From contig NC_045696.1 of the NCBI RefSeq assembly GCF_009834535.1, positions 50,036,001 to 50,100,000 of the forward strand: 64,000 nt of DNA. The letters run 5' to 3'. The first letter of the stretch is position 1. The number at the start of each line of letters is the position of its first letter. The notes below the pieces were generated by a model. The model ran no database searches. It was not told where the DNA came from and saw only the letters and a list, made by a program, of their open reading frames with translations. Source of the stretch: Camelus ferus (lineage: Eukaryota). The translations under genes and the position numbers were made by a program. This document shows, in pieces, positions 1 to 64,000 of this stretch.

Positions 1-2110
1 ATATGTATAAGTGGTTATTTTAAGTTGCTTATTTCTTAAGTTCAAATGCATTTTAACAACTCTGCATTCCCCCTCACCATGCTTGCTGACTTTGACATCA
101 TATTTTATATCTTTATGTTTTGTGTATCCTTTAACTACATGTTGTGGATATAGATGATTTTATTACCTTTGTCTTTTAACCTTACTTGTACCTTTATACA
201 TTGTTGATTTACTGCCTTTACTTTATATTTGCCTTTACCAATGAGACTTTTAATTTTGTAGTTGACTTGTAAGTTTTTATATTTCTAGTTGTGGCTTTTT
301 CTTGTTTACCTAGAAAAGTCCATTTAACATTTCTAATAAAACTGGTTTAGTGGTTTACTGGTGCTGAACAAGCTTTTGCTTGTCTATGGAACTTTCAATC
401 ACTTCATCAAATCTGAATGAAATACTTGCCAGGTAGAGTATTCTTGGTTGTAGGTTTTCCCCATTCACCACTTTAAATATATCATGCCACTTCCTTCTGG
501 CTGCCATTTCTGCTCCCTATTTGGGCTATGTGGGGCCTTCTGCTGTAGTGGGCTGACTACTGCTGGTGGTCTGGTAGGTGTAGCTGATCCCTGGTTTGGT
601 TACTTGCCATGCCTTGCCTTTTGTGGAGGCTCCTGGCCACTGGAGGGCAGGGTTGGGTCACAAGGCCGCTGGCTGCATTGCCCCAGGAGGTCCCAGTGTA
701 GTGCTGGTCTACTGCTGGGCAGAGTTGGGTTCTGGAGTGGGTGAATGTGGTGCTGGCAGTCCCAGATCTAATGTTGGATTGCTGGTGGGTAGGGTTGGTT
801 CTTGGTGTGGCTGGCTGTTGTGTTCAGGGTGTCCTGAATTTGGTGTTGACCAGCTGGTGAGTGAGGTATATCCTATGGCAGCTGGCTGAGGTGTCCAAGT
901 TGTCTTGGATCTGATGTTTACCTTCCATTGGGCAGGACTTGGGCCTGGGGCTTGGGGGGGGGGGGTCCCAAGGCTAGTAGAGCTGGCTCTCTGGTGGGTG
1001 GAATCAGGTTTCTGAGCCTCAATCTGTAGGGCCCTGAAGGGCTAAGAGCTGGAGTAGGTCCACTGGTGAGAAGGCTGACATGGCTGGCTGAAGGGTCTTT
1101 GTGTGTTCCAAGCTGGTGTTGGCTTGCTGGTGGGTGAATCCAGATCCTTGGGTGTCTGGCTGAGGGTCTGCAGTAGTCCTGGGGCTGGTGTCTACCCATT
1201 GGTGAGTGAGGCTGGTCCCGGGGCTACTGTTGGCTAACTGATGAGTGGAACTGGGTCCCATTGTCTCTGGCTACAGAGTCCTAGAGTCCTGGGGCTAGTG
1301 CCAGTGTGCTGGTGTGCAGGCCTGGGTCTAGGGTCCTCTGGTGGACAGGACTGGTCCTGGGGCAGCTGTGGGCTCAGGGGTGCAGCAGGCCTACTGGTGG
1401 GTGGGGTTCTGTTTCTGCCCAGCTAGTTGCTTGGCCTAAGGTGTCCCAGTACTGGGGCCTATAGGCTGATGTGTGGCACAAGGTCCTGGCACTAGTAAGC
1501 TAGAGGCAGGATTCCAAAATGGTGCTTGCCAGCATCAATATCCATGTGGCAGAATGAGCTCCACAAAGTGGCTGCTACCACTGTCTATGTCCCTGGGGCA
1601 AGTCCCAGCTGCCTTCTGCCTCTCCAAAAGGCTCTCCAAGATCAGCAGCTGGGTATGACCCAGGATCCTTTCAAATTACTGCTTCTGTTCTGGTTCTGTG
1701 TGCGCCCTGTAGGAGTGGAATCTCTAGCTCCTATTGCCCTCTGCCTCTCCTGAAAGCAAGCTCCACTGTCCTTCAAAGCCAAATATTCTTATGAAATTGT
1801 CTTCCTGCTGCAGAACCCCCAGGCTGGGGAGCCCAGTTTGGGTCTTGAACCCCTTGCTCCTTTGGGAGTGCTGCAATTGTAATTATCCTTCCATTTGTGG
1901 GTTGCCCACCTGTGGATATGGGTCTTGACTATATCACCTCTCCACCCCTCTACCTGTCTCATGGTGGTTCTTTGTTTATACCTTTAGCTTCTACTAGTCT
2001 TCTGATTTTTTTCTCATCAATAGTTTCTCTATGAGTAGATGTAATTTTGGTGTGCCTGTGGGAGAATGCAAGCTCAGGGTCTTCATACCCTTCCATCATG
2101 GCCATTCCTC
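1..2110 (-). mobile_element. LINE-1 5' portion (5'UTR about 505-2110 plus ORF1 3' end), internally deleted and degraded
   Basis: Antisense L1 ORF1 text (gtagagtattcttggttgtagg...tttaaatatatcatgccac). The G-rich 5'UTR resembles the L1 5'UTR copies at 26180-28720. Confidence 0.75.
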
Positions 2111-2114
2111 TTGG

Positions 2115-2740
2115 CAATTTTAGTTTGTCTCTCACCTCTGTGGTTTGTGATAAAAATTAGTTGTTAATGTCATTGAAAATCTTTTGTATATAAGAGTTCC
2201 TGTCTTTTGCTACTTTTAAGATTCTCTTTGTCTTTGATTATGTTTGATTATTATGTGTCTTTGTGTGGATCTTTTTGTGTTTATTCTACATAGAGTTTGC
2301 TGATTTTCTTATTAGATATGGAGGCTAATGTTTCTTATCAGATTTGGAAAGTTTTCAGTCATTTTTGAAGAAATATTCTTTCTATCCCCTCTCTGTATCC
2401 CCTCTCCTTCTGGGACGTTCATTATGAATATGATGGTGCTCTGATAGTGTTCCACAGGTCTCTGAGGTTCTGTTCATTCTTCTTCAGTCTTCTTTTTTCT
2501 GTTCCTCAGAAGAGCCAACCTCAACTGATCTATCTTCAAGTTCATTGTTTCTATTTTCTGCCTCCTTGAACCAGTTATTGAGCCCCTCTAGTGAATTTTT
2601 CATTAGTTATTACACTTCTATAATTCAGAATTTCTATCCACTCTTTTTTTTATAATTGTTATCTCTTAACTGATATTTTATATTAGTGATACATCATTCT
2701 TATACTTTCTTTTAATTCTTTAGACATGGTTTCCTTTAGA
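2115..2740 (-). mobile_element. Older LINE-1 ORF1 fragment
   Basis: Antisense L1 ORF1-like text (tttggaaagttttcagtcatt; ccacaggtctctgaggttctgttcatt; tcttcaagttcattg). Confidence 0.65.
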
Positions 2741-4229
2741 GTACTTTGCTGGGATCCCAGTCATTCTTTAAAGTTATAATGCTTGAGTTCACATCTTTAT
2801 TACTCACAGGAAAAGGATCAGGGGATGGATTTTCCCCTCAATATAACTTCCTGTCCCCTAACATAGCAGCAGTGTTTCTCACTGACTCAGAGACTGCTGG
2901 GCATCTAATCCTAATACCTTTTATTCACGATGAGTCTTCTGTCTTTTTCAGAGATGACCCCGAACCAGAGGTAATATATTTGTAGTGTCAGTTTCATTTT
3001 CCCTTAAAAACTGAGTTTTCTTGCTTCATTAACCAAGGCAACAGCTCTCAGGTGGGTAGTGGGTTTAGAAGCTAGAATTTAGATACCGGAAAGGTTTATC
3101 TTAAGGGAAGTCAGAGGAAAAAAGGCCTCCAACACCTAGAGTCATAGGAAAGAGATGAATATTGATATATGAGGTGGGGGAGTGGCGGGTAGTGACAATC
3201 CGTGCCAATAGAGGCTTTTGATTTCCTGAGACAGGAGCTGAGGGAGAAGTTATGAGAGGGAAAGGTAATTTTTATAGTGACAAAAAGAAAAGAGAAGGCT
3301 TATTGCCAAAATGTGTTTTGTGTGTACACACAGTGTGCGTGTGTTAGTTCGTGTTGGGGGTGAAGTGTGGCTGTATGTGTACTAACTGGAGGCTGGTTAA
3401 TGATCTCACTTTAGAGAAGCTAAGCCCAACAGTACTCCTCTGAGAACGGTATTTGCCCAAGCCCAAGCCCCAGCCCTAGCTCTGGTTTCATTCCCCATCC
3501 CTGGTCTGTTTGGCTAATAAAGTGTAATTCTAGGACATTCTAGATAAAGATCACTACCCCTAAGTTGTAAGGCAAGATATGTAGTCCAGAAGACATTAAT
3601 CATTAAACCAGCAATACCAGGATGCAAGAAGAAATAAAAAACTTCACTTTCAAAAGAATTGTTCATGTTAAAGTATGCTATGATCTGGTAGTAAAAGCAC
3701 TTCTTTTCCAGGATTCCAGCAGGAGGAAGACATTCTGGGGAAGCTGGTATGAGTTCATGTGCATAAAGTGCCAATAAGCAGGTGGCTGGGTTGGCGTTTA
3801 AAGGAGAAAAATAGAAACCAAGAGCACCAGGAAAGGAGTGCTTTCCCTGTATTTAAAATTGTATGTGGAGAGGGGAGTTTATAGGAAGATGAAAGGGACC
3901 TGTGTCTGTGTTTGATTTTCCCATTCCTGCTGTTTGAGGAGATGGGTTGTAGAGATGTAGATGCCAAGGGGAATGATTTTTAGAAACTTAGCATACCTCT
4001 GCAGAGAGCAGTCTTCACTAGATCTCATTGTGGATATACTAGTTTAATGTACATTATGTACATAAATAGCAGGACTTCAAAGACTCATTAGTAACACTCT
4101 CAATAGGAGATCTAATTAAATTTTCTTACAAGTTAGCAGGTAAGTTTTCAAACCCTGTGTATGAATCACAGGACAGTTACAGAACAATGGGCAGATATGT
4201 TTATGATTTAGGCATAAACCTAAGATTCT

Positions 4230-4395
4230 TTTTTCTTTTATTCTTATTTTTTATTAAAGTATAGTCAATTTATAATGTTAGTTTCAGGTGTCACAGCAAA
4301 GCAATTCAGTTATACATATACATGCATATATTTTTTTTTCCAGTTTCTATTCTATTACAGCTCATTACAGGAAATTGAGTATAGTTCCTTGGGTG
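4230..4395 (-). mobile_element. Short L1 3'-tail fragment
   Basis: T-rich tail plus tatagtcaatttataatgttagtttcaggtg, similar to the tails at 13550, 21617, 31810 and 38990. Confidence 0.6.
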
Positions 4396-4584
4396 TGGTA
4401 TAACCAGGGATTAGGCAAGCAAGGAAGTCCAAAAATAAAAATCAAGTTTTAACAGATTACCAGAGTAATGGTTATTGAGTAACAGGTTTGGGAGGAAAAC
4501 CCCAACAGTTCCATCTGAGTTCCAGAGTTTCAGGTAGAAAGTGAGAAACTCCCAATGCTAGTGAAGAATTTATCAACGAATTTC

Positions 4585-4648
4585 ATGGGCTTCCCACTCC
4601 ATCCTGCTATCCAGCTCCTTATGCTTTCCCTCTGGGTAAGAGGATCAG
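4585..4648 (+). CDS. CD200-like paralogue, signal-peptide exon ([21 protein letters not shown])
   Basis: ATG at 4585, with another in-frame ATG at 4555. Hydrophobic core [11 protein letters not shown] followed by RGS. Phase-1 donor CAG|GTAACT joins the IgV exon in frame (G+AT = Asp). Confidence 0.6.
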
Positions 4649-7600
4649 GTAACTTTTAATTTTTTCTCTCAAGTGCATTGGCTGGAAATCAATGGCAAAT
4701 AAATACCAGACTGTAGTCTTTTTACTTCTATAAGGTTAGATAGAGGATTATGTTTGGGTCTGCATGTTAATCACGTACGTATCTGAGTTGTTGGCAATTA
4801 GCAAACAGTTGAAGTTGAGCATATTTGAAATAGTGACTTTGTAAACAGAGAATGAAAGAAATGTAATGAGTCCTGCTTCTGAAGTGAGCCCAAGTCTCAT
4901 AAACTAGAGAGCCAGAAACCTGCTGGAGGCAAATGAGCTCTTTGCAAGTTAGTTTGTTTTGCAGTATTCTTTGCAGCCCATTTGCCTTTTAGGTTTTATT
5001 TGTTTTGAGGCTTTTCTTGGTCAAAAAATTTTTCATTTTTATGCTGTCAAATCTGTTGGGATTTTTTTACTTTTTTTACTTTTTTTACTTACTTATCATG
5101 ACAAACTGAGGTACACCTGAAACACGTTAAAAATTTAGTAAATATTTCAAGTCTTGTTATTTTCTAGTCATTTAAAATAATTTAACTCAAATCCATCTAA
5201 TATATTTAACTCAGATCCATCTAAAACCAGTTTGGTTCATGGTCAAGGCAATAACTAATGTTCTATAGAAATTCAATAGAGAAAAAAAACTCATAGTAGC
5301 TTCTAGTTAAGAATTTTTTTTCCTGGGGGAAGTATCATCTGAGTTTAGTTAGACGGTTCAATCAAAATTTGAATGTGGGATGATATATGCTGAGGACAAA
5401 AAGTGTGAGAGGTAGAGGAAACCATTATGTTACTTCTCCTTAATTTACTTCTGCATCTAAAATGCAAAAATGGGTCAATAAAAAATGTTTAAAAAAATAA
5501 AATAAAATGCAAAAATGGGAAAGATTGGTAGTGTCATCAAGTAACTCAGAATCTAGTAAGGGAGACAAGCATGTGAAAAAGTAATGATGAAACTGTGTGG
5601 TAAGCACAATTATAGAAATTGTTATGGAGATAGTGATAGCTTGTTAACTCTTCTATATTGCTATTTTTTTACTTCCTTATGTATTATTGGATCTTTCCTT
5701 GAGGGTAGGGACTATATAACCCATATAACTGACATTACATCTACATGTTCTTTTTTGATATTCACAATACCCTGTGAGTCAGGGTATACCCTATCAACTC
5801 TGATGTCTATATAGGTTACATGTGCAATAAACTTAGATTTTCAGGTTACAGTCTTTATTACTTGGCATCCTCAGTCTCCTAAATGATTGGTTTTTTTTTA
5901 GTTGTATACATTAAAGATCACTTTACCTGCTGTAATGCTCAATTCATCTTGACAAATGCATAATGTCACTTATCAACCACTGTGGCTTCACACAGAATAG
6001 TTTCATTGCCCTAAAACTCCCCTGTGCCTCACCCATTCAACCTTCCCCCAACCTCTGAATCCCTGGCCGCCACTGGTATTTTTACTGTCTCTGTGGTTTT
6101 ATCTTTTACAGAATGACATAGACTCATTCAGTATATAACCTTTCTAGACTGACCACTTTCACTTAGTAATATGCATTTAAAGTTTATCCATGTCTTTTTG
6201 TGGTTTGGTAGCTCATTTCTTTTTATAGGTGAGAAATATTCTATTATATAAATGTAGATCATTTACTCATTCACCTATTGAAAGTACCTTGGCTGCCTTC
6301 ATTTTTGGTGATTATGAATAAGGCTGCTATAAACACATCTATGCAGATTTTTGTGTGGATCTAAGTTTTAAAATAAGTTGCGTAAATACCTAAGAACACA
6401 ATTGCTGGATCATACATTAAGTGTATGTTTAATTTTGTAAGAAACTGCCAAACTGTCATGCAAAGCTATACCATTTTACATTTTTATCAGCAATAATGAG
6501 AATTTCTGTTTTTGGCCATATCCTCACCAACATTTGGTATTATAATTTTTTTAACCATTTTAATAGGTATGTAGTAAAATCTCATTATTGTTTTAATTTG
6601 AAATTTCCAGATGACAAGAGATTTTGTGTATTTTTTCATGTGCTTATTCGCTATTTGTATATTTTCTTTGATGAGGTGTCTGTTCAGAATTTTTTGCCTA
6701 CTTTTAAATTAAGTTGTTTGTTTTGCTATTTTTTGTATATGTTGAATACAAGTCTGCTATAGTCTAAATGTTTACACTTCCTCCCTCAATTCATATATTG
6801 AAATCCTAACCCATAAAGGTTATGGTATTAGTAGGTGGGGCTTTTGGGTGGTGATTAGGGCATGAGGGTACAGCCCTGATACATGGGATTACTGCTCTTG
6901 TAACAGATCCACAGAGCTTTTTAGTGCCTGTCCATGTGAGGATACAATGAGAAATGTACAGACTGTAAGAGAGCCCTCACCCAGTCATGCTGGCATCCTA
7001 ACCTTGGACTTCCAGCCTCCAGAACTGTGAGAAGTACATCTCTGTTGTTCATTAGCCACTCAGTCTGTGGTATTTTGTTACAGCAGCCTGAAAGGACTAA
7101 GACAAAGTCCTATGTCACATATGTATTCTACAAGTACTTTCTTCTAATCTATGGCTTATCTTTATATTCCCTTTACATTGTTTTTCACAGGACAAAAAAT
7201 TTTAACTTTAATGAAGTCCAACTCATGAATTTTTTTCCCTTCATGGGTCATACTTTTAGTAATGTATCTAATAACTCATCATCAAACCCAAGGTTAGCTG
7301 GATTTCCTCCTATGTTTTCTTCTAGAAGTTTTATAGTTTTGCATTTTTATTGGTCTATAAATCCATTGTGAGTTAATTTTTGTGAAACTCAGTTAGATGT
7401 CTATATTAAGTTTTTAGCATATGAATGTTATCAGGGGTTGAATAGTGTCCACTACACCCTGTTCCCAATTCGTATCTATCTGGAACTTCAGAATGTGATC
7501 TAATTTAGAAATAAGGTCGTTGCAGATGAAAGTAAGGTAAGGATCTAAGAATGAAATCATCCTGCGTTAGGGTGGGCTCTGAATCCAATGATGGCATCCT

Positions 7601-10600
7601 TATAAAAAGAGGGAAGGACATAGAGCCACAGCATAGAACACCATGTGAAGATGGAGGCAGGTATTATAGTGATGCACCTACAAATCAAGGAATTCCAAGG
7701 ATTATTGGCAACCACAAGAAACTTGGAGAGAAGGAACCAACACTACTAACAACTTGATCTAGGGCTTCTGACCTCTAGATCCGTGAAAAAAATACATTTC
7801 TATTGTTTTAAGCTACCAAGTGTGTAGTAGTTTGTCATGGCATCCCTAGGAAGGTAATCAGACATCCAGCTCCCCCAGCAGCATCATTTGTTCAAAAGAT
7901 GATTTTTCCTCCATTGAATTGCTTTTGCATCTTTGCCAAAAAAACAGCTGACTGTGTTTGTGTGGGTCCATATCTGGACTTTCGCGTCTGTTCCATTGAT
8001 CTATTTGTCTGTTCTTTGGACAATACCACACTGTATTGATTACTGCAGCTTTATACTAACTCTTGAAGTTGGGTAGCACCAATCCCCTGACTTTGTTTTT
8101 CTCCTTCAGTATTGTGTTATTCTGGGTCTTTTGCTTCTTCACATAAACTTTAGAATCAGTTTATCAATATCCATAAAATAACTTGCTGGAATTTTGATTA
8201 GGGTTGCATTTAATTGACAGATCAACTTGGGAAGAACTGATAATATTGAGTTGTCCTATCTGTGAATATGGAATATCTCTCATTAATTTAGTTCTTCTTT
8301 GATTTCATTCATCAAAGTTTTGTTGTTTTCCTCATACAGATCATGTATGTATTTTGTTAGATTTATGTCTAAGTATTTCATTCTCAAGTTAATGATTTTA
8401 GTGCTTTTCTGTATATAGGAAGATGCAAGAACCTGGGGTCACTGAAATTTTTCTTTAGATATGTGTCTTAACTATCCAGGGCTGATATATCCAGAGCACA
8501 GAGTGCTTCCTGTTTTCTCCATCTTGAATTCCCCTCAGATGCACTGTTGGTGGGTGACTGCAGTGGTTAATGGCTTGATCCTTAAAGAACTGGAATGTCA
8601 GGCAACTTTTTTTCTTTACAATACTGTGTTTGAGTCTGGTTTGGATTCTTGCTTTGTCTCTTCAGATTATTTTTATTCTTGGCTCATAGCATGCCTTATA
8701 ATTTTTTGTTAATATCCAGATGTGATACCTCAGGTAATAGGAACTAAGGTAAATAGAGCTTTAGCATGGGTTTTATGTTAATCTGGCTAGGAGTTGGGTT
8801 GTGTTGACTCTTCTGTAGGTCTAGGTGTCAAAGGCTTCAAATTCTTGTAGTTCCTTGTTTTTGCTTCCCCTGTTGATTTGAACTTCCCTAAGAACTCCTT
8901 ATTTATTAAAGCCTGAGACTTGCAACCATTTCAGCTGTAATCCACTATCATATTGGAGCCCTGTTGATGTGGTGGTAAAGAGTGAAGGAGGAGAAGTTTT
9001 TAAAAATCTTACAGTTAGAGAGACCATCAAAATTCATCAAAACGTACATCTGAAATACATGTAGGCTATTGTACAGGAGCCATATCATAATAAAGGTGTT
9101 AAAAAATTAATTTAATTTAATTTAAAAGTTTAAAAAAATCGTAAAACAAAGACTATAAAGTACATCACTTTGGAAATAAGCTCTGGGTTGTTTTCAAAAT
9201 AAAATCTGTGCAATAAAGAAAAATCTTACGGTTAAACCTCACTCTTTTAGTAGGCCTGTGTCCTTCGGCTATGACCTTCAAAATTTTTTACCTATTTTTT
9301 TCCTCCTTCCCCAACTTAAATGAGACAGGGAAGCTAAAGAAAACTGGAGCGGGGTCATTGTCCTTCCATCCACATGAGATAAGGCTCTGGTAAAGTCTTA
9401 TTTCCTGGGTAGTAAGTCTTTTTATGGAACATGCGCTGGGCTTATTTTAAAATGGTGACATTCCCTTCCTCTTGCTAAAGTTATGAGGTGATTTTTTTGG
9501 CATTGTATCATGAGAACTGGTGGAGTTCCAGCTGGTGAAACCTATAAAACCTGGGGTTCTCCCTAAGACTAGGTCCCTGAGGAGTTCATCACCCTCTAGC
9601 TAGGTCACAGTTAGCCTTCAGAAATTCATCAAAATTATCATTATTCGTCTTATGTTGTTTAATTTATGTTTCAACTTTTGTATTTAATAAATATTTATTG
9701 ATTAGATAGTATATACCAGAAACATTTTCAAAGACTACATATCAGTGGTGAAGAAGATAGAAGAATTTATTTTCTAATGGAGGAAGAGAGGCAAATAAAA
9801 AGATAACTATGAAACAGAGAGATAAGTGCTATCATGTGGTAAGTCTAGGGTAGTATGAAAATACATTTCTCTTAATTTGTACTGGATTTTATTTTCAGAT
9901 TATCCACAGAGGATAAAGCACAAAAATAATGAGACAGCTGTATTGGGAGAAAATGTGACAATTTTCTGCAATTTAACAACTCCAGCAGATGTTGTTCAAA
10001 TTACCTGGCAGAAGATTCAAGATTCTTTGCCACAAAATATTGGCACATATAGCAGTAAATATGGAGAAAAGATTCTTCCACCATATATAGATCGGCTGCA
10101 CTGTGAGGCCATTGAATTGAATTGTTCATTCATAACTATCCGTGAAGTGACATTTGAAGATGAAGCCTGCTACAAATGCTTATTTAATATTTTCCCACAT
10201 GGACGCTATGGAGGACAAATCTGCCTTAACATTATAAGTATATAAACTTTTTATGTGGAGTCAAAATCATGGGGATGTGGTCTTTGAAGTTTAAGATCCA
10301 GAGAAAGAATTTTAGAAAAGGAACAACAATAATAGAGTTCATTCAGGCAAAGTCCTTTATTTTACAGAAGAACAGAACAGGAGCCAATGATGGTCACATG
10401 CTTTGCCTATTTCCACACAATGCAAGACCTAACACAGCTTTTAGGTTTTCAGACTTCTTATCAGACTTTTTTGGTACTACACTGCACTGCCTTTAGTCCA
10501 CTGGATGAATCTCATGAATGGCATTAGGATTTTCGCTGGGAAAATAGAGGAGAAGAAAAAGAGACAGTAGAGGAGAAAGAGGAAAAAAGATGCTAAGAGA

Positions 10601-13600
10601 ATAAGAATTTCCCAATCTTCAAATTAACAGACCATTGAAGGGATAGTGATAGTGTCATACTGTTCCCTCATTATGTTTCTATAAATTTAAAGTATTAAGG
10701 GTTTATATAATTTAAGTTTAAGGCTGAATGGAAATAGAGATACCAATTGTCCCTCTCAAACTGGAGGATAGTGGGTGTAGGAGGTAGAATTGGGAGCTTT
10801 TGTAAAAATGTGGGGAGAGGTATTTGAGATGGACATGTTTTCAACATTTTATTTTCATAGAAAAATTTATTGGCGAGTCCACCTCTAACACCATAGAAAT
10901 CTAGGATGACGTATTTTTATATTAATTTTGTTTCTCTCTCTCTTTCTTTTTTGCCTCAGCTCTATCTGAATTAAGAACTGAACTCCAGTCCAATCTTGAC
11001 TGTGAAGATTTTCTTAGATTTACTTACTCAGCTGTGGGAAAACCTGCTCCTCAAATATCTCTTTTCCCATTACAAGTCTTGATTAATCCACCAGAGGAAT
11101 CCCTTGCTCTGAACCCCAATGGCACAGTCACTGTCACTAAAGTGTATAACGTCTCCTTAGAGACTGTGAGGTCCCTCAGACTCCAACACCTGACTGTGCA
11201 CATGGATCATCCTCTGAAGAATGAAAAGAAGATCATTCCTCTGACAGTCAAACAAGAATGTAAGTAGAAGTAATAACCAACAGTGGGGAATATTCACCTT
11301 TAAAATTCACACAAGTATTTGTGTGGCCATCTATTTGTAAAACTATAAATCAGGATAATACACCCACATGGTTAAGAGAATCAAATAATGAAGATAGGAT
11401 CTACCCCAGCCCTGCTTCAGGGGTATCTGTTCTTATACTGCAAAATTTAAAAAAAAATATTTATTTTTTCTCTTTTTGTTGGGGAGGTAATTAGTTTTAT
11501 TTTTTTTAATGGAGGTACTAGGGATTGAACCCAAGACCTTGTGCATGCTAAGCACACACTCTACTACTGAGCTATACCCCACTTACATGGTAAATTTTTA
11601 ATTGATCTCCATTACATATTTTTCCCTAAATTTCTGCTACAGTCAATGAAGATTAGGCTCCTTCAACTTTTGTTCCTTTCATAAAGTCCCTTTCCTTCTC
11701 AATATAGTTCTTTTGCTGCTTAAACTCTGCAACTTTCAACAGTATGGTTAAACCTTTTTTCTTTTTCATTCACCATAGAAAGCCTTTGTTAGCTACCACT
11801 TCTGCTTGCCCATCTTCCTTTCAAGCTTTGTCAATGGTATCTTCTGTTTCAAAGCCATAATTCAAAACAGATAACTTCCCTAAAGAATTTAAATAATAAT
11901 TCAAATATATACATTTCTGTAGAATTTAAATAATTAAATATTCCACCTAATAATCTTTTAAAATGAGAACCTTTAATCTCTATATATTCAGTACAAATAC
12001 TGATGTATTTGGGTTTTAATTCGCCACCTTACTATTTATTATCTGACCAGTTTTATGTCTTTTTTTTCTCTTCTTGAATTCCTGTGGATTAATTATTTAT
12101 TTTTATTTCATTTCCCCTCCTCTGATAGTTGGTTAACTATACATTTCTATATCCATCTTTAAGTGGTTGACTTGGAAATTATGCATCCTTAAAATCCTAT
12201 CTTATTATCTAATTTTATACGAGCTATTACCTTTTCATCTTTTACAACTGCATTTCCATAGCTTCATTGTCAACAGAGCTCTTGTCATCATGTTCAGAAA
12301 TTAATGTGCTTTGACCCCAGTTTCTAGATGTGAGAAAGCCCAGTTTCCTGCCCTCATTACATAGTCTTAAATATATTGTATAGAAATAGAGAAGAGCTCC
12401 TGGCTTATCTGCCAGCTAGAGTTTCCATCTCTTCCTCCAGAAGATATCCTCCTCCTGAAGAAAAGTAGACATTCTACTCACATTCTAGCATTTCCCCACA
12501 CTTTCTGGATACCTTTATGTTTGAGTAAATACTACAGAATAAGTTTAGATGTCAGTTATGGTGGGTGAATCCTGCTTACCTCTTAATCTATGATAATATC
12601 ACATCACTATATCACAGATAATGATAGTCATTGTTCTATGGTATTAACTATAAATTAGTCTATTTTTATATTATGTTTTCCATAGGCAATAAAATAATAA
12701 TTTTTCTCTTAAGTTTATCAGTTCTTTTTATCCAATTTTTGTTAGTTTCAAGGCTCACAAATTTTGTTCTTTGGAGGGCCAACTAACCATACCAGTCACT
12801 GTATGTGACTGTCATCATTTGTTTAATTCAGTGGATAACAATTGAAGTCACTCATTAGGAGTTCTTTTAATAGCTGTGTCAGTAATAATATTAGGTTGAA
12901 CCATGTGATATTGATAATATTTCAATCTTTTTATCTATAAAATTAGTTATTTTATAAGGTTAAATCTAATATAATTAGGGAATATCATTTGACCATTATT
13001 AAGACAAGGCTAACAAAGCTTCCTATTATGAAACTTCCACTAACTTTGAGGGCTTTTCCCACTTTTTAATACCTGGGAATTTGATCAGTTCCTCCTTTCA
13101 GAGCAAACATGCCAAATTCTCAACTTTATTCCAAATTGCAAAGAGCTGGATTTTCTCTTTTCACCTCCCTTCCAACTTTTCCTTTTGAGTTAGGACAAGA
13201 ATACATTGGATCTTGTGGCTGAAGGTCCAATGACAAACCAAACAATCTTTACCATTTTCTAGTGTCAAAGAATAATGTACTCTCTCCTTTCTGTTTAAAC
13301 AAGGGACCCAAGGCAGTCATGCCTTCTCTACATTTTAGAGCAAGTGCTCTCATTCCTTTATAGAAGCCTAGAGTTTTGGTGACTATCTTGCCATGAAGTA
13401 TCCCACTTAAATATCCTAATGAGTTACTAGGAGATGCAAAGAAATGATTCCATGCATCTGATAAAGAAATAACATTTCTCTGGGTTGTCACAGAGCTTCA
13501 GACAGTTAAGCCTATAGTTGTGTCATCCTTACCTTCAAAATACTATATACTTTTTAAATGAAGTTAAGTTGATTTACAGCTTTGTGTTAGTTTCTGGCAT

Positions 13601-14083
13601 ACAGCATACAGTCGTACATATATATACATATTCTTTTTCATATTCTTTTTTATTATAGGTTATTACATCATATTGAATATAGTTCCCTGTGCTATACTTT
13701 AAGACTTTGTTATTTATTTATATTATGTATAGTAGTTTGTATTTGCTAACCCTAAACTCCTAATTTATCCCTTCCCTCCTTTCCCTTTTGGTAACCATAA
13801 GTTTGTTTTCTACCTTTGAATGTGTTTCTGTTTTGTAAATAAATTCATTTGTCTCATTTTTTTAGATTCCACATATAAGTGATATCATGTGATTATTTGT
13901 TTTTCACTGTCTGACTTACTTCACTTAGTATGACAATCTCTAGTCCATCCATGTTGCTGCAAATGGCATTATTTCATTCTTTTTTATGGTTAAGTAGTAT
14001 TTCATTGTATATATTATTGTGTATATATTCTTTTTAATGGCTGAGTAGTATTTCATTGTATATATGTATGTGATATATTATAG

Positions 14084-14143
<60 letters not shown>

Positions 14144-17100
14144 CACAACTTCTTTATCCATTCATCTATCTATGGACATTTAGATTGCTTCTATGTCTTG
14201 GCTATTGTAAACAGTGCTGCTATGAAAATTGGGGTGCATGTATCTTTTCCAATTGCCGTTTTCTCAGGATATATGCCCAGGAATGGGATTGCTGGATCAT
14301 ATGGTAACTCTATTTTTAGTTTTTTAAGAAATCTCCATACTTTTGTCCATGGTGGCTGCACCAAATAATATTTTCACCAACAGTGTAGGAGGGTTCCCTT
14401 TTCCCCACACCCTCTCCAGCATTTATTGTTTGTGGACTTTTTAACAATGGCTACTCCGACCAGTGTGAAGTGATACCTCATAGCAGTTTTGATTTGCATT
14501 TCTCTGATAGTTAACTATATTGAGCATCTTTTCATAACTTATATTTTAACTTAAGTCTTAAATCATAGCCTAAGGCATTTTAAGTCTCATCCCTTGACCT
14601 TTATTTCTGGATGGTTTTTCAAACTAGTGGGCTACATCTCAGATTTCTGGAAGTTAACAAACACATGTACATATTTTGCTGAAACATACCCTCTTCTGTT
14701 AAAGCCTTAGCTTTTTCAAATCACATATTATCAGAAGATGTAATGGCTTAAACAATATATTTCCTCTCTCTCTTTTTCAAATTACCTTAATGATTTCCCT
14801 GAAGGATTTAGGTATAATGAGTCTAGGGTTTTTGTGTCTCTCCCACTTCAGACTCCAATATGCATGAACAGAGTTGCAACAAATTTCAATATTAAATATG
14901 AACTGAAGGATTGACAGACATCACTTGGGCAAATCAAACAAAATTTATTTATCTAAAGAACATCAAAATATACAGCAAAGGGATTAGCAACATTCTTCAA
15001 GGGAGATATCAACTTCTTCTGCAAATCAGCTTAATAATATCAGAGTAGACCAGCTAGCTAATACTAATCACACTGTAAGTGTTTAGTATTCAGATAATAA
15101 CACTTCAATTTCTAGACGTTAAAATGAGAGTGAAATATTTTCTTTTTCCAGAATACTCATTGAGAAGGCAACTACTTTATTACAGATCATTTTAGAAACT
15201 AGACTATAGTACTTCAGCGTATCTTCTGCAGAAAGCACAAGCTAATGACTTTTTCAGAATCTGATTTGATAGGACAGCCTGCAATTGAACTTAAGGTGTT
15301 TAATTTTGAGTTTTATATCTTGATAGCTTTCATAAAATTGCTATGGGTGGGTGACAATATTAAATGTCAGTTTTGTAAGAAGATATCTTGTTTTATTAAG
15401 ATAACTTTACATAATTTATATTTTTGTTTTTTATAATGATGAAAAGGTTAAAATATCTCCATAATCTGTCACATTCACCAAGACCCAAAAAGCATCACTA
15501 GCCTTCCATGATGTTGAATCATAAAGTTTAAATGAGTGAAGGAGACATCACAGTTTTTGGAAATCTAACAGTTTGCAAATAGCCAACTACAGGATGGTTG
15601 GAATGAGCACTTTAGTAAGCAGTCCAGATGGGCTAAACATAACCTTATTTAGGCCTAGGACATCTCATCAATCTCTGAATTAAGCAATCTCTGGGTTAAT
15701 CTAAGTAAAGCGCAAAATGATGACTAACACAAAATGAGACTATTGTAAAGCATAATACACTCAGGTCAACACAAACCACTCTCTTTCATTATTTTCAACC
15801 TCTCCAGGCTATGCAACCTGGTTCAACTCAATGCTTAGAATTAGAACAACCAGTGATTTTCTTAGTGAGTCTGGTGGTCATGCTAACAGGCCACAGGATA
15901 TATCCTACAGTCTTATAATGCTTTTACATGTGATTGACAGCTTGCTCTTTATACGACTTTAGTTTAATCATCCTTCTTCCCTCATAACTTCTAGAGTATT
16001 TTTCCACTGCCTTGACCATCCATTGTTATTGATGAGAAGTCAAATGTCAATCTGAAAATTGCAATAGTAAATATTATTGTATCTTCTCTTTGGTAGCATA
16101 GTATCTTCTCTTTATTGTTCGAGTTTTGAAACTTCCTAGTGCTATTTTTAGTTGTCTTTTTTTTTAATCTTTGATGTGATGGGTATTTGGTGAGTTCATT
16201 CAATCTGGAGACTCCAATCCTTCAACTCTGAATATTTCCTCATTTCCTTGAGAATTTCCCCCCTGTTCATTTAACATTCTCTTTTGATAAACCTCGATTA
16301 AGTGGGCAATAAAACATGTAGATTGGATTTTATATTATTTTATTATTTAATATTCATATCTCTTTTTCTTTTCTTTAAGCTATCTGGGAGATTTTCTAAA
16401 ATTTGTCTTCAAACTCTTTAATTCAATTTTCCTTCTTTTGACAATCAGGTTTATAATTCTGAACTGCCTTTACAATTTAAAATTAATGTCACAAATTAAA
16501 GTTATTTTAAATCATCCCATTTGTTATCTCCACCAATCCCCTCCTCACCTCCACTACCATCATTTTAATTTTATGTTTCTTCTACTCAGTATTTCTCACT
16601 TTGATTACAGTCTACCATCAAAGTCCTCTGAGCCTTGACTGAAAGTTTACAGACTCTTTATTTGGTTTATTGTGTCTTGTGAAGAGATTAATTTTCCTTA
16701 AAGAAAAAGATCCAACAATCCTGTAGTTGGCTGCTGAAGAGAACAGGCAGCAATTAGCCAGGAGACTCTAAAAGCCAGAATGTGGAGGCCTTTTACTCTG
16801 GTGCCTAGTTATTCCCAAATGTTAAGTAAATTTCTTTCCCTCCATGTTTTTTGCCTGAGGGGTAAACATTTGTCTGTCCAAAGTTGTGCTTTGGGATATG
16901 GAAGTGGATGCTTTTGACTGCAACTTTTATTCTGTGATTCACTCTTCCTCTCTTTATCTTCTGAATCCTGAGCCTTTCCAGGCTCTCCAGGCTCTCTCTG
17001 CTCATATAGTCTCCTTTGTACGTAGCCGAGCCTGCAGTGACTTTCATCTTGCACCTTTATAGGCCATTCCTCTATGCTTTTTACATCTTTCATAAGTTTG

Positions 17101-20100
17101 TTTAAACCTTTTGCTAATGAAGATCTCTCTTCTATTTGTTATTTTTGGTTTAATCATTTTATTTTTGTTACTATTATTTTCATGGAGCCTCAGGAAAGAG
17201 TAGAAATAACTATTTTTGTTACATGTATCTCTTGAAACTGGAGTTAATCAGCATTTTTTTGTTTCCTAGTAAATTTCCCCAAATTATGAGAATGAATTAT
17301 GCCAATTGAATAGCACATGTATCACCCATCAAACTATTGGGTAGATTATTCTGGTTAATTTCACTTCTCACTGAGATATAAATGTCTGTAAAAAGTAACA
17401 TCAATTCAGAAGAGGACTTCTCCTTGCTTAGTTTTGTAACAAGTATTTGTGGTATAAATCAGTGATTCTGCTGAAACCTTGTATAGAGTTTTTTCCGCTG
17501 TGTTCTGTTGCCATTGACTTCAGAGCTGTGTTCATATTTTCATGCCAAATTCTTCCCATTTAGCTTCCTCCACCAACTTTGAATGAGCTATGTAGCATCT
17601 CATTGAAAAAAGAACATAGTTAAAACTAGAAACTGAGACAAAGTGATAGCTGAACAGTCAAAAATAAACGGCACAACGTTCCTCAACTAAAACACATAGA
17701 CTTTCTAGTAGTATTTCAGGGAAGAAGTAATTGCTAACAAGGATTTCTCTTTTCCTTCAATGGTACTGGAAAATTAAAGCAGCAAATTAAAAAGGAATGA
17801 GAGTTTACAATGAGCAGAAAAATGACATCAATCTGACAATCAGAAAGAGGACAAAAACAGCCAATCACGAGAAGACCTAAGAATGTAAAATGCACAGTAG
17901 TTCATGCCATTTAATATAAGTGCAAATTTCCTAAAAGTCTATCCACAAAGTATAGGTTCATTTTTATATTACATTTAAGAAATACCATTGATAATCATAA
18001 AAAATGGCCTTTGTTAAGTTTAAATTGCAACAAAAGATAACATTATGTTCAGAAGTCTACATAGAAAGAAGTGAAGTTTATAATGCAATTTTAAAACATT
18101 GTGGTCAAAATAGCTACTGTAAAAGTGTTGATACTCAAAATTTTACAATTTGTGTTTTACTTAAGAGTACAGACCCTAGAATCAGACAGAACAGCACTTG
18201 CTCCCCAGTTTTGTCACCTAATCACTGTAGTTTTGGGCAATTTTCTTACATTTCAATGCCTCCATTTTGCCATTTGTACCAAATAACTGTGCTCACCTAG
18301 TTGATGTAAACAATTGGAGGGGTGTCCCCAATGTTCATAGCAGCACTATTTACGATAGACAAGACATGGAAGCAACCTAAATGTCCATCAAAAGGTGATG
18401 GGATAGAGAAGTTGTGGTATATATATACAATGGAGTACTACCCAGCTATAAAAAAGAATGAAATAATGCCATTTGCAGCAACATGGATCAACCTGGAGAT
18501 CATCTTCATTCTCAGTGAAGTAAGCCAGAAAGAGAAAGAAAAATGCTGTAATATCACTCATGTGGAACCTGAAAAAAGGACATAAATAAACTTATTTACA
18601 AGCCAGAAACAGACTCACATAGAAAACAAACTTATAGTTACCAGGGGGAAAGGGAGTGGGAAGGAATAAATTGGGAGTTTGAGGTTTGCAGACACTAATT
18701 ACTACATATAAAATAGATAAACAACGAGTTTCTTCTGTATAGCACAGGGAACTATGTTCAATATCTTGTAGTAACCTATAATGAAAAAGAATATGAAAGG
18801 GAGTATATATACATATATATGTATGACTGAAACATTATGCTGTACACCAGAAACTGACACAACATTGTAAACTGAATATACTTTAATAAAAAAATGAAGA
18901 GGTTGAAAAAGTATTCCTTTCTTCCCTTTTAGGTTCTTTGGTGAGTCTAATAATTAAAATTGTATGACAGATTAACAGGACAAAAACAAACAAAAGTTTA
19001 GTAACATGTATACATGGGAGATACCCAAGAAAACTGAGCAGGTCTTTGAAAGGACTGAAGACATCATGTAAAGTACCATCTTCAGCTAAAGACAAAAGAA
19101 GATGGTGGGGTGGGGAGTTAGTTATGGGAGGTTACCAGGAAAAGCACTATAAACAAGGGTAAGTTTATTATGTAGATTTAAATTGTTGCCTCCTCAATTG
19201 ACAAGTTTCTAGAGATTTAGGGTCATCCACCTCCTCCTGGAACAAATGGAGATTTCTCTTATATACATGAACATGTCTGTTACAAAAAGGGTAAGTTCTA
19301 CTTGATTTTCAGTGTTTCTCCTGTGTTTGCAGCTTCTTACAATCAGTCTAAAATAATCTTTATGTCAAAGAGACATATATTGGGGTGGCAAATATTGCTC
19401 CCCTACATAATCTTTATAAAATGCTTATCACATTGCTTAGACTATTAATCTTAAATACTAATTATTATTATAAATTTATTTTCTGAGGGTATTATGGAAT
19501 CTTTGGAAATTTCATTTTAGTAATTGAATAATATTTCATCAAGTGAATGTATTACATTTTGCTTAATCATGTTTATGTGATTATATCTAAGTGAATATTT
19601 AAATGGCTATACTATTTGTTAATTCTTGAGAATGGTAGGATGATAATAAATGTTATCTGTCTTCGATTTGAATGCAGATTAGTATATTCTTTTATAAAAT
19701 TCAGTATGGCAAGTAATCTAATAGTATCGATTTGAATGTCAACAAGGCAATGGTAAATCAAGGGCATTGCAGTTCAAAGGTACCAAAATGACAGTACAGT
19801 GTATAAAAAGAGGTATGGTCCCAAAGAATGTGTTTCTGATTTGTGTTTTTCAGGTTCTGCTCGTTCTTCTTATACTCGGCTGCATATAGTTGGTGTGCTT
19901 ATAATTTTTCTATGTATTTCATTTATCATCTGTATTGTTCTGAGAAAGAAAAAGTAAGTTTTATTACTACCTGTCCTGATAGAGAAGGTGAGTAAAATCA
20001 GGCTAGTTTCAAATCTGGAAAAAAATAACCCAAGGGCTCTGGATCATAAAAAGAATCATGGAAAACTCTTTTCCATATCCTTGGTGATTTTGCAGTCAAG

Positions 20101-21224
20101 GATTTATCCTTATTAAGATGATACTCTACTTGGGATTGTTACAAAGGTAGGGTGTTAGTAATCATTCATGCTTTTGGTAAATTGAGTTTAAGGTTCTTTC
20201 TTGAGGACAGATTTTGACAAGAGAGAGCATATAGACTTCAGACAACTGGTGGGAGGAGGACTACTGGGTGGTAAAAAAAGCCTGAGGTTGGAAGTTTGAG
20301 ATAAATCTACCTGACAGAGCCACAGTAAGATGACAGTGGTCCTACTTTACAGGACTAGTATAATGAAATATCCATTCAGTGATTTAACAAATACTTCCTG
20401 AGGGTCTATGTATTGCATTGTTCCCAGTGTGAGAGACAGAGACACAACTGAAACAGACAAGTTCTTTGCCATCAGAAGCTAAAGTCACAGTGGGGAGGGG
20501 TAGTCAAGAAAAGATAGAAGAAAATACTGGGTAGTGATAAGTACTATTTAGAAAACAAAGCAGAATGATATAATTGAAAAAGATCATGGGGCTAATTGAT
20601 GTGGAGTGATCTCTTTGGGGAGATGACATTTAAACTGAGAACTAGGTCAGAAAAAATGTCATGAGTAAAGTTCTTGGCAGAGCATTCCACGCAAAAAAGG
20701 AGTTAGTATAGGTCCTTCAGTGGGAATGAGCTTGGTGTGCCCCAAGAAAAATGAGAAGGTCAGTGTAACCTTTTGAAGTATAGAATAATACTTCAAAAAA
20801 TAGGAATGGGGCCAGAACAGATAAGGCCCACAGTCCTGGACAGGCATTTGGGCTTTTAACTATCTGCAATATCAATCCATTGAAGTACTTAAAACCAAGG
20901 AGTACAAGGAACCAGATTTAAGTACCTGAAATTTACAGAGATGATAAGGGCCAGAGTTATAAATTTGGGAGTATAGTAGGAAATTTCTCCAGGAAATTTA
21001 TAAATCATATCAAAACATTATTAAAAATCAGTGATCAAAAATATTATTGAAAAGATATTTTGTCTGTCAGGAGAGCTTCAATCTCTCAATTTTTAATTCA
21101 GAGCATGCTCTTACAATGGACTCCATTTGGGGGAGGGTTTGGGCTGATTCAACAATGGATCCATTACTGTCATTATATCTGTAGGTCAGAGAATGTGCTT
21201 CAAAACACGCTCCACCTGAGATAA
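4585..21224 (+). CDS. CD200-like (OX-2 membrane glycoprotein-like) paralogue, spliced CDS join(4585..4648,9899..10237,10960..11259,19854..19953,21185..21224), 280 aa; probable counterpart of mouse Gm609/Cd200l1 (iSEC1)
   Basis: Five GT-AG-bounded exons with compatible intron phases (1,1,1,2) total 843 nt with no internal stop. They give signal peptide, IgV, Ig-like, TM and short tail. The IgV motifs ITWQK and [13 protein letters not shown] match CD200 VTWQK and [13 protein letters not shown] in the same window. Confidence 0.8.
6755..7104 (+). mobile_element. MaLR solo LTR (MLT1A-like) with 5-bp target-site duplication AAGTC
   Basis: TG...CA termini (tgctatagtctaaatg ... gactaagaca), ttggacttccagcctccagaactgtgaga motif, and AAGTC at both 6750-6754 and 7105-7109. 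Confidence 0.85.
7426..7860 (+). mobile_element. MaLR solo LTR (MLT1B/C-like)
   Basis: ggttgaatagtgtcc start; gaatgtgatctaatttagaaataaggtc; catgtgaagatggaggcag; tttctattgttttaagctacc. Confidence 0.8.
8385..8620 (-). mobile_element. ERV LTR fragment
   Basis: ttaatgattttagtgcttttctgtatataggaagatgcaaga... resembles artiodactyl ERV1-type LTRs as I recall them; ends in ...ttaca (TG on the minus strand). Confidence 0.5.
9899..10237 (+). CDS. CD200-like paralogue, IgV domain exon
   Basis: Acceptor ttttcag| at 9898. Translation contains [27 protein letters not shown] and ICL. Phase-1 donor A|GTATAT. 339 nt. Confidence 0.9.
10960..11259 (+). CDS. CD200-like paralogue, second Ig-like (degenerate C2-type) domain exon
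   Basis: Long pyrimidine tract plus ctcag| acceptor. Open frame [33 protein letters not shown]...NPNGTVTVT...KQE aligns with CD200 [19 protein letters not shown]...HPNGTTSVT. Donor T|GTAAGT. 300 nt. Confidence 0.85.
11460..11582 (-). mobile_element. tRNA-Ala-derived camelid-type SINE (vic-1-like)
   Basis: Reverse complement GGGGTATAGCTCAGTAGTAGAG...GGGTTCAATCCC (A and B boxes) followed by an A-rich tail. Confidence 0.8.
13550..14535 (-). mobile_element. LINE-1 3' end (5'-truncated)
   Basis: ttagattccacatataagtgatatc; ccatccatgttgctgcaaatggcatt; ggattgctggatcatatggtaactctatt. Confidence 0.85.
14087..14140. repeat. (TA)27 microsatellite
   Basis: Perfect TA run inside the L1 3'UTR. Confidence 0.95.
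18322..18895 (+). mobile_element. LINE-1 3' end with A-rich tail
   Basis: The ORF track shows [21 protein letters not shown]...FAATW (L1 ORF2 C-terminus), followed by 3'UTR and aataaaaaaa. Confidence 0.9.
18905..19406 (-). mobile_element. ERV1-type solo LTR
   Basis: Ends ggggtggcaaatattgctcccctaca (TGTAGGGG on the minus strand); body resembles mammalian ERV1 LTRs. Confidence 0.55.
19854..19953 (+). CDS. CD200-like paralogue, transmembrane exon ([33 protein letters not shown])
   Basis: Acceptor gtttttcag| in phase 1, about 19 hydrophobic residues, a basic stop-transfer RKK and a consensus donor AA|GTAAGT. Confidence 0.75.
20370..20920. mobile_element. L2 fragment
   Basis: ccattcagtgatttaacaaatacttcctgag...tatgt; gagatgacatttaaactgaga; ggcagagcattcca; tttgggcttttaact. 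Confidence 0.6.
21185..21224 (+). CDS. CD200-like paralogue, putative last coding exon ([13 protein letters not shown])
   Basis: Acceptor atctgtag|. The phase-2 join gives a 13-residue extension to TAA at 21222-21224. AATAAA follows at 21378. Confidence 0.5.
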
Positions 21225-21377
21225 CCTAACTGGACACCCGAATGAGCCACACACCCGAATGAGCACAGGTAATTGGAAGATGCGTAATTTTTGTTGTCAT
21301 TGTATATACTTCAAATTTAAGACAACTAACCTTCCATATTAAATCTTCCATTTGGTAGCAGCAATCATTATTTTAAA

Positions 21378-21383
21378 AATAAA
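21378..21383 (+). terminator. Candidate polyadenylation signal of the CD200-like gene
   Basis: AATAAA about 150 nt after the predicted stop codon. Confidence 0.4.
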
Positions 21384-21616
21384 TGGAAGAAAAAGATTGT
21401 TTACATATCCAGTTTCATGAATTACTGCTTTCAGATAAGGTTATATTAATATTAATGTCTTTGAATGTTTCTACTCATTCCCTGATTCACTGTCTATTCA
21501 CTTCTCCCACTGTTACCAGTTTAATGACTGCTTTGACTTACGGGATTTTTTTCTGATTATTAAGTATGAGCATGTCTTATGTATTGTTAACCATTCAGGT
21601 TTCCTCTTCTGTAACA

Positions 21617-21910
21617 TTCTTTTTTTTTTTTTTAATTGAAGTACAATTAGTTATAATGTGTCAGTTTCTGGTGTACAGCATACTGTCCCAGTCATGCATA
21701 TACATACATATATTCCTTTTCATATTCTTTCTTATTAAGGGTTATTACAAGATATTGAGTATGGTCCCCTGTGCTATACAGAAGGAATTTTTAGAATCTA
21801 TTTTTATATATAGTGCCTAACATTTGCAAATCTCAAACTCCCAAATTTATCCCTTCCCATCTCCTGTCACCCAGTAACCATAAGATTGTTTACTATGTCT
21901 GCAAGTCTGT
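21617..21910 (-). mobile_element. L1 3'-tail insertion with probable TSD (ttctgtaa)
   Basis: Poly-T plus L1 3'UTR; ttctgtaa occurs on both sides (21608 and 21911). Confidence 0.75.
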
Positions 21911-21919
21911 TTCTGTAAT

Positions 21920-23480
21920 GTTGTTGTCTACATCTTCATATGATCTCTGTCTATATTTGCAGAAATTCTTTATATCCTAGATCCTTTATGTACTAGATAC
22001 CGATTACTTCTCCCTATTTTGCATAACTCCATTAAATTTCTCAGTTTTATCATTAAAAGAAGTCTTTAATGTTTTGATGTTGTTAAATCCACATTTTTTC
22101 ACCCAATAGTTTGAGTTTGGGATCTTATTTAAGAAGTCCTCATTCACCTAAATTCACAAAAATATAATCATATTTATTAGCTTCCTATTTTTTCTATTTT
22201 ATATATAGGTATTTAAACCTTTGTACATAATGTAGACTTGATATATAGTATTAAATGTTGTTATATAATGATTCAGATTTCCCACCATCAGCTTCTATAC
22301 AATCTGTTCTTCCCTTCTCTTACTTATGAACTCCATTTCCATCTCTCTCAGGTGGAACTTTTGTTCCATTGTTTAATTTTTTGTTTTTTTTTTAAATGCA
22401 TATTGTTTTTATTTCGACAACTTTTTGTTATGTGTTAAAATGTGATAGGGAGAGATTTCCCTCTTTTCTTTCTTAACTTGATATTTCAATTCAGAGATGC
22501 ACAAGCACACGCATACGTCATGAACTAAGTTTACTAAGTTCTTTAAAAAATGTGGCTGGAATTTTGGTTAGTCCTACACTTGAATTTTTAGATTAATTTA
22601 ATTTTGGAAGTATCGATATCTTTACAGTGTAATTTGCTCCACCTATAAATATGTCATCCATTTATTCATGGACGCCTTTCAGGAAAATTTAAAAATTTTC
22701 TTTCTGCAGGGTTTATGTAATTTTTGTTAAGTTAATTCCCTGGTACTTTTAATCTGTTCACTATAATGAATGGTATCATTTTTAAATGAAATTTTCTAGC
22801 TGATTATTAGTGGTTTAGGAACAGTTATGGATTTTGAAGTTAACCTGTAGCTGGAAACCTTGCTAAACTCTATTTATTCAAAGCTTTTCTGTTGATCTAA
22901 TGATTTTCCCTGTAAATAACCATCTGTCTTGCACATAATGACATTTTTGCTTTAAAACATTTCTGAATTTAAAGACCATGTCTAAAATTTATCTAAGTAT
23001 GATATTTGCTACAGTTTTTGGCTGTTAAGCACATTATCAAGTTTAGGAGATGTTTCATTATTTCCATTTTCTGTGGTTTTATCATATATAGGTTGTTGAA
23101 CTTAAGAAATAATTTTTTGTACCTGTTAAGACAATGATACGAATTTTCCAAAGCAGTCCACTAATATGATAAATTACATTGACAGATTTTCTAGTGCTAA
23201 ACTATTCTGGGATTTTTTTTTCCGCTTTATAAGTAAAACACGACTATACTTTTATTTTTTGGCTTTAAAATAAAGATTACAAATTAGGCTTTGAAATTAA
23301 CACTAGCCTCAAAGAAAGGGTTTAGTCATTTAGTATTTCTTCTTTTAGAAATATGTACGAGAGCGATTTCTTTTCCTTAACAACCATCTGGATTTATGGA
23401 TGTTTTGGTAGTAGAATTCTTTCATTTCAACTGAGTTCCTTTCAAAATTGTTGGCTTATTCAGTTTTCAATTTCTCATAA
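21920..23480 (-). mobile_element. Ancient degraded L1 (L1ME-like) ORF2 fragments
   Basis: Degenerate antisense ORF2 motifs (gctggaattttggttagt...ttgaatttttagattaattt; ccttgctaaactc). Confidence 0.5.
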
Positions 23481-23499
23481 TTTTTTATCCTCTTACTTC

Positions 23500-25468
23500 T
23501 ATTTTTTAGTTTGTTGGGGTAAGAACATTTAACATGAGCTCTATCCTCTTAACAAAATTTTTTAAGCATATGATGTAGTATTGTTGATTATCAGTACAAC
23601 ATGGAGCAGATCTCTAGAACTTGTTTGTAAGTTGCTTAACTTATGCCCATTGATTAGTAACTCCCCATTTCTCTGTCTCCTCAGCCCCTGGCAACTACCA
23701 TTTCACTCTCTGATTCTATGAATTCGATTATTTTAGGTACTTCACACAAGTGCAATCGTGCGGCGCCTGTCTTTTGTGACTGGCTTATTTTACTTAGCAT
23801 AGTGCCCTTGAGGTTCAGCTATGTTGTCACATATTGCAGAATTTCCTTCTTTTTAAGGCTGCATAGTATTCCATTGTTTGTACATACCACATATCCTTTA
23901 TTCCATTCATTTCTGGATGAATATTTAGGTTGTTTCTACACCTTGGCTAATGTGCATAGTGCTGCAATGAACACAAGGGTGCTAATATCTCTTTTAGATC
24001 CTGATTTCAATTTTTTTTGCATAAATACCCAGAAGTGGGATTGGATTATATATAGTTCAATTTTAAATTTTTTGAGAAACCTCCATGGTGTTTTCCATAG
24101 TGGCCATACCATTTTGCATTCCCACCAGCAGCAAACAAGTGTTCCAACTTCTCCACATTCTCATCAACACTTGTTGTGTTTCGTTTTTTGATAATAGCCA
24201 TGCTGACAGATGCCAGGTGATATCTCACTGTGGTATTGATCTTCATTTCCCTGATAATTAGTGTCATTGAGTATGTTTTCATATACTTGTTGGCCATTTA
24301 TATCTTCTTTGAAGAAATATCTGTTCAAATCCTTAGCCTATTTGTTTGTTGGGTTATAGGGTTTTTTTTTGCTACTGAGTTTTAGTAATTTTTAAATATA
24401 TTTTGGTGATAACCCTCATCAGATACATGGTCTGAAATAATTTTTCTCAGGATCATGTTATCTTTTATTACTAGCACTGATTAATTTAAAAACACACTTG
24501 GAAACTTGCCCTAAATAAAATAGAAACTAGTTTTAGAAACTTATTAGGCCAAATGATGTGACTGTAACCGGAAGAAATAAGGCTTAGAACAGTCCCATGT
24601 GCAAGCACTTCAGGGCTGCTACAAGACCTCTGAGATTCAGAAGGAGGACAAACCCTGAGAGTGACCAAATGCTGTCGCCATCCTAGAGCTACTTGCCTGT
24701 GTACCTGAGCGATTGTTTCCTGTTCCATAACTGGAAAACACATGAATAGGCTATGGTTTTAAATGTCATTAGTACAGCGAGAAACCAACATTTGCATGCT
24801 TGTGATGGGTTTTATGACTCTTAAAGACCTCTGGAAGTATTTCTCTTGTTCTGTAGGTTGGCCCTTACGCTGCTGATTTTTTCCTTCATTGTGCAGAAGT
24901 TTTTTAGCTTAATATAGTCCTGCTTGTCTATTTTTGTTTTTGTGGCCTGTACTTTTGGTGTCATTTCCATGAAGTCATTGCCAAGACCAATGTCATGAAG
25001 TTTTTTCCCTAGGAGTTTTCTAGGAGTTTAACAGTTTAAACTCTGACATTTAAGTTTTTAATTCATTTTGAGTTTATTTTTCTGTATGATGTAAAATAAA
25101 GGTCCAGTTGTATCCTTTTGTATGTGGATATCCAGTTTTCACAACATCATTTGTTCAAGAGACAGTCCTTTCCCCATTATGTGTCTTGGCACCTTGTCAA
25201 AGATCGGTTGACTGTATAGTGTAGATTTAATTCTGAGTTCTCTATTCTATTCCATTGATCCGTATGTCTCTCTTCATGCTAGTTCCAAGCTATTTTGAAT
25301 TACTGTAACCTTGTACTATATTCTGAAATCAAGAAGTGTGATACCTCCAGCTTCATTCTTCTTTCTCAAGGCTGATTTGGCTATTTGTGGGCTTTCTGTG
25401 TTCCATATGGATTATAGAATTGTTTTTCTATTTTAAAAAATGCTATGGGAATTTTGATAGGAATTGCA
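23500..25468 (-). mobile_element. LINE-1 3'UTR and ORF2 3' part
   Basis: Minus-strand ORF MANKYMK...IIREMKINTTVRYHL is L1 ORF2; typical 3'UTR lies to the left. Confidence 0.85.
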
Positions 25469-26165
25469 CAAAAAACCTAATGCTACTTCTTAAGGAGCTA
25501 TAAAAAGAAGCAAAAAACTGAGTCAAGAGTTAGGTGAAGGAAGGAAGTTACAAAGATTAAATAAAATAGAAAATAGAAAAAATCAACTAGACTAAGAGTT
25601 CGTTTTTGAAAAGATAAAATTGATAAACCATTAACTAGACTAACAAAAAAAGAGAGAAGACTCAAATAAATTAAATAAAAAATGAAAGAATAGACATTAT
25701 GACTGATGCACAGAAATAAAAAATATCGTAAGAGACTGCTATGAAAAATTATATGCCAACAAACTGGATAACCTAGAAGAAATAGATAAATTCCTAGTAA
25801 CATACAACCTATCAAAACTAAATCATGAAGAAGTAGAAAGTCTGAACAGAAATATAACCAGTATGGAGATTGAATCAGTAACCGAAAACCTCTGAACAAA
25901 GGGAAGTCCAGGACTAGATGGCTTCACTACAGAATCCCACCAAGCATTTAAACAAGAATTAATACTAGGGCTTCTCAAGCTCTTTCAAGAAATTGAGAAG
26001 GAGGCATCAGTTCCAAACTCATTTTACTAGGTCAGCTTTACCTTGATAGCAAAGCCAGACAAAGACATCACAAGAAAAGAAAAACTACTGGCCAATATCC
26101 TAAAAATATATATATATATGTAAAAATCCTCAACAGGAAATTGAATTCAACAGCACATTAAAAGC
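25469..26165 (+). mobile_element. LINE-1 ORF2 internal fragment, opposite orientation to its neighbour
   Basis: tatgccaacaaactggataacctagaagaaatagataaattcct; ccaggactagatggcttcact (PGPDGF-like). Confidence 0.85.
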
Positions 26166-26177
26166 CTCTTACAGGCT

Positions 26178-28204
26178 TGGACTTTGTCAAGATGGTGGAG
26201 TAGGGAGACCCTGAGCAAACCTCTGCCCATAGGCACACCAAAATTACAATGATTTACAGGGCAATTATAAATAAGGACAACTAAAAACTAGCAAAAAAAA
26301 GATCTTCTACAGCTAAAGATATACAGATGGAATCACAATAAGGTGGTAAGAGGATGGGAGACGCAGTATAGTCAAGACTACACCTCCAGTTACGTGGACC
26401 CACAAACAGGAGGATAATCATAATTGCAGAGGTTACACCCAAGGAACCAGGGGTCCACCCCACATCAAACTCCCCTGCCTGGGGGTTTTTCACTGGGAAG
26501 ACGAGTCCCCAGAACATCTGGCTTTGAAGGCCAGTGGGGCATGCATTCAGGAGAGCCAGAAAGCTGTAGGAAAGAGAGACTCCACTCTTAAAGGGCACAC
26601 ACAAAATCTCACACACTCAGAGACCCAAGGCAGAAGCAGTAATTGAAAGGAGCCTGGGTCAGACTCATTTGCTGATCTTGTAGAGCTTCCTGAAGAGGCA
26701 GGAGGCAACTGGCACTCACCCTGAGGACACAGATGCTGGCGAGACCTGGCCCTGCCCACCAGTGGGTCAGCACCAGTCCTGGGACTTGGTCTCACCCAAC
26801 AGTGGGTAGGCACCAGCCCTGAGAACCCCAGGCCACCACAGTCAGACATACCAGAACCCAGTCCCACCCACCAGCAGGCAAAAATCAACCCATTAACTAA
26901 GAGACCTCTGCAGACAGCTGCAGTGGGAACTGGCCCTGCCCAGTGGTGGACAGGCATCATCCACAGGACCTCCTAGGCTCCAGTCCTGCCCATCAGTGGG
27001 CCAGCACTATCCCCAGGACCTCCTGAATACCACAGTCATCTGCAATAAGACACAAACCCACTAATCAATAGGCTGGCACCAGTTCCGGGACGTGGCTCCA
27101 CCCACCAGTGTCTGTCTGGCAGACACTACACTAGGCAGGGCCTGACAATCAACTAGGCAAGGGGCCAGCCATTCTTACCAGTGACCCACTGTAGCCAGTC
27201 CTGCCACAATTAAAGGGCCTATGCAGTTCACCTAGAGGCATCCCTAGAGCATATACTTCTGTTTAACAGAAGGGAGTATGCTGCAGGGCACCATAAAACA
27301 TCTTCTACATTAGGCCACTTTTCCAAGATCTGTAAATGTAACAAACATACCTAATACATAAACATAAAAACAGAAAATCAGGAAAAATGAAATGACAAAG
27401 GAATATATTCAAAATGAAGGAACGGGATAATAACTTAGAAGAAAAGCTAAGCAAAGTGGAGATAGGAAATCTACCTAATAAGAGTTCAAGGTAATAATCA
27501 TGAAGATGCTCAATGAATTTGAGAGAAGAATGGATGAACACAGTAATAAGTTTGACAAAAAGTTAGAAAATGTAAAAAAGAGCTAAACAAAGTTGAAGAA
27601 TATAATAACTTACATAAAAAATACACACTAGAAGGAATCAACAGCATATTAGATGACACAAAGGAATGGGTCAGCATACGAGGAGACAGAGTAGTGGAAA
27701 TCACTGATGCTGAACATGAAAAAGAAAAATTAACTTTAAAAAGTGAGGACAGTTTAAGAGACTTCTGGAACAACATCAGGGGTACCAACATTCTCATGAT
27801 AAGAAACCCAGGAGGACAAGAGAAAGTGGCAGAGACTTATTTGAAGATATAATAGCTGAAAACTTCCCTCTCCTGGGAAAAGAACAAATATCCAGGTACA
27901 GGTTGCACAGACAGTCCCAAAGAGGAAAAACCCAAAAGAAGACTACACCGAGACACATTGTTTTTAAAATGGCAAAAATTAAAGACAGAATATTAAAAGC
28001 AGCCAAGGAAAAGCAAAATGTTATACACAAAGGAACTCCTGCTGACTTTTCAGCAGAAACTCTGCAGGCTAGAATGAATGCAGGCGTGATGTATTTAAAG
28101 TGACGAAAGGAAAAACCTACAAACAATAATACTCTACCCATCACGATTTTCATTCATATGTGATGGAGAAAGTAAAAATTTATACACAAGCAAAAGCTGA
28201 ATAA
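26178..28204 (+). mobile_element. LINE-1 5'UTR and ORF1 (disrupted)
   Basis: caagatggtggagtag start; ORF1 motif TPRHIVFKMAKIKDRILKAAKEK...ADFSAETLQAR. Confidence 0.85.
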
Positions 28205-31200
28205 GTGGAGCTGGGTCCTGACCCTCTAGCGGGCAGGGCTATGTCCAGGGGCATATCTAGAGGCATTTGTGGGCTCAGGAAGTCTGCTGATGGGTAGAGC
28301 TGTGTTCCCATCTGGTATATTGTTTGGCCTGAGGTGTCCCAGTACTTAAGCCTACAGGCTGTTGAGTGGAGCCAGCTCTTGGTGCTAATAATCCAAGCCA
28401 GATGTCAGCCTCCAGGGAAAGCTTATACAGATGAATACTCCCCAAATGTTCTCCACCAGCTTTTATTTCCCAAGGGGGAGCCACAGCCACACTCACCTCT
28501 CAGGAGACCTTCCAAAAACCAGCAGGCAGGTCTAGCCCAGGTTCCTATGAAATCACTGTCTCTTCCCCTGGTCCCAGTGCATGTGAGATTCTGTGTGTGA
28601 TCCAAGAGAGTGAAGTCTCTGTTTCCCCCTATCCTATGGAGCTCCTGCAATTAAGCCCAGGTGGTCTTCAAAAACAAATGCTCTGCAGACTTCTTCTCTT
28701 GATGTTGGACCTCTGGGCCCACTCACCAGTGGGCAAGCACCAACCCCTCCTGTCAGGCCTGCACAAGCCTCTAGTCCAGCTTCACCTACCAAGGGGCAGA
28801 TACCAGAAGTAAGAAAACAACAATCCCACAGCCTGTGGAAGGTGTCCACAAATGCAGGCCAGACTCTACCCTGGGACCAGCTGAACCCTGGTCCTTGAGT
28901 GACAAGATGGGAGTGCACTGCTGGGATGCATATGATAGCTCATACAAAGGGCCATTTCTTCAAGGTTGAGAAATGTAACAATTTCTTAGAAAGGTACAAT
29001 TTGCCAAGACTAAACCAGAAGAAATAGAAAATATGAATAGACCAATTACCAGTACAGAAATCAAATCAGTAATTTTAAAACTCCCAATAAACTGCAGGAC
29101 CAGATGACTTCACAGGTGAATTATACAAAACATTTAGAGAAAGGTTAACACCTATCCTTCTGAAACTATTCCAAGAAATTGCAGAGGAATGAACACTTCC
29201 AAATTCATTCTATGAGGCCACCATCATCCTGAGACCAAAATCAGACAAAGATATCACACACAAATAAAGAAAATTACAGGCCAATATCACTTATGAATAT
29301 AGATGCAAAAATCCTCAAGAATATAATAGGAAATAGAAATATATAAAGCATTAAAAGGATCATACACCAAATCAAGTGAGATTTATCTCAGACAGGTAAG
29401 GATGATTCAGTATCCACAAATCAATCAATGTGATACATTATATTAACAAACTGAAGAATAAAAACCATATGATCATCTCAATTGATGCAGAAGAAGCTTT
29501 TGATAAAATTCAGCATCCATTTATGATAAAGACTCTTCATAAAGTGGGCATAGAGGGAACATACCTTAAAATAAAGGCCATAAGCTAACATCATACTCAG
29601 TGGGGAAAAGCTGAAAGCATTTCCTCTAAGATCTGGAACAAGACAGGAATGCCCACTCTCACCACTTTCATTCAACGTACTTTTGGAAGTCCTAGCCATA
29701 GCAGTATGAGAAGAAAAAGAAAAAAAAAAAAAAGGAATCCAAATTGGAAAAGAAGAAGTAAAACTGTCCCTGTTTACAAATAACATGATACTATACATAG
29801 AAAATCCTAAAGATGCTACCAAAAAAGTACTATAGCTCATCAATGAATTTGGTAAAGTTGCGGGATACAAAATCAATACACATAAGTCAGTTGCATTTCT
29901 ATTCACTAAGAACAAAATAGCATAAAAAAGAAATTAAGGAAATGATTCCATTCACCACCCATCAAAAAGAATAAAATACCTAGGAATAAACCTACTAAGA
30001 GGCAAAGGATCTGACTCCAAAAACCACGAGACACTGAAGAAAGACACTGAAAATGACACAAGCAGATGGAATGAAATGCCATGTTCTTGGATTGGAAGAA
30101 TCAATATTTTTAAAATGGCCATACTACCCAAGGCAATATACAGATTCAATGCAATGCCTATAAAATAACCAATGACATTTTCAGAGAACTGGAGCAAAAA
30201 ATGTTAAAAGACCCTGAATAGACAAAACAATCTTGAGAAAGAAGAATGGAGCTGGGGAATCATGCTCCATGACTTTAGACCATGCTACAAAACTACAGTA
30301 ATCAAAACAGTATGGTACTGCCACAAAAACAGAGACGCAGATCAACGGAACAGGATAGAAAGTCCAGAAATAAACGTACACACTTATGGTCAATTAATCT
30401 ATAATAAAGGAGGCAAAAATATACAATGGAGAAAAGACAGTCTCTTCAATAAATGTTGCTGGGAAAACTAGACAGCTACTTCTAAAAGAATGAAATTAGA
30501 GCATTCTCTAACACCATATACAAAAACAAACTCAAAATGGATTAAAGTCCTAAATGTAAGACTGGATACTATAAAACTAGAGGAAAACATAGGCAGAACA
30601 CTGTTTGACATAAATCACAGCAATATTTTTTTTCAAACAAGCTTCTAGAGTAATGGAAATAAAAGTAAAAATAAACAAATGAGACCTAATTAAACTTAAA
30701 AGCTTTTGCACAGCTAAAGATACCATTAACAAAATAAAAAGACAACCTACAGAATGGGAGAAAATATTTGCAAATGATGCAACTGACAAGGGACTAATTT
30801 CCAAAATATACAAACAGCTCATGTAGCTTAACATAAAAAACCCCAAACAACCCAATCAAAAAATGGGTAGAAGACCTAAATAGACATTTCTCCAAAGACA
30901 TCCAGATGGCCAGCAGGCACATGAAAGAATGCTCAATATTGCTATTTATTAGAGAAATGCAAATAAAAACTACAATAATGTATCACCTCACACCAGTCAG
31001 AATGGCCATCACTAAAAATCTTCAAGTAATAAATGCTGAAGAGGGTGTGAAGAAAAGGAACCCTCCTACACTGTTGGTTTGAATGTTAATTGGTGCAGCC
31101 ACTATGAAGGACAGTATGGAGGTTCCTTTAAAAATTAAAAATGCACTTACCATATGATCCAGCAATCACACTCCTGGGCATACATCCAGAGAAACTATAG

Positions 31201-31810
31201 TTGGAAAAGATACATGCACCTCAATGTTCACAGCAGCCCTATTTACAACAGCCAAGACATGGAAACAACCTAAGTGTCCATCACCAGATGAATGAAAAAA
31301 GATGTGGTATCTATCTATCTATCTATATCTCTATATATTTCTGTCTCTCTCCATATATGAAATAATGGAATGTTACTGAGTCATACAAAACAATAAGTAA
31401 TGCCATTTGCAGCAACATGGATGGGCCCAGAGACTATCATATTAAGTGGAGGAAGCCAGGCAGAGAAAGAATACTATCATATGATGTCACTTATATGTGC
31501 AATTTTTAAAGAAATGATACAAATTTTATTTACAAACCAGAAATAGATTCATGGATATAGAAAAAAAAAACCACTGGTTATAAAAAAGGAAAGGGGAGAG
31601 GGATAGATTAGGAGTTTAGGATTAACAGATACACATTATTATATATAAAATAGATAAACAATAAGGACCTACTGTATAGCACAATTAGTTGTAATAAGCT
31701 GTAATGAAAAGAAACTGAAAAAATATATATGTATGTATATGTATAACTGAATTGCTTTGCTGTATACCTGAAACTGACATTGTAAATCGATTAAACTTCA
31801 ATAAAAAATA
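28205..31810 (+). mobile_element. Nested LINE-1: inverted 5'UTR piece (28205-28715), sense 5'UTR piece, then ORF2 RT/C-terminus, 3'UTR and A-tail
   Basis: RT motifs (atgatcatctcaattgatgcagaagaagcttttgataaaattc; ggaacaagacaggaatgccc), [10 protein letters not shown]...IESPEIN, and aataaaaaa at about 31800. Confidence 0.85.
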
Positions 31811-31829
31811 AGAAATAAAATAAGACAGA

Positions 31830-33662
31830 GAAATAAAATAAGACAGAGTGGCTGAATGAAAAGAAAAGCCCATATATATATGCTACTTACAAGAAACTCA
31901 TGTCAGATCTAAAGATACACTAGCCGGAAGGTACGGGGATGGAAAAGGTATTCCACACAAATGGAAATCAAAAGAAAGCTGGGGATGTGATACTTGTATC
32001 AGACAAAATAGGCTTTGAAACAAAGATGTAACAAGACACAAAGAAGGACATTACACATTGATAAAGGGATCAATCCAACAGGAACGTGTAACAATTGCAA
32101 ACATATATACACTCAACCTAGGAGCACCTAAATATATAAAGGAAATAGTAACATACATAAAGGGAGAAATTTACACTGATACAGTAACAGTAAGGGACAT
32201 TAACACCCCACTTATATCAATGGACAGATCGTCCAGACAGAAAAATAATAATGATATAGTGGCCTTAAAAAACATTTCAGACCAAGTGAACTTAGTAGAT
32301 CTATACAGAACATTCCATCCGAAGCAGCAGAATACATATTCTTTTCAAGTGCATATGGAACATTCTCCAGGATAGATCACGTGCTAATTCATAGAAGAAT
32401 TCAAGTAGCAGTAAGTGTAAGAAGATTGAAATCACATGAAGCATCTTTTCTAACCCTGAGGCTATTAAACTAAAAACCAACTCTAAGAAAAAAATTGCAT
32501 AAAACACAAACACATGGAGGCTAAACAATATGCTACTAAATAGCCAACGAATCATTAAATCACAAAGAAGAAATTTTAAAAAACATCTGGAGACAAATGA
32601 AAACACAATAATACAAAATATATGGGACACAGCCAAAGCTTTCTGAGAGGGGAGTTCAAATGATATGAGTGTACCTCAGGGAACAAGAAAAATCTCAAAT
32701 AACAATCTGATCTTACACTTAATGGAACTAGAAAATTAAGAACAAACAAGACCTAAAGTTAATAGAGGGAAAGAAGTCATAAAGATCAGAGCAGAAATAC
32801 ATGAAATAGACTTAAAAAATAGAAAAGATCAATGAAACTCATTGCTGGTTCTTTGAAAAGATAAACAAAATTGATAAACCTTTAGTCAGACACATCAAGA
32901 AAAGAGAAGTGTTCCAAATAAATAAAATTGGAAATGAAAGAGAAGTTATGACTGACACCACAGAAATACAAAGAATCATAAGAGACTACTATGAGCAACT
33001 ATATGCCAATAAAATGGACAACCTAGAAGAAATGGAGAAATTTCAGAAATGTGCACTTTCCTAAGACTAAACCAGGAAGAAATAGAAAATGTGAATAGAC
33101 CAATTACCAGTACGGAAATCAAATCAGTAACTTAAAAACTCCCAACAAACAAAAGACCAGGACCAGATAAATCACAGGTGAATTCTATCAAACAGTTAGA
33201 GAAGAGTTAACTCTTATCCTCCCCAAATTTTTTTCAAAAAATGCAGAATACGGTTTGTTTCTGAACTCATTTATGAGGACAGCATCACCTGGATACCTAA
33301 ACCAGATAAATATATCACACAAAAAGGAAAATTATAGGCCAATATCACTGGTGAGCATAAATGCAACTTTCCTCAACAAAATATTAGCAAACTAAATTAA
33401 ACAATATTTAAAAAGAATCATGCACCATGATCAAATAGGATTGATCCCAGGAATGTAAAGATGGTACAATACCTACAATTCAACCAGTGTGATACACCAC
33501 AATAACAAACTGAGGAATAAAAACCATATTATGATCGCAACAGATGAAGAAATAGCTTTTGATAAAATTCAACATCCATTTATGATAAAAACTCTTCAGA
33601 AAGTAGGTATAGAAGGAACTAACCTCAGCATAATAAAAGCCATATATGGTAAGTCCACAGCT
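31830..33662 (+). mobile_element. LINE-1 ORF2 endonuclease to RT N-terminus
   Basis: MIKGSIQQERVTIANIYTLNLGAP...DLYRTFHPK and [26 protein letters not shown]. Confidence 0.88.
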
Positions 33663-33700
33663 AGGCATGCACTCTGCCACTGAGCTGTACCTTCACCCTT
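33660..33700 (-). mobile_element. vic-1-like SINE 5' fragment
   Basis: gctaggcatgcactctgccactgagctgtaccttcaccc matches the SINE heads at 11547-11582 and 57536-57575. Confidence 0.6.
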
Positions 33701-34419
33701 CTTCCAAAGAATTTTTAAAGTAATATTTATTTTCCATGATGGCAGGAAATTTTTTCCCCTCTTTGGTTCACTCATCTGTATCCCAAGTCTCTATCTTTTG
33801 TGTTTTCATCTTATTCATACGTGTCATAGTTACTAATAGGGCATTTTTTTCCATTTAATTTTTTACCTTTATATGTCATTTTGGTAATATTTTTCTATTT
33901 TCTCCTGTGCTGTCTTTCATTAGGTTAAATATTCTTTTTCTAGTTTGAGTCATACATTATGCTATTCTTTTGATGCTTTGCCCTAACTTACTAAGAATAA
34001 TACTTATATTTATTTTTTAATGTCTATTTCTTAAGCATATACATCTTGGCATAATTCTCACCTACTTCTCATAATCTTATTACCTAAACCCTTATGTCCT
34101 TCCATGTAGGTTTGAATTTTTGTATTATTTTATTATAGATACATGATTTGGGGGAATCTTGCTTTTTTAGGCAGTTACAAATTTTGATAAGTTATATGTC
34201 CTTTCTGCATATCTTTCTATGTAGCATCCTCCTGGGTTCATTTTTCTTTTTTCCAGAATGCTTTTTTCAAAAGTGTTTTCAAGGAGAGTCCTGATATAAT
34301 ACATTTTCTGAGGTTTATATGCTTAACAAAATCTTTTTTCATCCTGTCATTTTGTAATATTTTGCTCTTAAAATTTAGGACAGAGTCTTCCAGTAGTTTT
34401 AAAAAATTGAAGTCCCACA

Positions 34420-35020
34420 AAATATCATCTACACAATTGGGAAAGAAAAGAATAGAGAAAGATTAAAAATGAAGAGGAAGAGATAAAACAAAAAATAATC
34501 TAACAGAATGATGTACACATGTTTAGGAAAAGCCATGTATAAAAATGTTTATAGCACCACTATTAAAAATAATCCCCAAATGGAAAACACACAAATGTCT
34601 AGTAACAGTAAAGTAGTAAATAAATGTGGTGTTTACAGAATGGGATAGTATACAGCAGTGAGAATGAATGACTCACAGCGACATGCAAAATCATGGATGA
34701 ATTTTTCAAATCTACTGTTGAGTGAAAGAACCCAGATACAAGTGAGGACATACTCCATGACGTCATTTATATCAAGTTCACTAACAGGCAGGCCTATTTC
34801 ATGATGCTAAGAGTAAGAGAGCAGTGGGTGGTGGCAGAGGCAGTAGTGCAGGAAGAGTGAGCAAAGAGGGTGGAACCGGCTCTGTGGGGCTGGGAACCGT
34901 CAGGGTTTTATCTGCTCACAGCTATGCAAGCATGTTTACTCTATGGCAATTCAAACTGTGTACTCATGAGGTATGCACTTTCCTCTATGAATAACACAAT
35001 CAAAAGTGAAAAGTATTTTT
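34420..35020 (+). mobile_element. L1ME-type 3' end
   Basis: aatgtttatagcaccactatt...aaatggaaaacacacaaatgtcta; catggatgaatttttcaaa...ttgagtgaaagaacccagataca. Confidence 0.7.
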
Positions 35021-35779
35021 TAAAATATACCTTTGTAGCAATATTTATAAAAGGCAAAGTGGAAGTCAAAGCTGATTTTCTTTAATATTTTGAAAATTAG
35101 CTCATTGCATCCAGCACTGCCTTGTGACAAAGTCACTTTGTTTCTTTTCTTCAGTGTCTCTACTTTTCATTTTTGAAGCTTTAAGAATTTTCTCTTCGAT
35201 TTCCTTACTTTGATCTTCTTCATTTCATTATAATATGTCCTTAAGTTGGCTTTCTCTTATAAATGCCTGTTTGCCACTCTGTGAATCTTTTGGTCCTTTC
35301 AATGTGTACTTTATGTTAATGTTTTTCTGAAAAAAAAAAATCAGTCATTTTTTATTTACAGCCCTGGGATTTACAGCCCCATGAATCCTTAAGTAAAGGC
35401 TCTGTTCCAGCACCTTGTCAGAGGGGTGCTGGTGGGCAAACAGGAAAGGCTTTAGGAATTGAGCACTTCATTGATCTGTTTGTCTTTGTTTATTTTTTAA
35501 GAGCCAAGAACTCTGGAACTTGTTAAAATAAGAAGAATCCTCAGCATCAACGCAAGTGTTAGAAAATGCCTCACAGAAAAGAAATCCAGTCACACTGGTG
35601 AAAGAGCGACGTTGACGGCTTAAAGATACAATTTGGTTCTGGATAAAAATAAATATACATTTGTTTTTTGTAAAGTGCTTCTTGGTTAGATTCGGCTTCA
35701 AAATATTTGCATTTTTCAGAGGTGGTAACTGGGGAAACTGTAACACTGCTCAAAAATCATTTCCTACATGCCTGCTCCA

Positions 35780-36760
35780 CAGCGCAGACTGCCATTCCTC
35801 CCAGCGCGAATGCCGTGAAACGCTTCACGTCCTCCGATCTCGCCCTGTATCCTTTCTCTCTGTAAGATGAAAATGGGAAAAGTGTATATTTTTTTCAAAC
35901 ACTTTCTCCGTTTCCCCAGTTGCCATCTCTGAAAAATTCGAACTGCTTGAAGATAGAAAAAAGATGAGCATGTTTTTAAAAGGCATTTAATTGCCTAGCA
36001 CTAACCTACCTGGCCTCGGCTCCTTTGTGTGTGTGATGTGTGTAAGTGTGTGTATGTGTGTGTGCAGGGGAAAGTAAGGGGGCGGGGCAGGGGGAGGAGT
36101 GAGGGGCGGGGAATCACTGCGATTGCGGGGGGCTTCCTAGTGGCGAGGACCTTCCTCCAGCACCCCGGGTCTGGCGTGAGATCCCTCCGGACCTCCAGCT
36201 GAAGCCCGCCAGCGCGCGCGGCCGGGAGCGAGGATGGAGAGGCTGGTGAGCCGGGCCAGGCGAGGGAAAGAGGGCTCGGGGTGGGCGGTGTCGCGCCGGC
36301 GGCCCTGGGGCGGTGGCGGGCTGAGAGCGCCAGGCTGCGGCCCTCCTCAGGCTGGTCCGGAGCTGGGATTTTTGCTAGCGCTTTCCTCTCAGCGCTTATC
36401 CTTGCAGAGAAGCTGATTTTGCCTTCTAGCTGATGGTTTACAGGCCGTTCTGGCCATCCGGTTCTCTGTCTCAACGTGCTAGAGAAAGGATGCCGCCGGG
36501 CGGTGGCTCCGCAGGCGCTTCTCCGAAGACCATTGACATCCCTGGAGGGGAACTGGGCCTGGGGGTCGCGCGCTGGTGGCAGGGATAGAGGGTGCTGTAT
36601 TGGCTCCGTTTAGGCCCTGAAAGCTGGGGTGGGGTTGTGAATTTCGGGATTACTGTCCCTGGGAGAGCTCGCTCCCTCCATGACGCTCCAGCCTCTTTCT
36701 CCATCCTCTGCGCCTTTGCCTTGGGAAGCCATAAACGATCGGCTACATCAGGGTTAAAAC
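35780..36760. promoter_or_regulatory. CD200 promoter / CpG island with Sp1-type GC boxes
   Basis: The most CpG-dense, GC-rich stretch in the window, spanning exon 1. GGGGCGGGG boxes at about 36079-36087 and 36103-36111. Imperfect (TG)n at 36026-36064. Confidence 0.85.
36234..36245 (+). CDS. CD200: CD200 exon 1 coding part (MERL)
   Basis: aggATGG Kozak context; ATG GAG AGG CTG|GTGAGC donor inside the CpG island. Confidence 0.93.
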
Positions 36761-39700
36761 CCAGGCTATGAGAGACAGACATTTTGTTTATTCAGGATCT
36801 GTATACATGACAAAATGAAGGAGAGGGTTTTCATTTACACTGGTATAATTTTAGAAAACAATAAAAATTAAAATCCAAATACAGGTAATGCCTCAGGGTA
36901 TATTTTTTTTCATATATAGTTTATTGGCAAGACCCCACAGCCGGTTATTTCAATGTCTTTCTTAACAAAGGCCTTCAAGTGATGTTTACCATGTGCTAGA
37001 TGCTCTTAACCTTCATAACTATCCTTCAGAGGAGGAATTATTACCCTGTTTCACAAAGAAACAGGTAGAAAATGTCTCCAAGTCCATGTGACTGTGTAAT
37101 ATATGTCAGGGTCAGGATTTGGACCTAGAAGCTTTCAGGGAACGAGGTACGTATAGGGACAATGGAGCTGCCAGGCAGGCAGCTATCAGGTAAGAGCCAG
37201 GGCTCTGTAAACCCTGGCCCTCTTGTGAAGGGTTATTAAATGAACTTATCCATTTCCATTTCTGTATAATTTGATTAACCACGTAACACATGTTGGCATT
37301 TACCATATCTTAGGCACTGTATTAAATTCTCAGTGTAACCCAATGAGATAACAGCAACATTGATCTAGTACTTATTTCTATCAGTCACTGTTCCAAGAGC
37401 TTTACATATATGACCTCATTTAGTCTTTTTAACAGAAAGAAGGTTGGGAATATTTTTTCTGCATCTCAGAAATGTAAAATGATCTGTCCCAGCTTACACA
37501 TCTAGTCTTTGTGCTTGCCTGAACTCAAGTCAGCCAGAGGAAATATGTATATATTTAATAGCAGGCCTTTCCTTCTAATTCCCTTTGCCTCAGTCACTGT
37601 GCTTCTGTTTCTTGACCACTGCTGGCTCCCAGTTCACATATCTTGTGTTTTGGCTTTCTCGCCTATCTTAAACCTCAGATTTTTCACGCTGAGAGACAAA
37701 CTATTCTGCATTCCTCATCACAGCCTTTGCTAAAGCCTGGATTTCAATGTGGCATGATGGTTTAAAAAAAATTGATATGGGATTAGAATGCCAGAGAAAA
37801 TGTTTTAGTTTCAGAAGCCAAAGTTGTTAAATAGCGAGAGCCTAAATATTTGAGTTTTAAAAGCCTAAATGCTGAAAGACCAAGGATAAACGTTCATCCA
37901 AGAAGGAGTTGATGGGAAGAATACAAGGTGATGGAGGTGGCAGCTTTTCTGACCCTAGGCTGGGGGAGCAAAGAGGGACTGACTAGTGTCTATGCTAAGA
38001 CACCAGTTTGTGTCCTGAAAAGGATGCTTTGTGCCTGGTCCCCAGGAATGGGGAATTCAGGAGGATGGTAATAGAACTTGGTTGAAATTCAAGGGCAGAA
38101 AGCATCTGTGCCTTGCTTTCCTGTGTTTTCTGTTTCACTGTTCCCTTGCCGTGATGCCAAGGCCTCCCATTGCTAGGGACCACCATGATGAGAGACACGC
38201 TGCTGCTTTTCTGCCACAAAACCAAAGGTTTCCAAGTGGTTAAACTGTAGCTGCAACATTCCCTGACATAGCGATCAGATCAAAGCTTCCTTAGCCTTGT
38301 CCTCATCCAAATGCCCATTTCTGTCCTTTGCTTTCTGTCTTCAGGTGTTCAGGAGGCTCTTCTGTCATCTGTTCTCCTGCAAACTGATCTGGTTCTTGTC
38401 AGCTCTGATACTATGCGAGGCACAAGGTAAAGATACTCCATTGCCCTGCTTGGAATCCAGGAAACACAATTTCTAGAGTGGAGCCATTTGGCCACTATTG
38501 TTTGTGCTGTGCTGTTTCGTCTGTCTGCGTGGATTATTTCAACGTGTGATTCGTTTGGAAGAGTGGGAGTGGTTCTTTCTACTTTCCCCGTTTTTGTTAT
38601 CAAAGACTTTGATATTTAGAAACTGTTTTCATAGACAAAACAGATGTAAAAATTCTTTCTAAATTAAGATTAATTTTTCATCTATCAAGTTGAATAATGA
38701 TTAAAATAGTAATGCTCTATGTTTGTAAAGAATTGGGAATACTTGGGGGAGTATGAGTGAATAGGGCCTTTTTGGAAGGTAATTTAGCAATAAGCCTTAA
38801 AATTGGGCGTGTCCCTCTTTTACAGAAAAATATTAAAAATAATGAAATAGGGAGGTTACATAGGTTCACATAGTCTATTGCCTAAACCATACACCTGCAC
38901 TGCCCACTTACCTGCTGAGTTTCCTACTTGTGTTAGACCTTTCTCCGTGATTCCATAAGACACCACCCCTCACCTTGCTGCTGGCCCGTTTGGTTTTTTT
39001 TTTATTGAAATATAGTCAGTTACAATGTGTCGATTTCTGGTGTACCCCATAATGCCCCAGGCATGCATATACATACGTATATTCCTTTTCATTAAAGGTT
39101 GTCACAGGATGTTGACTGTAGTTCCCTGTGCTACACAGAAGGAAGTGCTGCTGGGCTTTTATCTCCTCCTGTGTGCTGTTGCTCTCCATCAGCCTTCACG
39201 GGGTGGGAAGGGGTAGCGTCACACCATCTGCAGCACAGGATTTACGACTGGGGGACTCTAAATGGAATTTCATACAAGCAGCAAAGAATTGTAAACTTTC
39301 CACTAAATTATTTCTTCCATAGTCAAAGAGGAAAATCGCCCAAGGTGTTAAAACTCTAGCTTTGATACCCTTTTCTCCTCTCCATTCTAAAAGCAGCAAT
39401 TTCTTCACATCTCTGCTCTGCAACATCTCAACCAATGTTTAGGAAACGCCGGTCCTAACAACGGATGTTGCCCTGGAACTTTGCACATCCACTGAGAGTA
39501 CCCCTCACTAAAACCAGACTTACACGACACCCGGGGGTCCTGATTTGTACGTGTCGCTGTGCCCATCTGTTCATTCCTGATGTTCAGGGTTGTTGAGAGG
39601 ATGTTGTTGGGCTGCCTCCTTTTTCCCTGATTACTCTAGCCATTTTATCTGTATCATTAGTGTTAGAAAAAACAGATTTTGGTGTTTTTGATTAAGTCTA

Positions 39701-42700
39701 CATTTTGTGTACCATTTTATTAATTTACACTTTTAACTTTATTAACTAACTCCTTTTATTATTTTTTGGTGGGTGGGAATTTTGGATATGTGTGTGTACT
39801 CATTTTTCAATCTTTCTTGTTTCTTAATAAATTAAGTTAGGATTAAATATTTCCCTCTGAGAACTGCTTTATCAGTTTCTACAGATTTTAATATAGGATA
39901 TTCTCATTGTCATTCATAGTAACTCATAGTTCTTGCTATGATTTCTGGTATAATTAAAGAGTGAAAAGAATTATGTAAATTTATAATGTTATTGCACTAT
40001 GGACAGTGTTCAAGGTCATTTTTTGTGCACTAAATTCAGTTTTGGGATATGTTCCACGTGTTGCTTGAAAAGACTGTTTTCTTTTGGGTAAAATTTATAA
40101 ATACATGCTATTATACACATACATATATAACAATTTGTATATATATGTTTGTTTTTCAAATCTTCTATATCCTTATATTTGATCTTACTGCTTTTCTTTT
40201 TTAATATATAGAAGTGAAAATCTGAGAGAACTATGAAAAACTCTCCCATTATGATTGTAGATTTATATATTTTTCTTTGTAGTTCTATTAGTTTTTATAT
40301 ATTTCAGTTGTGTTTGTAGGTGCATGAAGGTTCATGATTAATATATCTTATTTTATATTCCTCCTTTTATCATTTTGAAAACTACATTTTTGTCCCTTAC
40401 AGTGTTTTTGACTTCTGGTCTCCCTTTTTTTTTCCCTTTTAAAAGTCCTACTGGACTGATACTGAAATAGTGCAGTCTTTCAATTTCTCTCTAATACCTT
40501 TTATATCTTTATCCCTTTGTGCTACTTTCTGAGAGAATTCCATGACCTAATCTTCCTACTTACTAATTTACTCTTCAGTGATAACCACTCTGCTAAGTCA
40601 GCCAATCTGTTAAGATTTTATATTTCTCATTTCTACATCTCCAGTTTCTACTATTTACAATGCTGCTTCCTTTTCGCACTTAAGATACCACATTTATTCA
40701 TGTCAAAGTGTTTTTTGATATATGGTATCTTTATTCATCTGGTATGAGTTCTTGGGTTTGTAAAGTTTATTACTCTTCTATCATTCTGTTAGCTTTCTCG
40801 AATGTTTGGCTTTTTGTTATTATATTGAGATTTCCCATTGAGTCATCTATCATATCAACATGAATAGCCAGTATTGGAGAGAGAAGGAATTACTGCCATA
40901 CCTTATATTCTGCACTGCATTCAGTAAAAATGGGAGAATGTGTAGATTGTCATTCGGTTGTCAAAGCTCTCTGGTACAGTCAGCCTCCTGGAGCATTGTC
41001 CTGTATATCTCTCTGTCTTATGTTCCTGCCTTCACCACTGCTTCCTGAAGGCAGCCATCACTATTGCTGCCCGTTCCTTTGCAGAGTGTGTGCAGGGAAT
41101 GGTTAAGGCCTATATACCTTCTTCACGTAAACTAATCACTCTGCCTATTGCCCATTGACCCTTTCTCATTCCTAGCTTATACCTCTCAAGTAAACACACT
41201 TGGTGATGTTTCTGTCCTATCTGGCAGTTGCCATCTTCAACCTCACTTCACCTACTTTTCGGCTTATAAGGATTCTTCATGCAATTTCTGGTCACCGGGA
41301 ATTCGCTTTCCTGTTTTTCTACTCTTAAAGACTGAACAAATATATTTGAACTTATATTTCTTTAGCAGCATCAGGAATGTAGGTAAATGTTTTCTCTTTC
41401 TTTGCATTTTTTTAACTTTCCTAAATTTGACTTTAAGCATGTGTTTTTTTTAAATCAGAAAATGTATATTTGTGTATGTATTAAAATTTAAAGTATAATG
41501 TTCTTTTATGATTCCATGGTGAAAGTGGTGACCCAGGATGTAAGAGAGCCGCTGAACACACCTGCCTCTTTAAGCTGCTCTCTGCAAAATCCCCAGGAAG
41601 TCTTGATTGTGACATGGCAAAAAATCAAGGCTGTAAGCCCGGAAAACATGATCACCTTCAGCGAGAACCATGGGGTTGTAGTCCAGCCTGCCTATAAGGA
41701 CAAGATAAACATCACCCAACTGGGACTCATGAACTCAACCATTACCTTCTGGAATACCACCTTGGAGGATGAGGGGTGTTACAAGTGCCTCTTCAATACC
41801 TTTGGTTCTGGGAAGATCTCAGGAGTAGCCTGCCTCACCCTCTCTGGTGAGAATCTCTGAATACATTGTCTTTAGCTAGAAATGTTACTCTCAAGAATGT
41901 CTGGAACATAGTGGTAGTGCCTAGTTTTTCAGGATCCTAATCCCAGAGGCTCATGGGAGAACACTTGGCTTCCACGTCTACTGTAATTGTGGTTATGGTT
42001 ATTTGGAGAGTTCACGGTTACATGATATATTGAATCTCTGGCTAGAGTTATCTTTGCCCTAAAGAATCCTGTTGTCAACAAGAGTAAATTAAGGACCATA
42101 ATGAGGACAAGTTCTTCGTAAGCAGTTACATGGTTCAGACCTGGCTTTGCCATTAGCAATCACGTGCCCCTACAAGGGTCCTGTCTACTCTCTGTACCAC
42201 AGTTTATTTATCTGCACTGTAAGTGTGAAATAGATCATCTCTTGGGTCTCTAACAGCTTTAATATTTTTAGATCTAAGGACAAAGCTAGATTGGGCTCAC
42301 CTGGAGCTGGTTATGGGCGTCCCTCTCATTTTGTTTCAGGCTCACTTTCTCAGGACTGATAAGGGGATATGAGGCTTTTCATACCTGATGCCTACTGGGG
42401 ATTTAACTGAATAATAAGCATTCTTTTAAAATCCAAAAGGCTTAGCTTGACAAGGTTCCTTTCCTCTTAACTGATGCTTAGCTGAGATCAAGAATTGAGA
42501 GGTAGAAATAAGGGGTAACATTGGAGCATGGCACACTTGTTGATGGTCTTCGAAGGGAAGAGAAACAGGCAGGGTTATCAGGAATGTTAAAGTGAGAGTT
42601 TGAGCACAGTAAGAATACTGAACAGAGGATAGGAGGAAACTCAGTAAATAGGAATGCAAACAGAAGGACGACACCGAATATTTTGCTTATAGTGAGTCCT

Positions 42701-45700
42701 CTCTGCAGGATCTTGCATCAGGCTTTCTTGTTGATTTCCACTTCTTTCATCCTCTCTGTCCCCTTCTGTCTCTCTCCCCACCTCCAATCCCCCCTCCCTC
42801 TTCCCTTTCCTTTTATTCCTTTGCCCCCTTTTTTCTTCTCTCCCTCCCTTCCTCTCTCTCCTTTCCTTCCATCTTCCTTTCCTTCCTTTCTTCTTCCTGT
42901 CTCCTTTTTCTTCCTTTCCTTCTTGTGTCGTAATTTTATCATTTCTGTTTCTTTTTCTTTTCTTTCTCTTCTTTGCTCATCTTTCTCTTTCTTCCATTCC
43001 CCCTTCTTTACTCTTACTTTTCATTATATTTTTTTGCTTGAAAAGCAGATGCCTCTGAGTCTTCTAGCTGGTAATCCTGTAGTTCTTTTCCACACTGACC
43101 CTTTCCAGCCACACCTTATAGCTTTCATCTAAGTCATTCTTTGATATACTAGAGAGCCCTGCCAGCCAATCTGGCCATGCCACCATACTCGTCTTCCTTC
43201 ATTTTATCTCACTTCCTCCAGGGCTCACTGATGTTAGTAATGTGGACATTCTGGACAGAGCCACATTCCTATAGGGCCCATTTCCTCCAGCCTACTGCCA
43301 CCCACCCACTCCTTGACCCTCTAAGTCAGACAGATTTTTATTTAGCACTATCCTTTAATCATCTTGTGGGCTCCAAAGCCAACCACAGAAAGGCAAGTTT
43401 GCATTTCCCCAGCAGAGATAAGCTGTATATTACAAGGAAAATGAACTCATTAGTCAAGGGACTTTTGAAAGGGAATGGGGTACAGCTGACCTAAAAATAA
43501 TCTTCTTTTTTCATAAGCTAGTTAATTTTCTCTTAACTCCAGAAGGTGATCTCCAAGGTCCTTACAACTGTCATTCTGTGATTTTTTTTCTGACTATTGG
43601 CTGTGAATTCCTAAGTTACATTTTGTATAGATATTTCAAACTGGGGCTTTCCAAGTCTGCTCCATACATGTCATTCACTAGCCCAGTTCCAAGCAGAAGA
43701 AGGCCATCTCTAAGTGGCAGCCCCTCTATAGGCTCTCTGTTCTGAAACTGCCCTGGTGCTTCTGAGAAGTGCAGGCTACATGGATAGAGGTGCTGACTGG
43801 TGGTCATTGTCAAACTCTTTGAAGGGGATACCTAGAAGAAGGCGGAGATGTTGCGTTGCTCAAGGAAAAGAGAAAAGCATACTGAGGCTCGGGGAGGGGG
43901 AGGGTACCCTCTGTCCGTGCAGCTTAATCTCCTAGAGACAAACTACACAGAGGATCTTTCTTGTCACAGGGTTGTACTAGGTCAGTCTCTATCCTGCAGG
44001 TCAGAGAATTAGATACAGAAGGAACTGAGAAGGCCCCAGTTTGGATCGGAGGTGCCACCTTATGTTTCTAGCCCCCACTGTCTTTCTGTAAAGATCTTTC
44101 TTTCATCTCTGGGGAGAGTGTGGGCCTCTGACTAGATGTTTAACTGATGGCAGGTCTTTTTTTTTTTTTTTTTGTCCCAGTACAGCCCACAGTTTTCCTT
44201 CACTACAAATTCTCTGAAGACCACCTAAATATCACTTGCTCTGCCAATGCTCGCCCAGCCCCTGTGATCTCCTGGAAGGTCTCTGGGTCGGGGATTGAGA
44301 ACAGTACTGAGATTCTCTCACACCCCAATGGGACAACATCTGTCACCAGCATCCTCCAGGTCAAAGACCCCAAGAGTCAGGTGGGGAAGGAGGTGATCTG
44401 CCAGGTGCTGTACCTGGGGACTGTGACCAACTACAGGGAAACGGTGAACAAAGGTAAGAGAGAGTGGGCCGAGATGGCGGTGGTCACATCTGCAGACACA
44501 CGCGTGGAAGGCGCTGAATGCTCTGCAGAGCCTCTCAGCCTCTTAGCAAAGGAGCTGATAAGAGACAGAATGGGGTAAGTAGGCAAAGAAAAACTGAGTC
44601 GAGGAAGCCAATGATGCTGGTTTTACTTTGGCGAGTGTGGGATGCTGCCCACTTACCAAATGTTTTTGCTGAGATCCAGCTGCTGATTGTGTCCTCTGTG
44701 CCACCTACTGAGCATTTGTTATGCCAGAAATGTGACAGAGAGAGCTTCTAGTCCACTAGGGAATGCAGAGGAGGGGCTGGGCAGTTGAAAAACTGCATGT
44801 CACATGCTTCAGTAAGAAAGCTGTGCTACACCTTGGGAGGACCTAGGGTGGGAAGCAGGGGCATCAGCTTAGTCTGGAGGGATCAGGGTGTCTTCCTGGA
44901 GGAAGCGACATCTGTGATGAAACCCCTGCATAGTCTACACTGTGGGAAGGGGGCAACAGAGCTTTTGGGAAGAAGGCTGATCAGAGGTGTTTTCCTCACC
45001 CCATTTAAAAGTAAACTGCCTCCTGTTCAAGACCCCTTTTGCTCGCCTGTGTTTCTATCTAAACTGCTATCTCTGGGTCTCATCGATTCAGGAGGTGAAG
45101 ACTATGGGAGAGAGAATAAAGGGAGCAGTGGTTTTAGAAACGAGACCCTTTAGCGATAACAATCCCAGTTTTCTTTCTCTGGGTAGTTTTAAGCACTAAC
45201 TTCCGATGAGGCACTCAGGAATAAGCCTCCTAAAAAGATACTGCTGCTTTTTCGGAGAGGCATTGTGAACAATAAAAATCTGGAAAAGCCTGTGCCTTGT
45301 TGGCACGGTGGCCTCCAAGGAACATCTCCTGTAGTCATTTCTGGGGTCCTTGAAAACTAACTAGTCAGAAAGTCAACATTTTGTCAAAATGGGTCAAGAG
45401 GCATTCGATTTGGACATTTGTGAAAAGATCCTCAGATTCAGCCAAAGTGAAGGGTAAATTTCCCTGAAAAACAAGAACCTGAAAAGGAACATGTCTTCCT
45501 CTTCCAAGAATGCCCAAATTGACTTATTTGTAATGCTTATACATCACTCATGTAATGTTTGTTCATCCTGTGACCACAATTTACTAAAAAATCTTCCATG
45601 CTTAAAGCATTATATCAAGCACTAGAACTACTGAAGTTACACAAATCTGAAGATGCTCAGTTAAATTATGATGTGATAAATCTCATTAGAAAGGTATGGA

Positions 45701-48700
45701 GAAGGTGCGGGAGGCGCCCGAGTCAGGGAGTGAGCACCTGCCTTTGTATTACACAGTGACACCGAGGAGCTGAGATCCAGGCTAAGTTGCATTTATGGCC
45801 TATTGGGAAGAGATATGATAACAAGGACATAGACGAGAAGGAATAGAATAAAAACATTGAGATGAGTTATTCCTGGGGCATTGGAATCACGAGATTCATG
45901 ATTTTTTTCCCTTTATATTTCTCTGTATTTTCTAAAACTTTCCTCAATAAACACAGTCCTTTAATGGACAGTATGGCAAGGAATATGTGCTTTGGAGGCA
46001 AACAGACCTCTGACCAAGCCTTGTTCTACCACTTATGGCATTGATTTTGGGCTAACTTAATTTCTCTGAGCCTTGGGGGTTTTTTGTTTTTTATTTTTAA
46101 TCTGTTTAATGATGGTAGTAATACCTAACTCATGGGCTATTTTGAGGATTAAATGAGATAACATATTCAAAGCTCTTATTACATAGTAACCACATTAAAC
46201 ATGTTAGCAATTATTAGCATCTAAATGTTATGAACATAATATGAGCTCATGAATTAAGACCTCAATTTGTATATATCTAAGAATAATCTTCATCAGAATC
46301 TCAACTCCAATAAAAACTCATCACAAGTATGGCTTTATCACTTCTTACCTCAACGGCTTCCACTGATGACCTTGTTTTTCCTTTTCTCCCTTCAATATCC
46401 ACAGGCTTTTGGTTTTCAGTTCCACTGTTGTTAAGTATTGTTTCCCTGGTAATTCTTCTGGTCTTAATCTCAATCCTACTGTACTGGAAACGCCGTCGGA
46501 ACCAAGACCGAGGTGAGTCCCTAAGGGAAGTACAAAGGCGAAAAGAAATGATTGTTCACGACAATTGGGGGGGGGGGGGTCACACAAAGATGTAAATAAG
46601 GGGATTTGGCTTGACGTTTCCAAAATACGTACATGTTGATGTTATTTTGAAACACTTTGGGACCATTTTCTTGCAATTGGACATGAAACATTTCTGCTTT
46701 TCATTTGCGAAGATTGTTTAAAGGCTAATTATTTTGTAAATTGAGAGTCAGGGTTGAGGAGAGGAAATGTGGAAAATATTTATTCTATCACTACGGAATC
46801 GTCTGATGGCAAAGCCAGAGAAGTCTTGGTGCCCACGCTGTGTTCTTCCTGCCCTGGACAATCTCTTCTCTTTTTACAGCATCCCACAGGTCAGCTCCCC
46901 TGAATACGTCCAATGTGACCACTAATTATGTAGTGCTTTCTGTGTCACACACTCACTATGTCTCAGACGCTATAGACAACACACAGGTGATTCATACTCA
47001 TGATGACTGTGACGTATCATTCTCCACTTCTGCACCGTTCATTTCTCTCCGTGCCCTACAACATCCAGCATGGTGTCTTATGTGTACCAGGTCCTCAGTA
47101 GATGTTCATTTAAAAAGTGAGTGAATGAATGAAAGGATACATTTGCAAAGTGATTTTTTTCAATTTCCTTTTTGTATTGTAAATTCAGTAACCTCATAGG
47201 TGCTGAGTCTAAAACATTGTGAGACATCCTAAAACAAGAGACGCTATAAACCCAGAAAGGTCAGCTAGAGGGAGAGAATTAAATTTCCTTGGCTTCTGAA
47301 GATGGCACATAATTTATTAAAGCTAATGCAGAGCTGCAGTTTCTGTTGTAGGTAATGGGACTTCCCTAGGACGAAGTGGTGATGGGGGAGTTTTCTGCAT
47401 CTCAGATGCCTGAAAGAGGGGGAAGAAAAACTGCTGGCTTTGAGTGTTATTTTACATTTCTATTAAAAAAAAAAATCTCACTCAAACGCTACCTTTTTTG
47501 CGTTTTCATTTTGTCTCATAGATGAATATCTTTCATGCTCTAGGTTTTTAGAACACTTAATTTTGCATAAACCTTACATAAACACCAGATTAAATCTTGT
47601 GATTTTATCAGAAAAGCAACACATCACTGGTGTCAATGACTCTTTTGCAAAAGTAGACACAGGGATTTGCTCTGTCTGGGACAGGAGACTGCACATCAGA
47701 TCATCTTATTGCACCTAAACATAAACCCATGGAACCCATGAGCTCTCTGCAAAATGACAAAGGCAGGGCCCATTGGATTCTACTTTTTCCAAACATTTCA
47801 CTTTTCCAGTTAGGAAGTGAAGTTGACCTTCTTCCCTGAGGTCACAGTTAGCAGCAGGCCTGGTACTAGAATCCTGGTCTCCTGATTTCTGCTGGAATAT
47901 TCTTTCAGTTATGGTTTCCTGACTTGAAAGGCGCTATTGTTAGTGCTTGCTGACTTTTCTGTATTCTTTTGTAAAGTGCAGGCAGAAAAGTATAAAGTGT
48001 TCATTTTAAAAAGTCCCTTTTGGATAAGAGTCTTATAATACAATCTATTCAAGCACAAGCTAAATTTCACTAGAAAGGGGCGTTTGCAAAATGACTGTCC
48101 TTTGTTCATTAAGTCTTGTATTTTCTGGGAAATCTAATTGTTCACCGCCTTATTCAGTTCCTGAAGTGACGATTCAGCTTCTCTCTGTTCCCAGGCTTTT
48201 TCTCATTTATGAAGTAAACATCCAAATCTGTATGAATCTTGTAAGTGCTGGGATCGCCATTTACTGACAGTGTTTTCATGACATACGGCCAATTCAGTTA
48301 ATTACACTGGACGTGCAGTAACAAATTTTGAGTGACTAGATTTTTTTTGGTCTGGTTTCACAAGTTTTAACAACCAGATTATTTGGTCCCACTTACTTAA
48401 AAACTAGTAAAATCCTGTGTCAATTATGCTGGAGACTTAAAACCTCAAGGTTGGGGAAATACTGGTTTGTTAAGACAAAAACTTAAGTTATATGGAAAGT
48501 TGGGAAAAAAGGAAGAAAATCATCAAAGACTGCTGTCATTTTTTTTTAATTTCTTCAAGTATCGCATTCTGATTGTCAATTTGTGATGAAAGCGAATAGT
48601 CCTACCACATTTACCTTTCATCTCTACTTACTCTTACTTTATTTCTCTCTCTCTTTTTCTTTCTATTATCTTCTGAAACAGAAAACTTTTGGATGGGCAG

Positions 48701-48795
48701 GGAAACATGATTAGTCAAAAATGACTCTAAGATTTTGGACCTGGTGACCTGAAAAATGGTGATGTGAACAGAAACAGAAGTGGAGAGGGGGACCT

Positions 48796-48841
<46 letters not shown>

Positions 48842-50912
48842 TTTCAGAGTTCGTGGGGAGAGAAAGAGTAGAGGAGAAAAGAATTAGTTCTTGAGCTTAC
48901 TGAGTATGAGTAGACAAAAAGTCATCTCCATGGAGCTGCCCAGTGGTAAGACGCATCTGGTAAGTAAAAGAAGTCTGTTAAGTAAGGTTCACCTTTTTAA
49001 AAAATAAATGACCATAACAAAGTTTGTTTTAGCTTAAAATCACTTATTCATTGCTCACTAAAACATAAGCAGATTCATAGTTTGTGGACAGAAGGATAAT
49101 CTCTAACGATGGATGTTATCCTCGTGGAGAAGTCAGACTCCCTGCACCTTGCTTGTGATGCTGTGTAATATCAGAGAGTATGACGTTGGGTTTTTCAACT
49201 GTAAAGCTGCACCCTGGAGGAAGGTGTGATGAGACAGGGCCGATTTCTCTTTGCACCATTCCTGGGGGGATCATCACAGTTACTTCCCATGAGACTATAA
49301 TAATACAACATTAGATAGGTTTTCAAAGAACATTTTTTTTTCTTTCATGAATCAGTCCTTTATTACTGAAATAGAAAGTGGGAAGAAACTAAAATTTCCT
49401 AGGGAGATTTCCCACCATTTCATGATAGTTCTTTCTGTTAAAACCCAGTTGATAGCGTACCTTTGCCCCTTCCATACATACTTCAATGAAGTTAAATTTG
49501 AGGTTGAGAATAATCTTTTATTTCTCATGAGTCAACCCACCAGTGATTATAAGCTTCTCAGAAACAAAACCTTCACTTTGGGGCAGATATTTGCAGACAA
49601 TTACCTAATTTGTAGAAATCTTTGAGTAGCAGTTTTCTTTTGTTTGATTGGGTCAAGGGCTGAATTGGAAAGCAATAGAAGATTTAGACAATCATGTGAA
49701 ACATATATTCCAAATTTCACTTTTCCTCAAGTATCTAACTATTTCAGATAGAAGTGTTTTTTTTTAAACTATTTTTTTCACTTCACCTCATAATAACCTA
49801 ACCTCTAAGTGGACTCTTCGCAATGGTACCAATGGCAATGTTAGTCAAACACTGTATCCTGGGTGGAATCGTGTTGCTTTCTCCTATTCTAAGCTTAGTC
49901 CTATGTCACATAAGAGGGCTCCTCAATAAACAATTTGTGGTGGTGAATTTGTTGATTAGTTGGAAGGATGGTACAAAGAATATTTGTTTTCAAAAAAATA
50001 AAAAATCTTGGCTTTGCTAGATAATTGTACTTATGCTTCCCAGGTTAAGGCTAGATGATTGGTGACCCTCATTCCTGCCCCAGTTTCCTTATAGGTCCAA
50101 GCAGCAGAAATGTAATATATAAGAAAAGTGTTAAGCAATCTTTACAGAACTGCCCAGGTTAGAATTGCTGGGAAAAATCTTGCATTCTAAGGCTTCTACT
50201 TTTCTACAAAATTTTGCCCTTGAATGGGTGCAAATGCTACACATCACATCAAAATGTCATAGCAAAATCCAGTCATGAAGTAGATGGCTAACAGGCCCAC
50301 AAGCCTGGGCATTCTTGCCTGAGCTATTCTGTCTTTCACCACAGATCACTGATACTGGAAACGTTAGCAACGTTAAAACATGTAGGGCTTTGCAAGTTCT
50401 GGTAAAGAATGACCTAAGGTTACAAAGAGAGTGAGGACATGGCACCAAGATTAAATCCCTGGTCTTTTACTTAACTGTCTACGTGCTTTGTAGGGAGGCC
50501 CACATCCTCCCACTCTAAGTGCTAGAAAGCTAATAGCCCTTGAAAGGACCACCATCTGTTTACTTTGTGACCATTCCCAGCCCAACGTCCAGCGAGTGAG
50601 TATCCACAGCAAACAGAACTCAAGATCTTATAAATAAAATACATATATAACATTGGAATTCTTGAACATGTTCTTTTTCTTCAAGACTTAAATGATTGTG
50701 CAAACCATTATTTCCTAGAATTACCTATATTTTTTTAAAGAGACCCTGACCCTCATATCACCTTGGGTCAGGAATGTCTACTTCATCTTTGCCGATGTGC
50801 AGGAGAGTTCTGTGTTTATTGATTCTCCTGTTATCTTCTTAAAATCCATTAGGGTAGAAATTATAAATGTTTAAAGTTAATATTTTGATCTTTCTTTTAC
50901 CCAGAGCCCTAG
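36234..50912 (+). CDS. CD200: CD200 (OX-2 membrane glycoprotein), join(36234..36245,38345..38426,41526..41846,44181..44453,46405..46512,50905..50912), 267 aa
   Basis: Translation [13 protein letters not shown]...AQVVTQD...[16 protein letters not shown]...[20 protein letters not shown]...[38 protein letters not shown] is recognisably CD200. Exon phases are consistent. Confidence 0.97.
38345..38426 (+). CDS. CD200: CD200 exon 2, signal peptide ([27 protein letters not shown])
   Basis: Acceptor tcttcag|, 82 nt, donor AAG|GTAAAG. Confidence 0.92.
38990..39145 (-). mobile_element. Short L1 3'-tail insertion in CD200 intron 2 with TSD tgctgctgg
   Basis: Poly-T plus a tail matching 21617-21785; tgctgctgg at 38976 and 39146. 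Confidence 0.75.
39800..40830 (-). mobile_element. Ancient L1 fragment in CD200 intron 2
   Basis: Degenerate antisense ORF2 motifs (atttccctctgagaactgcttt; atgttccacgtgttgcttgaaaag; tctcccattatgattgtagattt). Confidence 0.55.
41526..41846 (+). CDS. CD200: CD200 exon 3, IgV domain
   Basis: [22 protein letters not shown]...ACLTLS; donor G|GTGAGA. The start is placed after the AG at 41524-41525 because 41518-41519 is GG. Confidence 0.93.
42720..43020. repeat. CT-rich polypyrimidine low-complexity tract
   Basis: About 300 nt almost entirely C/T. Confidence 0.85.
44181..44453 (+). CDS. CD200: CD200 exon 4, IgC2 domain
   Basis: Poly-T tract plus cccag|; VQPTVFLHY...[15 protein letters not shown]...VICQV...VNK; donor AAG|GTAAGA. 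Confidence 0.95.
45970..46215 (+). mobile_element. MIR SINE
   Basis: acttaatttctctgagcctt...atctgtttaatgatggtagtaatacctaactcatgggctattttgaggattaaatgagataa core. Confidence 0.8.
46405..46512 (+). CDS. CD200: CD200 exon 5, transmembrane and juxtamembrane region
   Basis: Acceptor ccacag|; [36 protein letters not shown]; donor GAG|GTGAGT. Confidence 0.95.
48798..48837. repeat. (GT)20 microsatellite in CD200 intron 5
   Basis: Perfect GT run. Confidence 0.95.
50905..50912 (+). CDS. CD200: CD200 exon 6 coding part (EP*) and start of 3'UTR
   Basis: ttcttttacccag|AG CCC TAG gives the known ...DREP C-terminus. Confidence 0.85.
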
Positions 50913-52163
50913 AGGAGTCAACAGAACCCTGAAAGTTATTCCCTGGTCTACTTGAATCTGACTCAGTAGGATAGCAGGAGAAAGGGGGTCATTCTCCAAG
51001 GAACCTAACAGAGCAAAAGAAGTGGGAGTCAAAGCCTAAGGATTTTGAGAATTTCTGCCGCCATCTAGGCTACCCAGAGCTTATGTGAGTTCCAAGAGGA
51101 AGTCATTTTACCTCTCAGGTCTGTTATAGGACTTGACTTTGTGAAACGATGCAGTGCTGTGCTGTTGAAAGGATTCTGGACTTAGAATCAGGAGCCACTG
51201 CTCAGAGGCCGACTTTGACTCCAACTGGTGGCAACTCTGTGTTCATCACTAACACAGTGAACTTCCATGTTTGCATCCAGAAAATTAAGAGGTGGGACCA
51301 GATGATTTGCCATTTAGTTCCAAAAACTGATGAAATTCCAGGAAAAAAAAATGAATAAAAAAGAAAGAGAAGAATACAGGAAGGTTGAGGACCAAAGAAC
51401 TTTTCTGAGACTACCTTTTGCCTTTCTGCTGATGCTCTGTCTCTTCTTCCCTTCCTCTTCTTGGGTCCATAAGTCTGTTTCCTCATCACTTGGGATGTAG
51501 TCTACTGCCTGCTTACTGTTTTGCTAATAACTGGTCTTTCTAGAAGCTTCAGTGTCACTGCTATTCTTCATGTACTTCTGTGATGTTTACCACAATGAAA
51601 CTGGAACTGATTTGTCGTGAAATAACATTGGCAACCTTAACTTTACTTATCTATTTTTATAGCCGACTAATTATTGTTAGTATTAGACAGCGGCTCATAT
51701 TTTGAAAAAGCATGCATATCTTGTCCCATTTGTCTCACGGTAAGACCCAGACCTGTTTTAGTCATTTTAAATTCAGCCTAGTAGTATGAAAACATATCAT
51801 GAACATAGGCATTTAGGGAGTTTCCTGAATAGCAGTCAGCCAGTTCCAATGCTTTGTGTCTCCTAGCTTCTTTTTTCACGAGTTAACTTCTCATAAAAGC
51901 AGTGGAAGCATGTATGGGTGTACAAATCTTTGTTGTAAACATATTGTTCGAACTAGTAGAACAGTTATGAACTCTTCAATAGTCATAAGATGAAGTTAGT
52001 GACCTGTTCAGTATCTTTTGCTTTCTTGTCTCTATCCAGTGATGTAGGAACTAAAACTTAAATTGTTTTCACTTTTGAATGGCATATTTATATATTTAGT
52101 AAGTGTTTTCATATGTTATTTAATTCTATATTATTTTGTATATTTGTATTAATATACTGAGTA

Positions 52164-52169
52164 ATTAAA
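52164..52169 (+). terminator. Candidate CD200 polyadenylation signal (ATTAAA); a proximal AATAAA lies at 51354-51359
   Basis: ATTAAA at the end of an AU-rich 3'UTR-like segment, followed by GT/T-rich sequence. Confidence 0.5.
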
Positions 52170-52567
52170 AGTGTCTAAATATTTGGTGCATGATGTTCTC
52201 TTGGGAAATGTGGAAAATGTGTAAATTAATGATAATCTATGTCTTTTCCTTCTGTGTGTGAAGCCTTCCTCTCCCCTCTAGCTCTTACTCCCAAAAGATG
52301 CTGTTGACATTTGTGTGACAAGGTCACATATCAGATGTCCTTGATCTGACCAGTGAGAGCTCCTTCATGTTGGTGCCTGTCCTTTTGATGTGACCTGGTC
52401 AATTTTGGAGCACTTCCTTACATGTGCTGTTTTGATTTTGCTTCTAGATACCAACCTTTGCAAATGGGTTGGCTTACAGTTTTAAATTTAGTAAGTGTTA
52501 CCACCCTGCTTCTGGTTTTGCTGTATTTCTGGTATCTCAGCTGCCAGATCAGACAGGGAAACTTAAG

Positions 52568-52902
52568 AAGCAGCTCTCAAACATTGAAGGGTCTCAAGAC
52601 CCCTTTACACCCTTAAAACATCATTGAGGACCCCAAAGAGCTTTCTTGTAAAGTGAATTATGTCTGTTGATAGTTACCATCCTTGAGATTAAAACTGATA
52701 ATTTTTTTTTAGAAAGCATACAAGCATGCATTTCATTAGACATCAGAGTGATGACAACGTCACACATTGTGTGACTAACTCCACCGCACACTTGTGAGAT
52801 TATGAGAGTGAAAAAGAGAAACAAGGAAATGATGTGATTACGATAATAGTTCTGACTTTGTGGATCCCCTGAAATGGTCTCAGGGGCAATATTGAGGACT
52901 GC
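52568..52902. mobile_element. hAT-Charlie-type DNA transposon remnant
   Basis: ctctcaaac...ggtctcaagacccctttacacccttaaaa...ttgaggaccccaaagagcttt; ends ttgaggactgct with weak terminal inverted similarity. Confidence 0.65.
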
Positions 52903-53116
52903 TCACTTTAAGTATAGGCAGAGAAGGAGCCCACCTTATGAGATTTCATGAGTCTTTCCCAAAGGCACTCCTTACGAGACAGCTGTCTTCACAACGCCTA
53001 AACATCCCACCGTCCCACCATAATGTGAGTTAGGCCATTACTTTTCTGGGAGTTCCCCTTAAAGCGCAGAGAGCCTGGGGACTAATCCTTCTTCCGCACT
53101 AATAATTCAATATAAA

Positions 53117-53174
53117 TTGGCTTATTAAATGGCTTATCAGTTACCTTGGCTTATTAAATGGCTTATCAGTTACC
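53117..53174. repeat. Perfect 29-bp tandem duplication
   Basis: TTGGCTTATTAAATGGCTTATCAGTTACC twice. Confidence 0.95.
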
Positions 53175-54169
53175 TTGCGTAGGTAGGTTTTGATGGGAAA
53201 GATTGGGAGGGTCATAGAGAATGAAGAGAGGAGGAGGAAGCTGTAGCTCAGAGCACATGGCTCTGTCTGAGAAGGCAGCTCCCTGTGGAGTACCACTCTG
53301 CCTTGTGACTCCTGCTCCCCCACCCCTGGGAGGGGCTCACCAGTTCCCCTACACTCATCCTGAGCCTTTTACCTACCAGTGCTTTTTCTGAATTTGTGAA
53401 TTGGAAAGAGACAGCTTGGGCTTTACATGCTTAAGCAAGGCCGGGAAAGTTGTAAACATTTGAGTCACTTAGAAAAACTCAATCATAGTTTTTTTGTTAG
53501 TAAAAATTTAGAAAAATTCCAGAGACAGGGGAAAGCAAAAGAAGCATTTTGTGCTTAAATAGAACTAAAACTGAATATGAGAACTTGGGGGAGGGGTGGG
53601 AATTTATAAACCACCAACTAGGTAATATTTCATAAATACAAATTGAAAGAGTACAAAATCTATATTATGACTAGAGATTATGAGGCTCTGGTTAAAATAG
53701 TTTTCGGGGACTTTCTTTTATGGTTATTCTTAGCTCATCAAGAAGGAGATTCAACTTTTTAAAAACAAAGCTTCCTAAAGTAATTTCTCACAACTGTCAC
53801 ATTTTTGTTTTTTGTTTTCTATCTTGTTCTGAAGACATTCCAGATTGGACTACAGTCTCCCCACCTTAGTCACTTAGGCTAATGAACTTGCTCAGGGTCA
53901 CAACAGAGCTCTGATTCAATTGTAAGCAAGCGAACTTTTGCATAGACATCATATTCATTTGAGCCTTGTGAGGTCAGGAAGATATTTAAGCCCATTTTTA
54001 TAGGTGTGAAAAATGAGGCTCCAAGCTTTTCCGTGACCTTCCTTGGGTAACACTGAAAAGGTTAGATGGGACTGCAACTCCAGCTCAGAATTCCAGACTT
54101 CCTGCCCAGTGCTCTCTGTTCCCTCCACTCGTGCTGTAATTCATCTCTTGTCCTACTTGTTAGTATATC

Positions 54170-54835
54170 TTACTTGCTTTATCAATATGTTGAGAATCTA
54201 GCTCTTACCCCCAATCTTACCACCTGGCCCAAACCATCATCTTTCTCCTAGACTGTTGCCATAGCTGTCTAATTAGTCTCCCTGCTTCTGCTTTCTCCCC
54301 CTTTAGTCTATTCTCATATCTGTTCTAAAATATGGGTCAAAACAAACCATGTCCTTCTGCACAGACTTTCTCAGGCATCCCATCTTATTTGGGGTAGAAG
54401 CCAAAGACTTTACATGGACTATGAGTCTCCACATGGTTGAGCTCCCTGGTACTCTCTGAAATCACCTCCTACTGCTCTTTCTCCTGCTTATGCTCTGCCA
54501 GCCACACCAGCCTCCTTGCTATTGCACCTACATTCAGACATGTTTCCACCACAGGACCTTGGCACTTACTCTTCCCTCTGCCTGGAATGTTCTTTCAGTG
54601 GAGGACCACAGAAGCTCTTTCCTCCCCTCCCCCAAAAAAACCCTCTCTAGCTCCCTCTCCTGCTTCATTTTTCCTCCCTATCAGCATCTAGCAGGCGCTG
54701 TGCTTTATTTGCCTAGTTTATTATCTGTCTCCTTCCAATGGGTTGTAAGCTTCACAAAGGCAGTGGTTTTTATCTGCCTGCTTGCTTGCTTTTCCCTAGC
54801 ACCTAGTACAAACCATCAATAAATATGTCTTGAAC
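54170..54835 (+). mobile_element. L2 3' fragment
   Basis: ccatcatctttctcctagactgttgc; tctgcctggaatgttcttt; ccctagcacctagtaca...caataaatatgtcttgaa. Confidence 0.75.
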
Positions 54836-54974
54836 AAGTAAGTTTTATGCTAATACATCATGGAAGAGAGGAGTAGTTCAAACAACTTTGCCCTGGAACA
54901 TCCCTCCTGCCCTCTGAGAGGGCATGATGGAACTCGAGAGTAGAAAAGGACTTTTTCGAAATTGTCAGTCATGA

Positions 54975-55150
54975 GGCATAGAGAAAAGCATTATGGATTT
55001 GGAGCCAAAAGAATGGGATTTAAGTTCCACCCCTGATATTTAGTAACGTGCGATCTTGGGCCAGTCACTGAATCTCTCCGAATTTACATGTCCTCAATTA
55101 TAAATCAAATGTGCATTAAGTCTGTCTTTCTGAGTGGCTGTAAAGGCTCG
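54975..55150 (+). mobile_element. MIR SINE
   Basis: ggatttggagccaaaagaatgggattt...gtgcgatcttgggccagtcactgaatctctc. Confidence 0.6.
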
Positions 55151-57430
55151 GGTGAGAAAGGGTCTATCTCCCAGTATGTGCAAGTTTACGTGCTGAGGCG
55201 TGCCTGCCCTGAGACCTCCAAACCCCCGCTGAAACAGCACAGGCCTCTGTCCTCAGTTGCTTCCCAGTTCCTTCTCATTCCCACAGGCAACTGCACTCTT
55301 GTCAGAAGTGGACTTGAGGTGGAGGTGGAGATAAGGGGCTGAGTAGAGAGAAAAACTGCTGCGCTTTGCTTCAACACAAGCAGGGGCCCTACTGCACCAT
55401 CCAGGATGATCTGGCACCTCCTTATGCTGAGGACAAGCCCAAAGGAAAAAAAACACACAAAAGTTAAAGTCTTTTCTATTTAGCATCAGCGTTCTGAATA
55501 CAGTCCAGCAGCAGAAAGGCACTGAAACGCAGCTGCTCGGCTGATACACTTCAAATCCAGGATTCTGGATCTGGTGGTGGTGTTTAGCTTTGTATTTAGT
55601 AATTCCCTTAACTTGTATTGGTTTCCCTTCTTATAAATCAACGACAATACTGTAAATAGCTCACATAAAATTAAGTCAGATGATGGCTTAAATTAAATGC
55701 TTTTAAGTAATGTGTTGACTAATAAACCAGATGGCTCTCAGGTAAGAAGCATTAAAATCTCATTGATGGGGAAGAAGTTGGAGGGAAGCACATGGATAAC
55801 TTCATGGGTGAGTAGCACTGGCCTGGACCAGTGTTTGTGAAATATAGCCTAAAGACAGCCTAGAATTTGATTCCCCCTTACTTGTCCCAGTGCGTTCTAT
55901 GAGACCAAGCCAGTTCTGGGGCTGCCCATGCATGGTTGGAACCACTTGGGGAAAGGAAACACTTTTCTCTACTGTGTCTTAGGACTAACCTCAATTTACA
56001 AATCCCTTGAAAAGAGAGAATCTATTCCTCAAGGGAAGCCTATGCTTACCAAGTTGTATTTGATTTGACCGTGCCCTATCCCCAAAGTGTCATCGGAAGC
56101 CACCATCTTGTATAAACAAAGGTCAGCAACAGTATGTGGTCTAGCGTGTCCGGAACTGACTGGCACCTGTGCCCCTGGGAAGGCTGCGTCTCCTCATGCG
56201 TGCCGAGGAGCGCCGTAAGAGACTGAGTACGAATCAGAAGTCAGAGTCAGAAGAGATTTCAGAAATAAGAAAACAGGGCTCAACATGTCAGATGGCTCAC
56301 TGAAATCACACAAACCTCAATCCTTTACCAGGACACAGGAGAGAACCAGGCAGCAGGAATTCCCAACATAGCTACAGACCAAAGACTCTAATGCAGCATG
56401 ATGGAATCTGCTTGAGGGTGCTGGCTCAGCCAAGAAAAACTTTTCTGAATTTAAACATAGCTTCAAGACAATGGGGCTTTACTGAAACCCCAGACTTTCC
56501 TGTGTGAGGCTCAATGCTGTTCCTATCACTGGTTTTTGATGTACCTCCAGCTTCCTTGGCAGTGAACAGGTAAACAACTGGTTTGATAGATAATATGTGG
56601 TTTTAACCTGATGCTTAAATTTTGGAAAACTCTTTCCCTTGGATAGAATAGTTTTGATTGTTTTCAGCAAAGGTATTTCTTGAGGGGAGAATCTTGACGG
56701 GAAAGAGAGAATGAGGGCGAGGGAGCAAGTGAGCACATTCTTGGGTAGGGAAGGGAAAGTTTCCAGATATATCAGGTTAAAAACAAAAACAAGAATACCC
56801 CCAAACCACTTAAGAAGCTAACACTTATAAGGGTAGACCTGAATGAATTTCCACTCACTCTCATCAAGTTTCAGAAAACTAAGCATATCAGAGAGAACAA
56901 TTCAAACGTGGTGAAAAGATGAAGAGAAAGAAAACAAGTGATTTCACAAGTTTGGGGGCTGAGATGGAATAGAGGTGATGACGTTACTCGATGAAGTCGT
57001 GATAACTGGTTTTTATACCGATTAAGTATCTATGAATTTTCTGACCATACAGTGGTTAGAGAACAACACTGCATTTCTCTTTACTGTTTTATACATGTAT
57101 TTATACTAGTTGTGTCCATGGCAATCAGAACAGCAGCCTGTGTCTTGCAGTGGGTAACATTTTATCAAGCACTGTGGGTAGTCACCCAACTGTTCTGGGT
57201 CTAGAGAGATTGCAGCAGAGGGAGGCACTGAAAAAATCCATCTCTTAGAGAAATGTAACACTTAATGGCAGACAGAATAAACCTACTTGCATGTATTTAA
57301 AAACAACTTGTGAAATTTCGTGAAGTAATGTCATGAATGGGAAATAAATTTAGAAATGTATTTATTAAAATTCAATTTATACTTTGATCTTTACATGTTG
57401 ATTTTCCCAATTTACTACTTTATATATGTA

Positions 57431-57577
57431 TTTTTTTTAATTTGCTTTTTTTTTTTTTTGATGGGAGGAGGTAATTAGATTTATTTATTTATTCTTAGAG
57501 GAGGCACTGGGGATTGAACCCAGGACCTCATGCATGCTAGGCATGTGCTCTACCACTTGAGCTATACCCTCCCTCCC
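57431..57577 (-). mobile_element. tRNA-Ala-derived camelid-type SINE (vic-1-like)
   Basis: Reverse complement GGGAGGGTATAGCTCAAGTGGTAGAGCACATGCCTAGCATGCATGAGGTCCTGGGTTCAATCCCCAG plus an A-rich tail. Confidence 0.85.
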
Positions 57578-58154
57578 ATATGTAGTGTTTTAATTGCTTC
57601 AAGTCATATGTGGGAAGAGAATAGGCAAATAAAATTTAATTCTTAAACTAATGTTATGGTAGTATCTTGCCAAGTCTAGGTCTCCTGACATAATACCAAC
57701 CTGACTGTGGGATTATAACTATTAAATCAGATGAGTCAGTGGTTACACATTAAAAACTTCAAAGTACTATAACAGAAGAAGAATAGTGATAATAATAACA
57801 ACAGCTAACATTTATTGAGCACTTTGATATTTTGCCAGACAGAGTGATTTGCCGGCATGTTGTCATTTAATATTCACAATAAACCTATGAAAGAGCATCA
57901 CTTTACTATTTGACGACAACAACAACAATGACAACAGGTACAAGAAAAACCCTGGAGGCTTGGGAGGACTGAGGCATCTTTCCAGTTATAAATGGGCAGA
58001 ACTAAATATAAGTAGGTGAAAAGGATTTTGGTGTGATACAAATTTTTGAAGTGGTTTTGATCAAAACGTTTTGGAGAATATTTCCAGTAAGTAATACTTA
58101 AAACTCAGTCTTTGGTGCATCAAACAGCCCACTTCACACTTCTGTAAGATAATG

Positions 58155-58558
58155 AGGTCCACAACTGAGTCCCTGGAACCTGAGTGTGATCTTATTTAGA
58201 AAATAGGTCTGGACAGGTGTAATTTAAGATAAGGACCTTGAGATGAGATCATAATGGATTATCTTGGCACATCCTAAACCTAATGAATACAATCTTTACA
58301 AGAGACATATGGAGAAGAGGTGAAGGCAATGTGACCATGAAGGCAGAGATCAGAGTGATGTGGCAGCAAGCCAAAGAATGCCTGGTGCCACCAAAGAGGC
58401 AAAGAACAGATTTCCCACAGAGACTTTGGAGGGAGGGTAGCCTTGTGGACAACCTTGATTTTGGATGTCTAGCCTCCAGAACTGTGAGGGAATAAATTTC
58501 TGTTGTTTTAAGCCACCAAATTTGTGGATATGTTATGACAGCCCTAGGAAAATAACAC
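58155..58558 (+). mobile_element. MaLR solo LTR (MLT1-type)
   Basis: ccctggaacctgagtgtgatcttattt; gaaggcaatgtgaccatgaaggcagagat; gcctccagaactgtgagggaataaatttctgttgttttaagccacc. Confidence 0.85.
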
Positions 58559-58646
58559 AAAGATCAAGAGAACAGAACTAGAACCAATTGGGAGAAAGTA
58601 AAAGGATGAACTTTCTAATTGTTGGAATTGCTCAATAGTGTAAGAG

Positions 58647-59230
58647 GCAGACTATTTGCAATAGCTAAGGCATGAAAGCAACCTGAATGTCCATCAACAG
58701 ATGATTGGATAAAAAAGATGTTCTCTCTCTATACACACACACACGCACGCACACGCACACACACACACAATGGAATACTACTCAGCCATGACAAAGAATG
58801 GAATAATGCCATTTGCAGCAACATGGATGGATCTAGAGATTATCATACTAAGTGAAGTAAGTCAGACAGATTGAAAGACAAATATCATATGATATCACTT
58901 ATATATGGAATCTAAAAAAATGACACAAATGAACTTATTTACAAAACAGAAACAGACTCACAGACATAGAAAACAATCTTATGGTTACCAAAGGGGAAAG
59001 GGAGGAGGGATAAACTAGGAGTTTCAGATTAGCAGATACAAACTACTATATATAAAATAGATAAACAAGGTCCTACTGTTTAGCACAGGGAGCTATATTC
59101 AATAGTTTGTAATAACCTATAATGAGAAAGAATATTGAAAAGAATACATATATGTATGGCTGAATCACTATGCTGTACACCAGAAACTAACACAATATTG
59201 CAAATCAACTTCATTTCAATTTAAAAAGAA
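58647..59230 (+). mobile_element. LINE-1 3' end with internal (CA)n
   Basis: ataatgccatttgcagcaacatggatgga; same 3'UTR as 18322-18895. Confidence 0.85.
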
Positions 59231-59909
59231 GAGTCTGAGGGGCAGAGTTATAAAATTGCTGGCTTCTGGCAATCAGAGTAGTGGTTCGGTTGTTGAGTGG
59301 TCAGGAGGAAGAGCGCTCATTGCACGGAATTGAGAGTCTTACGGTTTTATTTTATCAAATTTACATATTTCTGACTATAGTTTTCTGAAATCACATCTCA
59401 GAATCCCCAGCTTTTATTCATTTCATTGTCCATTATCTCTGTTTGAGTTAAGAATAATACAGTTAAGTCCAAACAGGAAGATTAGTTTCCAGGGCAGGAG
59501 GAAGCCAGTGTTGACCATGACTGGAAACAAGATCAGGGATACCTGGCAGAGCTTCATAACTGTGCAGCCATCTCCCTGAAGCTGATTTATCTGATGCTCT
59601 CTACGTTTGTAGAGGAGCAGATTTTCTTACAGGAAAATAAAGAAGCTACCTTCTTTGTATTATTATACTCTCTTTCTTTGGGCCACTAGCCTACTTAGGG
59701 ATTAAAAACTCACATAATTGCAGTTGACTTTAAGGTCAACTAAATAATTTTCCCTGTCTCTGAGATGGTGAAGAATTAATATTTTGAATCCAGTTAGGTT
59801 ATCTGATTCATTGGCTTTTAGGAAACCACAGGTAGGAGTTTTTAACCTGGGTTTCAGGGCTATATGATGGGATAACTCTACAAATCTCTTAAAATTACAA
59901 GCAAATTTG

Positions 59910-61580
59910 TTTTTTATCTCTTCTCACAGCATCTCACAGTAGACTGCCTTTCTTTAAACTCTCCCTTCCACTATCATCTGAGATACTATGTGTTCTTGAT
60001 TTTTCCTCTTATCTTTACATCCCATCCTCCTGTGCCTAACATAAATTCTGCAGTTCTTGAAAGCTTGGATATAGACCTTCTCATTTTCTCACTCTGTGCT
60101 CTCCCCTGTATGATCTCATCCATATCCATGGCTGCAATTATGAGCCATAGACTCACAACTCCAAAATTACTTTTAATCCAGAGCTCTCCTCTGAGTTTCA
60201 GATATGCATATGCAACTGCCTACCAAACATCTCCCCTTAGAGAAAACTCAAATTGAACAGGTCCAAAGCGGAACTCTGGTCTTTCTCAGTCCTAGGACTC
60301 ATCCTCCTCCAGTTTTCCCTCTCACAGTATGTAGTATCATTCATCCAGGTATATAATCCAGAACCTGGCAGGCATGCCTTGACACTTCTCTCTCCATCTG
60401 TCCCTATATCCAATTAATCAAAGTCCTACTAGTTTTAATCCTAAAAATAAAATATACACCTCTGCATCTCCACCACTACTACATTTATTTTACACATTAT
60501 CATCACTTGTCTGAAATATTGTGAATCCATTCCCTACAAAGTTACCTGAGCAATCTCTCTAGATACTGATTATGACATCCCCTGATTCACATGTTCCAAT
60601 GACTTTCTAGTCACTCTTAGAAGAGAATCTAAAGTCCTTCATAGGATCAGCAGTCTGGCCCCTATGTACTTTACTAGCTTCATATTGTACCATTTCCTCT
60701 GACTCTCTGTGCAATTCAGCCAAGTTGACTGTACCAGATATCTAATGCCATGACTATGTTGCAGATCACCATCAAATATCACAGGCATATGACCATCATC
60801 ATGTATTACCCGTTGTGATTGACTAGGCAGCTCTACAGATCTTGGCTAGGCTTGCTCACATGTCTGAAGGTCAGTTGGAAGCCACCTAGGAAAATTTGGT
60901 TCTACTACACACCTCTTATTGTCCAGCTGGCTCTCCTGGGCATGTTCCTGTAGCAATTAGAGACAGGAAAGAGAGCACATGGAAGCACACAGGCCAAGGC
61001 TTGGAACTGGCACGTCATTTCCACCACATTCTATCAGTCAAAGGAGATTCAAGGAGTGTGAAAATAGATGATATAATTTTCTTAAAAGGAACTTCAAACC
61101 TGGAAAGCAAAGGAGAAGATAAAGAGTGGAATGAAGACTTGGGACCAATATCACAATCTTTCATCTTATCTTTCTTGAATATGCTTTTTCCCTTTTTATC
61201 TCAAGGCCTTCATACGTGTCCTTCAACCTGCCTGAGGAGTTTCTCCCACCTTAACCTCACCACTCCAAATGACTGGTTAGATTCTACTGAATGTTCAGCT
61301 ACCAGCTGATAAAATTTCCTAAAAGGAAAACTGCCAGAACCACCCCCTCCGGACTAGTTCCCTGGGCCCCATATGTCCTCTCCTTGAACCAGTATTTCAA
61401 CCAAAGGGAATAATTCACTGTATAATTTGCTATTTAATGTCTGGCCATCCTTCTAGAACATAAGCCCCTTGAGAATAAGAAGGATATCTGTAATGTTTAA
61501 TATTGTGTCTCCAGCACTGAGCAGAGTGCCTTATACAGATTGAGTGCTCTGTAAATATTTGTCAAATCTATGATTGAATG
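59910..61580 (+). mobile_element. L2 fragment interrupted by an old LTR-like segment (about 60745-61110)
   Basis: tgatctcatccatatccatggc; ctctcctctgagtttcag; 3' end gcactgagcagagtgcc...gtgctctgtaaatatttgtc. Confidence 0.65.
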
Positions 61581-63854
61581 CTGACATTTGAGGAAAAGAT
61601 CCATAGCTTTCATTAGAATCTCAAATGGGTTTATGATCCTCTAAAAAGTTAAGGACAACTGTCTGAAGGTTATGTGACATAGACTACGGACAGATAAACG
61701 TGGAACATGGAAGGCTGAGGGTTTGGGGATGTTAGGGTCTGAGTGGAACAGGGTGTGCCTGTGGCCTTCTGCCTTGGTCTTGCTTTTCTTATACCACTGG
61801 ACTGGGCTATGGTGTGGGGAGGTGCCTTTTTGGCTCCTTATTGTCACTTCTAGACCATTTTGCTTTCTGATTCCATGAAAAGCCCCTTCACTGAGACTCA
61901 AATCATCAGATAACTTATAAACCCCTTCTCTTTCTTATAGTCATTAGCTTCCTCATGTCATTCCTTGAAGATTTTAGTTCCTGGCTGTCGTTGGTCTCTC
62001 CAACTGAGAGAATAAATTAAGAGCTAGTGTCCTTATGAAAAGAATATCATGTGAAGAACCAGAGACACCAGGAGAACTTCCGGAGACGATGAAGGATTGG
62101 AATGAGGCATCTGTAAGTCATGGAATGCCCAAGATTGCTAACAAACCCCAGCCTTGGGACTGTCATGGGCCTGCGGGCATGTTATTCACCGTGTTAATAT
62201 ATTACAATGGGCGTATAATGAAGCTCAAGCTCTGCTAGAAGTCAAATCTCCCACCATCTTGAGCCTCAAGGCCTCCTGGGGGTTGAATCTTCTACCATTT
62301 TGATGTTAATTGCTGTGGCATTCCTTGAATGGCTGTGCCCTGCCCCCTCCCTGTTTCAAATTTATTGAATTAGATATTTAAAGTAATAAGTTTATATGTA
62401 ATTTCTGAGGGATTCTGCACATTTTGTTCATGAAATGTATACGCTGCCCTTAATTTCAATCTAAAAAATTCTTAATTTATTACTTTTTTGCAATTGTATT
62501 TAACACTTTGAAAAAGCAAGGTTTTCAAAATTTACAACTATAGCAGATTGAACATCAATGATAACACAGGCTACCATAAGTACTGCTTCCTATAAACAAA
62601 GCCCCTAAGAGATTAAACAAAAAAAGCCCAACTGATGTCAACCTAGGGTGGATCCAAAACAATTTTTTTTGATGAAAGTGACTCTGAGGTTACAAGTAAG
62701 GAACCTGAAAGACAGCCAAAACAGCCTAAGCAGCAGAGAGGGACGACCACAGACTTCATTCTTAGTGGGGCATAGAGAATGACTCAGGAATCCCTAGGAA
62801 GGTAGAAGCCAAAACTCCTTAATTGGAAAACTATGCAACAGGCAGCTTAAAAAAAACAAAACAAAACCAAAAAACAGCCTCTTCAAAATGCCTCCCACTT
62901 CCAAAGCACGCACACACACTTGATATGGTAAAAATGAGTCTGACTGGCTTCGTCTAGAACTCTTTTCCCTGAAGAGGCTTTGCGTGGGCAGTGCCAGTTA
63001 GAAAAAAGGCTTCAATTTGTGCTTCCTTCAGCAGACCTGGTGTCAGCTCTTTGGCTCAGGGAATAGACCTCAATTGTCTCTCCCTCTTGTTTCCGCTCTT
63101 CCCTGATGTACTAAACTTTCCTGGCAGGCAGTGTAATCAAGTCAGACCTCCTGCTTTGCAGCCATTTGCATTGAGGTCAGCACACCGGTGTGAGTGGAAG
63201 GAAGCAGAAGGCAGATCAGGAAGAAACATGCTTGGATGGAATAAACTGTAACCCAGGTAGACCTCTGCCTCGCCAGCTGGCCCTCCCAGGCAACCCTGGA
63301 CTCCGCTCCCGCCTGACTACTCTCCTGCAGCGCCTTCTTGAAGATGCACCAGGGCTGAACCACACAGGAGCTTGGCTGCTGGCAGAGAGTCACTGGTTCT
63401 CAGTTCAGTCAGGGTTTTTGTCTGCGTTTGCTGTTTCTTCTGCCTCAAATATGAACCTGCTCTGTCTTGTCCAATACTCCACTTCCAGTGTCCAGAACAG
63501 CATCCTCACATAAGAGTCACTCAGAAAACACATGTGGATGCCTGAATGGAGGACAGGAAATGTGGGAATACTCTTTCAACGGCCTTCTCAGAGTTTTCCA
63601 TTTTAGTTCACCCCAAGGTCAGAGAAGGTCCTTCAGGGTAGCGCTAGATTTGCTCTCTGCCTTCTGTACCAGAAAATGCCTCACCATTGTCCTTAGGAAC
63701 AAAAAAGAGGAAAAGGCCACTTTCTGGAAAACTCATAAAGCAAAGTCTTTCAAGGGCACAGATGGGCTCTGTACTCAGTCCTTTTTTCTCATACTAGGGT
63801 CCTGGTCCTGCCCTAACCCACAGAATAAGAAACCAGAATAAGGGAGTGCCAGAT

Positions 63855-63998
63855 TGGAACGCGAGAGCCTTGGACTGGAGCCTTCTCTTCTATTTACTAG
63901 CTCTGTGACCTTGAGCAACACCCTGATCTTCTCTGTACACCTCCTTCTTCAGAAGTAAGTGGAGTTAAAGATATCACGTGGCTCAGAAGTTTGCAATG
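63855..63998 (+). mobile_element. MIR SINE
   Basis: tttactagctctgtgaccttgagcaac...ctctgtacacctcc. Confidence 0.6.
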
Positions 63999-64000
63999 AG

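Follow-up and report, generated by a model that had tools for sequence, protein, structure and literature searches.

Mouse iSEC1 is an epithelial ligand of CD200R1, an inhibitory checkpoint of myeloid cells and gut intraepithelial T cells. The question raised by the locus described here is whether the CD200-related gene lying upstream of CD200 in Camelus ferus is a working gene and, if so, whether its product belongs to the same ligand system. The window (the whole stretch of DNA that was analysed, 64,000 nucleotides) contains what is probably the single-copy camel orthologue of mouse iSEC1/iSEC2, encoding a functional, glycosylated type I membrane protein that would act as a ligand of CD200R1.

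The coding sequence rebuilt from the window consists of five exons on the plus strand, which add up to 843 nt (280 codons and TAA) and contain no internal stops. The four introns are all of the GT...AG type with polypyrimidine acceptors, in phases 1, 1, 1 and 2, and the five phase-compatible exons and stop-free 280-residue frame proposed in the preliminary description are thereby reproduced. Exon 1 (4555..4648, +) encodes the leader peptide and ends in phase 1 at the donor CAG/gtaact after 4648. It offers two in-frame ATG codons ten codons apart: the one used by RefSeq at 4555, giving 290 aa, and the one at 4585 from which the preliminary description started, giving 280 aa. The tblastn search with camel protein P0121 places its residues 1-32 at 4555-4650, and the methionine of MGF..., equivalent to 4585, is the start in most orthologues. 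Exon 2 (9899..10237, +) encodes the IgV domain, predicted to bind the receptor and identified by its PDB match, Pfam V-set match and model pLDDT; exon 3 (10960..11259, +) encodes a second Ig-like domain, a beta sandwich in the model; exon 4 (19854..19953, +) carries the stalk Cys, the transmembrane helix and the LRKKK stop-transfer sequence; and exon 5 (21185..21224, +) contains the last 12 residues and the TAA stop (21222-21224). The previously given span, 4585-21383, does hold the gene, but its limits need correction: an AATAAA polyadenylation signal predicted from sequence (21378..21383, +) ends at 21383, the coding sequence ends at 21224 and RefSeq starts it at 4555.

The gene itself is not new: RefSeq already lists it, and its family has been described in print. 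Its longer, 290-aa translation is identical at 290/290 residues to P0121 (Camelus ferus XP_032335020.1, 'n=4 Camelus'), named 'OX-2 membrane glycoprotein-like'. RefSeq entries with an intact frame exist in four camelids (Camelus ferus, C. bactrianus, C. dromedarius and Vicugna pacos), the identity being 289/290 in C. dromedarius and 285-286/290 in Vicugna pacos, and the camel genome contains one gene copy. More than 100 mammalian orthologues are annotated, and the available text of Kojima et al. (2016, PMC5098219) mentions that iSEC1 has orthologues in numerous further animal species; the novelty implied at first is therefore lost. On the other hand, the search of the literature on iSEC1 and CD200, within the text available, yielded no functional data for members from species other than rodents, in agreement with the view that it is largely uncharacterised outside rodents.

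The predicted product has the CD200-type layout of a type I membrane protein that had been recognised from the beginning: an N-terminal hydrophobic leader, an IgV domain, a second beta-sandwich domain, one transmembrane helix (hydropathy is highest at residue 246 in the 280-aa form) and a 17-residue tail. Assignment to the CD200 family follows from a V-set domain nearest to CD200, the extra F/G cysteines, and two Ig-like ectodomains followed by a transmembrane segment and a short tail. The IgV exon matches Pfam V-set (E 5.9e-07), contains four N-glycosylation sequons and, in addition to the canonical Cys pair, has the extra pair in the F and G strands that is characteristic of CD200; cysteines of this kind are the mark of the 'MRC-OX-2-like' IgV type in the available text of Kojima et al. 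(2016, PMC5098219). The residues C55, C122, C125 and C140 (290-aa numbering) are invariant in 44/44 orthologues, and the columns matching these four IgV cysteines are invariant across the CD200-like and CD200 clades. The best PDB match of the IgV domain by phmmer is 4bfi_B (OX-2/CD200, E 3.5e-17), with nectin-1 behind (E 8.4e-12). The AlphaFold model (mean pLDDT 83.1; IgV 90-96; second domain 92-97) shows one beta sandwich at 42-146, another at 150-238 and a helix at 248-288, and Foldseek also ranks 4bfi_B, mouse CD200, first (E 9.3e-18, TM 0.76), nectin-1 and nectin-3 coming next with E about 5e-17. Domain 2 is more divergent: both canonical cysteines are missing (FTYSA, LTVHM), no Ig model was matched in the Pfam search of this domain, and its similarity to CD200 domain 2 is weak (E 0.11). 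Two cysteines may be unpaired: C100, which is at least 90% conserved, and C245 in the stalk.

The best matches of the protein are in the CD200 family and its relatives are distributed across mammals, 121 of the 160 candidates having E<=1e-5. Among marsupials and the placental orders, IgV identity to the camel protein lies between 57 and 92% (pig 92%, horse 90%, mouse 70-71%, marsupials 57-62%), compared with 40% for the camel's own CD200. A camelid-only gene is ruled out by these relatives in placental orders and marsupials. In the careful tree the CD200-like (29 rows) and CD200 (21 rows) clades split with support 100/100 along a branch longer than 3 changes per site, although the TWQK and CLFN.F motifs are invariant in both. 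The window protein falls in a placental clade (25 rows, 98/92) with mouse P0107 and P0097, and the quick tree also groups camel with mouse. P0107 (LOC208166, which we take to be Gm609) has 312 aa, the same length as iSEC1, and on these two grounds we infer that it is iSEC1. The proposed membership of the gene with mouse iSEC1/iSEC2 thus agrees with both the trees and the available text of Kojima et al. (2016, PMC5098219).

The camel IgV domain is on average 83.1% identical to those of 14 other placentals, and the CD200 value is 83.3%; with an intact frame and an IgV domain as conserved as that of CD200, the description of the gene as an intact, old CD200 paralogue under constraint is well founded. 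The corresponding values for domain 2 are 72.2% and 84.0%, and judged from these identities domain 2 is evolving faster than CD200 domain 2. Its two cysteines are both present in marsupials, one is missing in mouse and both in camel.

CD200 proper (38345..46514, +) adjoins downstream on the same strand, as located by tblastn of the Camelus CD200 proteins P0131 and P0132, and the position of the gene upstream of CD200, noted at the outset, is confirmed. Its coding exons lie at 38345-38428, 41175-41381 (alternative), 41498-41845 (IgV), 44180-44455 (C2) and 46392-46514 (TM), all on the plus strand, and its IgV, at 41564-41842, is 39.8% identical to the CD200-like IgV. The earlier distance of 15 kb holds approximately for the GC-rich CD200 promoter region, whereas 17.1 kb separate the CD200-like stop codon from the first CD200 coding exon. 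The blastn comparison of the two gene regions gave 9 HSPs (72-85% identity) covering none of the exons; since all of them lie within introns or between genes and their orientation is mixed, they are interspersed repeats. The same contig carries an intact CD200R1, about 0.37-0.39 Mb downstream of CD200. Its V exon (C1:50470810-50471217, minus strand) is 100% identical to Camelus ferus CD200R1 (P0251), with 9gwt_P CD200R1 as best PDB match (E 1.3e-36), and P0251 carries EEDE..PYASYTEKNNPLY, so the Dok2-type signalling motif is kept. NECTIN3, too, is on this contig, 0.86 Mb upstream of the window.

Concerning function, the IgV domain would present the face formed by the C, C' and F strands and the FG loop, as CD200 does; by analogy, this face may engage the V domain of the inhibitory CD200R1 on neighbouring leukocytes, and such engagement would dampen those cells. 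The disulfide-free domain 2 could serve as a spacer, and the conserved stalk Cys (QEC) or the conserved extra IgV Cys (RLHC) may form a disulfide-linked homodimer of the mouse type. The camelid tail is short, which implies a ligand with no signalling of its own. The 17 CD200 contact residues taken from the available text of Hatherley et al. (2013, PMC3664923) were mapped onto the camel protein: compared with CD200, 8 are identical, 2 conservative and 7 different, while 6 are invariant in 44/44 family members. At the site of CD200 K100, a residue that makes two salt bridges to the receptor, the camel protein has R and 36/44 orthologues have S.

It is rather unlikely that this expressed and conserved gene has, in camelids or in non-rodents as a whole, a main partner different from CD200R1, either another IgSF receptor or a homophilic, nectin-like adhesion. 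The seven contact positions unlike CD200 would fit such a partner, as would the nectins and CD226 being the next-best sequence and fold matches, the name 'nectin-1-like' given by NCBI to several orthologues, and the fact that in the available text of Kojima et al. binding is shown for the mouse proteins only. Against it, sequence and fold searches alike rank CD200 first, the gene has CD200 as its tandem neighbour, and the contig also carries an intact CD200R1. Furthermore, because camel and mouse P0107 share 14/17 contact positions and the face is nearly invariant across 44 orthologues, the receptor specificity found in mouse is likely ancestral. By homology, the camelid product would then be a second CD200R ligand, and the camel protein may share with its mouse counterparts the ability to bind CD200R1 and to dimerise, as well as a specificity for gut or another tissue.

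Regarding expression, public RNA runs with the exons of the gene have been located, and Logan contigs encode three proteins matching it: P0126 (278 aa, 2062-nt contig, 278/278 residues matched), P0129 (228 aa, 1180-nt contig, 226/228) and P0130 (240 aa, 971-nt contig with exons 2-5, 239/240). As exons 2-5 span 11.3 kb of genomic DNA, these contigs of about 1-2 kb represent spliced RNA. Two variants of exon 4 are reproduced exactly from the window: read-through of its donor, which reaches a TAA at 19955-19957 and gives the 278-aa form P0126, and splicing from a GT donor inside the exon, after 19892, by which the transmembrane segment is lost and the 268-aa form P0123 results, one of the RefSeq 268-aa isoforms (P0122, P0123 and P0124). 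The latter suggest a soluble, TM-less protein, secreted as agonist or decoy; that this is the main product instead of a cell-bound ligand is nevertheless quite improbable, the transmembrane segment being present in 3/3 Logan transcript contigs and the internal donor (TAGTTG/gtgtgc) being weaker than the exon-end donor (AAAAA/gtaagt). That this is a paralogue in decay, with a frame left open by chance, is very unlikely. Although the tail is cut by a stop with more stops behind and domain 2 has lost its disulfide and Pfam signature, four camelid species have an intact frame, as do orthologues in marsupials and most placental orders, the IgV domain matches those of 14 other placentals to the same degree as the CD200 IgV does, spliced transcripts exist and the fold is predicted with confidence.

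Returning to the preferred reading, a membrane-bound camel iSEC1-type ligand, some changes are peculiar to camelids. Their stop codon sits at the Q of the QLRQP... of other mammals, followed by two more stops in the old frame, and this stop-shortened cytoplasmic tail shows some relaxed constraint. As a separate observation, haplorhines gave 0 entries among the 120 matches listed in the iSEC1-like search, where the primates are Lemur and Nycticebus only, and 25 among the 120 matches listed in the CD200 search. A broader proposal can be put forward tentatively, as possible rather than probable: the iSEC1-type gene would encode a second CD200R1 ligand, ancient in therians and usually present as one copy, with IgV constraint like that of CD200 in most mammals, apparently lost in haplorhines including humans, and remodelled in camelids by the tail stop, the loss of the domain-2 cysteines and the S to R change at the K100 site. 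If this is true, humans lack an epithelial checkpoint ligand that livestock and most model mammals possess, and the camelid form may bind the receptor more tightly than other orthologues do. One intact, expressed camelid orthologue adds support to the view that this second ligand is shared by mammals in general instead of being a peculiarity of rodents; whether the loss in humans and other haplorhines is real, and what effect the camelid-specific changes have, are the questions that it raises.

Among known systems, the V domains of nectins, CD226 and TIGIT type are the second-best sequence and fold matches, weaker than CD200; they have neither the F/G extra disulfide pattern nor the tandem linkage, and nectins possess three ectodomain Ig domains. 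The herpesvirus proteins vOX2, K14 and e127 are CD200-family members that bind CD200R, according to the available text of Hatherley et al. (2013, PMC3664923). Viral CD200 mimics were retrieved only in the CD200 search, with 75-84% identity to camel CD200 IgV, viral proteins numbering 0 among the 120 matches listed in the iSEC1-like search. CD200 itself (4BFI; Hatherley et al., 2013, PMC3664923), the best sequence and fold match, is placed in tandem on the same strand and shares the V, C2-like, transmembrane and short-tail organisation, but it differs by its 40% IgV identity and by a domain 2 that Pfam detects. The closest likeness is with mouse iSEC1 (Gm609) and iSEC2 (Gm17783). Both bind CD200R, iSEC1 binding being blocked after pre-incubation with CD200-Fc, both form disulfide-linked homodimers, and their genes adjoin CD200 (Kojima et al., 2016, Sci Rep 6:36457, PMC5098219, available text and Fig. 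1a legend). A member of this group would be expected to bind CD200R1 and not the activating CD200R-like receptors, and to be expressed only in gastrointestinal secretory epithelial cells; in that text, binding, dimerisation and gut secretory-cell expression belong to the mouse proteins only. Camel has one gene copy, whereas mouse and rat have two; its protein lacks both domain-2 cysteines, of which the mouse iSEC proteins keep the first, ends in a tail of 17 residues instead of about 45, and has two additional cysteines (NCS, LDCEDF). Nevertheless, the camel and mouse proteins belong to the same clade, occupy the same place next to CD200, consist alike of leader, IgV with the extra F/G cysteines, second domain without disulfide and transmembrane segment, and are 70-71% identical in the IgV domain.

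The gene studied here is a CD200 paralogue (iSEC1-like gene) located on the + strand 5' of CD200. Two long coding pieces stand out among the + strand stop-to-stop frames of the window, at 9859-10245 and at 10926-11267, and script assembly from the DNA gave five + strand exons: exon 1 (4585-4648), exon 2 coding for the N-terminal V domain, IgV (9899-10237), exon 3 coding for the second Ig-like domain, domain 2 (10960-11259), exon 4 coding for the transmembrane (TM) segment (19854-19953) and exon 5 (21185-21224). The four introns are all of the GT...AG type, with pyrimidine tracts before the acceptors and phases 1, 1, 1 and 2. The coding sequence has 843 nt (280 codons plus the TAA at 21222-21224), and an in-frame ATG at 4555 adds 10 residues. 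The assembled translation shows a hydrophobic leader, six N-x-S/T sequons and, around residue 246 of the 280-aa form, the single strong hydrophobic segment besides the leader; the C-terminus carries a basic stop-transfer (LRKKK) and then 12 residues. The preliminary description had claimed an intact five-exon structure, and all its structural points were borne out by the reading of the DNA and the script assembly. On the other hand, the end of the gene had been set at 21383, which is really the final base of an AATAAA, the TAA being that of 21222-21224.

When the IgV exon was used as query, 121 relatives were found at E<=1e-5 among 160 candidates. One of them is 'OX-2 membrane glycoprotein-like [Vicugna pacos]', whose 90% cluster has 11 members, from Camelus ferus, C. 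bactrianus, C. dromedarius and V. pacos together with three Logan-assembly sequences. The 290-aa translation is identical at 290/290 positions to P0121 (C. ferus XP_032335020.1; UniRef 'n=4 Camelus'), so the window comes from camel and RefSeq already contains the gene; the dromedary protein differs at 1 position and that of alpaca at 4-5. Two further RefSeq forms could be obtained exactly from the window: i) a 278-aa form, in which the exon-4 donor is read through to a TAA at 19955-19957, ii) a 268-aa form that has no TM segment, in which an internal GT donor after 19892 is used and 19854-19892 is joined to 21185. The latter is possibly a soluble form. The camel gene is not new: annotations of it exist in four camelids, there are more than 100 annotated orthologues and the function of the family was published in 2016.

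Regarding transcription, three Logan contigs encode this protein: P0130 (240 aa, 971-nt contig, exons 2 to 5) is identical to the window translation at 239/240 positions, P0129 (228 aa, 1180-nt contig) at 226/228 and P0126 (278 aa, 2062-nt contig) at 278/278. Exons 2-5 span 11.3 kb of the genome, and contigs as short as these can therefore be spliced RNA only. Besides, five RNA runs from three studies contain between 0.41 and 0.61 of the words sampled from window:9899-11259, a stretch with 47% of exon sequence; this share is consistent with spliced RNA.

According to available text of Kojima et al. 2016 (PMC5098219), mouse Cd200 is adjoined by two CD200 homologues, Gm609 (iSEC1, 312 aa) and Gm17783 (iSEC2, 320 aa). 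Both bind CD200R, neither of them binds the activating CD200R-like receptors, and the binding of iSEC1 is blocked after pre-incubation with CD200-Fc (PMC5098219). The mouse CD200-like proteins P0107 (LOC208166, 312 aa), which we take to be iSEC1, and P0097 (324 aa) share 70-71% IgV identity with the camel iSEC1-like protein. In a careful ML tree, 29 CD200-like proteins are split from 21 CD200 proteins at 100/100; within the former, the camel protein groups with alpaca and then with pig, in a placental clade of 25 rows (98/92) where both mouse and both rat copies are also found and to which the marsupial CD200-like proteins are sister. A quick tree including a turtle sequence agrees with it. 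The whole-genome search in camel for this type of IgV gave 5 matches, only one of which is the iSEC1-like gene, present in single copy; the others are CD200, a confirmed NECTIN3 exon and, on other contigs, two V-type exons that match more weakly. Its place in this clade, together with the one camel copy, identifies the gene as the only orthologue in camel of the iSEC1/iSEC2 pair of rodents, and the duplication that separated it from CD200 is older than the marsupial-placental split. Searches of the open-access literature found nothing on the function of its non-rodent members.

Two database proteins have unusual features: P0002 (Tupaia, 479 aa) is matched at 84% by the IgV query of iSEC1-like and by that of CD200 alike, and P0001 (Sigmodon, 603 aa) has double the normal length. 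Both are probably read-through models in which the iSEC1-like and CD200 neighbours are fused.

In the window, CD200 follows on the same strand, with a first coding exon that starts at 38345 and the IgV, C2 and TM exons at 41498-41845, 44180-44455 and 46392-46514, respectively. The IgV domains of both camel proteins are 40% identical, and blastn between the two gene regions gave only 9 HSPs, all of repeat type and some of them accounted for by LINE-like frames in intron 3 of the iSEC1-like gene. None of these HSPs covers an exon, which indicates an old duplication, as had been proposed beforehand. Between both genes, the stretch 26000-33000 has a strong A-over-T skew and LINE-1-like frames (e.g. 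27747-28103 and 32019-32375). Two matches to CD200 were also seen outside the window, on the same contig (G000:C1). The first one (49896432-49896515, - strand), about 140 kb upstream, shares 89% identity with the leader exon of camel CD200 (residues 5-32) and may be a stray duplicated exon. The second one (50116495-50116626, + strand), 16 kb past the window end and 34 kb after the CD200 TM exon, encodes the final 44 residues of CD200 isoform X5 (P0132), which thus extends outside the window.

The reading of the iSEC1-like gene as a pseudogene was rejected, because the frames of the orthologues are open across most placental orders and marsupials and the IgV is as conserved as that of CD200; neutral drift is incompatible with both facts taken together. 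Between camel and 14 other placentals, mean IgV identity is 83.1% in iSEC1-like and 83.3% in CD200, and mean domain 2 identity is 72.2% and 84.0%, respectively. The search for orthologous DNA in metagenome contigs yielded 120 pattern matches and 0 relatives.

The distribution of the gene may not be uniform in primates. Among the 120 matches listed in the iSEC1-like IgV search there are 0 haplorhine entries, in annotation lists that are not a genome test, and primates are represented there just by Lemur catta and Nycticebus coucang, whereas 25 haplorhine entries are found among the 120 matches listed for CD200. This lead from annotation lists suggests that the gene was lost or pseudogenised in monkeys, apes and humans. 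The matches listed for CD200 also include vOX2 proteins of Elephant endotheliotropic herpesvirus and one protein of a bat gammaherpesvirus, with 75-84% identity to the IgV of camel CD200, and no viral protein appeared among the matches listed for iSEC1-like. The viral copies among the matches listed are copies of CD200 rather than of its paralogue.

The closest solved relative of the IgV exon is mouse CD200 (4bfi_B, E 3.5e-17), followed by nectin-1 (8.4e-12). The domain 2 exon shows a marginal similarity to that of CD200 (E 0.11), and V-set is the sole Pfam domain in the camel protein and likewise in mouse P0107, while domain 2 of CD200 is recognised by Pfam. The AlphaFold model, based on 44 orthologues, is a confident one (mean pLDDT 83.1) and presents domain 2 as a beta sandwich (pLDDT 92-97). 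Foldseek over both domains gave 4bfi_B as top match (E 9.3e-18, TM 0.76), with nectins close behind.

The mouse CD200 residues that touch CD200R, and the mutations abolishing binding, are named in the available text of Hatherley et al. 2013 (PMC3664923), and 17 of these contact or mutant residues were mapped by alignment. At these 17 positions the camel iSEC1-like protein equals CD200 at 8 (T33, Q35, P42, N44, T47, L92, N94 and F96), is conservative at 2 (L30V and K100R) and differs at 7; with mouse P0107 it agrees at 14/17, and 6 of the 17 are invariant in 44/44 family members. K100 of CD200 forms two salt bridges to CD200R (PMC3664923). The equivalent residue is R in only 2/44 sequences, camel and alpaca (R134 of the 290-aa form, codon 10207-10209), and S in 36/44.

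As for the receptor, a Pfam V-set genome search for CD200R1 returned stronger V genes only (150/720 candidates scored, none near the window), no Ig-V-like frame was found in the 200 kb at 50.5-50.7 Mb and the camel-genome search with the CD200 protein did not reach CD200R. The gene was located by back-translating the published CD200R signalling motif into a pattern, which matched C1:50464912-50464946(-); this was one of 7 matches genome-wide, and the reversed control gave 12. The V exon that lies 6 kb past this match has CD200R1 as best match (9gwt_P, E 1.3e-36) and is 100% identical to C. ferus CD200R1 (P0251), a protein containing EEDE..PYASYTEKNNPLY. The CD200R1 receptor gene is present in the camel genome.

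Finally, the camelid protein has peculiarities of its own. Its tail ends in ...HLR*, where carnivores read ...QLRQPDVESL..., and the stop stands in place of the Q of the QLRQP... tail of carnivores, bats and lemurs (window 21222-21310). Past this stop, remnants of the old frame can be recognised (...PNWTPE*ATHPNEHR*), with two further stops, so that the tail has undergone a lineage-specific truncation. There are also two extra cysteines, in NCS and LDCEDF. The RLHC cysteine (C100 of the 290-aa form, codon 10105-10107), kept in at least 90% of the 44 orthologues, and the conserved QEC cysteine of the stalk, whose codon is split between 11257-11259 and 19854-19855, lie beyond the two IgV disulfide pairs. 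Mouse iSEC1 and iSEC2 are reported to form disulfide-linked homodimers (PMC5098219), and these two cysteines are candidates for that interchain bond. In the same report, iSEC1 and iSEC2 are described as missing one canonical C2 cysteine and keeping the additional cysteines in F/G that are typical of CD200 (PMC5098219). With respect to the canonical cysteines of domain 2, the marsupial proteins keep both and that of mouse keeps the first one, whereas both are absent from the camel protein.
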